Position numbers and translations under genes: made by a program. Under the pieces are notes generated by a model. It did not search any database and was not told where the DNA came from. It was given only the letters and a program-made list of their open reading frames with translations. From an uncultured Verrucomicrobiae bacterium (GTDB lineage: Bacteria > Verrucomicrobiota > Verrucomicrobiia > Limisphaerales > JAFGQR01), in contig CAWBHS010000019.1 in assembly GCA_963788655.1 (NCBI GenBank), forward strand, positions 1 to 54,238: a DNA stretch of 54,238 bases. Direction: 5' to 3'. Each line of letters opens with the position of its first letter. Within the stretch, counting starts at the first letter, position 1. Below, piece after piece: positions 1-54,238 of this stretch.

Positions 1-73
1 GCGGACGGGTGGATTGCCATCGGCGCCCCACCGCTTTGATCCCCGCATCCCGCGGTTGTTTTGGTTCGTCCAT
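1..73 (-). CDS. Possible 5' end of a gene running off the window edge (MDEPKQPRDAGIKAVGADGNPPVR...)
   Basis: ATG at 73 with an open frame to position 1, divergent from the ORF at 258. Too short to identify. Confidence 0.3.
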   Translation of the reverse strand, partial: MDEPKQPRDAGIKAVGRRWQSTRP

Positions 74-257
74 GGGATAAATCCCAACCCCTCAAAAATC
101 GATAAATCACCAACCCACTTTAGCAACCGGTCCCGCGGAGGGATATGGGGTGTTTACCCCATAGACGAATTTCCCGCCGTTGGCCTAACGTCACGCCCGC
201 ACGCTGAACCAATGCAGAATCTGGAATGCGAAAACGCTGCCGCAAGGACTTCACGCA

Positions 258-656
258 ATGAGCAAAAAGATCGATTCCCTCTGGCCAACTCCGACCGCCC
301 ACTCTGCGCCAAAGATTAAAACGATTGGCCTCCACCTGGCCAGCACCGACCGCAACCTGCCGTGGAAGATCAAGGCTGCCTTTGACTTCGCGAAAAGCGC
401 GGGTCAGGAACTGGATCTCACGTTCAGCTTCCGGCCGGCGGGACGAAGCACTCCCAAGCAACGGTCGGCTCAAGAACAAGAAATTCTGGTCTCCTCCCCC
501 ACATCGCTGGCTGCTTTGAACCGGCCGTTGACTTTACTGACAGACGCCAACCCCTGGTGCCCTCTCCTCCGCATTTGCGGAGGGGAGGGGTTCAATTGGT
601 GCCGGCAATGTTACATTTCCGTCGGCCGTGAACCCAAAGCGTCCCCATCGATTTGA
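258..656 (+). CDS. Hypothetical protein, 132 aa
   Basis: AAGGA SD-like element upstream of the ATG and GC3-rich codons. No family recognised. Confidence 0.45.
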   Translation: MSKKIDSLWPTPTAHSAPKIKTIGLHLASTDRNLPWKIKAAFDFAKSAGQELDLTFSFRPAGRSTPKQRSAQEQEILVSSPTSLAALNRPLTLLTDANPWCPLLRICGGEGFNWCRQCYISVGREPKASPSI

Positions 657-658
657 TT

Positions 659-808
659 ATGAATGCTGCCAAACTTTCCCTGACCCCGCTGGGCCGCGCG
701 TTGTTGCACGCCTTGTGCCTGTGCCGCCGCCCCGCCGCCGCCGGCTTCTATCTCCGGGGCCTCACGCGCAGTTTGCGCGAATGGAGCCGCCACGGCACCC
801 CTCGATGA
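659..808 (+). CDS. Small hypothetical protein, 49 aa (MNAAKLSLTPLGRALLHALCLCRRPAAAGFYLRGLTRSLREWSRHGTPR)
   Basis: Read by hand and below the ORF-track cutoff. It starts 2 nt after the stop of 258..656 and has GC3-rich codons. Confidence 0.35.
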   Translation: MNAAKLSLTPLGRALLHALCLCRRPAAAGFYLRGLTRSLREWSRHGTPR

Positions 809-1401
809 TCGGGACGAATGGTCGCTTCCCGCGGCCAGATGCGCCGCCGCGTGCAGGGAGTTTGAACGGGGAAATACCAAGCGCGGGAAGGAACAAACGC
901 GCGGACACCCGTTGTTCGAGGATGGCAGCAGGGATTCATTACCCGGCCAGCGCGGGGCCAGCGCGGGAACGGTCTGCGACAGGTGGCTACCGGCTACATT
1001 GGGAAATTGCATGTTCTGAGCAAGGTAGGATTATACCCCATTGCACGCACCCAGCCCAGGGCGTAGTGTTGGCATCGTTCGAAAAGGCAAACGATAAACG
1101 CCGGCAATGCAAACATCCCATGAACGCGAAGCCCAGTTCGCACGAAGGACAATATGCAGTCCAAGATCCGCCGTTAGCCAAAAAGGTCGGTTGGCAGATT
1201 GGCAGCGCGGGAGGTTTCAACGGGAGCGTGACCTTGAAGGCACCGTCCTGTTCCGGTTTCATCGGGTTGTCGCTCAGCGGGTCCATCCATGACTATCTCT
1301 TGAAACCGCACTCCACTTTGGGCTCCAGAACTCAATCCATCCGCAACAACGGCTGTTTTCCGCAGCGTTACTTCCACGTCCCGATAATATCCCAAACCAT
1401 C

Positions 1402-4400
1402 ATGAAAACATCTGCTCTGATTCCCCTCCTCCTGGCTCTGGCGGGGTTCGTCGGCATCGTCCCATCCACCCATTCCCAAGTCATCCTCAAATCCCAACAC
1501 CATCAGCGGCACGGTCCGCTTCAGCAATGTCAATCCGGACATTCTCAACCTGCTCGAATCCGCCGGGCGACGAAGGCATGGACTCGGTCTATGTGGTCGC
1601 CTACAGCCAACCGCCGGCGCCGTCCTTCAACGCCGCCGGACGATGTTCCAACCACGTCCCGCACCAGCACGACGTTTGAAGTGGTCGTGGATTCCAGCGA
1701 GGCGGGCCATTGCTTACTCGGTGGTGCCGCGCATCACCATGGCCAACGTGCCGGAGCAGTATTATTCGATGCGCGTATGTCGGAGCCTGTCTTCGCCGGT
1801 GGACCGCCGGTGACGGTGGATTTCGCGGAATGCGTGGGCGTGTTGACCGTTCATTTCGTGGATGCCAGCGGTGATCCGGTGGCCGTGGATGGCGGCTTGA
1901 TCCACAACGACAGCTATACGTATCGACCTTAACTCCATTCCGGCTGGCGCCACCGAAGCGCGCGTCTATTTGCCCGGCGGCACGTCCGAGGACCTCAACC
2001 TCACCGGGTATCGCGGCACGGACTTCTACACCGACCGGCTCACCTTTTTCCTGCGCACCAACATCACCGTCGCGTGCGACGAACTGGCGACGGTGGACAT
2101 GGTGATTCCTGATACCGGCGACCTGGGGCAGATCACCGGCGAAGTCGATTTGCTGGGGGAGTTTGAACTCACCGTGGATGGCCGCGACGATCTCAATTTC
2201 CCCGATTCGACCGCGGTGATCGCCAATTATGGGCCGTTTGGCAATCAGCGTTGGGCTGCGGGACCCGGACTGGATTTCAGGCTTCCGTCCAGCGGCGGTT
2301 ACCTGTTGCCGAATGTCGCGCCGTCCACGCTGGATCCGGCATCGCCAGGCTATGCCCTGTATGCGCAGATGTACATCCGAAGTGGCCGCCAGATTCAGTC
2401 GTTTCGTTCGCCGGCACTGGGCTCGGGCGCCAATCCGGCGGTAACCGTGCTGCCGGGGGAGAGCGTGGACCTGGGTAACTTGTTGGTCATTGATCCGGGT
2501 TACCTCGACGGGCAGATCGTTTTACAAGGACCAAATGAAAGTCCCGGTCACGATTCGCTGTTGCGCGGGTTGCTGCACGCCAGCGACGATGATCTGGACA
2601 TGGACGGTGTGCCGGACAGTCTCGGCACGTACGGCGTGTATTGGAGCAGCGTCAGCGCGGACGGGGTGGATCAATTGGCTGCCGGCGCGACTCACACCGC
2701 GGCCTTTGGAACGCCAACGCGGATTTTTCCCTGTCATTCAATCCCGACAGCCTCGCCTTCGAGGGCAATTATGAGTTGGCCCTGGGCGGGCTGAAACAGC
2801 GAACCCAGTCTCTGGCTGCCCCGGACCCTTAGCCTGTCATTGTCCTCGCCACCCGAGGCTCCGGACAGCAATTATTTCTATAATGTCTTCTCCGTAACCG
2901 ACCAACGGGACATCACGATGGAAATCACCCCGGGCCAGGCAGCCACGCACGACATCGGTTATTGCTTCAGCGAGGTGACGTTGGTGTTCCGTTCCTCCGG
3001 TACGCCGTTCTTCAGTCCGCAGGTGCGTTTCAGTGAGGGGCCATTTCGGGGTCGGATTTTCAAGGCAATGCCGCCGATTACACCGTCTATATTGACGCGG
3101 ATTTCGGCATGCCCAACACGGCGGAAACCGCCGCTACCGTGGGGCAAGTGATCCTGGCCTGCCGCAAGGCTCCTACCATTTGCTCCCCTTTGTGACACCG
3201 GCGGATTCCGGTTATGCGTTGACGGGATTGCAACCGATCGACCTTACGGTCGGCTGCGGCGAGCGGATCGTGCTCGAGCAATGTCTGCAAGTGCAACTCG
3301 CCGTGCCACCCTGCGCGGTGCCCGGACCCACCCAATTGACCGGCACGGTCCGCAGTTGCACCAACGCGGTCACGTTAATCACCTACGAATTAAACGGCTC
3401 CGAGCCGATCATTGTGTGCAGGAATCGCCCGGAACCGGCCTTCGTCTTCGACCTGACCTTGGATCCCGGTCCCAACGCCCTGACCGTGACCGCGTACAAT
3501 GACCAGGCGGAAGCAGCTCCGTGACCACCACGCTTGCCACCGATACTCTGCCGCCCGTCATTCAGTGTCCGGAGGACATCGGCGTTGAAGCCACGCGACC
3601 TTGTGGGGCCATCGTGAGTTCACCGTAACCGCCACAGACAATTGCGACTTGGCTCCGATCCTTGTTTCACGCCACGTTCCGGCAGTCTATTCGCCCCCGG
3701 CGACACTGTCGTGAACTGCACGGCGACCGATGCGGCAGGCAATGTCGCCGAATGCGTTTTCAATGTGAACGTAACTGGTGGACCCGAGTTTCTGCCGCCA
3801 ACCATCAGTGGCGTTTCACCCCAACTGATCGGGGATTCCGGCGGCGCCCAACTCACTATCAGCGGCGCCGATTTCACCGTGGATGACGAAGTATTGCTGA
3901 ACGGCGTGCCGCTGCTGTATCCCGTGTTGGTCAGCGCGGAAGAAATCCAGGGCCAGTCGCCGCCGCTCCCGGCCGGCGCCTATGAACTGCAAGTCCGCCG
4001 TTGTGGCGAGATCGTGGCGAGTCTCCCCGATGCGTGTGTGAGCGGAACGTTGCCACGGATCCTCTCCGTTGATCTACCCCAAGCTTTTGCCGCGGGTGGG
4101 AACTATGTGACCGTTCTGGGTCGAACTTCATCGCCACCACGCAGGTCCGCATCGGCTTCGCCGGATCCAATCTGCTTCAGAATATTACGGTGTCCGAGGA
4201 CGGCACCACCCTCATCGGTCAGGTGCCGGCGTTGCCCAACACCAAGGCGCTGGGACCGCGCGATGTCATCGTCGAGGATCAGCGGGGCAGCGATATTTGC
4301 CCGCGGGATTGACCTATTTGCCAAATCCATTCGAAACCGACCCCCAGGTCCTTGGCCTGCGCGCTGCAAACGGCTTCGACGGACCCGGTGGATTTGTATT

Positions 4401-7174
4401 GGCGTAATGGATTTCCGGGAGGAATGACTGCTCGCGTCAACGTCACGGGAGCAACACCCGAAGCGCGGGCGCGCTCGTTTGTTCGCAGTTTCGAAGATCT
4501 CTTGCGGGTGGAGAATCCGGATGCTGAGTTGGCGACGAAGCGAGTCCATTCCGAAGGACTCGACGATGTCTGGCTGGCTCAGACCTATGGCAGGTCCCCG
4601 TGTCGGCTCGGAAATCGTCGTCACCCTGGATGGCAATGCGGTCGTCTGCCTGACCGGCAACCTCCTGCCCTCCGCGGCGCTCGATGCCCTGGGATTCGAT
4701 CCCACCCCCGCCCTGAGCTCGGACGAGGCGGTGGAATTGGCCAAGGCGGATCAGAACCTTCAGCAACCCACCGCGGACCTGGCGGCGACGACTGAACTCA
4801 TGGCTACGACCAGCGTCTATTCATCGAAGCGCCGCTTGATCCCCATCTGGTTTGGAAAGTGGTGATGCGATTTTCCGACCTTGTCCACCTGGTGGACGCG
4901 CATACCGGCAGATCGTGGCCCAGTTGGCCCAGGCGCCCTCGCACGAGTTCGACCTGGACATTCAGGACGCCGAGCACGAAGCCAACGCCAACGACGACTG
5001 GTGTTTCAACTTGAGCAGCGACACAGACGTGGCGGATGAGGACGATTTCAATTCCGACTACAACGGCGACCTGGACGCTGTGCTGGCCAACCGTTTCGCC
5101 ATCGATTGCTGGCACTACTTCGACCACCATTTCGGCTGGGGCTCCTACGACAACGACGACTCGCAACTCGAGATTTTCATTCACACTACCATCGCTCCGG
5201 CGGTCGTGGCGCAGTCGAGCAAGCAGTGTGATCTAATCCAGTTCGCCGATGGCGCCGTGGATTACGATATTCTGGTGCATGAATTCACCCACGGCATCAT
5301 CCGAGCACCAGCGGCCTCCAATACCAGTTCCAGTCCGGCGCGCTCGATGAGAGCTACGCGGACACCATGGGCGTCATCGCCGACCGCGAACGGGGCGAAG
5401 TCGAAGGTGGCCAGCCGATCAACTGGATGATTGGCGAGGGCCGCCGGGCTCCGCAGCCGACGTTTCTGGTCCGCAATTACGATTTCCCCGGCGCTCCCCG
5501 CCCGGGTGGGCGTGGGGGGCAGCCGACCACATCGCAGCCTCTGCTGCATGGCCGTGGGCAGCCCAAACCAGGGTAATGATTTCGGGGGCGTTCATTCCAA
5601 CAGCGGCATTCCCAATCGCGGCGGGTATTTGATGAGCGAAGGCGGCGCGACCAATGGCTTCCTGGTTCGCGGCATGGGCATGGACAAAGTCCGGCTTATG
5701 AAATTTGCGGCCATGCGGAATCTGCCGTCGAACGCCGTCTTCACCGATGCGCGCGCGCGCGAAATCGCTGCCGCGCAATGGTTCAAGGATAACGCCCAGG
5801 GCGGCTTCGTGATCGAGGACCTCTGCACGGTGCGCGACGGCTGGGCGGCGGTCGGCGTGGGTCTCGGCGATTCCAACTGCGACGGGGTGGAGGACAACCG
5901 CCAGGACATTGATAACGATCTCATCGCCAATCGGGTGGACAATTGTCCCTCCAAGGCGAACCCGGACCAGAAGGACAGCGACGGCGATGGCCGCGGCGAT
6001 GCCTGCGATAACTGCCCGTTGATGCCGAATCCCGGCCAGGAAGACCTGGACGGCGACGGCCAAGGCGACGTGTGCGACGCCGATCGTGACGGCGATGGCT
6101 GTCTGAACGCGGTGGATCAAATCCGGACCAATCAACAGATCATCGGGAGTTTCCTCGGGCCTTGTGCAATCCCCAAAGCGGGCCCATTTTCGGTTTTGCG
6201 GGGAACGATACCGACCATGACGGTATTCTGGATTGTCAGGACGAGGATGATGACGCGACGGAATCCCCGATGCTATCGACGCCTGCCCAGTGGGTGCGCT
6301 GGCCGGCGCCACTCTAGGCCCATGCACGGTGCTCAGAGATTGCCCGCTGGTTCCCAATGATTGGTGGCGCACCTGCCTGGGCGGTGGCTGCGTCGAGTTA
6401 TACTCCCGATTTGTGAACGTCATTAATCCCGACCCCACCCGGACGGTGATCATTGACACCGTCTCCATCGTGAACCAGACCTGTACCTAGCCCAACACCG
6501 GCACCTCTGTGGCCGGTCTCGCCCAGCGAATTGCGCAGGTCGGTCAGCTTGCCGCGGTCGGCCGCGCGGCGCTCAACTCCGAACCGGGCCGCGTGCGCAT
6601 CGAGCTTTGGGCGCGGGCAACCGACACCACGCCGGCTCATCTGGTCGCCATTGTGGGCGAATACGATCCGGCACTTCTGGAGCTGGGCCAGGTGGATTCC
6701 GGCCGCTTGCTGGCGCTGACTCCCGGTGGCGACGGCGTCCCGCCCACCCTGGGCGCAACTTGGCAGCCCGGCACGGACCCGGCCACGGCCAGTCAGGACA
6801 ACGATAGTGATGGCATGGTGGATGGCTGGGAAATTCAGCACGGCCTCAACCCCCGAAATCCGGACGACGCGCTCCTCGATTCCGATGGCGATGGCGTGAA
6901 CAATCTGGGCGAATTCCAGGACGGCACCGATCCGAATGATCCCGCGAGTGTGTTCCGCATTCTGCGCATCGCGCGGATGGCCGGCGCCGTGCGGATTGAA
7001 TTCGTGGCCACCCCGGCTCGCCGCTTCCAACTGGAACGGAGTGCCGGGTTGGGGCAATCCGAATGGACGCCAATTGCCGAGTTGTCCGGCCGCGGCGGCA
7101 TCGAGTCGCTGACGGATACCGGTCCTGCGGCTGAGAGCCAGGCGTTCTACCGGCTGAGTTCCATGCCGGACTAA
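1402..7174 (+). CDS. Large secreted multi-domain M4 (thermolysin-like) metalloprotease: signal peptide, beta-rich N-terminal region, HYR, IPT/TIG, FTP/PepSY-like propeptide, M4 catalytic domain, thrombospondin type-3 Ca-binding repeats and a C-terminal Verrucomicrobia-type domain. Split by many frameshifts.
   Basis: Signal peptide [28 protein letters not shown]-like [33 protein letters not shown] zinc motif at 5278-5292, followed in a shifted frame by [10 protein letters not shown] (third ligand) and then [15 protein letters not shown]...[17 protein letters not shown] repeats. The coding fragments are collinear on the + strand. Confidence 0.8.
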
Positions 7175-7404
7175 AGATTCGGTCTTCACCGGTCAACGGT
7201 TGAGTTATGAATAAATGCGGATTTCTCGTCCTGCTGGGCTGCGTTCGGTCGCAGCCGGCTTGCGGCTGGATTCCTGGCTCATGACCGACAATCTCGCCAC
7301 GGTGCGGGAATCAGAAATTGATTCCGTCCTTGGCCGGTTGCCGGACACAGCAGCGGACGCTGCGCTCAAACACACGTTTGCACTTCCATGAGCAACGTTT
7401 GTTT

Positions 7405-9047
7405 GCCTCGTCAGCAGAATCTGTGGGTAGTTTCCGGCTCTGGGAGCCGGCCTAACGTGTGATACAAGGCTATTTCCATCGCGTCGTAGGTGCGAAATCC
7501 GTAGGATCTTCTGGTCACCACTCGGATTTTATTGTTCAGACCCTCGACCGGGCCGGACGAGAGTTCCCCTTTGGCGCGGAACCAGTTCAAGAGCAGCTCT
7601 TGGTGGTTGCGCAGCATCCTGGCCACTTTGGCCATCGGTTCAAGGCGGCTGCGCAGAGCTCGTTCAGTCCAGACGTCCAGAAAAGCCCTGGCCCAAGTGA
7701 CAGAGCGATAGCGCCAGAACGGCTCGAAGGTTTCCTTGAGCATCCAGGCTCGCCCAGTGGCCAGTTTACTGCGCAGCAGTCCCCAAAGCTTTTGCTTGGC
7801 CCGGCCGCGGACCCGATTTCCCCGGCGCAGCAACTTCCACCGCATGTGCTTGAGCTTTTTGGCCGCGGGACGTCCCCGCAGCCGACCACTCTCGGCTCGG
7901 CGCACTTGGTCGACGGCTTGATTCAAATGCATCGTGATGTGGAAACGGTCCAACACGTGCAAGGCGTGCGGGATCTTGGCCCCAATCACATTCAGGTAGG
8001 CCCGCCACATGTCACTGCAGACAAAGCGCACGCCGCTGAGCACCGTCGGCCCCAACGCCTCAAAGCCCCGGCGCAGCGTGGCCTGCGTGCGTCGGCGCCC
8101 CACCCACAACAGCCGCCGACAGTGCTGGTCGATCTGGTAGATGACGGTCAGGAATTGCTCCGCCCGCTTGCCTTGGCCCCAATGGATCTCGTCGACGCCA
8201 AGGGATTGGACCCCTTCAATCTGACGGTGGGCCAACCCCCACTCCACGAACCACTCGACCGAACGATAGACCGCTTCCCAACTGGTCTGAAACGCCAGGG
8301 CGGTCTGTCGCCAGGACAAGTGCCGCGCCCATCGCGCCAAGAATCCCATCATCGCCGTGGTGATCGGTCTCTTGCCCCGGCTCCACGGCATGTGCTCGAC
8401 GATGACCCCATGCGTGGGACACTCCACCCGCCGCGGCGCATAGAGGAATTCGGTTTTAATGCCCCACAGCGGCACAAAGAGCCAGGTTCGTTCCGGCAGT
8501 CGGTCGTAACCTGGCGCCGGCTCTCGGCACTTCGAGCACCGGCCGCACCGCCCTTGATGCGCCTCCAGGGTAATCTCAACGCGCAGCTTGTCGCGCTCGC
8601 ACAGGAGCCGGACCTCCTTGTAAACGAACCCCGCAAAACGTTGTATCCGGTTCAGGATGGTTTTAACTTCGAGTTGAATAGCTGGTCTCCGGGTCGATGG
8701 TTTGTTTTGTTTGCAAGCTGCAAACTAATCGGCGCACAAGGGGATCAGCTATTCTTTTTTGCCACGCACGTCCGCCCCGTAGTCTCAGCGGCTGGTCTCG
8801 ACCACCAGCGCCAGGTTGAGGGGAGGGTCGCCGACTGGGATAGGCGCCGATCGGAGCCGGTCTTGCGCATCCCAAGCGCGGCTCAGATCGTGCGCAAAGG
8901 GACCCAGTCGGCGGGCCTCCCCTCAACCGGTCGAGCCTCCCACACGCTTCGTTTGTCCCGCCAGCAGATCGCTCACTCCGGCCACGCACCTTTTTCCTTT
9001 TTCACAGCCGCTGTTTCAAATCCACCCACAAATTTTGCTACAGAGCT
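7405..9047 (-). mobile_element. ISL3-family insertion sequence, about 1.64 kb
   Basis: Imperfect terminal inverted repeats: GCCTCGTCAGCAGAATCTGTGGGTAG from 7405, and on the minus strand AGCTCTGTAGCAAAATTTGTGGGTGG from 9047. The transposase stop lies within the IR. No clear target-site duplication. Confidence 0.85.
7411..8679 (-). CDS. ISL3-family DDE transposase, about 422 aa, probable ATT start
   Basis: Motifs GVDEIHW, VCSDMW, LDRFHI, SSGPVEGLNNKI and THRFC. The frame stays open upstream of the track start (8475) through a CSKC...CPTH zinc finger to IQLEVKTILNRIQ, preceded by GGAG. Confidence 0.9.
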   Translation of the reverse strand: MQLEVKTILNRIQRFAGFVYKEVRLLCERDKLRVEITLEAHQGRCGRCSKCREPAPGYDRLPERTWLFVPLWGIKTEFLYAPRRVECPTHGVIVEHMPWSRGKRPITTAMMGFLARWARHLSWRQTALAFQTSWEAVYRSVEWFVEWGLAHRQIEGVQSLGVDEIHWGQGKRAEQFLTVIYQIDQHCRRLLWVGRRRTQATLRRGFEALGPTVLSGVRFVCSDMWRAYLNVIGAKIPHALHVLDRFHITMHLNQAVDQVRRAESGRLRGRPAAKKLKHMRWKLLRRGNRVRGRAKQKLWGLLRSKLATGRAWMLKETFEPFWRYRSVTWARAFLDVWTERALRSRLEPMAKVARMLRNHQELLLNWFRAKGELSSGPVEGLNNKIRVVTRRSYGFRTYDAMEIALYHTLGRLPEPETTHRFC

Positions 9048-9312
9048 GAAAAGTTAAAGGCCGTCCTGGCCAGGCACGGTCTTGAGTCAGCCATGCCACC
9101 AACCGGTTAAGCCATGCCCCACGCCTCCACCGAAGACCAGCTTGTCGAGCCGCCCGCCATCGGGTTGTTCGCGGTGCTGGGTCGGCAAGTGGCTGCAACC
9201 TGATGAAACTTCATGAGTGGACTTTGACTGAGTAACAATACCAGCCAAACACCGGCAAGCCGGTTGACCGCCGGGAATTCCAGACCCATCGCGAAGATCT
9301 GGGATGGTTTCG

Positions 9313-9939
9313 CTAGCGCTGATCCTTCTTACCTGGTTTCATGAATCGATGGACGAGGAAATAATACATGGCGCCCAGCACCGCCAGAATGCCAATCAGC
9401 CATAAGCTGATGCGGTGCAATTCGCCTTGCATCAGGCGCTCGTCCTGGCCCATTTTCACTCCGAGCCAGCAGAGCACCGCCGTCCACAGCGCCGAGCCAA
9501 TGAGGGTGTAAAGCGAATAGACTTTGAAGTCCAGCCGCACGATGCCGGCGGGAATCCCGATCAAGTGCCGCACGACCGGCAACAAACGGGCGGCAAAAAT
9601 CCCAAAGGCCCCAAACCGCGCCGCCCATTGTTCGGCGCCCGCGACTTTTGCAGGCGAGATGAAAAAGTATTTGCCATACCGCAGCACGAACGGCCGCCCC
9701 GCCAACCGTGACACCCAATACATGACCGCAGCCCCCGCCCAAGAACCGGCCGTGCCGGCCAGCACGATGCCCCATATACTAAACCGTCCTTCCGCGTAAG
9801 CCAGATGCGCCGCCGGCGGGATCACCAGTTCGCTAGGCAAGGGCACGATGGAACTTTCGATGGCCATGAGCAACGCAATCAGCGGATACCCGCCCGTGTC
9901 CAGCGCTGCCAGATACCAATCAATCAAGGGCTTAAACAT
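9313..9939 (-). CDS. dedA: DedA family membrane protein
   Basis: Motifs LMAIESSIVPLPSELVIPPA, YGKYFFI and ARLLPVVRHLIGIPAG. Start placed at MFKPLIDW. Confidence 0.9.
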   Translation of the reverse strand: MFKPLIDWYLAALDTGGYPLIALLMAIESSIVPLPSELVIPPAAHLAYAEGRFSIWGIVLAGTAGSWAGAAVMYWVSRLAGRPFVLRYGKYFFISPAKVAGAEQWAARFGAFGIFAARLLPVVRHLIGIPAGIVRLDFKVYSLYTLIGSALWTAVLCWLGVKMGQDERLMQGELHRISLWLIGILAVLGAMYYFLVHRFMKPGKKDQR

Positions 9940-10214
9940 TCGGGCGCTGGTTATAAAGAAATCCCGGTCAGGCGCAAGCCTGGGAATTATCCGGATCGGA
10001 TGCTGATAGGGGAGTTTGTGGTCGCCGACATTGCTGGTCCGGTACCGTTGTGACTGCTGATTTCCAGGGCGACGCGATTTAAAGGAAACCACCAAGCTGT
10101 TCGTGGCTGTTTTTTGCGGTTGCTGTATGGGTGGCTGCTTGTGTTGGCAGCGTCATTATTGGTATATCTTTCTTGGTTTAACATGAGAACGTCGCTGAAA
10201 ATGGAACTGGAACC

Positions 10215-12337
10215 ATGATAAAACGCGCGTATTGCCGGATTGAAGAGTTGAGTGCCGCCGCCGCGGTGTTGGTGTCCATGGCACTGGTCTGCGGCGCTGC
10301 CAAGCAGGATGTCGTCATCAACGAGATCATGTATCACCCGCCTTACGATCTGGAGGCTTTGCAGTATGTCGAACTGTTCAATCGCGGAACGTCCGTGGTG
10401 GACCTTTCGCACTGGCAGTTTACCAAGGGCATCCGCTTTACCTTTCCGGAAACCACCACGTTGGGGCCAGACGGTTATCTGGTGATTTGCCGTGACCACG
10501 CGGCCTTTGCTGAATATTACCCTCTGGGCGTCGGGGTTCTGGGCGATTTTGAAGGCAAGCTAAGCCATGGTGGCGAAAAAATCGTCTTGTGCGACCGCGA
10601 ACTGAACCCGGTGGAGAGCGTCGTTTATTCTGACACCGCACCCTGGCCAACCGGGCCTGACGGCAGTTCGGCTTCGCTGGAACGGATTTGCCCCTTCGTG
10701 TCCGGTGACGAACCATTCAACTGGGCGGGTTCCACGTTGCCGGCCGTGGAGAAACCCGCCGGAACACCCGGACGCAAGAACGATAATTACTCCACCGGAC
10801 CGTTACCGAGGATTTTCAACGTCGAATTTGCCACCCCCCAGCCCGATCAGGAAACCATCGTTACCGCCAGCGTGGATGATGCGATGGGAGTGAAGGCAGT
10901 GGCGTTGCACTACCGGATGGCCAGCACGGGGCGGGAGTCCCCGGAAACCGTGGTGCTGATGCAACGCGTGGCCGGTGACGCGCACGCCGGTTCTTATCGG
11001 GCGGCCATTGCCGGACAACCGTCCAATACGCTGGTGCGGTTCCGCCTGCACGCCGAAAACGCGGCCAGCGCCGAACGATTTCAGCCCTCGGCGAATGAAC
11101 CATGTCCGACGTATTCAATTGCCACGTTCACCAATACCAACACCGCGCGCGTTCCGTTTGCGTACATGATCAATGTGGCGCCGCCCCAACGGGAAAGCCG
11201 GATTCGCCTGGGTACGAGTCGTCCGATCTCGGTGGCTGCTTCGCCCACGGTGGGAAATGGTGCGTTCATTGTCCTGCCGCCGGGTGAGGGCAAAGTCGAA
11301 GTGTTTGATCACGTCCAAATTCGCCCGCGCCGTGGCGGGTTCAAAGTACACTTTCCCAAGGATCACACCTTCCGTGGTATGACTGGCATTAATGTGATCT
11401 TCGAATGGTCCTCGCGTTGGGTGTTGTCCGAACCGCTGGCGTATGAAGCTGTACCGCATGGCGGGGGTGCCGGCGCCAGTCACGGACCACTTGCGTCTCT
11501 GGTACGATGGTCGCTTGCGCGGCTACCAGTTGATGATCGAACAGCCGAACAAGACCTTTCTCACCCGAAACCGGCGCGACAATAACGGCGACCTTTTCAA
11601 AGTCATCTGGCAAGGCCACGGGATCGTGGGGCAGCACGAAAAGAAAACCAATCCCGCCACCGGCCACGAGCAACTGGTGAAATTGATTCAAGGACTGAAC
11701 ACCGATGACCGGTGCGGACCAGTGGGACTTTATTCGCCAGCATTTCCAAGTCGATGAAGTCGCCAGTTATTACGCGGTGAATATGTGCATCCAGAATTGG
11801 GATGGCTTTTTCAACAATCACTACGTGTATCACGACCTTGGTGGCAGCGGGAAATGGGAGATTTATCCGTGGGATGAAGACAAGACGTGGGGTGACTATG
11901 ACGGCGCGTCGCAACGCTATGATTGGTATGAAATGCCCTTGACCTACGGCATGAACGGTGACCGCCCACCCGCCGCGAACAATGTGCTGGGCTGGTTTGG
12001 TTTTGGTGGTGGCTTCCAAGGTGGGACCACTTGGTGGCGGCACCCGGGGTATTTCTCCGGGCCGCTGCTGGCCAATCCGGAATTTCGGAAGCGATTTCTG
12101 ACGCGAGTTCAGGAACTGTGTATGACCGTCTTCACCGAGGAGAAGTTTGGGCCGGTCATCGAGGCGCTGGCGAATCGTTTGGAGCCGGAAATCGCCGGGC
12201 GCGCGCAGGCCACCGGGCGCAACCTCAGTCAGGAATTGGAATCGTTTCGGCAGGACATCCAATCCTTTCACAACCAGGTGAAATTCCGCCGGAAGTTCCT
12301 CCTGCAGGAACTCGCCAAGGTGAAGGCGGAACAGTAG
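10215..12337 (+). CDS. Lamin-tail-domain plus CotH-kinase-family protein, with two frameshifts near 11445 and 11705
   Basis: VVINEIMYHP...YVELFNRG...G.SLER (lamin tail domain). EPLAY.LYRMAGVPAP, NWDGFFNNHYVY and WEIYPWDEDKTWG (CotH). Confidence 0.85.
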
Positions 12338-12369
12338 GTCACGCTGAACTCCTGATCCGTGACTATTCA

Positions 12370-12503
12370 GTAGGACAGGCGTCCCGCCTGTCCCGAACGG
12401 GTGCCAACCAACAACTTGTATCACGGCGCTGTGAGTCCTTCCTATGTCACCAAACGGTGAGGATGCCTTGGGTTATCCAAGACAGGCGAGACGCCTGTCC
12501 TAC
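12370..12503. repeat. Inverted doublet of GTAG-family REP palindromes (REPIN/BIME-like)
   Basis: GTAGGACAGGCGTCCCGCCTGTC at 12370-12392 and its near-exact reverse complement at 12481-12503, lying between convergent genes. Confidence 0.85.
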
Positions 12504-12639
12504 CACGCCGAACTGTCTTATCGCCGCATCAGCCACTGAATTGATACGGCCAAGAGCGAAATCCGATAGAAAGGTCGTAAGGGCGTTCGACCATACGGAG
12601 CGTGGATGAGGACATCCGCGCTCCGGACGTCATGACTGC

Positions 12640-13924
12640 CTATTCTGGTTTCGATCCTGGAGCCGAAGTTGTCGGTGCCACCAGATTGATGACCTCGGCT
12701 GGAGTGACCAACTGTTCTTCCCGCGTTTTCAGATTTTTGAGCCGTGTCATGAGTTTACCCTCGGGAGTTCGTTCCAAGCGCACCGTCCAAGCAGCGTTCA
12801 ATTCCAGGGCGCGCTTGAACTGTTTGTCAGACTTGAGCGGCGTCAACGAATAGTCAACGCGACTGCCGGCGTTGCGCAGTTCTTGGATCAGTTTCAGCGA
12901 ATCCGGCCGCAGTGTTTCGTCTTCAATCAGGCAGAAGAGATCCAAGTGCGAATCGAATTTCGGCAAGAGGTTGCGCGCTTTCAACAATTCCATCAGCACC
13001 ACGTCACCCATTCCGAAACCGAGCGCGGGCAGGTCCATTTTGTTGCCGCTGATGAGCTTGATGAGATTGTCGTAGCGGCCGCCTCCAGCGATGGCGCGAA
13101 ATTCACCTTGGCGGTCGAAGGCTTCAAAAACCACGCCGGTATAGTAAGCCAGGCCCCGAATGACGTGGTAATCTACCCGGACAAAATCGCCCAGTCCGCG
13201 CGCCGCCAGATTGTCGAGGATGGCTTGCAGTTCGGCGGTGGGTTGGCCTTCCTGGATGAACGCTGTGACCGCCTCGAGCGAGAATCCCAGGGCTTGAAGT
13301 TTCTGCTGGTTGTTGTCCGGTGTTTCGCGCTCCAGTTTGTCCACCGTCTGAAAGAAATCGTATTCGTGCGCCGGATCGCCGTCGTGCTGCGTAAAGAAAT
13401 CGTGCCACGCATTGCGGCTGCTGAGCCGCACCACGAAATCCTTCTGCGGTCAATCCCAGCGCCCGCAATGAGTCAATGAGCAGGGCCACCAGTTCGGCAT
13501 CGGCGGCGACGGCCTTTTCGCCCAGGATGTCCGCGTTCAGTTGGAAGTGTTCCCGCAGCCGGCCTTTCTGTTGGCGTTCGTAACGAAAGAGCTGGGGGAT
13601 GGCGAACCATTTGATCGGTTTCTTGTAGTTGCGTTCGTGCGCGGCGACCATGCGGGCAAGGGTCGGCGTCATTTCCGGACGCAGCGCCACGGACCGGTCG
13701 CCTTTGTCCGCAAAGTTATACAATTGTCCCACAATCTCCTCGCCGCTTTTGGTGGTAAACAACTCGAGTGATTCGAGCGGCGGACCGTCGTATTCCCGGA
13801 AGCCGTAGCGTTGCGCCACCCGGCGCCAGGTGCGGAATACATACTGCCGGGCATCAGCGCTCCACACATCCGCATGGGGCAAGGGTTCGGGGTAGAAGTC
13901 ACGAAAGCCGGGAAGACGTTCCAT
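12640..13924 (-). CDS. hisS: Histidine--tRNA ligase, frameshift near 13440
   Basis: MERLPGFRDFYP, LRPEMTPTLAR, FRYERQQKGRLREHFQLNAD, RGLAYYTG, GGGRYDNL and GFGMGD. Confidence 0.95.
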
Positions 13925-13988
13925 AAGCAAACAAAAAACGGCGCTCGCTGGCTCGACAGGAGCGCCTCGAAATCTCGTCGTCCAATCT

Positions 13989-14369
13989 TTAAGAATTCGG
14001 GGACCGGGGCGAGAACTGGGGAGGTGATGCTTCGTGCGATTCGTCGGAAGACTCGAGGGAGACGTTGGCAGCCGCGATAGCCTCGGGTGTCAATTTGAGC
14101 ACATCTTCACGCATCTCTTTGCCCGGCTTGAATTTGACCACGGCGCGCTGCGGAATGGGCACGTCGGTGCCGGGATTATTGGGATTGCGTCCGACCCGAG
14201 CTTTGCGGACTTTCACTTCGAAGACGCCGAAGTTGCGCAGCTCGACCTTTTCCCCTTTGGCCACAGCTCCGGCGATGTAATCCAAGGTTTTCTGGATGAC
14301 TTCGAGCACTTGCTGTTGGACCAAGCCGGTTTCATTGCTAATGCGAATTACGAGGTCACGTTTAGTCAT
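13989..14369 (-). CDS. HU/IHF family DNA-binding protein
   Basis: MTKRDLV...GEKVELRNFGVFEVKVRKARVGRNP...VVKFKPGKEM. Confidence 0.95.
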   Translation of the reverse strand: MTKRDLVIRISNETGLVQQQVLEVIQKTLDYIAGAVAKGEKVELRNFGVFEVKVRKARVGRNPNNPGTDVPIPQRAVVKFKPGKEMREDVLKLTPEAIAAANVSLESSDESHEASPPQFSPRSPNS

Positions 14370-14428
14370 AAGTCATTTGGGTTGTTCTTTTAACGCCAAA
14401 GCCACCACCAACTCACTTTGTTGCTTTG

Positions 14429-14457
14429 GGTATAGACCTCGTTTTTGGCGAGGTCAA
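14429..14457 (-). promoter_or_regulatory. Sigma70-like promoter of the HU/IHF gene with an overlapping palindrome
   Basis: Minus strand TTGACC-N17-TATACC. GACCTCG-N7-CGAGGTC at 14435-14455. Confidence 0.55.
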
Positions 14458-14743
14458 GTGCCGAATCACAAGAATTTAAGCCTTTCTGACCGCCGAAATC
14501 CAAGCACCAGAACCATTAACAGCAAGGTTCCAGCGATCCTTGTATTGGTTTCCTTACAGAAAATCGAGTCTGTTTTACTCCACCAAACGGTTGAGCTTCG
14601 AACCATCGACGTTACCTGGAACGGGCCATGTGAAATTTTGCAAGTAATTGGAAATCAATAGATAACACCCACTGCAACTGAAGCTTGCTGGGTTGCACGT
14701 CCGAACCAACGTCCTGTGAACCCGCGTCGCTGGATCGGCTGCA

Positions 14744-14910
14744 AAGTCCGAAGTCCAAGGATCGAATTCCGAAGGGAATCCGCAGTCCAAAAACCGAGCT
14801 GCAAATCCAGAGTAGATTCATTGTGAAACAAAATCCAGACGGGCCGGAGCGGTTTGGATTTCAGGCAGAGGTTTGCTTTCTGATCTCAGATTCGGCCTTC
14901 AGTTTTCACT
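14744..14910. repeat. Degenerate heptamer repeat element with two opposed arms
   Basis: AAGTCCG AAGTCCA AGGATCG AATTCCG..., with a T/C-rich mirror arm (TGATCTC AGATTCG GCCTTC AGTTTTC). Confidence 0.45.
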
Positions 14911-15065
14911 TGGTTCTGCCAACCTTTGGGCCTGCGTACGCTCACAAGGCAACGAAAGCATCCCTCAAGTCAAAATTGACGAAGCCAACCGATGGTCCGC
15001 TGCTGCGGCCATGGCCATGACCGCGAACATGTCATCAGAATCTCTGCTCGCATAAATGATAGCCG

Positions 15066-15095
15066 TTGACGCCTGCCCGCCCAAAAACCTAGATT
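15066..15095 (+). promoter_or_regulatory. Sigma70-like promoter of sucCD
   Basis: TTGACG-N18-TAGATT, about 35 nt upstream of the ATG. Confidence 0.4.
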
Positions 15096-15129
15096 GGCTG
15101 CCGCCGATCGTGGCATTTGAACGCAGACT

Positions 15130-16333
15130 ATGAACATTCACGAGTATCAGGCCAAACAATTGCTCGCCCAATATGGTGTAGCGGTGTCCGCAAGTGAGGT
15201 GTGTACCACCCCCGATGCTGCCAAAGCTGCCGCCGAAAAACTGCTGGCCGCAGGATCCAGCCGATTGGTGATCAAGGCCCAAATCCATGCCGGGGGCCGC
15301 GGCAAAGGCACCTTCAAAAGCGGCTACCAAGGCGGCGTTAAACTGTGCAACTCCGCGGACGAAGTGCAGGCCGCCGCCACGGCGATGTTGGGCCAGGTGC
15401 TCGTCACGAAGCAAACCGGACCCGAGGGCCGCCAAGTCAAAACCGTGCTGGTGGGTGACGCGCCCAAACTCATCAAGGAGCTTTACTTGGCGGTGTTGCT
15501 GGATCGCGCCACCGGCCGTCCGCTGTTGATGGCCAGCACCGAGGGCGGCATGGACATTGAAGAAGTCGCCGCCAAAACGCCGGAAAAGATCGTCAAGGAA
15601 TCCATTGATCCCGCCTTCGGCATGGTGGCTTACCAGGCGCGCAAAGTGGCTGCCGCGCTTGGATTGAGAGGCGCATTGTTGAATGCCGCAGCCAAGCTGC
15701 TGCTCGGCGTTTACAAGACGTGGTGGGAGTGCGATGCCTCGCTGGTCGAGATCAATCCCTTGTGCGTCGTGCGAAACCGGCGGCAAGGAAACGCTGGTGG
15801 CCATCGATGCGAAAATCTCGCTCGACGACAACGCGCTTTACCGGCACCCGGACATTCAAGCGATGCGCGATTTGGGCGAGGAAGCGCCGCTGGAAATCGA
15901 GGCGAGCAAATACAGTCTTAATTACATCAAGCTCGAGGGCAACATCGCCTGCCTGGTCAACGGCGCCGGATTGGCGATGGCCACCATGGACATCATCAAA
16001 CATTACGGCGGTACGCCGGCCAATTTCCTCGACGTAGGCGGCGGCGCCAGCAAGGAGCAGGTAACGGCCGCGTTCAAAATCATTCTTCAGGATCCGAATG
16101 TGCAGGCCATATTGGTCAATATTTTTGGCGGCATCATGGATTGCAACATCATTGCCACTGGCATCGTAGCCGCAGTGAAGGAAACCGGATTGAAATTGCC
16201 GCTGGTCGTCCGGCTGGAAGGAAACAATGTCCAACTCGGCAACCAAACGCTGGCGGCCAGTGGGGTTGCCATCATTCGCGGCGACACGATGGCGGACGCG
16301 GCGGAGAAGGTGGTCAAGGCCGTTGCGCACTGA
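15130..16333 (+). CDS. sucC: Succinyl-CoA synthetase beta subunit, frameshift near 15770
   Basis: [53 protein letters not shown] and [10 protein letters not shown]. Confidence 0.97.
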
Positions 16334-16360
16334 CCAATACGGCGGAACACTTTACTAAAC

Positions 16361-17260
16361 ATGTCCATTCTGATCACTCCTGAAACCAAGGTGCTTGTCC
16401 AAGGCATTACCGGCAGCTTTGGCGCCCGGCACACCCAACTCAGTCTCGAATACGGCACGCAAATCGTGGCCGGCGTTACGCCGGGCAAGGGCGGTCAAAC
16501 GTTCGAACACCAGGACCATAAAGTCCCCATCTTTGACACCGTGGCCGAGGCTGTCCAGCAAACTGGGGCAACGGCTTCCGCTATTTTTGTCCCTGCGGCG
16601 TTTGCGGGAGATGCCATTCTGGAAGGTGTGGATGCCGGTTTGGAGGTGGCTGTTTGCATTACCGAAGGCATCCCCGTCATGGACATGGTGAAAGTGAAAC
16701 GGGCCATGGCCGGCGCGAAAACGCGTCTCGTAGGACCCAATTGTCCGGGATTGGTCGCGCCCGGATCCGGTAAAGACTCGCACGGCGGCTGTCGCATTGG
16801 CATTGCGCCGGGCTACATTCACCAACAAGGATCCGTCGGCGTGGTGTCGCGCAGCGGCACGCTGACCTACGAAGCGGTCTGGCAATTGACGTGCCGTGGC
16901 GTGGGCCAATCAACCTGCATCGGCATCGGTGGCGATCCGATCATCGGCACGTCGCACCTCGAGGCGATTCAAATGTTCAACGACGATCCGGACACCCGCG
17001 GCATTATCATGATCGGGGAAATCGGCGGGGCCGCCGAAGAAGAGGCGGCAGCATGGATTGCCAAACATTGCCGGAAACCAGTCGCGGGATTCATCGCCGG
17101 CGCCACCGCTCCGCCTGGACGTCGCATGGGGCATGCGGGCGCCATCGTGAGTGGAGGTAAGGGCACGGCGGCGGCCAAGATCGAAGCGATGAAAGCTGCC
17201 GGTATCGCCGTGGCCGAAACACCATCGGTCATTGCGGATACGTTGCTGAAGTTGATGTAA
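16361..17260 (+). CDS. sucD: Succinyl-CoA synthetase alpha subunit
   Basis: [22 protein letters not shown] and GRRMGHAGA (phospho-His motif). Confidence 0.97.
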
Positions 17261-17494
17261 ACAGCTTGGGCTGATTTTGGGCAATATGTCGTCGCCGTAA
17301 GGCGACCCCGCGGCATTGCAAGTAATCCATCTCCTCACGTTGGCGGCTCCAACCTGCCACTATTACAAGCAGGGGATCAGGCATCCATGCGCGGGAAGGG
17401 GCCGGTTTGGCAACCCAAGCAGAGTGAAAATCTGCTCGCCGCGAAATCAGCCCCGACTTATAGCGACAGCGATTGCAGGCGGAAGGGAACCCGC

Positions 17495-19240
17495 TCAATG
17501 GCCGGCCGTGATGACCAAGGTTTGTTCGAGCGTGGTGACGCCTTCCTTGACTTTCAGCAAGGCGACATCCCGGAGCGTTTTCATGCCCTGACTGATGGCG
17601 ACTTTGGAGATCTCCATGGCACTGGCGCGGGCGATGATCAGTTTGCGGATTTCGTCGGTAACCGACATGGCTTCGATGATGGCGATGCGCCCGGAATAGC
17701 CGCTGTTATTGCAGCGTTCACAGCCGCGACCACGGAAGAGCGTCACCCCGTCAAAATGGTTGGGTCGGAATGTGCAGATCGCGGTACATCTTGGCCGGGT
17801 AGGTGACCGGTTCCTTGCAACTGGGACAGATGCTGCGCATCAACCGTTGCGCGCAGGCAAGGATCACGGAAGAGGAAATCAGGAACGGCGCAATGCCCAT
17901 GTCGTCCAGGCGGGCGATGGCGCCGGCGGCGTCATTACAGTGCATGGTGCTGAGCACCTGGTGGCCGGTCAGCGCGGCTTCGACGGCGATTTCTGCGGTT
18001 TCGGTATCGCGGATTTCCCCGATCATGATGATGTCGGGATCCTGCCGCAGAATGGAGCGTAAGGCATTGGCGAAGGTGAGTCCGATTTCCTTCTTGATGG
18101 GCACCTGGTTGATGCCGGGAATTTGGAATTCCACCGGGTCTTCGACCGTGACGATGTTGTATACCGGGCTGTTCAGTTCGTTGAGCGCCGAATAGAGCGT
18201 GGTGGTTTTGCCGGAACCGGTCGGACCGGTGACCAGAATGAGACCGTGCGGCGCATCGACCGCGGCTTGGAACTGCTGGAACGTGTCAGGATCCAGGCCC
18301 AGCTTTGTCCATGCTGGCGGACAGGTTGGATTTGTCGAGCACGCGCAGCACGCATTTTTCGCCATGGACCGTGGGCAGAAACGAAACGCGCAAATCGTAA
18401 TCCCTTCCGCCGACTTTCACGCGCATACGGCCGTCTTGCGGCAGCCGGCGCTCGGCGATGTCGAGGCTGCTCATGATTTTGAGGCGGGAGACCAGCGCCA
18501 GTTGCAGTTGCTGGGCGGCGGCGTCGCGTCGATGAGCACGCCGTCCACACGGTAACGCAGCCGCACCATGCTTGTCGAACGGTTCGACATGAATGTCGCT
18601 GGCGCGGTCCTTGATGGCCTGGACGAGAATCAGGTTGGCCAGTTTGATGACCGGCGCCTCTTCGACGGAGGCCGCGAGCTTGTCGAGATTGACTTCTTCG
18701 ATCTGCTCTTTGACGGTGACGAGCTTGTCCGCTTCGTCGGCCAACTCCGCCTGTTTCTGCGGCGTCCTCAATGATGTCCTCGATGCTGCCCGCTCTTGGC
18801 CGCGTCAATCTGATGGAGCTTGTCCATGGATCGCTTTTTCGGAAGCGATCAGGGGGGCGACTTCCAGCTTGGTGATGCGCCGGACGTCGTCGATGGCCAG
18901 CACGTTCAGCGGGTCGGCCATGGCCAGGAACAGCTTGTTCTCCAGCCGGGAAACCGGCACGACCTTGTGATTGTGGCAGATGTCGCGCGGCAGCAGTTCG
19001 GCGACTTCCTGCTGGATGTTCAACGCGGCCGAGGTTGATGGGCGGCGTATTGAGCACCCGGCCCATGGAAACCGCCATGTCCTGCTCGGTGACGTAGGCC
19101 TTTTCGGTGATGAGTTTGAGCAGGCGTTTGCCTTCTTTCTTCTGATGCTCGAGCAATTCCTCGACCTGCTGCGTGAACAGCAGGCCATCCTCGACCAGGG
19201 CGTCGGCGATGCGTTCTCCAAAAGTTTTGACGGGCGGCAT
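17495..19240 (-). CDS. pilB: PilB/GspE family secretion/pilus assembly ATPase with an N-terminal MshEN-like domain, several frameshifts
   Basis: [68 protein letters not shown] and CxxC...CxxC. Confidence 0.9.
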
Positions 19241-19254
19241 AGGGCGAAAGGCGA

Positions 19255-20115
19255 TTACCGAAAGGCCTTTTGAAGGGCTTTGATGATCTCGGCGGGCGGC
19301 GCCAGATACCATAGCAGGCGCTGCTTGGCGGCTTGCTCCAATTCCGTGGCGGCTTGCCGATTGAACGGATTGGCGGTGGCGACCATTAGGGATTTGCTCA
19401 TGCGGTCGAACGGCAGCACGCACCAGCGCAGGCAGGTGGCGACGGGCAAAGTTCGGGTTATTTCGAAATCAACGTCATAATTGTGAATGGGCAAGTAAGT
19501 TAACCGGGACTTGTCGGAGAGCGTTTTCATCGCCTGCTCCATGGTCATTATGCCTTTGTCCACCAGGGTTTGGATAAAGGGCGACGCCGGTTTCGTCGGT
19601 TTGGAACTGAAATCCGGTTTGGGCCAGTATTGGTCGAAATCCGCATCGGTGAGATACTTCCCCGCGACGACAAATAATTTCTCCATGGCATCGCGGCCAT
19701 CATCGTAATCGGTGGGGATGGGGTGGATTTCGACATCCTGATTTGCGGGCGTGCCGGAGGGTGCGGGACGGGGGGCGTCCCGGACTTCCGGGGCGGATGA
19801 TTCGGCGCTCAGGCTCGTGGCTTTGCTCTCGATTTCGCTCAGGGCCGCCAGCACATCCGGGTCGTCCGGATATCGTTGCAGAATGCTCTCGTATTCGAGG
19901 ATGGCGGAGGAGAGTTGGCCCATGGCCACATAGGCCTGGGCGATGCGCTTGGAGATATTGAAAACGTCCTGTTCCCGGCCCAGCTTGGCATAGGCTTCCT
20001 TGAGAATTTCCAGGGATTGATAATCATTAGGCTGCGATTGCGTAATGACTTCAAACATCTCAATGGTCTGAGCCAATTGAGACTCTTCGCTGGCGGTTAA
20101 TGAGCCTACTGACAT
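19255..20115 (-). CDS. TPR-like plus GspE-N/MshEN-like domain protein, co-transcribed with pilB
   Basis: Helical TPR-like N-terminus. C-terminal CLRWCVLPFDRMSKSLMVATANPF resembles the T2SSE_N domain. It ends 14 nt upstream of pilB. Confidence 0.75.
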   Translation of the reverse strand: MSVGSLTASEESQLAQTIEMFEVITQSQPNDYQSLEILKEAYAKLGREQDVFNISKRIAQAYVAMGQLSSAILEYESILQRYPDDPDVLAALSEIESKATSLSAESSAPEVRDAPRPAPSGTPANQDVEIHPIPTDYDDGRDAMEKLFVVAGKYLTDADFDQYWPKPDFSSKPTKPASPFIQTLVDKGIMTMEQAMKTLSDKSRLTYLPIHNYDVDFEITRTLPVATCLRWCVLPFDRMSKSLMVATANPFNRQAATELEQAAKQRLLWYLAPPAEIIKALQKAFR

Positions 20116-20380
20116 GTCCAACTGCTTGCTACTTGGGGACTCGCGACCCAATTTTGACTTGGTTCGCCGTTATTGCCCACCTAAACCCAGCAAGCTCAGG
20201 GCCAATTTGGCAGGGAACCGGGAACTTCTGACGGCAACTGAAGACCAGAATGCGTATTCACCTGATAACCAGCGCCAGGGTGAATTAAACCATTGGCAAT
20301 TCGATGGGAAGCATGCTAAAAGCTCCCTCCGCTCATTTTAGCGAGCGGGTAGGCAAAAACTGTATTGAACCAGAAAGAAT

Positions 20381-20533
20381 ATGTCACAACATCCTAGTTT
20401 GCGCTCCGCATCGGCCTCTGCCACCAAGCGCAATGTATTAAAGCGATTTGAACGGGTGGAACTGCTCAAGAAACGCGGCCAATGGAAAGCGGGAGACCGC
20501 GTGTTTGGCCTGCGGAAGACCAAAGCCGAATAA
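20381..20533 (+). CDS. PVC-superphylum signature small basic protein (TIGR04137-like), 50 aa
   Basis: MSQHPSLRSASASATKRNVLKRFERVELLKKRGQWKAGDRVFGLRKTKAE, read by hand and absent from the ORF track. Confidence 0.9.
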   Translation: MSQHPSLRSASASATKRNVLKRFERVELLKKRGQWKAGDRVFGLRKTKAE

Positions 20534-20632
20534 GTTTCGGGCTTGAATGCTTGATGCCGGATGTTGAGTTCGGAGCTCCGCTGGTTTGATTTCAGCAAGT
20601 CGAGCACGGGTGTTTTTGGGGTGGTTTTAGTA

Positions 20633-20667
20633 AATGACCAAAGGCCAATGACCAATCACCAGAGAAT
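20633..20667. repeat. Heptamer repeat arm
   Basis: AATGACC AAAGGCC AATGACC AATCACC AGAGAAT. Confidence 0.6.
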
Positions 20668-20717
20668 AACCGGTCTTTGAGGATTCGCCCTTCGCCTGCG
20701 GTCCTAAATCGTCATCA

Positions 20718-20746
20718 TTGACAGAATCCAAGTTTGTATTTCTAAT
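20718..20746 (+). promoter_or_regulatory. Sigma70 promoter, probably giving a near-leaderless transcript
   Basis: TTGACA-N17-TCTAAT, with the ATG only 9 nt after the -10 box. Confidence 0.55.
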
Positions 20747-20755
20747 TACGAAATT

Positions 20756-21863
20756 ATGAACATAAAACACAGGATGTTTTGGCTGGCGGCGCTTTCATCC
20801 GCACTGATTGCCCACGCAGCGGTGGCGGATACGCAATTGGACTTGCCTTCCCAAACCCCCGCAGCGGTGCCCGTTCGTCCGGTTCCCGATGAGACGGCTG
20901 ACCAACCGGATACTGGTGACAATAAGACTTCCCTCAGCGAGCCACGCCCGGCGGTGGTCAATGGACAGAATGTCAATGTCCGCGGCCAGGCCACCATCAA
21001 GAGCGAAGTTGTTTCCCGTTTGAACGAAGGCGATCGGGTTTCCGTGGTCGAGGAGATTGTTCACAAGAAATCAACCCCGGGCGACCCGGACAAGCGGTAC
21101 AAGATTGTATTGCCCAAGAACACCGACGTGTGGGTCCATTCCAGTTACATCGATCCCGACACCAAAGCGGTCAAAGCTTCCAGACTGAATATGCGCAGCG
21201 GTCCGGGGGAGAATTACAGTGTGTTGGGGCGTCTCGACAAAGGGGCCGTTGTCAAGCCGCTCGAAACCAAGGGCGATTGGATCAAAATCGAACCGGCAGC
21301 CAAAGCCTACGCCTACGTCGCGGCCAGCCTAGTGAATGTCGAGCCGGCGATACCGCCAACTACCGTGGTCGCCACGGAGCCGCCGACAGAACCGAAAGTA
21401 AGCGAGCCGCCCGCCGAAGTGGCAGTAGCCCAGCCGCCGGAAAAGACGACCGTGCCCGCCATGGATACCTACCTCCCGCCGACGGAAATCACCCCGACAA
21501 CGCCGATGGTTGAACCCGTTCCCAGCCCAGCCATCGCCCCCCCTCCGCCCCCGGAGGTGGTTGCCGAACCTGGCCCCGACGGAAGTTGCTCCGGGGCCGG
21601 CCGAACCTGAAGTGCCACCCCAGCGCAAGGTAATCCGAGAAGGCATTGTTACGCGCAGCCTGAGCATTCAGGCGCCGACCGAGTTTGTGCTTCAGAGCGT
21701 CAACAACCGGCGCAAGATCGATTACCTTTACAGTCCTTCAACCAATCTGGTGTTATTGGACTTCAAAGGCCAGCGCATCATCGTTACTGGCCAGGAAGGT
21801 CTCGATGACCGTTGGCCCAAGACGCCGGTGCTGACGATTGAGACGATTAAAGCAGTGCCCTGA
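20756..21863 (+). CDS. Secreted protein with two bacterial SH3 domains, a Pro-rich linker and a C-terminal domain, frameshift near 21570
   Basis: Signal peptide, VNVRGQATIKSEVV and LNMRSGPGENYSVLGRL...GDWIKI. It continues in ORF 21510..21863, whose stop overlaps the folD ATG (TGATG). Confidence 0.85.
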
Positions 21864-22756
21864 TGGCCGCGGCCAATCTTATCGACGGTCGGGCCATTGC
21901 CGAGCAGATTCATGCCGACACGACTCAGCGCCTTGCCGCGTTGAAAAACCGCGGCGTTCAGCCCGGCTTGGCCTTCGTGCGTGTGGGCGACGACCCCGCT
22001 TCCAAAGTTTACGTGGGCATGAAGGAACGCACCAGCGGACGACTGGGAATTCATTCTGAAACCCACATCCTGCCGGAAACCTCACCGGAAGCGGAGTTGT
22101 TGGCTTTGTTGGACCGGCTCAATGCCGATCCGCGCATCCATGGCATTCTCGTACAGGCGCCACTGCCGCCGCAGATCAGCCCCGCCCGAGTCTATTCGCG
22201 TGTGCTGCCGCAAAAAGACGTTGATGGTTTTCACCCGACGAACGTTGGTAAGCTATTGCTCGGCGACCGAACGGGCTTTGCTCCCTGCACTCCGGCCGGC
22301 ATCCAGGAACTGCTCATTCGCAGCCAGGTGAACACCGAAGGTGCGGAAGTAGTCATTCTGGGCCGCGGCGACATCGTGGGCAAACCCATGGCGGCCATCT
22401 TGTGCCAGAAGGCGAAACATGCCAATGCCACCGTGACAATCTGCCATTCTCGTAGCCGTGACCTGGCAGCGCATTGCCGGCGGGCGGATATACTGATCGC
22501 CGCGATGGGGCAGGCCCGGTTCGTTAAAGCCGACATGATCAAGCCCGGTGCGGTGGTGATCGATGTGGGCGTTAACCGCATCGCCGACCCCACTGGCAAG
22601 GATGGCACGCGTTTGGTGGGCGACGTGGACTTTGAGCCCGTTCAACCCATGGCCGGAAAAATTACTCCCAATCCTGGCGGGGTCGGTCCCATGACCATCG
22701 CCATGCTGATGCAAAACACGGTGCGGGCGGCGGAATTGACCTCCCCCGGCCAATAG
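21863..22756 (+). CDS. folD: Methylenetetrahydrofolate dehydrogenase/cyclohydrolase
   Basis: YVGMK, GILVQAPLP, KDVDGFHP, PCTPAG and ITPNPGGVGPMTIAMLM. Confidence 0.97.
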   Translation: MAAANLIDGRAIAEQIHADTTQRLAALKNRGVQPGLAFVRVGDDPASKVYVGMKERTSGRLGIHSETHILPETSPEAELLALLDRLNADPRIHGILVQAPLPPQISPARVYSRVLPQKDVDGFHPTNVGKLLLGDRTGFAPCTPAGIQELLIRSQVNTEGAEVVILGRGDIVGKPMAAILCQKAKHANATVTICHSRSRDLAAHCRRADILIAAMGQARFVKADMIKPGAVVIDVGVNRIADPTGKDGTRLVGDVDFEPVQPMAGKITPNPGGVGPMTIAMLMQNTVRAAELTSPGQ

Positions 22757-22781
22757 ACAGCCCGCAGCATTTGTTCCGATT

Positions 22782-23234
22782 ATGCAACCCGCTCGCATTC
22801 TACCCGACCTGCAATGTTCACTTCTGTGTGAAGAAGTTCGCCAGGAAGCCAATGGCAACTTCTTCCTGATCGGGATTATGGAAGTCATTCGCGTACCCCA
22901 ATTACCGGTCACCGCGTTTAAGCTGAGCGTGTTCAATCGCTGGACGGCTGGTTTGGGACAATTCCGCGAGAGCGTGCGGTTGATTGGGCCGGACCAGACC
23001 ACGGCACTACGCAAGAGCGAAGTGAAGTTCGGCATGGCCGATCCGGGCATTGGAGCCACCACCGTAACGTTGTTCGGAAATGTGGAGTTCACGGCGCCGG
23101 GCGCCTATTTTATCGAAGTCAGTGTGGAGGATGTCCTCAAGTTGCGTTATCCGATCAATGTGGTGGTCGTGCCCCCCCCTTCCAATCCCAACGCTCCCCG
23201 GCCATCTGGCCCCGCCGAGCCATCTCCAGATTAG
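22782..23234 (+). CDS. Conserved hypothetical beta-sandwich protein (DUF6941-like)
   Basis: LLCEEVRQEANGNFFLIGI...F..PGAYFIEV pattern. It lies 25 nt after folD. Confidence 0.7.
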   Translation: MQPARILPDLQCSLLCEEVRQEANGNFFLIGIMEVIRVPQLPVTAFKLSVFNRWTAGLGQFRESVRLIGPDQTTALRKSEVKFGMADPGIGATTVTLFGNVEFTAPGAYFIEVSVEDVLKLRYPINVVVVPPPSNPNAPRPSGPAEPSPD

Positions 23235-23243
23235 GGCTCACCG

Positions 23244-24203
23244 ATGTCAGACGACGAGCGTCAACCGGTAGCTTCCGCCAATCCCCAGCCGGAATCCACC
23301 TCACCGGAGCCGCCCTTTGCCTGGCAACCACTCACGCCCGGAGGCGTCGCCACGATTGCCCGCGAGTCGCTGGGCCGCTTGCTACTGATTGAACTGGTGG
23401 TGGCGCTGCTGGCCGTGGGGGCTACGTTGGGACTCATCGCCAGCGATTACTTTCCCATCATTGACCGGGCCGTTCGGCAGTTGCCGACGACCGGCCGGAT
23501 CGAACACCGGCAATTGATTGCTCCAATGGTCAGTCCGAAAACGCTGGCGGAAAATTCATTCCTGGCTTTCGTAGTGGATCCGAGTGGTTCCGGGCGGATC
23601 AGCGCCGCGGCGGATATTCGGGTATATTTTCACCGCCAAAATTTTGAAGTGTGTTCTTTGTTGGGTTGCGCGTGGTTCAAGTATCCAGTCCGGTGGACCA
23701 TCGAATTCAATCGCAACGAAGTGGAACCGCGCTGGGGTGCTTGGCGGCCATTCCTTCTTGCCGGCACCGGCTTGCTGGTCTTCATCGGTCTGTTCTTAAA
23801 TTGGGCTGTCGTCGCGGGGCTCTACTGTCCCGTGGTTTACTTGATCAGCTTTTATGCGGATCGCGACTTAGGTTGGGCAGGCAGTTGGCGGTTGGCTTCC
23901 GCCGCGCTCATGCCCGGCGCGTTGCTGTTGACCATGGGCATCCTTCTTTACGGCAGCGGAGTCATCCACTTGGTGCAACTGGCGGCTTTGGCCGGCATCC
24001 ACTTGGTTTTGGGTTGGGTGTATGTGGCGGTCAGCCCGTTCTATCTGAAGAAGCCGATCGTGATTATCACGCATTCGACGAATCCCTTTACTGCGGTTGT
24101 CAATCGCCCGCGTCTCAATCCCGCGAATCCCTTTGCTCCCATCGTGGAGGAGAATGGGGCTGTCCCGGACAGATCAGCCAGAGAGGAAGACGACAGCCAA
24201 TGA
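23244..24203 (+). CDS. Hypothetical membrane protein
   Basis: Several hydrophobic segments around a soluble loop, with operon-like spacing. Confidence 0.75.
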   Translation: MSDDERQPVASANPQPESTSPEPPFAWQPLTPGGVATIARESLGRLLLIELVVALLAVGATLGLIASDYFPIIDRAVRQLPTTGRIEHRQLIAPMVSPKTLAENSFLAFVVDPSGSGRISAAADIRVYFHRQNFEVCSLLGCAWFKYPVRWTIEFNRNEVEPRWGAWRPFLLAGTGLLVFIGLFLNWAVVAGLYCPVVYLISFYADRDLGWAGSWRLASAALMPGALLLTMGILLYGSGVIHLVQLAALAGIHLVLGWVYVAVSPFYLKKPIVIITHSTNPFTAVVNRPRLNPANPFAPIVEENGAVPDRSAREEDDSQ

Positions 24204-24246
24204 CCAAGGACCAAGGACGAAAGCATGCCCAACCGCCCAAGTTCCA
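24199..24246. repeat. Heptamer repeat arm
   Basis: AATGACC AAGGACC AAGGACG AAAGCAT GCCC..., overlapping the upstream stop codon. Confidence 0.5.
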
Positions 24247-24401
24247 TGCCGAGAACAAGCAGCCTTCCGCCGGTCAACAGGTCAGTGTTGTAACGGGCAC
24301 TCTCGGATCCTTGGTTTTCGCCTCAGGCCGACTGCCCGCCTGCCGCAGGGCAGGGGATGGATCTTGAAGTGATGGGACTTCAAATATCGATTAGTTTTCG
24401 C

Positions 24402-24430
24402 TTGCAAGTTTTCTGGCAAGTGCATAGATT
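24402..24430 (+). promoter_or_regulatory. Sigma70-like promoter of infC
   Basis: TTGCAA-N17-TAGATT. Confidence 0.45.
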
Positions 24431-24512
24431 TGGGCCAATTGAGAAACAGGAACGGTTTCCTGTAAACGGATGATTCAAATCGCATGTTAAAGCTTCAACC
24501 GGTGAGGGCTGC

Positions 24513-25232
24513 TTGAGTCGGCCTTACTCTTCTCGTCGTTCTTCAGGTCCAATCGTTCGGGTCAACGGTAAGATCCGCGCTCGGGAAGTGCGCGTTGTAA
24601 CCGATGATGGGCGTCAACTCGGAGTCATCAGCCTGGCCGAAGCCATCCGTGCGGCCCAAGGTGCGGGCATGGACCTTGTGGAAGTCGCTCCGAACGCCAA
24701 GCCTCCGGTGTGCCGGATTGTGGATTTCGGTAAATTCCGCTACGAACAATCCAAGCGGGAAAAGGAAGCGCGCAAACACCAACACGCCACGAAATTGAAG
24801 GAGATTCAGCTTCGGCCGGGCATCGATCCGCACGATCGTTCGACCAAGCTGGGGCACGCCATCGAGTTCTTGTGCGAGGAAATGAAGGTGAAGCTCTCCC
24901 TGCGTTTTCGGGGCCGCGAGATGGCCCACAAAGATATTGGTTTCCAAGTTGTGGAGAAGTTTATTGAGGAATTGGCGCCCTACGGGCATCCGGACGCCCC
25001 CTCCAAGTTGGCGGGACGGAGCGTGAATGTCATCTTGAGCCCATTGCCCCGCAACAAGCGCGCCAAGCCCCCGGTGTCGGCGGAAACTCAGGAAGGCATG
25101 CCGGTCTCGGCGGAAACAACTGAAACCGATCAGGCCCCTTCATCCCAGGAGGACCAATCGTCGCCTCCTCCCATTAGTGATTCACCGTCTTCGAGCTTCG
25201 TGAACAATCCGTTCACCCAGTTGAATTCCTGA
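24513..25232 (+). CDS. infC: Translation initiation factor IF-3, TTG start, low-complexity C-terminal extension
   Basis: RVNGKIRAREVRV, DLVEVAPNAKPPVCRIVDFGKFRYE, KEIQLRPGIDPHD and FRGREMAH. Confidence 0.95.
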   Translation: MSRPYSSRRSSGPIVRVNGKIRAREVRVVTDDGRQLGVISLAEAIRAAQGAGMDLVEVAPNAKPPVCRIVDFGKFRYEQSKREKEARKHQHATKLKEIQLRPGIDPHDRSTKLGHAIEFLCEEMKVKLSLRFRGREMAHKDIGFQVVEKFIEELAPYGHPDAPSKLAGRSVNVILSPLPRNKRAKPPVSAETQEGMPVSAETTETDQAPSSQEDQSSPPPISDSPSSSFVNNPFTQLNS

Positions 25233-25322
25233 ACTTGAGATTACCACCCGTGGTTTGCCTGTTTGGGCTATTCCTTGCCCCCAAAGGTACGCATTCGTTG
25301 ACGGCATCTCCGCTGCAAAGAC

Positions 25323-26213
25323 TCAAGCCTTGGCTTGGAGATACTCGCGGGCCTTGGCGAGGGCGGTTGACATTTTGTCTGGCTCGACGTGGCCGTGCAT
25401 GAAGGGATTCAGATACCATGGGTATGCGATGCGGGCCAAGGCCTTGAGCCACGGTGCAAAATCCGTCGGCCCGTGACCGGGGAGTTGGCCCAGCCCTGGT
25501 TGATTCTGCCAGGCATAGAAAAACAGCAATTGCTGGTCGCAGATCGCAATGGCTTTTTCCACGGGGACCTTGATGGCCTGAAGATGGTAAGGTGCCAAGG
25601 CAATGCCTACGCGCAGAAACGGATTAAGATCCGCGAACGCCTGGAAGGAATCGAGCGAGTTCAGCAGGGCGTCGCCGTGGTTTTCAATGGCGAGCCAGGA
25701 GTCGTGTTTTTCCGCCAGATCAGCCAGTGGTTTCAGCCCTTCGAAAAAGGCGCGCATTTTGGTGGTGAGTTCCTCCGGCTTGCACGGGGGACCACTGCCT
25801 TGAACGGCAACGCCGCCACCGGCTTTGCCGAGCAGGTCCGCATATTTGGCGTAACCACCTTGATAGACGGAAAAGGAGTAGAGGGCCAATTTGTATTTGG
25901 CCAGTAAGGCCTTGAGCCCGCTGGCTCCCAGCCGTTGGGCAACGTCGTCGAGATGGGGGCAGCCTTCGTGCGCCGACCAAATATCAATGGCCTCGAAGCC
26001 TTGCGCCGCAATGCGTTCACAGGCCTGCTCGATGGGCAATTCCTTGTAGTGAATTGACGAGGTCGAGAAGCGCACGCGCCAAGGTGTTTTTTCTTTGCCA
26101 GCCGCCAGGGTAGGGTGAGGCGACAAGAATCCCGCCGCAACGCCTCCGGCGGCCACCGTCAAAAAATGGCGACGGTTCATCAGATTTCCAGAGTTCTGCT
26201 GTGGTTGGTTCAT
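25323..26213 (-). CDS. Tat-exported sugar phosphate isomerase/epimerase (AP2/XylA-like TIM barrel)
   Basis: MNRRHFL twin-arginine signal, GFEAIDIW, LAIENH and LPGHGPTDF. Confidence 0.8.
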   Translation of the reverse strand: MNQPQQNSGNLMNRRHFLTVAAGGVAAGFLSPHPTLAAGKEKTPWRVRFSTSSIHYKELPIEQACERIAAQGFEAIDIWSAHEGCPHLDDVAQRLGASGLKALLAKYKLALYSFSVYQGGYAKYADLLGKAGGGVAVQGSGPPCKPEELTTKMRAFFEGLKPLADLAEKHDSWLAIENHGDALLNSLDSFQAFADLNPFLRVGIALAPYHLQAIKVPVEKAIAICDQQLLFFYAWQNQPGLGQLPGHGPTDFAPWLKALARIAYPWYLNPFMHGHVEPDKMSTALAKAREYLQAKA

Positions 26214-26235
26214 AAATCGTAAACCCTTCAGCGCC

Positions 26236-27609
26236 TCACAGCACATAGGGATACCGCTGCGGCTTGCTCAGCATTCGGTTGGCTTGATCATCGCCCACCA
26301 CCTCTTGTTTGTTACCGTCCCACACCAATTTGCGCCCAAGAATGTAGGCGAGGTTACCCAGGTTGCAGAGATTGGCGGTGCGGTGACCGATCTCGATATC
26401 GACCGCGGGGCGGTGATGGCCTTCGCGGATGGCTTTGAACCAGTCGGCTTTGTGGTTCATGTTAAAATCCGCGTATTCGTCCGTGCGATAGACCTCCTCG
26501 CCACCGGGCGGCAATTTGAAGTTGATCGCTTCCGGATTGGCCGGTCGGTAGCCACCTTCCCATTCCAGGACGAGACGACCGTGTTCGCCCCAAAAGACGT
26601 TGCCGAATTCGGTCTTACCAACCTTGTTGCCCGGTTGCCCCCATTCGAGGGTCCAGTCCGGGTTCTTAAATTGATAAACCACATCCATGTCAATTGGGCA
26701 GTCCCACAATCCTTGGGTGGGAGCGCGGCCTTGGGCCTCGACGGTAAACGAAGTTTGGTGGTCGGCGTTCATGCACCAGAGAATCGTGCTGAACTGGTGG
26801 GCGCCGCGGTCGCGAATCTGCCCACCGCCAATCTCAAGGAACCACCGAAAATTAGCCGGGAGATAACGTCGGTTGTATTGGCGCCAGGGCAGGGGACCGA
26901 GCCACAAATCCCAATCGAGGTCTTCCGGGGGAGCGCCGTCTGGAATGGGTTTGGGGTCCACTGGATTGGCATAATGCCAGCAGGTGACTTTGTTTACTTT
27001 TCCGACTATACCGTTGCGGATGGCACGGCAAGTGTGCCAACCGCCCAATGCCGTCCGGGCCTGCGCGCCGACTTGCACGGCTACGTTGTTGGCCCGCGCC
27101 GCATCGACCATCGCCTGGCCATCACGCACGGTGACGGAGGCTGGTTTTTCGACATAGACATGCTTGCCGGATTGGCAGGCGTGAACCGTCTGGACGGCGT
27201 GCCAATGATCAGGCGTGGCAATAAGCACGGCATCGATATCCTTGCGCTCGATGAGGTAACGGTAATCGCGATAAGGAACGACCCCTTTGCCGACCGTTTC
27301 CGTGGCGGCGATGAGGCGGTTTTCATCCACATCGCAAACGGCCGCGATGCGGACTTTGCCTTCCTTTTGAAACGTCAGCATGTTCTGCAAATGGGTATTG
27401 CCCATGCCGCCGGTCCCGATGTGGGCAACGATGAAGCGTTGGCCTGCGCCTGGACGACCGGGAGCGCCGAGCACTCCCGAAGGAACGAGGTTCAACGATC
27501 CCAGGGCGAGGACGGTGGTGCCGAGAAATTGCCGCCGGGTTAATGGGGAGCGAGTTGGAGCAGGCTTTCTCGCCGTTGAGGATATTGCGTTCGAACAGTC
27601 GGCTGTCAT
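26236..27609 (-). CDS. Tat-exported Gfo/Idh/MocA family oxidoreductase
   Basis: TRRQFL, IGTGGMG, IATPDHWHA, HVYVEKPA and LDWDLWLGP. Confidence 0.92.
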   Translation of the reverse strand: MTADCSNAISSTARKPAPTRSPLTRRQFLGTTVLALGSLNLVPSGVLGAPGRPGAGQRFIVAHIGTGGMGNTHLQNMLTFQKEGKVRIAAVCDVDENRLIAATETVGKGVVPYRDYRYLIERKDIDAVLIATPDHWHAVQTVHACQSGKHVYVEKPASVTVRDGQAMVDAARANNVAVQVGAQARTALGGWHTCRAIRNGIVGKVNKVTCWHYANPVDPKPIPDGAPPEDLDWDLWLGPLPWRQYNRRYLPANFRWFLEIGGGQIRDRGAHQFSTILWCMNADHQTSFTVEAQGRAPTQGLWDCPIDMDVVYQFKNPDWTLEWGQPGNKVGKTEFGNVFWGEHGRLVLEWEGGYRPANPEAINFKLPPGGEEVYRTDEYADFNMNHKADWFKAIREGHHRPAVDIEIGHRTANLCNLGNLAYILGRKLVWDGNKQEVVGDDQANRMLSKPQRYPYVL

Positions 27610-27711
27610 GCTTCACTTATCAAGCCGTTCCCTCTTGGGAACAAGCGAAAACTGGTGCGTCGTCATTGGCGAGTTGCGCCGCGCCATATTGTCAAAACGC
27701 CAAAAGATCGA

Positions 27712-29238
27712 TTACGGTTGGATCTGCTGCACCGCGTAGAGCTCTTTCATGGTCGCCAGATACAGCACTCCATTCGCGGCGATCGGGGAGCTGCTGATGG
27801 GACTGTCCAACCTGATTTCGCTGAGCAGCCGTTCATTTTTGCTGGCCGCAAAAACTAGAAATTCCCCGCGGCGGGTCGTCACATAAACCTTACCGTCGGC
27901 CACCAGTGTCGAGGACCAAATCTCGCCTTTGACTTCGTGGGTCCAGTAAGGCTTGCCTGTTTCGGCATCCAGGCAATGGATCGTTTTCCCGCAATCCGCA
28001 ACGAACACCAGTCCGTTCCAGAGTGAGGGAGTGGAAATGCTGTGCCGTTCCAACGGGGAGGACCACAGCTTGGCGGTGTGGGTGATGTCGCCGGACTGGG
28101 TGGCATCAATGCAAGTGATTCGGGCTTCGTTTTTTCCCCACCAGAGATCGCCTTGTGACACGACATAAACGCGGTTGTCGTGGAAAACTGGCATGCCCAA
28201 AATGTTGCTTGGGCTTTCCCGGCGATTGCTATTGTAGCGATGGACATTTTCCTTGGGCGCCGTCGGGTCACAGTCAAATGACCAGACTTTCTTCAGTTTG
28301 ATCACATCTTCGGATTGAAGCGCCGCGGGGGTAAGTGCCGCAAACGCATACACCACGCCGTCGCCACCGCCAAAGATAATCAACCTTCGGCCATTGACTT
28401 CACCCAAGGCAGGTGCTGACCAAGTGCTGTGGAAGATGCGCGGGCCAATGTGTTCATTATCTTGTCCAACGAGTCGGCCGGAACGCTTATCGAGCACGAC
28501 GAGGCTTGGGGCGTCCGGTGCCAGGATCTTGCGATGCGAATCATCGACGCCGTTCGAGGTGTTCACGTAAAGGAAAGGACCGTCCACGAGAATGGAACTG
28601 TGAGCGGAGTCATGTTGGCGCACCCCGCATTCTTTCGGCAAATCGAACAACCAGAGAATATCAGCGTCCTTCTCGTCCATGACCAGAGGCGGTTCATCAG
28701 GCGGCACGGCATGTCGGCCTTCGTCAACGTAAGGCCCCTGGTTGCCGTTTGCCATTCCTTGGAGATCGAGGCACATCACTTCCCCGCGATTGCTCACGAT
28801 ATAAACGCGGTTGCTTTCGACCGTGGCCGTTGAGCATATTCCGGCACGCGGCCAATCCCAAAAAATGCTGTTGGTGAGCTTGGGCACGGCCAGTTGCCAT
28901 TGGAAGGCGCCGGATTCCTCATCGAAGCACATTAACACGCCCCGGTCTCCTTTGTGTTTGGGGTCGCGCGGTTCGCCGTTGTTGGTTCCGATGAGCACCC
29001 GTCCATTGGCGATGATCGGCGTGGAATGTGTCTCCGTTCCGAGGCGGGCCGTCCATTTTACGTTTTGACCTGTTTCAAGATTGAATGTGAAAGGCAGGTT
29101 TGTTTCCAGTGAGACCATGTTTCTCGAAAAGGTGCGGCCCCAATGCCGTTGGTCGGCTGCGTGCAACATCGAATGGAACGTCAGCAACACCAATGATGTG
29201 CCGGTCAGCCAACGAAGCGAATAATTGTGTGCGTTCAC
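27712..29238 (-). CDS. PQQ-binding-like (BamB-type) beta-propeller repeat protein, secreted
   Basis: Signal peptide, NVKWTARLGTETHSTPIIANGRV, CLDAETGKPYW and SSPIAANGVLY repeats. Confidence 0.88.
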   Translation of the reverse strand: MNAHNYSLRWLTGTSLVLLTFHSMLHAADQRHWGRTFSRNMVSLETNLPFTFNLETGQNVKWTARLGTETHSTPIIANGRVLIGTNNGEPRDPKHKGDRGVLMCFDEESGAFQWQLAVPKLTNSIFWDWPRAGICSTATVESNRVYIVSNRGEVMCLDLQGMANGNQGPYVDEGRHAVPPDEPPLVMDEKDADILWLFDLPKECGVRQHDSAHSSILVDGPFLYVNTSNGVDDSHRKILAPDAPSLVVLDKRSGRLVGQDNEHIGPRIFHSTWSAPALGEVNGRRLIIFGGGDGVVYAFAALTPAALQSEDVIKLKKVWSFDCDPTAPKENVHRYNSNRRESPSNILGMPVFHDNRVYVVSQGDLWWGKNEARITCIDATQSGDITHTAKLWSSPLERHSISTPSLWNGLVFVADCGKTIHCLDAETGKPYWTHEVKGEIWSSTLVADGKVYVTTRRGEFLVFAASKNERLLSEIRLDSPISSSPIAANGVLYLATMKELYAVQQIQP

Positions 29239-29694
29239 TGTGATTCGGATAGTCGGGCATCAGACGCAATCATGCCAGGGCGAATTCGGAAAGGGTTCTA
29301 CGAGTTTAGCATGGGCAACTTAATTACACACTCCGGGAGGAATGAAGGATTCTTGTTCGATGAGTATGTCTCAAGTCATTTTCAGGCAATTCAAGAGCAC
29401 CATCACCCATGCCGCACAAATCAAGTGGTTTTATTGGTCTAATAGTGTGCATAAACGGTAAAACTGGAGTCGGGATTCTTTACATTTCATTCATTTTTGT
29501 CTAAGTGCTTTAGGGATAATTATTTATCTATATATCGCTTATCGTAACGTGAAATTCCGTCGGAAATATTTACGATTTGTTCAAGTTTAATCAACTGCAT
29601 TAGGCATATCGACTGTTTTTATCTAAGTTCTAAGTTGCTCATGCAAAACAGTTAAGGCTACAACTTTGAGTCGGTTTGGAATACTGTCAGTCTC

Positions 29695-29711
29695 TTGGCA
29701 CTCCGAACGCT
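29695..29711 (+). promoter_or_regulatory. Candidate sigma54 (-24/-12) promoter upstream of the giant gene
   Basis: TTGGCACTCCGAACGCT (GG-N10-GC, imperfect -12), preceded by an AT-rich tract. Confidence 0.3.
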
Positions 29712-30027
29712 AAATCACGCCGACTATCTGTGTGTCCGAATCTTGGGCTGTTGCTATTTGGTGATGGTTTCAGTGCTTTAAGAAACAAGAATACGGGTAA
29801 AGGATCTTGAGCTTTTGACAGAAACGAATAGCTTTTTGACCGTAATACACGGCCTTGCAAATCCAACGGAGGGGATGATGCAAAAACCAAAGGTGCCGAG
29901 CGTGGTTTGCTGTACGCAAAGCTCAGCCGGTCGCGGCGGGAAATTCCTAACCGACTTGCGGTTTAAGTGTCCGAACACGGTTTAATTTATATCGGTTCAG
30001 AAAAACAGACGAAGCCCTATCAAAACT

Positions 30028-33000
30028 ATGAAAACGAAATACCCTCCAATTGCCTGCCTTTTAGGCATCACCATGCTGGTCATTGTGAGTTGCCTACCGA
30101 TGAGTGCTGTTCCGGTATTGCAACTGCAATCCGGCGCGACCACGGTAACCGTTCCCGATGGGGATTTGTTGGATTCCAGCCCGTTGCCTGGTGTTGTTAC
30201 CTACGTCGGTGCCGTGGGGAATTTTACGATCAATGTGACCTCTGGGCTGACGAAACCGACCCAAGGGACAGCGATATTGCCTGAAATAAGTCTAAGCTCA
30301 GTGGATACCAGTAAGCAGGGAGGTACACTGAGCCTTCAATTCTCGGATAACAATTTTTCTCCCGCGCCAAGTGGCCCTATATTTGGTAGCCTGGGCGGCA
30401 CGGCGGCCAGTGGCGGCAATCTGGTTTTCAACACTTACGTGAATTCATCGAATACGGAACTCGACACCTCCGGTGGAGCAGTTATGAGCCAAGGTCCATT
30501 TACGGGAGCTTTTTCAGACGATGCCAACACCTCGGTGGCGTTAACGGCTCCATATTCGATAACGATGGAAGCCATTATCACCCATCCACCGAGCGCGAAT
30601 GGTGTTGCGTCCAGCTTTGTGTTTGATCTGACCACTTCCGGTTGCTGCGAGGAGATTCTCCTCACCTGTCCTCCCGACATTGCCGTCCAATGCTTGGGTG
30701 ATGTGCCGCCGGCCGACTTTGCTGGTGGCACCATGGTTGATCCCTGCAACCATCCGGAAACGATTGTAACCCATGTGGGCGACACTACAGTGGGAACATG
30801 CCCGACAATAATTACCCGGACCTACCAAGCCTCCAATGACTGCACCAACAGTACCTGCACCCAAATCATTACGGTCAACGATACGATTCCGCCTGTGATC
30901 ACCTGTGCCCCCAACGTTACGGTGCAATGTTTGGCGGATGTGCCACCGTCTTCTTTTTCGGTTAGCGATAACTGCGATCCCAATCCTGCGGTTCAGGTGA
31001 CGGAGTCGAGTGCCGGGAATTGCCCGACCATTATCACCCGCACGTATGAAGCGACCGATATCTGCACCAACCAGGCCACATGCATTCAGGTCATCACCGT
31101 TCATGATACCATTCCCCCCGTTTTCACGCAGACCCCTCCCGATGTGGATTTGGGTTGCAACCCGGCCAGCGTTCCCGTGTGCGATGTGGCGCAAGTGACC
31201 GCGACCGACAACTGCGGTCCGGTGACAATCACCTGCGGCAGCGCCGATGTGGTGACCGATTGCGATCACACCCGCACGATTACCTACACCGCCGCGGATC
31301 TCTGCACCAACTTGGCGACATTTGTCCAAACGATCACTTGGAAGGTGGACGTTACTCCGCCGGTTCTCACCGGTTGTTCGACCGATGTCTCGGTGCAATG
31401 CTTGGCGGACATTCCCGCCGCAGTCAACGTAACCGCTCTGGACGACTGCGATGGCCCCCTCGCGGTGAATTATAGCGATACGCAAACCAATCCCGGTTCC
31501 TCGTGTAACAATGTCATCACTCGCACATGGACCGCCGTGGACGAGTGCGGCAACCAAGCTCAGTGCGTGCAAATCATTACAGTGAATGACACAATGCCTC
31601 CGGTCGTTACTTGTCCGCCGGACGTGACGGTTCAATGCCTAAGCGATGTGCCTCCCGCTGACTTCGTTGGTGGTTCCGTCAGCGACAATTGTGATCCTAA
31701 TCCGCTCGTAAGCCATGAGGGAGATGTGGCAGTGGGGGCTTGTCCCACAATCATTACGCGCACCTATGCGGCCACCGATATCTGCGGGAACCAGTCCACT
31801 TGCACTCAAATCATTACCGTTCATGACACCATTCCGCCGGTTTTCACGCAGACCCCGCCGCCTAATGTGGATTTGGGTTGCAACCCGGCCAGCGTTCCCG
31901 TGTGCGATGTGGCGCAAGTAACCGCGACCGACAACTGCGGTCCAGTGACAATCACCTGCGCCAGCGCCGATGTGGTGACCGGCTGCTTGCATACGCGCAC
32001 GATTACCTACACCGCCGCGGACCTCTGCACCAACTTGGCGACATTTGTCCAAACGATCACATGGAAGGTGGACGTTACTCCGCCGGTTCTCACCGGTTGT
32101 TCGACCGATGTCTCGGTGCAATGCTTGGCGGACATTCCCGCCGCAGTCAACGTAACCGCTCTGGACGACTGCGATGGCCCCCTCGCGGTGAATTATAGCG
32201 ATACGCAAACCAATCCCGGTTCCTCGTGTAACAATGTCATCACTCGCACATGGACTGCCGTGGACGAGTGCGGCAACCAAGCTCAGTGCGTGCAAATCAT
32301 TACAGTGAATGACACAATGCCTCCGGTCGTTACTTGTCCGCCGGACGTGACGGTTCAATGCCTAAGCGATGTGCCTCCCGCTGACTTCGTTGGTGGTTCC
32401 GTCAGCGACAATTGTGATCCTAATCCGCTCGTAAGCCATGAGGGAGATGTGGCAGTGGGGGCTTGTCCCACAATCATTACGCGCACCTATGCGGCCACCA
32501 ATATCTGCGGGAACCAGTCCACTTGCACTCAAATCATTACCGTTCATGACACCATTCCGCCGGTTTTCACGCAGACCCCGCCGCCTAATGTGGATTTGGG
32601 TTGCAACCCGGCCAGCGTTCCCGTGTGCGATGTGGCGCAAGTAACCGCGACCGACAACTGCGGTCCAGTGACAATCACCTGCGCCAGCGCCGATGTGGTG
32701 ACCGGCTGCTTGCATACGCGCACGATTACCTACACCGCCGCGGACCTCTGCACCAACTTGGCGACATTTGTCCAAACGATCACATGGAAGGTGGACGTTA
32801 CTCCGCCGGTTCTCACCGGTTGTTCGACCGATGTCTCGGTGCAATGCTTGGCGGACGTTCCCGCCGCAGTCAACGTAACCGCTCTGGACGACTGCGACGG
32901 CCCCCTCGCGGTGAATTATAACGACACGCAATCCAATCCAGGTTCCTCGTGTAACAATGTCATTACCCGCACCTGGACGGCGGTTGACCAGTGCGGCAAC

Positions 33001-36000
33001 CAAGCTCAGTGCGTGCAGATTATTACGGTCAATGATACCACTCCACCACAGATAACTTGCCCGCTGGACTTGACTGTTCAGTGCCTCAACAACGTCCCGC
33101 CGGATTTCGCGGGTGGTACGGTGACCGACAACTGCGATCCGAATCCTGTGGTGACGCACGTCAGCGATCAAACCGTTGGCACTTGCCCAGCCGTGACGAC
33201 ACGAACCTACCGCGCGGTGGATGCTTGCGGCAATGCTTCGACGTGTGTGCAGACGATCACCGCAATTGACGAGACCCCACCCGTTATTGTGTGCCCGGGC
33301 GACGTGACCGTTGAATGCGACCAACCGACCGAACCCAACGTCACTGGCGAGGCCACGGCGACCGACAACTGCGATTTGCCCATCATCATTGTTTACAGCG
33401 ACTGCTTGGATTGCTGTCCGCAGCCAAGTTGCCCGCAAGAAAAGATCATCAAACGTACCTGGACGGCCACCGATGCCTGCACCAATGTGGCGACCTGCGT
33501 GCAGACGATCACTGTTCGCGACACCACTCCTCCGGTGTTGACTTGCCCGCCGGACTTGACTGTCGAGTGCGGCCAATCCTGCGATCCGAGCGCGGCTGGA
33601 CAGCCGACGGTTATGGATGCTTGCGATCCGCAGGTAGGCACCACTTACAGCGACACCGAAACTCCGGGACAATGCCCCCAAGAGCGAGTAATCACCCGCA
33701 CATGGACGGCGACTGACGACTGCGGCAACAGCAGCATTTGCGCGCAGACCATCACCGTGGCCGATACCACGCCGCCCGTGGTGGTGTGTCCGCCGGACCG
33801 CACGGTGGAATGCAGCACCGTGAGTGCGGCTCCCCCATCTGATCTCATGCCCATACCGAATCCCATCTACCAGGATATCGACGTTTTTGGCGACAACACG
33901 GGAGACTCCTCTGATGGGATTGAGATTGCCCCAGGCCAGACTTGGCTCGGAAGATTTGATGTCACTACTGGAGATTCGGATCCGTCGGTCACCATCACCA
34001 AGACGTTCGACGCCTCCCAGGGTGGGCCGGTCGCGGCTGGCACCGTCTTCAACGACATCACCACTTACATTCCCGGCACCAGCCCGGGTATCGTACAAGC
34101 TACAGCTTACTTTTACATCCGGAAGGCGGGTCCGGTTCCCCCCGGCGATGTCATTGGAGTCAGCTTGAATACCCAGAATTTGGGAATGACCACGGCCGCT
34201 CAAGCACGGTTTATTCTCGATGGTGGAATCACCGGCGTCGCGTTGGTGCAACTCGATCTCTCCGGCAAGCTGTTGTACCAAGTCGAAGTGGATAGCTCCT
34301 CGCCCTCCTCCATCCGGCTCGATTACGCCCAACTGCAGGTCACGGCCGATACCGTCCATTCGGTAATGCCGCTGCTGATTTATCCGCCAGCCGACATGGG
34401 AACCGGCACTGCGATTGACGCGTGCGATCCCAATCCAACGGTGGACCACTCCGACAACATAACGCCGGGCAATTGTCCGGGAGCCTTCACCATCGTGCGA
34501 ACTTGGACCGGGATCGACGCGTGCGGCAACGTGGGCTCCTGCGTCCAGCGGATTGACGTGGTGGACACCACGCCCCCGGTGGTGACGTGTCCGCCCGATA
34601 TAACGGTCGAGTGCAGCCAGCCTTTCGATCCGGGGATCGTCGGTCAGGCGAGTGCGATGGACAATTGTGATCCGCAAGTGAACGTGTCCTTTGCCGACAC
34701 GGAGATACCGGGGGCCTGCCCCCAGGAACGAATTATCAAACGGACGTGGACCGCCATTGACGACTGCAATAACTCCGGTGCCTGCGTGCAGACGATCACC
34801 ATTGTGGACACGACGCCTCCGGTGGTTTCCTGCCCGCCCAACGCCACGGTGGAATGCGATGCCGCGCGCGATCCGGCGACTTTGGGGATGGCCAATGCGA
34901 CCGACCTGTGCGATCCAACGCCCAATGTAAGTTACCTGGATACCTTTGCTGCCGGGCCGTGTCCGGAATCCGGCACCGTCACCCGAATCTGGACGGCTAC
35001 CGACGCGTGCGGCAATTTCGCGACGTGCCAGCAAATCATCACCGTGGTTGATACCACCCCGCCGGTCCTGACTTGCCCGGCGAATAGCACTGTCGAATGC
35101 ACTGAACCAACCGATCCCGCCAGCATTGGCATGCCCGGTGTGGAGGATAATTGTGACCCTCAAGTCACTCTGACGTATGCGGACAGTGTGCAGCCCGGTG
35201 CGTGCCCGCAAGACAAAGTCATTACCCGCACTTGGACGGCGATCGACGATTGCCAGAATACCAGCACCTGTGTGCAACGCATCACGGTGGCCGATACGAT
35301 GCCACCGGTGATTGTTTGTCCCTCGGACAAGACCTTCCAATGCGATCACCCAATCATCTTTGGTCAGGCGACTGCTTCGGACAAATGCGATCCGGCGCCC
35401 GCCATCACCTTTGCCGACGTGGTCACCCCCGGCGCCTGTCCGGAAGCACAGACGATCACTCGGACCTGGACCGCGACGGACGCCTGTGGCAACGCGGCCA
35501 GTTGCGTGCAAGTGGTGACCATTGTCGATACGGTTCCGCCGGTACTGACCTGCGCTCCGGACAAGACCATCGAATGCGATCAGCCCGTTGTCTTTAACGA
35601 CCCCACCGTACTGGACAATTGCGATCCCCAAGTGACCGTTACCTCCGCAGACAGCACGACACCCGGCAATTGCCCGCAGTCGTACAGCGTGACACGCACT
35701 TGGACGGCGATTGACGATTGCCAGAACACCAGCACGTGTTCGCAAACGATCACCGTGGTGGACTCCAAGCCGCCGGTGCTCGTGTGCCCGGCCGATTTGA
35801 CGATCGAATGCACTCAACCGACCGATCCGCCGGCTACCGGGTTGGCCACTGCCACCGATAACTGCACTCCCAATCCGGCAGTGACCTTTAGTGACGTGCA
35901 AACCCCGGGAGTCTGCCCAGTGGCCAAGCTGATCCGCCGGACTTGGTCTGTGGCCGACGATTGCGGGAACATCGCCACTTGCGTGCAAATCATCACCGTG

Positions 36001-39000
36001 ATTGATCCCGTGCCGCCAGTCGTGATCTGCCCCCCGAATGTGACCATTGAATGCGGTCAATCGACGGAACCCTCCGGCACCGGTATGGCCACGGCGACGG
36101 ATAATTGCACTCTGGATCAGGACATCTCGTTGACGTGGGGTGATACAGTTACCGTTGGCACCTGCCCCGAAAAGCTGACCCTAACCCGCACTTGGACCGC
36201 CCGTGACGAATGCGGTAACACCGCCACTTGCGTGCAAACGATCGAGGTGATGGACACCACGCCGCCAGTGCTGGCTTGCCCGTCCGACGTGACGGTTCAG
36301 TGCGACGCTCCGACCGATCCGACGGTGACCGGCAAGCCCACGGCTACCGACAACTGTGATCCCAGCTTCGAAGTGGATTATGCGGATGTGGTCATTGCCA
36401 TTCCGTCCTGTCCGTCCGCCCGGCTCATCGAACGCACTTGGACGGCTACCGATGACTGCGGTAACTCCGCGACCTGCCTGCAGCGGATCACCGTGCAAGA
36501 TTCCCAACCTCCTGCCTTGGTGTGTCCGGTCGATGTCACCGTCGAGTGTGATCTGCCGACCGATCCGCTCCACACCGGAAAGGCCGTTGCCTTTGATAAC
36601 TGCGCCGGGCAAGTCACGCCAGCTTCCGTGGACACCATCGTGCCGGGGAACTGCCCGAACTCCCGCGAGATAATCCGTACCTGGACCGCCCAGGACAACT
36701 GTGGCAATGTCGCCACTTGCGATCAACACATCTTGGTGGTTGATCGCACCCCACCGGCCTTTGTGAACTGTCCGGCCGATCAAACCATCGAATGCCTGAC
36801 CCCGATCAACTTTGGCCAACCCGTCGTGACCGACAATTGTGATCCCAATCCGCACGTCACTTCGGTCGATGTGGAAACGCCGGGCCAATGCCCGCAATCC
36901 AAGATGGTATCGCGAACCTGGACGGCTACTGACGCTTGCGGCAACGCGGCCACCTGTCGGCAGGTGATTACCGTAGTGGATCAAACGCCTCCGGTGGTGG
37001 TGTGTCCCCCGAATGTAACGGTGCAGTGCGACCAATTGAATGATCCGAGCGCTACGGGTTCCGCTGGCGGGATCGATCATTGCGATCCCAATCCATCCGT
37101 TACGTACAGTGATACGGTCACCGATCGCGACTGCCCGGAACAACGAACCATTACCCGCACGTGGACCGTGCGTGACGCGTGCGGTAACGCGGCAACGTGT
37201 GCGCAGATAATCACCGTCGTCGATATGACTCCGCCCGTGGTTGTTTGCCCGGCCGACGTGACCATTGAGTGCGATGCTGCCAGCGATCCAAGCGCTACGG
37301 GCATGGCGACGGCAACCGACGAGTGTGATCCGGTCTTTTCCATGACCTATAGCGATAGCGTGGGACCGGGAGGGTGTGCTCAAGCCCGCATCATTACCCG
37401 GACGTGGACGGCTACCGATGATTGCCAGAATATCAGTACCTGCGTCCAGCGCATCACCCTGCTGGATCGCACCCCGCCGCAGGTTTTCTGCCCGCCGAAC
37501 CTGACCTTGGAATGCCAGACGCCCACCACTCCGGATTCCACCGGGAGCGCGAGCGCGATCGACAACTGCGATCCAAGTCCAACGGTCAGCCACAGCGAAA
37601 CAATCACAGCCGGCCCGTGTCCGGAAGCGTTTACCTTGAACCGGACTTGGACCGCGATCGACGCCTGTGGCAATGCCGCCGCCTGCGTCCAGACCATCAC
37701 GGTGATGGATACGACGCCACCGGCCTTCGTGTCCTGCCCGGCTGACGTAACCCTGCAATGCGGACAGCCGACCGATCCGGGTTCAACGGGGCAACCCATC
37801 GCGCAGGATAACTGCGATCCAGTGATCAACATCACCCCCGCGGACATCGTGTCACCGGGACGTTGCGCTCAGGAGAAGGTCATCACCCGCACCTGGACAG
37901 CCCGGGATGATTGCCAAAATACGGCCACTTGTGTCCAACGCATCACGGTGGTGGATAACATCCCGCCAACGCTGACAGGTTGTCCGGCGGATGTCACCGC
38001 GCAGTGTGACGCCGTGCCGGCACCCGCGACCCCGGGAGCTAATGACAATTGCGATCTGGCTCCGGTGGTCACCTTGGTGGAAACGACGCAACCCGGATCC
38101 TGCCCCGAAGCCAAGACACTTATCCGGACTTGGACGGCTACGGATGCTTGCGGTAACGCATCTTCGTGCAGTCAACGCGTGACCGTGGTGGACACCACGC
38201 CCCCGGTGATTGCGTGCCCGCCGAATGCCACGGTTCAATGCGATCAGTTGTCGGATCCTGCTGCCACCGGAATGGCTACCGCTACCGACAACTGCGACCC
38301 CGTATTTGAAATCACCTATAGTGACAGTGTGGCCCCGGGGTCGTGCCCACAGGCGAAAGTCGTTACGCGCACCTGGACGGCCAAGGATGATTGCCAGAAC
38401 ACCAGCACCTGCGTGCAGATCATTACCGTGGTGGATACCACGCCCCCGGTGGTGATGTGTCCGCCCGATCGCGCGGTCGAGTGCGATCAGCCGACAACTC
38501 CGGACAACTTGGGCTCGGCGACCGCCACCGACAACTGCGATGATAATCCGGCCCTGACCTTTACGGATTCCACCGCCCCGGGACCGTGCCCGCAGTCGCA
38601 CATCATTACGCGCACCTGGAAGGCGACGGATGCCTGTGGCAACTCCGCCACCTGCATCCAGATCATCACCCAGGTGGATACCACCGCGCCCGTGATTGCG
38701 TGCCCGGCCAACCAGACCGTCGAGTGCGACCAACCGGTCAACTTCGGTCAACCTACGATCACGGACAACTGCGATCCCAATCCGGTCGTCGTCTTCACCG
38801 ACAACACCACGCCGGGTCCGTGCCCGCAGGCGAAGACCCTGACGCGAACCTGGACCGCCACCGACGCCTGCGGCAACACGGCTTCCTGCCAACAGATCAT
38901 TTCGGTGGTGGATACCACGCCGCCGGTGATTGCCTGCCCGGCCAACCTGACGGTCCAGTGCGATCAACCGATCAACTTCGGCCAGCCGACGGTCCATGAT

Positions 39001-42000
39001 AATTGCGACCCGAATCCTGCCGTTACCTTCACCGACGCCACCACTCCGGGCCCGTGCCCGCAGGCGAAGACGGTGACGCGGACCTGGACCGCCAGGGACG
39101 CGTGCGGCAACGCCGCGTCGTGCCAACAAGTCGTTACGGTCGTGGATACCGTGCCGCCGGTGATCACCTGCCCGCCGAACGTGACGGTTCTTGTCAACAG
39201 CCCGACCGATCCGGCCAACACCTGTACGCCGACCGCCACCGACAACTGCGATCCGAATCCCACGTTCCAGCACAGTGATACCTCGATGCCGGGCACTTGC
39301 CCCGGGGAAAGCATCATCAAGCGGACTTGGACCGCCACCGACGCCTGCGGCAATTCGGCCTCTTGCGACCAGCAGATCAGTGTCATTGAACTGACCCCGT
39401 GTTTGACCATCACCAAGACTCCGAGTGCCGACCAGGTGCTGCCGTTTACGCCGGTCACCTATACGTATTGGGTCAGCAACTGCAGTTGTGTGACCGCCAC
39501 CGACGTGGTCGTGGCGGACGACAACGGCACGCCCGACTTTGCGGGCGACGACGTGGTGGTCGGGACCATCGCGGTTCTGGGTGCCGGAGAATCCGTGCAA
39601 TTGGAGCGAACCCTTATTCTGCCGGTGGACGTGTGTTGCCCGACGGATGGGGTAACCGGCCAGTTGCTCACCGAGATCCTGCCTAACGGCAACATCAAGG
39701 TCAGCTTCGTGCAGGCTTTTGATGTGAACGACAATACGTATGGCGCGAACACGATTGGCTGGGGTGGCCCCGGCAAACATTCCTTCAACAACCTCGTGGG
39801 CAGCGACCACGCCGAGTTCGCCTTCAGCAATGGAGCGGGTCAGACGGTGTTGCAATTCCAAGAGGATTACATCAGTGCGGCGTCCACCAGCCTGTATCCG
39901 TCCGGTTACGGCACGCTCGGCGTCACGGGCGGCGAAGGCAAGATGATCACCGGCAGCGCCGCGAGTGTGCTGGCGACCTCCACCTCGCTGTCGGACAACC
40001 TCAACCAGCCGCCGTTCCTGAACAACGTGGCCCAGTACACGAAGGACTCGCCGGCCTTGAGTGATCCGAATAGCGCCCAGTGGGAATACTACATGGTCTA
40101 TACCGTGGTGGTGGACAAGAACGCTTTCGGCCCCAGCGGTTTTAGCAGCGTGGCCATTGTGGATCAGCATAATTCGCCTTCCAAACGGAAGGTCTGTAGC
40201 GCGCCCGACGTGTGCAGTCCGCAGTGCGTGACCAATACCGTGGTCGTCAGCGGCCAGGCGATGGTCATGGTGACAACCAACTGCACGCAGCAAGTGCCGG
40301 TCACCCGCGCCACCCTGGCCACGGATACTGCCGTCGTCTGCATCGCCACCCCGCCGCCGCCGTGCGGCCCGTGCCAAGGCAAGGTGTCCGAACTAACCCT
40401 GCAATACTTGGGTGCCACGCCTAACGCACAAATCAAGGTGACTCAGAAGAACGGCGCGACCGTCTTCCAGGGCACCGTGCAGCCGGGCGGACAGTTCACC
40501 TTCCACGGAACCGACAACGGCACGTTCGGGACGGAGATCACGATTATGATCAACGGTGTGACGCAGACCTCCATCCACACTAGTTGCTCGCAACCGATCG
40601 GCCCAGGGTTGGTGCGGGGTGACTTCCGAGTGATCGGTGGCTCCAGTATGCAGGGCGGACCACTCTGTCCGCTCAACCTGCCTTGCATCGAGGTCATCAA
40701 GGAGATCGCCTGCTTGTTGCCGAATGATGCTTGCGGCGCCTTTGGCAAGATCGCCTCCGGTGTGGCCGGCAGCCAGGATCCTGGCTTCTGCTATCGCATC
40801 ACCGTGACCAACTGCGGCCCGGTGGGCCTGGACAACCTGCACGTCCAGGATAACCAGATGGGCGATCTGACCAGCCTGTTCTTCGCCAACGCTAGCACCG
40901 TTCTGCCAGTCAATGGCACGGTGACGCGTATCGTGAAGATGTCGTGGGGTCAGGACACCACCAACGTGGTGGTGGCCACCGGACAATCGGTCGTGAATGG
41001 CGACCAAGTGTCGGATACCGACCAGGCGGTCGCCTTGGTGACGCCGGCACGCTTGACCTGCATGGTCACGGTGACGTCGCCATGTGACACGGACGGCAAT
41101 CCGTCTGACAACCATGTCAGTTTGCCGAATGATAGCACCCCGTGCGCCGTGACGTTCACGGTGCAGATCTGTAACGAGGGGATGATGGACCTGACCCAGG
41201 TCACGCTGAGTGCTCCGGAACTGGTTAATCTGGGCTGCGCTCTGCCAGCGCCCTTCAACTTGGCCAGCGGTGAGTGCCAAACCTTCACCTGCACCGAGAC
41301 GCTGAATTGCGAAGCCTTGGGCGGCCAATCCGTGGTGGCGCACGTCACCGCGACGGCCAACGTGGTCAGCATCGGGACGCAGTGCAACTACGACTTCAAC
41401 GGCCTACCGGTTCAAGCCGGCACCGCCTGCGAAGGTGTCATCAGTTGCGGCGCCGAGCCGAAATTCCTCCTGTTCAAGAACGCCGACAAAACCATCGTCG
41501 AACCCGGCGGGGTGGTGACTTACACCTATACGGTGACGAACAACGGCACGGTAACGATCAACGACCTGGTGGTCAGTGACGACAACGGCACCCCGTCCGT
41601 CCTGAACGATGATGTGGTGGTGGGCACCTTGGATACCTTGGCGCCGGGCGCTTCGCACGACTTCGTGCGCAGCTTGATCATGCCGGTGCGGTTGTGCTCG
41701 GACCAGACCGGCAAGGAAACCGGGACGATCATCACGCAGGTGCTGCCCAACGGCAACATCCAGGCCACCTTCATCCAGTCCTTCGCCGTGAACGACAATA
41801 CCTATGGCGTTAACTCGATTGGCTGGGGGAGCAAGGTTCACAAGTTCAGCAACTTGACCGGTAGCGACAAAGCCGAGTTCCAGTTCAAGAACGGGGCCGG
41901 CCAGGTGGTGCTGGACTTCCAGCTTGACTACATCAGTTCGGCGCCAACCAGTTTGTACCCATCGGGATATGGCACGCTGGGAGTAACCGGCGGCGATGGC

Positions 42001-43155
42001 AAGATGCAGACCGGCGACGTGGCGGATGTGGTGTTCACCACCACCTCACTGACCGAGAACCTGAACAAACCGCCATTCCTGAACAACTTGGCGCAATACA
42101 CGGTGAATTCGCCCGCCCTCAACGATCCGAACAGTGGTCAATGGGAATACCGGATGATCTATACCGCCGTTGTGAGCCAGGCGGCCTTCGGAGCAAGCGG
42201 CTTTGGCGGCGTGATGATTGTGGATCAACACAACTCGCCTGCCAAGATTGATAAGTTCACCCCGGAAGCTTGCAGTGGCTGTGTCACGAACATCGCCACG
42301 GCGATCGCCACGGCGGGCGGAATTACGTTGCCATCACAATTCGCTCAGGAAGTGGTCTGCAGCGGTACGCCGGTGCCCACACCCGGCGGCGAATGCCCGC
42401 AAAAAGCCGACTACTGGAAGAAGAACACCGGTGTGTGGCCGGCGGCCTACAGTCCCAACCAGAGCGTGGGCAGCGTGTTTGTGGCGGCCTCGCTCTATCA
42501 TGATGCCGAAGGCAAGAGCCTGCTACAGGCTGTTGACGGCAAGGCCGGATCCAAGGAAGTGAAGGATATGCTCAAGGAAGCCGTGGCGGCATTGTTGAAT
42601 GCGGCGACCGACTCGATCCAATATCCGTTTACTCCGGATGAGGTGATTACGGCCGTCAACATGGCGTTGACCAACGGCGGCAAGGATTCGCTTAAGAGCC
42701 TGAAGGAACTGCTCAAGGACGCCAACGACAACAAGGATTGCAACAAGCCGTCCAAAGGCGGTAATTGCGACACCAATGGCAAGCCTAATATGCTGACCTT
42801 GAGCTACACGGGCCAAAGCTGTGCGCAGGCCTCGAATGCGCAGATGGCTTACAATGGCAAGACGTCGTGCTCGGAAACCGCGGGTGGTCCGCAAGGCGCC
42901 GCGAGTGTCCGGGTCATTGCCTCCAGCAGTTCAACGCCGCCTACTGGAAGTTCCGGTGCCTTCTTTGACGGCACTGTGAACTCAAACCAAACGTTTGATG
43001 TTCACGGCAAGTTTGGTTCCAATACCTACTTCCACGTGTATGTGGGCAACACGTTGGTGCAAACCATCCAGATGCATACGTCGTGCTCCGCTCCGTTGGT
43101 GCGGGGCGACACATTTGGCAGCCTGATGTTGGTTGATTACGGGATTGTGCCGTAA
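30028..43155 (+). CDS. Giant (4375 aa) secreted Cys-rich protein: about 34 HYR-like repeats, an inserted domain, duplicated DUF11/DUF7507-like modules and two HTSCS domains. Putative adhesin or matrix protein.
   Basis: Uninterrupted 13.1-kb ORF with a signal peptide. Repeat consensus TPPVxxCPxDxTVECxxxxxP...ATDNCD...GxCP...ITRTWTAxDxCGNxxTCxQxITVVD. Confidence 0.92.
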   Translation: MKTKYPPIACLLGITMLVIVSCLPMSAVPVLQLQSGATTVTVPDGDLLDSSPLPGVVTYVGAVGNFTINVTSGLTKPTQGTAILPEISLSSVDTSKQGGTLSLQFSDNNFSPAPSGPIFGSLGGTAASGGNLVFNTYVNSSNTELDTSGGAVMSQGPFTGAFSDDANTSVALTAPYSITMEAIITHPPSANGVASSFVFDLTTSGCCEEILLTCPPDIAVQCLGDVPPADFAGGTMVDPCNHPETIVTHVGDTTVGTCPTIITRTYQASNDCTNSTCTQIITVNDTIPPVITCAPNVTVQCLADVPPSSFSVSDNCDPNPAVQVTESSAGNCPTIITRTYEATDICTNQATCIQVITVHDTIPPVFTQTPPDVDLGCNPASVPVCDVAQVTATDNCGPVTITCGSADVVTDCDHTRTITYTAADLCTNLATFVQTITWKVDVTPPVLTGCSTDVSVQCLADIPAAVNVTALDDCDGPLAVNYSDTQTNPGSSCNNVITRTWTAVDECGNQAQCVQIITVNDTMPPVVTCPPDVTVQCLSDVPPADFVGGSVSDNCDPNPLVSHEGDVAVGACPTIITRTYAATDICGNQSTCTQIITVHDTIPPVFTQTPPPNVDLGCNPASVPVCDVAQVTATDNCGPVTITCASADVVTGCLHTRTITYTAADLCTNLATFVQTITWKVDVTPPVLTGCSTDVSVQCLADIPAAVNVTALDDCDGPLAVNYSDTQTNPGSSCNNVITRTWTAVDECGNQAQCVQIITVNDTMPPVVTCPPDVTVQCLSDVPPADFVGGSVSDNCDPNPLVSHEGDVAVGACPTIITRTYAATNICGNQSTCTQIITVHDTIPPVFTQTPPPNVDLGCNPASVPVCDVAQVTATDNCGPVTITCASADVVTGCLHTRTITYTAADLCTNLATFVQTITWKVDVTPPVLTGCSTDVSVQCLADVPAAVNVTALDDCDGPLAVNYNDTQSNPGSSCNNVITRTWTAVDQCGNQAQCVQIITVNDTTPPQITCPLDLTVQCLNNVPPDFAGGTVTDNCDPNPVVTHVSDQTVGTCPAVTTRTYRAVDACGNASTCVQTITAIDETPPVIVCPGDVTVECDQPTEPNVTGEATATDNCDLPIIIVYSDCLDCCPQPSCPQEKIIKRTWTATDACTNVATCVQTITVRDTTPPVLTCPPDLTVECGQSCDPSAAGQPTVMDACDPQVGTTYSDTETPGQCPQERVITRTWTATDDCGNSSICAQTITVADTTPPVVVCPPDRTVECSTVSAAPPSDLMPIPNPIYQDIDVFGDNTGDSSDGIEIAPGQTWLGRFDVTTGDSDPSVTITKTFDASQGGPVAAGTVFNDITTYIPGTSPGIVQATAYFYIRKAGPVPPGDVIGVSLNTQNLGMTTAAQARFILDGGITGVALVQLDLSGKLLYQVEVDSSSPSSIRLDYAQLQVTADTVHSVMPLLIYPPADMGTGTAIDACDPNPTVDHSDNITPGNCPGAFTIVRTWTGIDACGNVGSCVQRIDVVDTTPPVVTCPPDITVECSQPFDPGIVGQASAMDNCDPQVNVSFADTEIPGACPQERIIKRTWTAIDDCNNSGACVQTITIVDTTPPVVSCPPNATVECDAARDPATLGMANATDLCDPTPNVSYLDTFAAGPCPESGTVTRIWTATDACGNFATCQQIITVVDTTPPVLTCPANSTVECTEPTDPASIGMPGVEDNCDPQVTLTYADSVQPGACPQDKVITRTWTAIDDCQNTSTCVQRITVADTMPPVIVCPSDKTFQCDHPIIFGQATASDKCDPAPAITFADVVTPGACPEAQTITRTWTATDACGNAASCVQVVTIVDTVPPVLTCAPDKTIECDQPVVFNDPTVLDNCDPQVTVTSADSTTPGNCPQSYSVTRTWTAIDDCQNTSTCSQTITVVDSKPPVLVCPADLTIECTQPTDPPATGLATATDNCTPNPAVTFSDVQTPGVCPVAKLIRRTWSVADDCGNIATCVQIITVIDPVPPVVICPPNVTIECGQSTEPSGTGMATATDNCTLDQDISLTWGDTVTVGTCPEKLTLTRTWTARDECGNTATCVQTIEVMDTTPPVLACPSDVTVQCDAPTDPTVTGKPTATDNCDPSFEVDYADVVIAIPSCPSARLIERTWTATDDCGNSATCLQRITVQDSQPPALVCPVDVTVECDLPTDPLHTGKAVAFDNCAGQVTPASVDTIVPGNCPNSREIIRTWTAQDNCGNVATCDQHILVVDRTPPAFVNCPADQTIECLTPINFGQPVVTDNCDPNPHVTSVDVETPGQCPQSKMVSRTWTATDACGNAATCRQVITVVDQTPPVVVCPPNVTVQCDQLNDPSATGSAGGIDHCDPNPSVTYSDTVTDRDCPEQRTITRTWTVRDACGNAATCAQIITVVDMTPPVVVCPADVTIECDAASDPSATGMATATDECDPVFSMTYSDSVGPGGCAQARIITRTWTATDDCQNISTCVQRITLLDRTPPQVFCPPNLTLECQTPTTPDSTGSASAIDNCDPSPTVSHSETITAGPCPEAFTLNRTWTAIDACGNAAACVQTITVMDTTPPAFVSCPADVTLQCGQPTDPGSTGQPIAQDNCDPVINITPADIVSPGRCAQEKVITRTWTARDDCQNTATCVQRITVVDNIPPTLTGCPADVTAQCDAVPAPATPGANDNCDLAPVVTLVETTQPGSCPEAKTLIRTWTATDACGNASSCSQRVTVVDTTPPVIACPPNATVQCDQLSDPAATGMATATDNCDPVFEITYSDSVAPGSCPQAKVVTRTWTAKDDCQNTSTCVQIITVVDTTPPVVMCPPDRAVECDQPTTPDNLGSATATDNCDDNPALTFTDSTAPGPCPQSHIITRTWKATDACGNSATCIQIITQVDTTAPVIACPANQTVECDQPVNFGQPTITDNCDPNPVVVFTDNTTPGPCPQAKTLTRTWTATDACGNTASCQQIISVVDTTPPVIACPANLTVQCDQPINFGQPTVHDNCDPNPAVTFTDATTPGPCPQAKTVTRTWTARDACGNAASCQQVVTVVDTVPPVITCPPNVTVLVNSPTDPANTCTPTATDNCDPNPTFQHSDTSMPGTCPGESIIKRTWTATDACGNSASCDQQISVIELTPCLTITKTPSADQVLPFTPVTYTYWVSNCSCVTATDVVVADDNGTPDFAGDDVVVGTIAVLGAGESVQLERTLILPVDVCCPTDGVTGQLLTEILPNGNIKVSFVQAFDVNDNTYGANTIGWGGPGKHSFNNLVGSDHAEFAFSNGAGQTVLQFQEDYISAASTSLYPSGYGTLGVTGGEGKMITGSAASVLATSTSLSDNLNQPPFLNNVAQYTKDSPALSDPNSAQWEYYMVYTVVVDKNAFGPSGFSSVAIVDQHNSPSKRKVCSAPDVCSPQCVTNTVVVSGQAMVMVTTNCTQQVPVTRATLATDTAVVCIATPPPPCGPCQGKVSELTLQYLGATPNAQIKVTQKNGATVFQGTVQPGGQFTFHGTDNGTFGTEITIMINGVTQTSIHTSCSQPIGPGLVRGDFRVIGGSSMQGGPLCPLNLPCIEVIKEIACLLPNDACGAFGKIASGVAGSQDPGFCYRITVTNCGPVGLDNLHVQDNQMGDLTSLFFANASTVLPVNGTVTRIVKMSWGQDTTNVVVATGQSVVNGDQVSDTDQAVALVTPARLTCMVTVTSPCDTDGNPSDNHVSLPNDSTPCAVTFTVQICNEGMMDLTQVTLSAPELVNLGCALPAPFNLASGECQTFTCTETLNCEALGGQSVVAHVTATANVVSIGTQCNYDFNGLPVQAGTACEGVISCGAEPKFLLFKNADKTIVEPGGVVTYTYTVTNNGTVTINDLVVSDDNGTPSVLNDDVVVGTLDTLAPGASHDFVRSLIMPVRLCSDQTGKETGTIITQVLPNGNIQATFIQSFAVNDNTYGVNSIGWGSKVHKFSNLTGSDKAEFQFKNGAGQVVLDFQLDYISSAPTSLYPSGYGTLGVTGGDGKMQTGDVADVVFTTTSLTENLNKPPFLNNLAQYTVNSPALNDPNSGQWEYRMIYTAVVSQAAFGASGFGGVMIVDQHNSPAKIDKFTPEACSGCVTNIATAIATAGGITLPSQFAQEVVCSGTPVPTPGGECPQKADYWKKNTGVWPAAYSPNQSVGSVFVAASLYHDAEGKSLLQAVDGKAGSKEVKDMLKEAVAALLNAATDSIQYPFTPDEVITAVNMALTNGGKDSLKSLKELLKDANDNKDCNKPSKGGNCDTNGKPNMLTLSYTGQSCAQASNAQMAYNGKTSCSETAGGPQGAASVRVIASSSSTPPTGSSGAFFDGTVNSNQTFDVHGKFGSNTYFHVYVGNTLVQTIQMHTSCSAPLVRGDTFGSLMLVDYGIVP
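31100..33040 (+). repeat. Near-identical intragenic tandem repeat, 723-bp period (3 HYR-like domains), about 2.7 copies
   Basis: Near-identical off-frame ORFs recur at 31155/31878/32601, and identical ones at 31715/32438. Confidence 0.92.
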
Positions 43156-43275
43156 CCCGGCGCACCCCTCCCTTCAGGCTGACTGAATCAAGTCTGTTCG
43201 GGAGTTCAATTGGCGGCGTCGGTTTGTTCGATAGGGCACAAACTGCCGCTACCGTTGGCCCCGCTTGGCCATAAG

Positions 43276-43316
43276 AAACAAACAACCCCGGTCTTCGGAC
43301 CGGGGCTGTTTGTTTT
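43276..43316 (+). terminator. Rho-independent terminator, probably bidirectional
   Basis: AAACAAACAACCCCGGTC-TTCG-GACCGGGGCTGTTTGTTTT (cUUCGg tetraloop). Confidence 0.85.
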
Positions 43317-43345
43317 ATGGAACTTCCTGAGGACAGGCGTTCATG

Positions 43346-43478
43346 AATGCCCAAGAACCAAGTACCCGAGATTGAGTAGTGGGCAATGACTGTTTGACCA
43401 ACTACCACCTTTCCAACATACAATTGGCACTTGAGACTTCGACATTGTTTATGCCTTGGGCATTGCGAGTTGGTCATT
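43346..43478. repeat. Heptamer repeat element with two opposed arms
   Basis: AATGCCC AAGAACC AAGTACC on the left and ...CCTTGGGCATTGCGAGTTGGTCATT on the right. Confidence 0.55.
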
Positions 43479-43559
43479 CATCGGGGCATTGCTGACCGTG
43501 TTCTGAGAATACGGTTTATTGGCTGGCAGCCGGCAGAAGGCTAACGATACGCTCGGTCC

Positions 43560-44625
43560 ATGTTTGAACCGGTAGCCAACCCGCGGGAATTGTTGGGAAC
43601 GATCTTAAGCGACGTATCGCGCTCGTTTTATCAGACCTTGCGCATTTTGCCAGGGGCCGTGCGTCCGCAGATCGGGTTGGCGTATTTGCTGGCGCGGGCC
43701 ACCGATACCATAGCGGATACTGAGATTGTTCCGGTGTCTGGCCGACTGGAGGCGCTCGAAAAACTGCGATCGCGCATCCTGGGCCAAAGCCAGACTCCGC
43801 TTGACTTCACTCAATTCATCCGCCCGGAAGCGTCATCCGCTCCAACTGCTTACACGGTTGGCGAGCGGGTGTTACTTGAGCGGATCGAGCAAGCCTTGAC
43901 TGTGCTCGTCAGTTTTCGAGACACCGACCAGCAACTCATTCGCGACGTGCTCTTCACCATCACCAGCGGACAGGAATTAGATTTACAACGGTTCGGCCGC
44001 GCGGAACTGGAAGCCGGCCAACGTCCCGCCCCGTCCATAGTCGCCCTCCGATCGGATGCCGAATTAGACGATTACACGTATCGCGTGGCCGGATCTGTCG
44101 GCGAATTTTGGACCCGCATCTGCCGAGCCCATATATTTCCTCGCGCACGGTTGGATGACCAAACGCTGTTGGCTAACGGGGTTCGCTTTGGCCAGGGACT
44201 GCAATTGGTTAATATTTTGCGGGACGTGCCGGCGGACTTGCGCAAAGGACGCTGCTATCTTCCGGGGGAAAGCCTGCTGGCGATCGAACTTGCTCCCGGC
44301 GACTTGTTAGATCCTCGAAATGAAACCAAATTGCGCCCGCTGTACAACCGGCTGCTGGACCGCGCCCAAGATTGTTTGAAGACCGGCTGGACCTACACTA
44401 ACATGCTGCCTTGGCGCTGCGTGCGGGTGCGCTTGGCATGTGCCTGGCCGGTGTTAATTGGTGTTCAAACGCTCAAGCGATTGCGTGAAAACAAGATTCT
44501 TGGAAGCCGGATCACCGATTAAGATTCCACGTGCCGACGTGCGTAACATTTTGCTGCGCACGGTGTTGCTTTATCTGTGGCCGTCGGCTTGGCGACGAAT
44601 GTTTGAGTGGGCTCTAAGTAAATAA
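43560..44625 (+). CDS. Squalene/phytoene synthase family protein, probable frameshift near 44500
   Basis: VSRSFY, YLLARATDTIAD, YTYRVAGSVGEFWT and GLQLVNILRD. The shifted frame continues IKIPRADVRNILL...WALSK* to 44625. Confidence 0.88.
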
Positions 44626-44748
44626 TCCTTGGATTGGCCCAGTTTTGGCTGAGAAATGGATGGCTTAAGGCGTTCAGGGGAAGTCGGAGAGTGGCGGGTG
44701 CTGCTTTCGCGATTGCCTCTGCGGGGCCTTTTAGGTAGTCAAAGAAAT

Positions 44749-47700
44749 ATGAAAATTTGCAAACGGCTGTTGATTCTTTTCTTGGGTAGCCTCGGCCTGA
44801 CTTCTGTGAAGGCCCAACCCGCCACGCCGGAACCTGTCGAACCTTCCCCCGATGGGGCGGGGCGTTCCCGGCTTGAACCGGCCGCGACTCGCGTGAATTC
44901 AAGTTCTCCCGACGTCAATGTGACCGTTGGTGCCGCACCTGATCCGGCGCAATACTTGTTGGCTCCGGAGCAGGAAGAGCAAGCCCGCAAGTTGCTGGGC
45001 ACTCCCTCCGAAATCAAGGTTGCCGCGCAACCGCAGACCATTGATCCCACTCGCGAAATCTTGCGTCAGCAGCAACTCAAGGAATCCCAACGCCAGCTTC
45101 GGGAGGAGAACCGGATGCCCTCGTCTGCGAGCGGCGCGCAGGCGGTCGCGCAGGAACTTGAGCAACGATCCCAGCAGGACGCCCAACGGCGGGAACGGAT
45201 TGCCCGGATTGAAGCGGAACTGGCTGCCCGCAAGCAGGGGCTCGCACCAACCGCTCCGGCTCCTGAGCGGCCGATGACTTCTGCTACCGTCGCCGCTCCG
45301 GTGACACCGGCCGTTGCCGCTTCGCCCACTGCTGGTCATGCTTCAGAAGTAGTCCCCTCAGCACCGGTGTCGGCACCGGCATCCGAAGTTCAAGGCGTGC
45401 CGACAACTCCTCAAGCGCCAGCCAACGAGAGCGATCTGTCGCAGGTGCAGGCAGTCCACGCTCGGGAATTACTGCACCAGGTCATGAGTGCTCCGGAAGC
45501 TGCTATTCCCGCTCCGGCGCCCCAACCAGCGGCTGCCGCAGCACCGCCCGCACCTATGCCCGCAGCCCCTGCGGCATCAGCCCCGCCGGCGGTGGCCAGT
45601 CCGGGTGAACAAACACCGATGACGGCTGAAGAAGCAGCCAAGGCGCAGGAAATTCTTCAGCAAGTATTGAATGAATCTTACTCGGCTCCCCGCGCCGCCG
45701 GTATGGTGCCGTTGAACTCTGAAACGGGAGATCATCGAACCACGGATAGCTTCTCCAAAGCTGTGAAAGGCTCTTTTTTGGGCCGGCGTGGACGTGACAT
45801 GTTTGACGTTCGTGGAGGGATTGAAATCGCGCCGCCACCCCCACCAAACTTCGCTCCTGTCGGTGAAGACGTCACTCCGTCGGGAGGCTTGGGAATGGCG
45901 CCCACCAAGGCGGCGCCAATGACTCCAACCCAGCAAAAGGAAGCATTGCAGACTTTGGAGCAGGAACTTGGGACGCCGGCGACTGCTCCGGCTTCCGCGC
46001 CGAAGGCCCCGCGCCCCACGCCTGCTCCTCCTCCGCCCCCGCCGCCAGCGCCGAAAGCGCAACTGAACGCTTCGCCGCAAGCCGCAACGGTTTCGAATTC
46101 TACCGAAGCCATGCCGAAGCCCACCTCAGCGGTGGCCGGACAAGCAACACTATTGACCGACGGCATCAACGAAAGCGAAGCCGTTCCCATCAACGCCCGC
46201 GAAGTGCCCAAGACCGATTCGGCGTCTCCCGCACCCAAACCTCAAAGCGCTCCGGCGGTGGCACCGGCCGCTCCATCTGTGGATTCATCTGCGAATGAAG
46301 TCCGGGCCAAGAAACTGATTCAGCAGGATTTGCAGGATATTTCTAAGGCGGCCCAACCCCCGAGACCTACCACGCCCGCACCGAAACTTGGGGAAACTCC
46401 GGCTCCGGCAACAACGCAATCCGCACTCAAGCCAGTTGCTCTGCCCGGTCAATTACCTCCGGGAATGGGAACCGGCGATGAACAAATACTCACCGGGAAG
46501 TTCCTGGGTTGGGTCGAGGAATCGGAGGTTGAAGAGCCGCGCATGAGCACGGAGCAGGAGTCGGCGGCCCGATCCTTGCTCTATCAAAAACTGAACGACT
46601 TGGATACGTTGACCCAGACTCCGCCCGCCACGCGAACAACACCTCCGCCGGCGAAGACTGTCAAAGCAGTCGCTCCCCCGCCCCCGCCGCCAACGGTTGC
46701 TCCAGTAGTACCAGCGCCTGCCCGCGCGGAAGTGACCCCCACAGTCGCTACTCCACCTCCGCAGCCTGCTTTAGTGGCGCCGGCATCTACGCCGGCTTCG
46801 AGTGTGCCGCAAATGACCGCTGAACCAGAAGCGGAGGCGCAGATCGTGCCCAAAACCAAGCTTGCCGAAACCAAATCGGTTCCCGCGCCGTCTCCGAGCG
46901 CCACCGCGACAATCGCGGCTGAGGCTGCTTCCGAGCCAACTCCCGCACCACCCGCGGTTGCTTCATCCCCGTCCACCGAAATGACCGAAGAGCAATCCCT
47001 TGCGGCGCGCGAACTCCTGCGGGATACCACTTACCAAATGTCCAGGCGGTCGGCGGCTGCGTCCCCCGCTGGGGAGTCAACGGCAGCCCGTCCCACCGGC
47101 CCATCGACGTCGCCGCAAGCAGGCAACCAAGGTGGGGGCATTCAACCCCCGCCGGGAGTTAACTTGTCGTCTGAAGATGAACAGAAAGCCCGCGAGGTAT
47201 TGCGTAAGAAACTATCTGAAATCAATGGCCGCAGAACAACGCCTGCGGAAAGCAGTTACGTGCCGGAACCGCTTCCGGTCGGGGGCGACGCCGCGTCAGC
47301 TTCTCCGGTTCCGGTAAAGCCGCCGGCTGCCGTTGTTCCCGAAGTTTCCCAAGCAGCTCCGATCGCTGAGCCACCGCCGGTTGCAGCCCTTCCAGCCCCG
47401 TCCGCGGCGGCGGAAGTGCCTGCCAAGCCAACCGCTCGCAACATGTCGGTCGAGCAAGAAGCCAAAGCCCGTTCGTTGTTGGACAATTCCTTGACTGAAT
47501 TGGCACCGCCGCCTGCACCCGCCGCGCCGGCAGCACTCCCACCGGCACCCAAGAGTGCGCCTCCAGTCCCGCCGCCACCGGCACCCGCATCGGCCGCGGT
47601 TGCTCCTGAATCCGCTCCGATCCCTGTGCCAGCACCGGCCGCGGTTGCCCCTACATCTGCGGCAACGGCCCCTACCGGTATGACGCCTGAAATGGAACAA

Positions 47701-48282
47701 CGAGCGAAGGCCCTCCTGGCCAGTAAGCTGAACGAGAGTGACGTAACTCCTGCTCCCGCCATGCCCACGGCCACCCTTGAAGGCCAACCACGTTCCTGGG
47801 AAAAGGGCCGGGCGGAATTGGAGCAAATCAAGAAAGCCGAGGAAGCGGCAATCGCCAAAGAGAAGGCTGCTGCCAAACGTGTGGCCAAAGCCGACGAAGC
47901 CGCGCGGAAACGGATTGAAGCAATGGAGGCCGAGGCGATGGAACAGGCACGCAACGAAGCGCGCAAGCGGCTCGAAGCGGAAGCCCAAGCCTTGGTGAAA
48001 GCGGATCGAACCGCGCCCGCCGCCGTCCCGGTGGACAGTTCAGCGCAGCCCGCTCGCCCGTCACCGACTCAGCCATCACCGGTGGCCCCGGAAACCGCTC
48101 CGCAACCCGCGCCGGCCAAAGTTACTCCTCCCAGCACCCCCGAGCCGGCACCAGCCAACGTTGCTGCGGTGACGGGGACCAAGCAAGAGCGTCTGGATGC
48201 CTTGTTGGACGCCTATGCCAGCGATAAAGTAACCGCTCAACAATATCACGTCGAACGGCAGAAGATACTTTCAGAGCCATAG
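44749..48282 (+). CDS. Secreted Pro/Ala-rich protein with interspersed helical repeats, coiled coils and a SHOCT-like C-terminus
   Basis: Signal peptide MKICKRLLILFLGSLGLTSVKA and a long open frame. C-terminus KQERLDALLDAYASDKVTAQQYHVERQKIL. Confidence 0.85.
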   Translation: MKICKRLLILFLGSLGLTSVKAQPATPEPVEPSPDGAGRSRLEPAATRVNSSSPDVNVTVGAAPDPAQYLLAPEQEEQARKLLGTPSEIKVAAQPQTIDPTREILRQQQLKESQRQLREENRMPSSASGAQAVAQELEQRSQQDAQRRERIARIEAELAARKQGLAPTAPAPERPMTSATVAAPVTPAVAASPTAGHASEVVPSAPVSAPASEVQGVPTTPQAPANESDLSQVQAVHARELLHQVMSAPEAAIPAPAPQPAAAAAPPAPMPAAPAASAPPAVASPGEQTPMTAEEAAKAQEILQQVLNESYSAPRAAGMVPLNSETGDHRTTDSFSKAVKGSFLGRRGRDMFDVRGGIEIAPPPPPNFAPVGEDVTPSGGLGMAPTKAAPMTPTQQKEALQTLEQELGTPATAPASAPKAPRPTPAPPPPPPPAPKAQLNASPQAATVSNSTEAMPKPTSAVAGQATLLTDGINESEAVPINAREVPKTDSASPAPKPQSAPAVAPAAPSVDSSANEVRAKKLIQQDLQDISKAAQPPRPTTPAPKLGETPAPATTQSALKPVALPGQLPPGMGTGDEQILTGKFLGWVEESEVEEPRMSTEQESAARSLLYQKLNDLDTLTQTPPATRTTPPPAKTVKAVAPPPPPPTVAPVVPAPARAEVTPTVATPPPQPALVAPASTPASSVPQMTAEPEAEAQIVPKTKLAETKSVPAPSPSATATIAAEAASEPTPAPPAVASSPSTEMTEEQSLAARELLRDTTYQMSRRSAAASPAGESTAARPTGPSTSPQAGNQGGGIQPPPGVNLSSEDEQKAREVLRKKLSEINGRRTTPAESSYVPEPLPVGGDAASASPVPVKPPAAVVPEVSQAAPIAEPPPVAALPAPSAAAEVPAKPTARNMSVEQEAKARSLLDNSLTELAPPPAPAAPAALPPAPKSAPPVPPPPAPASAAVAPESAPIPVPAPAAVAPTSAATAPTGMTPEMEQRAKALLASKLNESDVTPAPAMPTATLEGQPRSWEKGRAELEQIKKAEEAAIAKEKAAAKRVAKADEAARKRIEAMEAEAMEQARNEARKRLEAEAQALVKADRTAPAAVPVDSSAQPARPSPTQPSPVAPETAPQPAPAKVTPPSTPEPAPANVAAVTGTKQERLDALLDAYASDKVTAQQYHVERQKILSEP

Positions 48283-48299
48283 TTGTTTCCGTCAGCACG

Positions 48300-48332
48300 A
48301 AGCCCGTCGAGTCACGCTCGGCGGGCTTTTTT
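48300..48332 (+). terminator. Rho-independent terminator
   Basis: AAGCCCGTCGAG-TCACG-CTCGGCGGGCTT-TTTT. Confidence 0.8.
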
Positions 48333-48383
48333 GTTGGGGCTTTTCCTTTGAATTGCCCGTCGGTTTGTCATTTACTACCGCGC

Positions 48384-49682
48384 ATGCACGACTTTCGGTG
48401 GGTCGGGAACAAACTGTTTTGTGAACGCGTGGCGGTCGAAACGCTGGTGCAGCGCTTCGGCACGCCGCTTTTCGTATATTCGCAACACACGCTGACGGAT
48501 CATTTCCAGAAACTCGACCGGGCGTTCGCTCCCCTGGATCACCTTGTTTGTTATGCGATGAAGGCCAATTCGAATGCCGCGGTCATGCGAACGCTCGCCC
48601 GGCTCGGCAGCGGATTTGACGTGGTCAGCGAAGGCGAATTGCGCCGGGTGATCGCGGCGGGTGGCGATCCGCGTCAATGCGTTTTCGCGGGCGTCGGGAA
48701 GACCGAGGCGGAGATCGAGTTTGCTTTGCGACAAAACATCTACTCGTTCAACGTGGAAAGCGAACCGGAATTGCTTCGGATTAACCGCGTGGCCGCGCGC
48801 TTGCAACGGAAGGCTCCCATTGCGGTGCGGGTGAATCCCAACGTGGATGCGCACACGCACGCCAAAATCACCACGGGCACCTACGAAAACAAATTCGGCA
48901 TTCCCTTTGAGCAAGTCGAACGAGTTTATGCGCGCGCTCACAAATTGAAGAACGTCCGGTTGCGTGGCATCCAAATGCACATCGGCTCGCAACTTACCGA
49001 AGCCAAACCCTTTGAATTGGCCGTGCGAAAGGTCGCGCCGCTGGCAGCCAAACTGGCGGCCCGTTACGACTTCGAGTTCATCAGTATTGGCGGCGGAGTG
49101 GGGATTGTTTATGAACCGGCTCTGGCCAGTGGGGCGCCGGCTTGGTGGCGCTCCGCCCGCGCGCGCAAGATCCTGACGCCCGACCGTTATGCTGCCCGGT
49201 TGAAGCCCTTGCTCCAGCCGCTGGGCTTGCGCATCCTGATCGAGCCCGGACGGTTCATCGCCGGCAATGCCGGTCTCCTGGTTACGCGGGTTGAGTATGT
49301 GAAGCGCACCGGTAGCAAGAACTTTGTGATTGTCGATGCCGCCATGAATGACCTCATTCGGCCGGCATTTTACGATTCGTATCACGAAATCGTGCCGTTG
49401 AAACGCCGGCGGGGTGGCCTCGTGGCATCGGATGTCGTTGGTCCGATTTGCGAATCGGGTGATTATTTTGCCAAGGACCGCCCGCTGCCCAAAGTCGGCG
49501 AGGGCGACTACCTAGCCTTGCTGAGCGCGGGCGCCTACGGAGCGGTGATGGCTTCCAATTACAATTCGCGTCCCTTGGCTGCCGAGGTGATGGTGCGAGG
49601 AAACAAAGTCGCTTTGGTGCGTGCGCGGCAGAGCTTTGAGGCGCTTTGGGCCAATGAGATGATCCCGCCGTGGCTGCGATAA
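48384..49682 (+). CDS. lysA: Diaminopimelate decarboxylase
   Basis: YAMKANSN, FAGVGKT, HIGSQ, IEPGRFIAG, VVGPICESGD and GAYGAVMASNYNSRP. Confidence 0.96.
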   Translation: MHDFRWVGNKLFCERVAVETLVQRFGTPLFVYSQHTLTDHFQKLDRAFAPLDHLVCYAMKANSNAAVMRTLARLGSGFDVVSEGELRRVIAAGGDPRQCVFAGVGKTEAEIEFALRQNIYSFNVESEPELLRINRVAARLQRKAPIAVRVNPNVDAHTHAKITTGTYENKFGIPFEQVERVYARAHKLKNVRLRGIQMHIGSQLTEAKPFELAVRKVAPLAAKLAARYDFEFISIGGGVGIVYEPALASGAPAWWRSARARKILTPDRYAARLKPLLQPLGLRILIEPGRFIAGNAGLLVTRVEYVKRTGSKNFVIVDAAMNDLIRPAFYDSYHEIVPLKRRRGGLVASDVVGPICESGDYFAKDRPLPKVGEGDYLALLSAGAYGAVMASNYNSRPLAAEVMVRGNKVALVRARQSFEALWANEMIPPWLR

Positions 49683-49691
49683 CCGTTCCCG

Positions 49692-50423
49692 TTATGCTTT
49701 CATCGCTGGGCTTTGCTTCCGCCGCAATGGCCGCCATCGCTGGCGCCAGTTGAAGCCTTGCAGGCCGGCGAATTGCCGTTTGTAGTCCAGGACGGAAGGC
49801 TCCCCAAATACATAACCGAGGTAGTAATAGCGGCAGCCGCGCGCCCGGGCGTAAGCCATTTCCCACAGGATGGTGCATATTCCCAGGCTGCGCCGGGCTT
49901 GGGTCGGACAGAACATCCCATAGACGCTGTAAACGCTCCGCTTGCCAACGTCCAGGTAGCTCGCGGCCACCAGGCGCCCGTCGAACCGCGCGCTGAACTC
50001 GATCAGTTCACACGGATATAATTCCAAGTGCGGTCCCAAGAAATTATCGAGAGACTCTGGTCGGTGCGTTTGGAAGCGCCTTTTGTGAAGGTCAAAAAGC
50101 TGGTGCCGTTCCTCGTTCAACACCGCCGGTTGGATGGTCCATTGCAAATCCTCATTGCGGCGCAAAATGCGGCGTTGGCTTTTCGAAGGGGTGAAGCGAT
50201 CCAGGACAATGCGCAGTGGGAGCACCGCTTGAATACCCCCGCGCCAATGGCGAAACGAGTAACGGGCAAACCTCGGTCCAAAGTGCCGCCAACCCTGCCG
50301 CCACAGGGCGTCCATGCGTTGCGGGGCAACCGAAAAATCTACGAACGCCTCATCAATGACTGGAGGAGCGTTTTTGACCCAAACGCTTTTGTCCGAAAAC
50401 CTGCTGGTCGGAAGCTGATTCAT
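49692..50423 (-). CDS. ATE/Bpt-like aminoacyl-tRNA--protein transferase family protein
   Basis: GWRHFG, PLRIVLDRFTPSKSQRRILRRN, SVYGMF...RRSLG and YYYLGY...DYKRQF. Confidence 0.8.
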   Translation of the reverse strand: MNQLPTSRFSDKSVWVKNAPPVIDEAFVDFSVAPQRMDALWRQGWRHFGPRFARYSFRHWRGGIQAVLPLRIVLDRFTPSKSQRRILRRNEDLQWTIQPAVLNEERHQLFDLHKRRFQTHRPESLDNFLGPHLELYPCELIEFSARFDGRLVAASYLDVGKRSVYSVYGMFCPTQARRSLGICTILWEMAYARARGCRYYYLGYVFGEPSVLDYKRQFAGLQGFNWRQRWRPLRRKQSPAMKA

Positions 50424-50715
50424 TGTTTGACCAACGAAATCATAGCATGAAAACGCCGGATGCGCCTCTGGTGCTGGAGTATTGCGCCGGATGCTGGATG
50501 GTATCACTTGGGTGGTGCTGGCGCGAAGCCGTCCCGGCCACAGCAAGGGATTGGCGTATGACTCTGAGAATCGCCCAAATTCACTGCTCGTTTCAACTTG
50601 CTGCGGCCCGGTTGGCCACGCGCGGATAACTCCGGAATGCCGTCACATACTTGATGGAATCGGCTTTTGCGTTTGACACCTTGGCGTGGGAGCGACAAAA
50701 GAAGCCTTGATAACG

Positions 50716-51996
50716 ATGGCAGCAAAGTCTCGAACAACGGATTCCCGTCCTTCGGTCATGGTTTTTGGCGTGGGCGCTTTCACGCACAGCGTGATGCGGA
50801 TCCTGCGCGAAGCCGGAGCCCGCGTCTCAGCATACTTGATGCGGGATTACGGCCATCACGGGCCGGCTCTGGCGGGGCCGGTTTACCGGGCTTCCGAACA
50901 GCCGACGCCGTTTGCCGCCCTCAAAGCGGAACGGCCGGATTTTGTGGTGCCCATGGCGATCGATTGGGCGCTGAAACCCTGGGCGGAAAAATTCCTGGAA
51001 TGCGGCGTGCCGCTGGTGTGCCCGACCAACGAGGCCTTGCGGTTGGAGCGGGACCGTGATTTTGCCCGGGCGCTCTGCCGCAAGTATCGCATCCCTTTCC
51101 CAGAGGCTTGGGTGGCGCGCGACCGGCGGGAAGCCTTGGCCATGGTCAAGCGCCGACGGCGGCCGTTCGTGATGAAGAACCCGCTCTGTTCGCCCTTCAG
51201 TCCGTTGCACACGATTGTTTGTGAAACCGTCGAGGAAACGTGCTCTTGGCTGGAGCGGGCCAACGATGCCGAAGGGATTTTTCTCCAAGAATACCTGGGG
51301 CGCGCCGAAGCGGGTCATATCGCGCTCGTCAGCGGCGGGGAAATTCATTCGCTGGTGACGAACCAGGAATACAAACGGGCATTCGACGGCAACCAGGGCA
51401 TTGTGGCGGGCGCGCCCCTGGGCGGTTTGGTGGAGAAAGATCCGGGTGACAAGTACGGATTAGCGCGGGAACTCATTCATCCGCTGCGTTCCTGGTTTCG
51501 CGATGTCAATTTCAATGGACCGGTCCAGGTGACGGCCATTCAATACCGCGGGCGTTGGCACGTGATCGAATACAACGTGCGCCTGGGCGTTACTAGCGGC
51601 GGACTGATACTCCGCTTGCTGGCCAATCCGCTGGAGGTGTTGCGGGGCACGGCTTTGAACCAAAGGTTGCAGGTTCGTTTTCGCCCGGGCTTGCGCTTTG
51701 GTTGCTCGGTTACGCTGGCCGGTTACGGCTATCCGTACGTGGCTTTGGAAGGGCCCCGCGTGCCCGTACGCGTCGCTGGTAAGCCGACGTGTGATATTTG
51801 GTGGAACGAAGTGGCTGCAGACGCGCGGGGGCAACTGTGGACTACCGGCCATCGGATTGCGGACGTGGCGGCGGTAGCCGGCAGTTTGCCGGCGGCCATT
51901 CGCACGGCATACGAAAACATCCAACGGCTAAGTTCTTTGGGGAGTTATTATCGGTTGGACGTGGGCCGGTCACTTTGGCCTCCCGGATCGGTGTGA
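50716..51996 (+). CDS. Divergent PurD-like ATP-grasp ligase
   Basis: PurD architecture (LE, QEYLG, QEYKRAFDGNQG, EYNVRLG, YYRLDVG), but the canonical GGREHA, KADGLAAGKGV, GPNTGGMG and RFGDPE motifs are replaced. Confidence 0.8.
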   Translation: MAAKSRTTDSRPSVMVFGVGAFTHSVMRILREAGARVSAYLMRDYGHHGPALAGPVYRASEQPTPFAALKAERPDFVVPMAIDWALKPWAEKFLECGVPLVCPTNEALRLERDRDFARALCRKYRIPFPEAWVARDRREALAMVKRRRRPFVMKNPLCSPFSPLHTIVCETVEETCSWLERANDAEGIFLQEYLGRAEAGHIALVSGGEIHSLVTNQEYKRAFDGNQGIVAGAPLGGLVEKDPGDKYGLARELIHPLRSWFRDVNFNGPVQVTAIQYRGRWHVIEYNVRLGVTSGGLILRLLANPLEVLRGTALNQRLQVRFRPGLRFGCSVTLAGYGYPYVALEGPRVPVRVAGKPTCDIWWNEVAADARGQLWTTGHRIADVAAVAGSLPAAIRTAYENIQRLSSLGSYYRLDVGRSLWPPGSV

Positions 51997-52007
51997 GCGC
52001 GCCCGGA

Positions 52008-53201
52008 ATGAAACCGACCGACGTTGTGGACGCCTCCTTGAAGATTACCCCCGCTGAACGGGGGGTGCCAGGATCGGGCCATCACGAACCGGTGCGGCGA
52101 TCCGCGTGGGTGGAAATTGACCGCCAACGATTGCGCCGGAATTTCCAGATCATTAACCAGCACAAACCACCAGGGCTACAATTGCTGTCGGTGGTCAAAG
52201 ACAATGCATACGGCCATGGGGCAGGGGAGGTGGCGCGCATTGCTCTGGAATCGGGGGCTGTCGGTCTTGGCGTCACCACGATGGATGAGGCGGTGGAACT
52301 GCGTCAGTTGGGAATTCAGGATCCCATTCTGATGCTGGGCGAACGTTGTCCGGATGAACTGCCGGCGTGCCTCGATTATCGGTTGACTGTCAGCGTCGGC
52401 GAAATGCGCGTCGCTCAAAGACTGGATCGGCTGGCTCGGCATCGCGGCGAGCGGGTAGGCGTTCATTTCAAAGTCGATACGGGCATGAGCCGGTATGGAG
52501 TAAGGTGGACGGACGCCGCCGCCGCGGCACAGGAACTGGCCACCATGCCGGGACTCGAATTGAAGGGCATCATGAGCCATTTCGCCATGTCGGATGAGGC
52601 CGACAAAACGTTTGCGCGGCTACAACTGGAACGTTTTCAAGAGGTGTTGGACGCCGTGGAGGCTCGCGGGTTGAAGGTGCCCGTGCGCCATCTGTGCAAT
52701 ACCGGCGGATTCTTGGACTTGCCGCCGGCCTGGTTTGACATGGTGCGCATTGGCATTCTGCCGCTGGGGGTGTACCCGTCGAAGGTTTGCCGGCGCTTAC
52801 CGGGACTGTTGCCGGTCATGAGCGTGAAAGCCAGGGTGGTCAGCCTGCGGCAATTGAACCCCGGCGACACCTACGGCTACGGCCTGCGGTACAAAGCTGA
52901 GACGCGCCGACAGATCGCGGTGCTGCCGGTGGGATATGGCGATGGCTTCCCGCGCTTGCGCAACGAAGGCTTTGTGTTGGTCCACGGCCGACGCGCTCCC
53001 ATCATTGGGGGCGTGGCCATGGATGCCATCGGCGTCGATGTGACGGAAATTCCCGAAATCCAGCTTGGGGATGATGTCGTTCTGATGGGGGAGGACGGGG
53101 AGGAGCGAATTTTGGCAAACGACATCGCCGGTTGGAAGCGGAGTGTTGCCTATGACGCACTGGCGGGTTGGCGCCACCGGTTGCCGCGGATTTACGTTTG
53201 A
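52008..53201 (+). CDS. alr: Alanine racemase family PLP enzyme
   Basis: AWVEID, VVKDNAYGHG (PLP Lys), KVDTGMSRYG, SHFA, GYG catalytic Tyr region, VGYGDG and RLPRIY. Confidence 0.85.
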   Translation: MKPTDVVDASLKITPAERGVPGSGHHEPVRRSAWVEIDRQRLRRNFQIINQHKPPGLQLLSVVKDNAYGHGAGEVARIALESGAVGLGVTTMDEAVELRQLGIQDPILMLGERCPDELPACLDYRLTVSVGEMRVAQRLDRLARHRGERVGVHFKVDTGMSRYGVRWTDAAAAAQELATMPGLELKGIMSHFAMSDEADKTFARLQLERFQEVLDAVEARGLKVPVRHLCNTGGFLDLPPAWFDMVRIGILPLGVYPSKVCRRLPGLLPVMSVKARVVSLRQLNPGDTYGYGLRYKAETRRQIAVLPVGYGDGFPRLRNEGFVLVHGRRAPIIGGVAMDAIGVDVTEIPEIQLGDDVVLMGEDGEERILANDIAGWKRSVAYDALAGWRHRLPRIYV

Positions 53202-53218
53202 ACGCCCTGCCGATTGCC

Positions 53219-54058
53219 ATGATTCTCCTTTTTTCCGAGTCCGATGCCGATTACGCGCGCTACCGTTATCCTTATGTGATCTGGGCGGCGCCCGAGCCGG
53301 GGGAAACACCGGCAGACTTTTTTCGTTGTGGGTTCTTGCCGGCGTCACCCCAGTTGGACCGGTTTTATCTTTGCCGGAACCTCCGGGTGGATCTCCACCG
53401 GTTTCAACCCTCATCCGAAAACCGCCGTATCTTGCGCAAAGGAGAAGGGGTGACGGTTGAGTTGATGGCGCGCGAACACTTCGATTATTCCGCCACCCGG
53501 CGGCAAGCCTGGAAGGCGTTTGCGGATCAGCGTTTTGGCGCCGACATCATGAGCTTTGATCGCCTGGACAAACTGATGAGTGGGCCGGTGGTTTCGCATC
53601 TGTTGCACTTCGCCGACCAGGCGACCGGGCGGGAAGTTGGCACCGTGTTGTTATTCGTGGAGGAACCGACGGTTGCTTACTACTACTATGCCTTCTACGA
53701 CTTGGATTATGTTCAACGCAGCCTGGGAATGTACATGATGACCAGGGCGGTCGAGTTGATGGCGCAACGGGGCTTCGCTTATTTGCACCTGGGCACGTGT
53801 TATTCGGAACGGGCGCTCTACAAAACGCAATTTGCTGGCGTCGAATTCTTCAATGGCTTCCGCTGGTCGGACAATGTGGACGAACTAAAGTTCCTGCTCA
53901 AACGAGACCAGGAAACGTCTCCGCCACATCTTTTGGAAATGACCTCCTTCCGCGAAACCTTTTATCCGGGCTCGGTCACTGAACTGGCCGTCATAGGACA
54001 TTTTCGGCTACCGCTGCCAAGGACTGCCGGAAATGACCAAGAAACCAATGACCAATGA
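53219..54058 (+). CDS. Second, more divergent ATE/Bpt-like (GNAT-fold) aminoacyl-tRNA transferase
   Basis: LRVDLHRFQPSSENRRILRK, YYYAFYDLD...RSLGMYMM and YLHLGTCY...LYKTQF. Confidence 0.72.
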   Translation: MILLFSESDADYARYRYPYVIWAAPEPGETPADFFRCGFLPASPQLDRFYLCRNLRVDLHRFQPSSENRRILRKGEGVTVELMAREHFDYSATRRQAWKAFADQRFGADIMSFDRLDKLMSGPVVSHLLHFADQATGREVGTVLLFVEEPTVAYYYYAFYDLDYVQRSLGMYMMTRAVELMAQRGFAYLHLGTCYSERALYKTQFAGVEFFNGFRWSDNVDELKFLLKRDQETSPPHLLEMTSFRETFYPGSVTELAVIGHFRLPLPRTAGNDQETNDQ

Positions 54059-54173
54059 CCAAAGAATTCTCAATGGCAAATGACCAATAGAATCGCGAGG
54101 AGTTGATCAGTTCTTGGTTGGTGCTTATGGGCTTGGGCATTCTTTGGTGTTTGGGGCTTAGTCCTTGGCCATT
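54032..54173. repeat. Heptamer repeat element with two inverted arms
   Basis: AATGACC AAGAAACC AATGACC AATGACC AAAGAAT on the left, and an opposed arm whose reverse complement reads AATGGCC AAGGACT AAGCCCC AAACACC AAAGAAT. Confidence 0.75.
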
Positions 54174-54238
54174 AGCCAAACGCTCCCACCACGACGTGTT
54201 CCGCCTCCGAGCGACCCTTACGCCAACCTCAAGCTCCT

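Follow-up and report, generated by a model that had tools for sequence, protein, structure and literature searches.

The window analysed here is an entire contig of 54,238 nucleotides from an uncultured Verrucomicrobiae bacterium (G000:C19), with sequence visible up to position 54238, and the five genes of interest lie at 48348–54058. The first, lysA (48348–49682, forward strand), encodes a diaminopimelate decarboxylase that scores 484 bits on TIGR01048, against a cut-off of 298. It is followed on the reverse strand by a divergent ATE/Bpt-like gene, here called BptA, whose open reading frame covers 49692–50546 and whose probable start at 50423 delimits a gene of 49692..50423 (ATE_C 69.5 bits, ATE_N weak). 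Beyond a divergent spacer of 292 nt (50424 to 50715) come three forward-strand genes: GraspX, a PurD-like ATP-grasp protein (open reading frame 50686–51996, gene 50716..51996; GARS_A 32.9 and GARS_C 32.6 bits); AlrX, an Alr-family PLP racemase (52008–53201; TIGR00492 332.9 bits, cut-off 168); and BptB, a second ATE/Bpt-like protein (53219–54058; ATE_C 29.1 bits, cut-off 25; Acetyltransf_6 27.6 bits). GraspX has two probable starts, 50716 and 50758, the latter of which fits the public gene model of 412 amino acids. As read in the sequence, 11 nt separate the TGA of GraspX (51994–51996) from the ATG of AlrX at 52008, and 17 nt separate the TGA of AlrX (53199–53201) from the ATG of BptB at 53219; all five gene positions and both gaps are as given in the first-pass annotation of this DNA.

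That annotation had placed the ATP-grasp gene, the racemase gene and both ATE/Bpt-like genes in one candidate amino-acid ligation system, with lysA adjacent. Across genomes, the conserved unit consists of only the three co-directional genes GraspX–AlrX–BptB, that is, the ATP-grasp gene, the Alr-family gene and one of the two ATE/Bpt-like genes. Our collection of 80 loci comprises 40 tight trios, 7 looser trios, 14 grasp–alr pairs, 13 grasp genes alone and 6 loci that are too short, so that the full trio is present in 47 of the 74 related loci with sufficient downstream sequence (40 of the 47 being tight). Within the order, alr and BptB lie immediately 3′ of grasp in 9 of 12 loci, and among 300 genomes sampled from the phylum outside the order grasp was found in one (the complete genome G277), where the full operon is present. 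The trio is known from many Verrucomicrobia and from a second phylum, its proteins being 50–65% identical across the two; grasp and BptB are immediate neighbours with no intervening alr in 6 of 35 distinct second-phylum loci. As the identical order recurs in dozens of genomes, the three-gene arrangement goes beyond chance. No mur/dcw gene, transporter or regulator recurs beside the trio in the loci examined.

The genes also co-occur where they are not linked. Of 41 genomes sampled from the order, 13 carry grasp, 14 carry BptB and 12 carry both, and the corresponding numbers for 81 second-phylum genomes are 29, 33 and 28 (Fisher p = 1e-7 and 1e-15, respectively, values that are overstated, since relatedness makes the genomes non-independent). 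In all ten unlinked cases tested (5/5 with grasp alone and 5/5 with grasp and alr), the genome carries BptB at another place. Exceptions run in both directions: G002 has grasp and alr and G400 has grasp, each with BptB absent, and BptB is present without grasp in G021 of the order and in 5 of 52 grasp-negative second-phylum genomes. AlrX-type genes in the order are confined to grasp-positive genomes plus G013, where an AlrX-type gene and BptB lie at a contig edge.

The two outer genes behave differently. Matches to lysA and BptA are absent from all 12 order loci and all 80 collection loci, where the BptA query gave only weak cross-matches (26–31%) on BptB; neither adjacency therefore goes beyond chance. 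In the same-genus genome G001, BptA lies on a separate contig among unrelated genes, and G011 and G033, which have no grasp, carry it too. BptA is related to BptB (hhalign probability 97.4%, 30% identity), but it belongs to a different family and is not a conserved partner of the trio, nor is lysA a conserved neighbour of it. The proposed membership of the divergent gene and the significance attached to lysA are thus not borne out.

PurD, glycinamide ribonucleotide synthetase, is the sole solved family matched by the GraspX sequence (best E 7e-34), and the GraspX model has the same four-domain ATP-grasp fold (TM 0.73–0.81; PDB 2YW2, 2IP4 and 1GSO). GraspX is publicly annotated as a phosphoribosylamine–glycine ligase, but it scores 107.9 bits on TIGR00877, far under the cut-off of 288; its orthologues are 47–78% identical. 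We mapped its residues onto Aquifex aeolicus PurD (2YW2), with residue roles taken from PMC8880213, which names E100, K103, K143, E185, E192 and K214 for ATP/Mg and D212, R287 and E292 for glycine. By this mapping, E100, K143, E192 and K214 are kept, K103 is conservatively changed to R and E185 is replaced by Q, so that five of the six ATP/Mg residues, together with the carboxylate-binding Arg, are kept or conservatively changed, whereas two of the three glycine-binding residues are altered (D212 to E and E292 to S, with R287 kept). The N-terminal GSGGREHA of the genome's own PurD reads GVGAFTHS in GraspX, the glycine-rich B-loop ADGLALGKGV is replaced by NPLCSPFSPLHT, and the C terminus has gained an SLWPPG tail; the model is weak across residues 221–232. 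Judged by these motifs, GraspX is a PurD-derived ATP-grasp ligase with a retained ATP/Mg site and an altered glycine/PRA site, and it likely uses ATP. A canonical purD lies on contig C49 of the genome (511 bits), a second alr on C25 (348 bits) and ddl on C88 (278 bits). GraspX and AlrX are therefore not the sole purD and alr of this genome, and the refutation that the first-pass annotation would have drawn from sole copies does not arise.

The lysine motif of AlrX (VVKDNAYGHG) and its YG tyrosine align with those of solved alanine racemases (best E 2e-69), and a tyrosine of AlrX aligns with that of their NYE segment, which we take to mark alanine specificity. AlrX resembles Alr/DadX in passing the curated TIGR00492 cut-off with its PLP-lysine and tyrosine motifs aligned, but it shares only 32–38% identity with housekeeping Alr from this order and follows the ligase in its distribution. 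In the Alr tree, AlrX-type genes, including unlinked second-phylum copies, form a clade of 37 rows (SH-aLRT 100) apart from housekeeping Alr, and profile A4 separates them (at least 521 bits, against at most 324 for the other alr type). AlrX thereby represents an Alr clade of its own whose presence tracks the ligase, and is a candidate alanine racemase. The operon copy is the sole alr found in seven genomes (G002, G004, G005, G008, G017, G018 and G040), where AlrX may simply be the alanine racemase; no alr at all was found in 14 of the 41 order genomes.

The BptB family is small, with 142 representatives at E ≤ 1e-30 among 1.84 billion proteins, and ATE_C is matched in 29 of 30 orthologues. 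The closest fold to the BptB model (pLDDT 85) is full-length human ATE1 (VIA Z 17.1 over 250 of 279 residues), followed by Kluyveromyces lactis and yeast Ate1 (Z 12–15), MprF domains (13–14) and FemX (10–11). These matches support the earlier assignment of an aminoacyl-tRNA transferase fold and make BptB, as modelled, a compact ATE1/Bpt-like protein. According to PMC9351520, aminoacyl-tRNA-dependent transferases (Ate1, Fem and aa-PG synthases) share a positively charged, tRNA-binding helix, which the invariant basic segment SSENRR-LRK of BptB orthologues resembles, and Ate1 has a four-Cys zinc finger. BptB differs from Bpt/ATE1 (PF04377, PF04376), although ATE_C is over its cut-off and the whole model aligns: it has no ATE_N match and no four-Cys zinc site, with one near-invariant cysteine (C52), it falls far under every bpt equivalog cut-off (50.8 against 170 bits on NCBIfam bpt), and it accompanies a PurD-like ligase.

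Our preferred reading, held tentatively and at somewhat less than even confidence, is that grasp–alrX–bptB acts as a single functional module whose cytoplasmic product is amide-linked and contains D-alanine. Going by family chemistry, AlrX would convert L-Ala to D-Ala; GraspX would activate a small amino acid, most likely D-Ala where PurD takes glycine, by ATP-dependent phosphorylation of its carboxylate, and couple the acyl phosphate to an amine other than phosphoribosylamine; and BptB would move an aminoacyl group from aminoacyl-tRNA onto a free amine of the GraspX product or its acceptor. As acceptor, a precursor of the cell envelope (for example, a peptidoglycan stem peptide) is possible but not probable, and a small soluble compound or a short peptide is slightly less probable still, with most of the weight left to others.

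Gram-positive cell-wall cross-bridges are made with a pair of racemase and ATP-grasp D-aspartate ligase, plus Fem transferases. The trio likewise combines a racemase that would supply a D-amino acid with an ATP-grasp ligase and a GNAT-fold transferase that would depend on tRNA, but its ligase is of PurD type and its racemase of Alr type, and its host is a Gram-negative-type Verrucomicrobiota with no cell-wall gene linkage in the loci examined. The tRNA-dependent peptide synthases Sba18 and Sbb17 (PDB 9WQY and 9WQW) match BptB in their GNAT-type fold (Z ~10) and share the logic that we propose for it, in which aminoacyl-tRNA donates an amino acid to the amine of a small molecule. The fold relationship is a distant one, however, and the trio, conserved across two phyla, has none of the features of a biosynthetic cluster (transporters, tailoring enzymes).

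A narrower form of the preferred explanation is editing of the peptidoglycan branch or stem peptide: an amine of a cell-wall precursor would receive a D-amino acid through AlrX and GraspX, and one more residue, drawn from aminoacyl-tRNA, through BptB. This would parallel the Gram-positive set of enzymes above, and we consider it possible though unlikely. Peptides of the cell wall are classically built by these three enzyme types, the BptB model matches FemX and MprF domains in fold, no alr other than the operon copy was found in seven grasp-positive genomes, and genes of PF00144 (beta-lactamase/DD-peptidase family) occur close to BptB in 2 of 4 loci. In addition to lysA in the window, G398, from another phylum, carries grasp and BptB inside a lysC–dapB–dapA–dapF–aminotransferase–decarboxylase string, but these two are the only cases of lysA/DAP adjacency in over 100 loci. 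Linkage to mur/dcw is likewise absent from every locus examined, a normal ddl is present and the spread is patchy (13 of 41 order genomes, and one of the 300 sampled from the rest of the phylum).

Rather less probable is an N-degron-like tailoring, in which BptB would, as Bpt and ATE1 do, add an amino acid to N-termini made by peptidases and GraspX would modify the same peptides. BptB immediately follows an M3 oligoendopeptidase F gene in 4 of 4 second-phylum genomes examined, which would fit peptide substrates better than a D-Ala conjugate, and an Rce1-like CPBP protease lies upstream of grasp–BptB in 5 loci, two of which also have a RimJ/RimL-type GNAT. Yet these peptidase contexts are limited to sub-clades, and although ATE1 is its closest fold, BptB departs from Ate1, as described in PMC9351520, and from bpt in the respects given above; a racemase and a PurD-type small-substrate ligase would also be left without a role.

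That the three are co-transcribed housekeeping paralogues with no joint pathway (the ligase being a PurD variant that acts in purine metabolism or something related, AlrX an ordinary alanine racemase and BptB a GNAT-fold protein unconnected with either) would agree with the public annotation of the ligase, with AlrX exceeding the alr cut-off and being the sole alr found in several genomes, and with the scattering of the genes in many genomes. We regard it as very unlikely, since the unlinked genes still co-occur (12 of 13 grasp-positive genomes in the order, 28 of 29 in the second phylum and 10/10 tested), the genome has a true purD besides, GraspX has a changed glycine triad and N-terminal motif, and the separate AlrX clade follows the ligase. 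Least credible is a system of all five genes, with both ATE-like proteins and lysA acting with the ligase and racemase: the five are adjacent in the window, BptA and BptB are homologous and G398 offers a second lysA/DAP context, but the absent conservation of BptA and lysA, with BptA elsewhere in G001 and present in grasp-negative genomes, largely refutes it.

We found no paper on this combination of ligase, racemase and transferase, in agreement with the initial view that no described pathway contains it. The trio of GraspX, AlrX and BptB points to an undescribed amino-acid-joining pathway.

Five genes occupy window positions 48348–54058: lysA (48348–49682, + strand), the ATE/Bpt-like gene BptA (49692–50423, − strand) and, all on the + strand, the PurD-like ATP-grasp gene GraspX (50716–51996), the Alr-family gene AlrX (52008–53201) and a second ATE/Bpt-like gene, BptB (53219–54058). 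ORFs, family scans and stop and start codons agree on this arrangement, which the first-pass annotation had read correctly from the sequence, with intergenic gaps of 11 and 17 nt inside the GraspX–AlrX–BptB trio and a divergent BptA–GraspX spacer of 292 nt. The window is one entire contig (C19) of its source genome, a bin of 8.96 Mb in 115 contigs, 86% complete. That annotation had left it to be established whether these were the genome's only purD and alr; a canonical purD (TIGR00877, 511.2 bits) and a further alr (348 bits) are present on contigs C49 and C25, as is ddl on C88 (278 bits). The genome has only two ATE_C genes, BptA and BptB, both in the window. An Rfam scan of positions 48000–54238 gave no match at E ≤ 1, promoter and terminator scans found nothing above shuffled sequence and, among sequencing runs, none of RNA was listed and small shares were found in only two soil DNA runs.

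Three other ORFs in the window stand out. A 4,375-aa ORF (30028–43155, +) in which HYR-like four-cysteine domains recur (PF23237, 395 bits) and which also contains DUF7467 and DUF7507 probably encodes a giant surface or adhesin-like protein, and a 1,208-aa ORF (44656–48282, +), which has no Pfam or NCBIfam match, is flanked by a squalene/phytoene-synthase-family gene (43560–44522) and lysA. A 268-aa ORF (13124–13930, −), whose PF13393 match is confined to the histidyl-tRNA synthetase N-terminal core (positions 10–144 of 308), may be HisZ-like or a truncated paralogue.

Orthologues of GraspX (hereafter grasp genes) occur in 13 of the 41 genomes sampled from the order, the source genome included, at 47–78% identity. 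Twelve order loci were fetched, and alr and BptB lie immediately 3′ of grasp in nine; the other three are a contig that ends inside alr, genome G002, where alr is present without BptB, and genome G037, where grasp is on one contig and an alr–BptB pair on another. A scan of species-representative genomes returned at least 407 grasp relatives, and arrangements were counted in the best 80 of these loci: 40 tight same-strand trios, 7 looser trios, 14 grasp–alr pairs only, 13 grasp genes only and 6 loci ending too early to be classified. Among 300 genomes sampled from the phylum outside the order, one further genome was grasp-positive (G277, complete, 4.2 Mb), and it carries the full operon. A second phylum, whose contigs are labelled Candidatus Zhuqueibacter, Coneutiohabitans or ‘KSB1’, with assorted mislabels, contributes 35 distinct loci (L045 and L175 being one contig): 11 have grasp–alrX–BptB, 7 grasp–alrX and 3 grasp alone, grasp directly adjoins BptB in 6, and grasp stands behind a PfkB-type kinase in 8.

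Greedy ORF clustering of the 80 loci revealed no additional conserved neighbour; as it missed some real genes in G+C-rich DNA, tblastn maps were used instead. A cluster of ORFs from 23 loci was rejected as a partner, being antisense ORFs over grasp, and so was the Khk-like PfkB kinase 5′ of grasp in the eight distinct second-phylum loci, which is found in 31 of 41 order genomes regardless of the ligase. Literature searches, covering papers available without subscription, returned no paper combining ATP-grasp, alanine racemase and arginyltransferase and, when loosened, none on the trio, in keeping with the earlier remark that no pathway with this combination had been described. The enzyme families are known; the subfamilies and their combination appear to be undescribed.

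GraspX is a divergent relative of PurD. It scores 107.9 bits against TIGR00877, under the equivalog cut-off of 288, its PDB sequence matches are PurD only (best E 7e-34), and its predicted structure (pLDDT 85) overlays that of PurD at a TM score of 0.73–0.81. The N-terminal motif that reads GSGGREHA in the genome's own PurD, a GGREHA-type motif that we take to bind PRA, is GVGAFTHS in GraspX; the glycine-rich B-loop ADGLALGKGV of PurD is replaced by NPLCSPFSPLHT, with invariant Cys and His, and GraspX has an additional conserved SLWPPG tail relative to the genome's PurD. Excerpts of PMC8880213 list E100, K103, K143, E185, E192 and K214 as ATP/Mg residues and D212, R287 and E292 as glycine-binding residues of Aquifex aeolicus PurD (2YW2). 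Mapped onto 2YW2 through a phmmer alignment, GraspX keeps E100, K143, E192 and K214 of the listed ATP/Mg residues and has K103 replaced by R and E185 by Q, all six positions being invariant in 12 orthologues; of the listed glycine residues Arg alone (R287) is retained, with D212 replaced by E and E292 by S. On this mapping the predicted ATP/Mg-binding site is retained or conservatively changed and the predicted glycine/PRA site is altered.

The GraspX family comprises more than 2,000 clusters at 90% identity and is represented in at least 407 species genomes; its public name is ‘phosphoribosylamine–glycine ligase’ and nothing else, an annotation that is probably wrong. In the GraspX alignment C121, C158, H165, C169 and C359 (numbered from 50716) are invariant and concentrated in the replaced B-loop, where they may form a metal site or a redox switch. 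In a 373-aa library protein (P0163), GARS_A and BptB portions share one chain, possibly as a chimera of gene calling. A predicted GraspX–BptB complex, run without controls, scored 0.00, a value that speaks neither for nor against an interaction.

AlrX scores 332.9 bits against TIGR00492, above the cut-off of 168. Its VVKDNAYGHG and TYGYG segments align with the PLP-lysine motif and the second catalytic Tyr of 4Y2W and 8ZPE, and a further Tyr aligns with that of the ..NYE.. motif of solved alanine racemases, which we take to mark alanine specificity; PDB matches of this family also include serine, lysine, histidine and broad-spectrum racemases. Copies of alr linked to grasp or BptB are 49–72% identical to AlrX, compared with 32–38% for second copies and for the single alr carried by genomes that lack grasp. 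Maximum-likelihood analysis places the linked type in a clade of its own (37 rows, SH-aLRT 100, stem length 1.2), which takes in four unlinked second-phylum copies; genomes in which grasp adjoins BptB have a sister group of AlrX (support 98) plus a housekeeping-type alr. Across the order genomes, an AlrX profile scores 521–635 bits in 12 grasp-positive genomes, finds a partial copy in G013 and stays at or below 324 bits in all others. AlrX is the sole alr found in seven grasp-positive genomes and is therefore consistent with a true alanine racemase. As a separate observation, no alr was found (TIGR00492, E ≤ 1e-20) in 14 of the 41 order genomes, completeness exceeding 94% in many of these, which suggests that Limisphaerales has one or more alternative sources of D-alanine.

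BptB matches ATE_C (PF04377) at 29.1–29.3 bits, over the gathering score of 25, as do 29 of 30 orthologues, and has no ATE_N (PF04376) match. Its best score against the bpt equivalogs (NCBIfam PRK01305 models) is 50.8 bits versus a cut-off of 170, and none of its orthologues reaches any bpt cut-off. ATE_C and Acetyltransf_6 are its only Pfam matches, with none to FemAB or LPG_synthase_C, and its profile has no match among PDB sequences at E ≤ 1. The predicted model (pLDDT 85) retrieves human ATE1 with a Foldseek E of 1.8e-9 and aligns with it over 250 of 279 residues (VIA-align Z 17.1, rmsd 4.0). Human and yeast ATE1 rank first, followed by FemX, the aminoacyl-phosphatidylglycerol synthase domains of MprF and Sba18/Sbb17, which are tRNA-dependent peptide synthases; over 147–160 aligned residues, Z is 13–14 for MprF domains and 10–11 for FemX, and acetyl-CoA GNATs also match, at a Z of about 10. 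Excerpts of PMC9351520 describe a four-Cys zinc site in Ate1 and a positively charged helix common to aminoacyl-tRNA transferases. BptB lacks the four-Cys site, C52 being the sole near-invariant Cys in the corresponding alignment region, and its basic, invariant segment SSENRR-LRK is a putative counterpart of the helix described there. Together with the fold matches, this segment points to aminoacyl-tRNA as the predicted donor. The family is small: in 1.84 billion proteins, a threshold of E ≤ 1e-30 recovers 142 representatives. An 809-aa protein of the representative library (P0234) combines a distant BptB-like N-terminal domain with PPDK_N, which binds nucleotides and is of ATP-grasp type, and a PEP-utilizer mobile domain.

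These features fit a three-step model to which we tentatively assign a little less than an even chance: AlrX would supply D-Ala, GraspX would convert a small amino acid to an acyl phosphate and couple this to a non-PRA amine, and BptB would add one residue taken from aminoacyl-tRNA. Candidate acceptors include cell-wall precursors, soluble metabolites and peptides. Peptidoglycan as the target of the trio is rather unlikely, and gene context bears on it from both sides. In a complete second-phylum genome (G398; locus at about 4869–17999, − strand, of G398:C1:3390000–3408000), grasp–BptB lies in one same-strand string, preceded by lysC (aspartate kinase), dapB, dapA, dapF, an aminotransferase, a PLP decarboxylase, an Rce1-like protease and a GNAT, and followed by a 276-aa unknown, a second PLP decarboxylase and nhaA. 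This DAP/lysine string resembles lysA beside the trio in the window; with two cases among more than 100 loci, such a context is suggestive and is not conserved.

Tailoring of peptide N termini is a distinctly less probable role. An M3 oligoendopeptidase F (PepF) gene lies immediately 5′ of BptB, in the same orientation, in four of four second-phylum loci (8859–10658 in L124, 8786–10612 in L125, 249–2045 in L126 and 5964–7895 in L127), with a 4-nt ORF overlap in L125 and L126, and PF00144-family genes are near BptB in two of these four; no PepF was found to adjoin BptB in five Verrucomicrobia loci or in the window. Also in the second phylum, an Rce1-like CPBP protease lies 5′ of grasp–BptB in five loci and a RimJ/RimL-type GNAT in two. 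We treat these second-phylum neighbourhoods as leads.

That the three genes share no pathway is very improbable. Where they are unlinked they still co-occur: BptB is found elsewhere in five of five genomes with grasp alone (one, G345, flagged unpublished) and in five of five with only grasp and alr. The 41 order genomes include 13 with grasp, 14 with BptB and 12 with both; the exceptions are G002 (grasp without BptB), G021 (BptB alone) and G013, 85% complete, with alr and BptB at a contig edge. The 81 second-phylum genomes include 29, 33 and 28, respectively. Fisher tests give p = 1e-7 for the order and 1e-15 for the second phylum, values that overstate the evidence because related genomes are not independent. 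Neighbourhood conservation, by which the first-pass annotation proposed to judge its system, came out in favour of these three genes: grasp, alr and BptB travel together, linked or dispersed, in two phyla, and constitute a module under joint selection. The open frame that holds the BptB of G021 is 695 aa long and has no further domain; it is probably over-long, not a fusion.

The larger, five-gene system proposed at first keeps its three co-directional genes and loses BptA and lysA, whose inclusion we regard as extremely improbable: neither lysA nor a BptA-type gene occurs in any of 92 related loci (12 from the order and the best 80 of at least 407). BptA, which matches the BptB profile with a probability of 97.4% at 30% identity (hhalign), is by sequence comparison a separate family; in the same-genus genome G001 it is on a different contig among unrelated neighbours, and G011 and G033, two genomes that lack grasp, carry it as well.

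A fuller reading of the trio, which we consider possible, if some way short of probable, is an unrecognized non-ribosomal peptide-bond pathway, strongly selected in two phyla, in which a PurD descendant would have come to use D-alanine and a new amine acceptor in place of glycine and phosphoribosylamine, and a minimal ATE1-like partner would add a second residue from aminoacyl-tRNA; the product would be a D-Ala-containing envelope branch or else a new metabolite conserved in Verrucomicrobiota. To our knowledge, PurD has hitherto been viewed as a purine enzyme with one function, and a large, well-conserved offshoot with its ATP site intact and its substrate site rebuilt would be a new ligase activity; its probable misnaming could cause purine pathways to be called too often in metagenome bins. 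We know of no role for bacterial ATE/Bpt-like proteins other than N-degron tagging, and the association of the BptB family with a ligase and a racemase suggests that aminoacyl-tRNA has a second extra-translational use. Limisphaerales/Pedosphaera-type Verrucomicrobiota are abundant in soil and fresh water and little studied, and a trio-specific cell-wall or metabolite trait would be a useful marker of, and biochemical lead for, these hosts.
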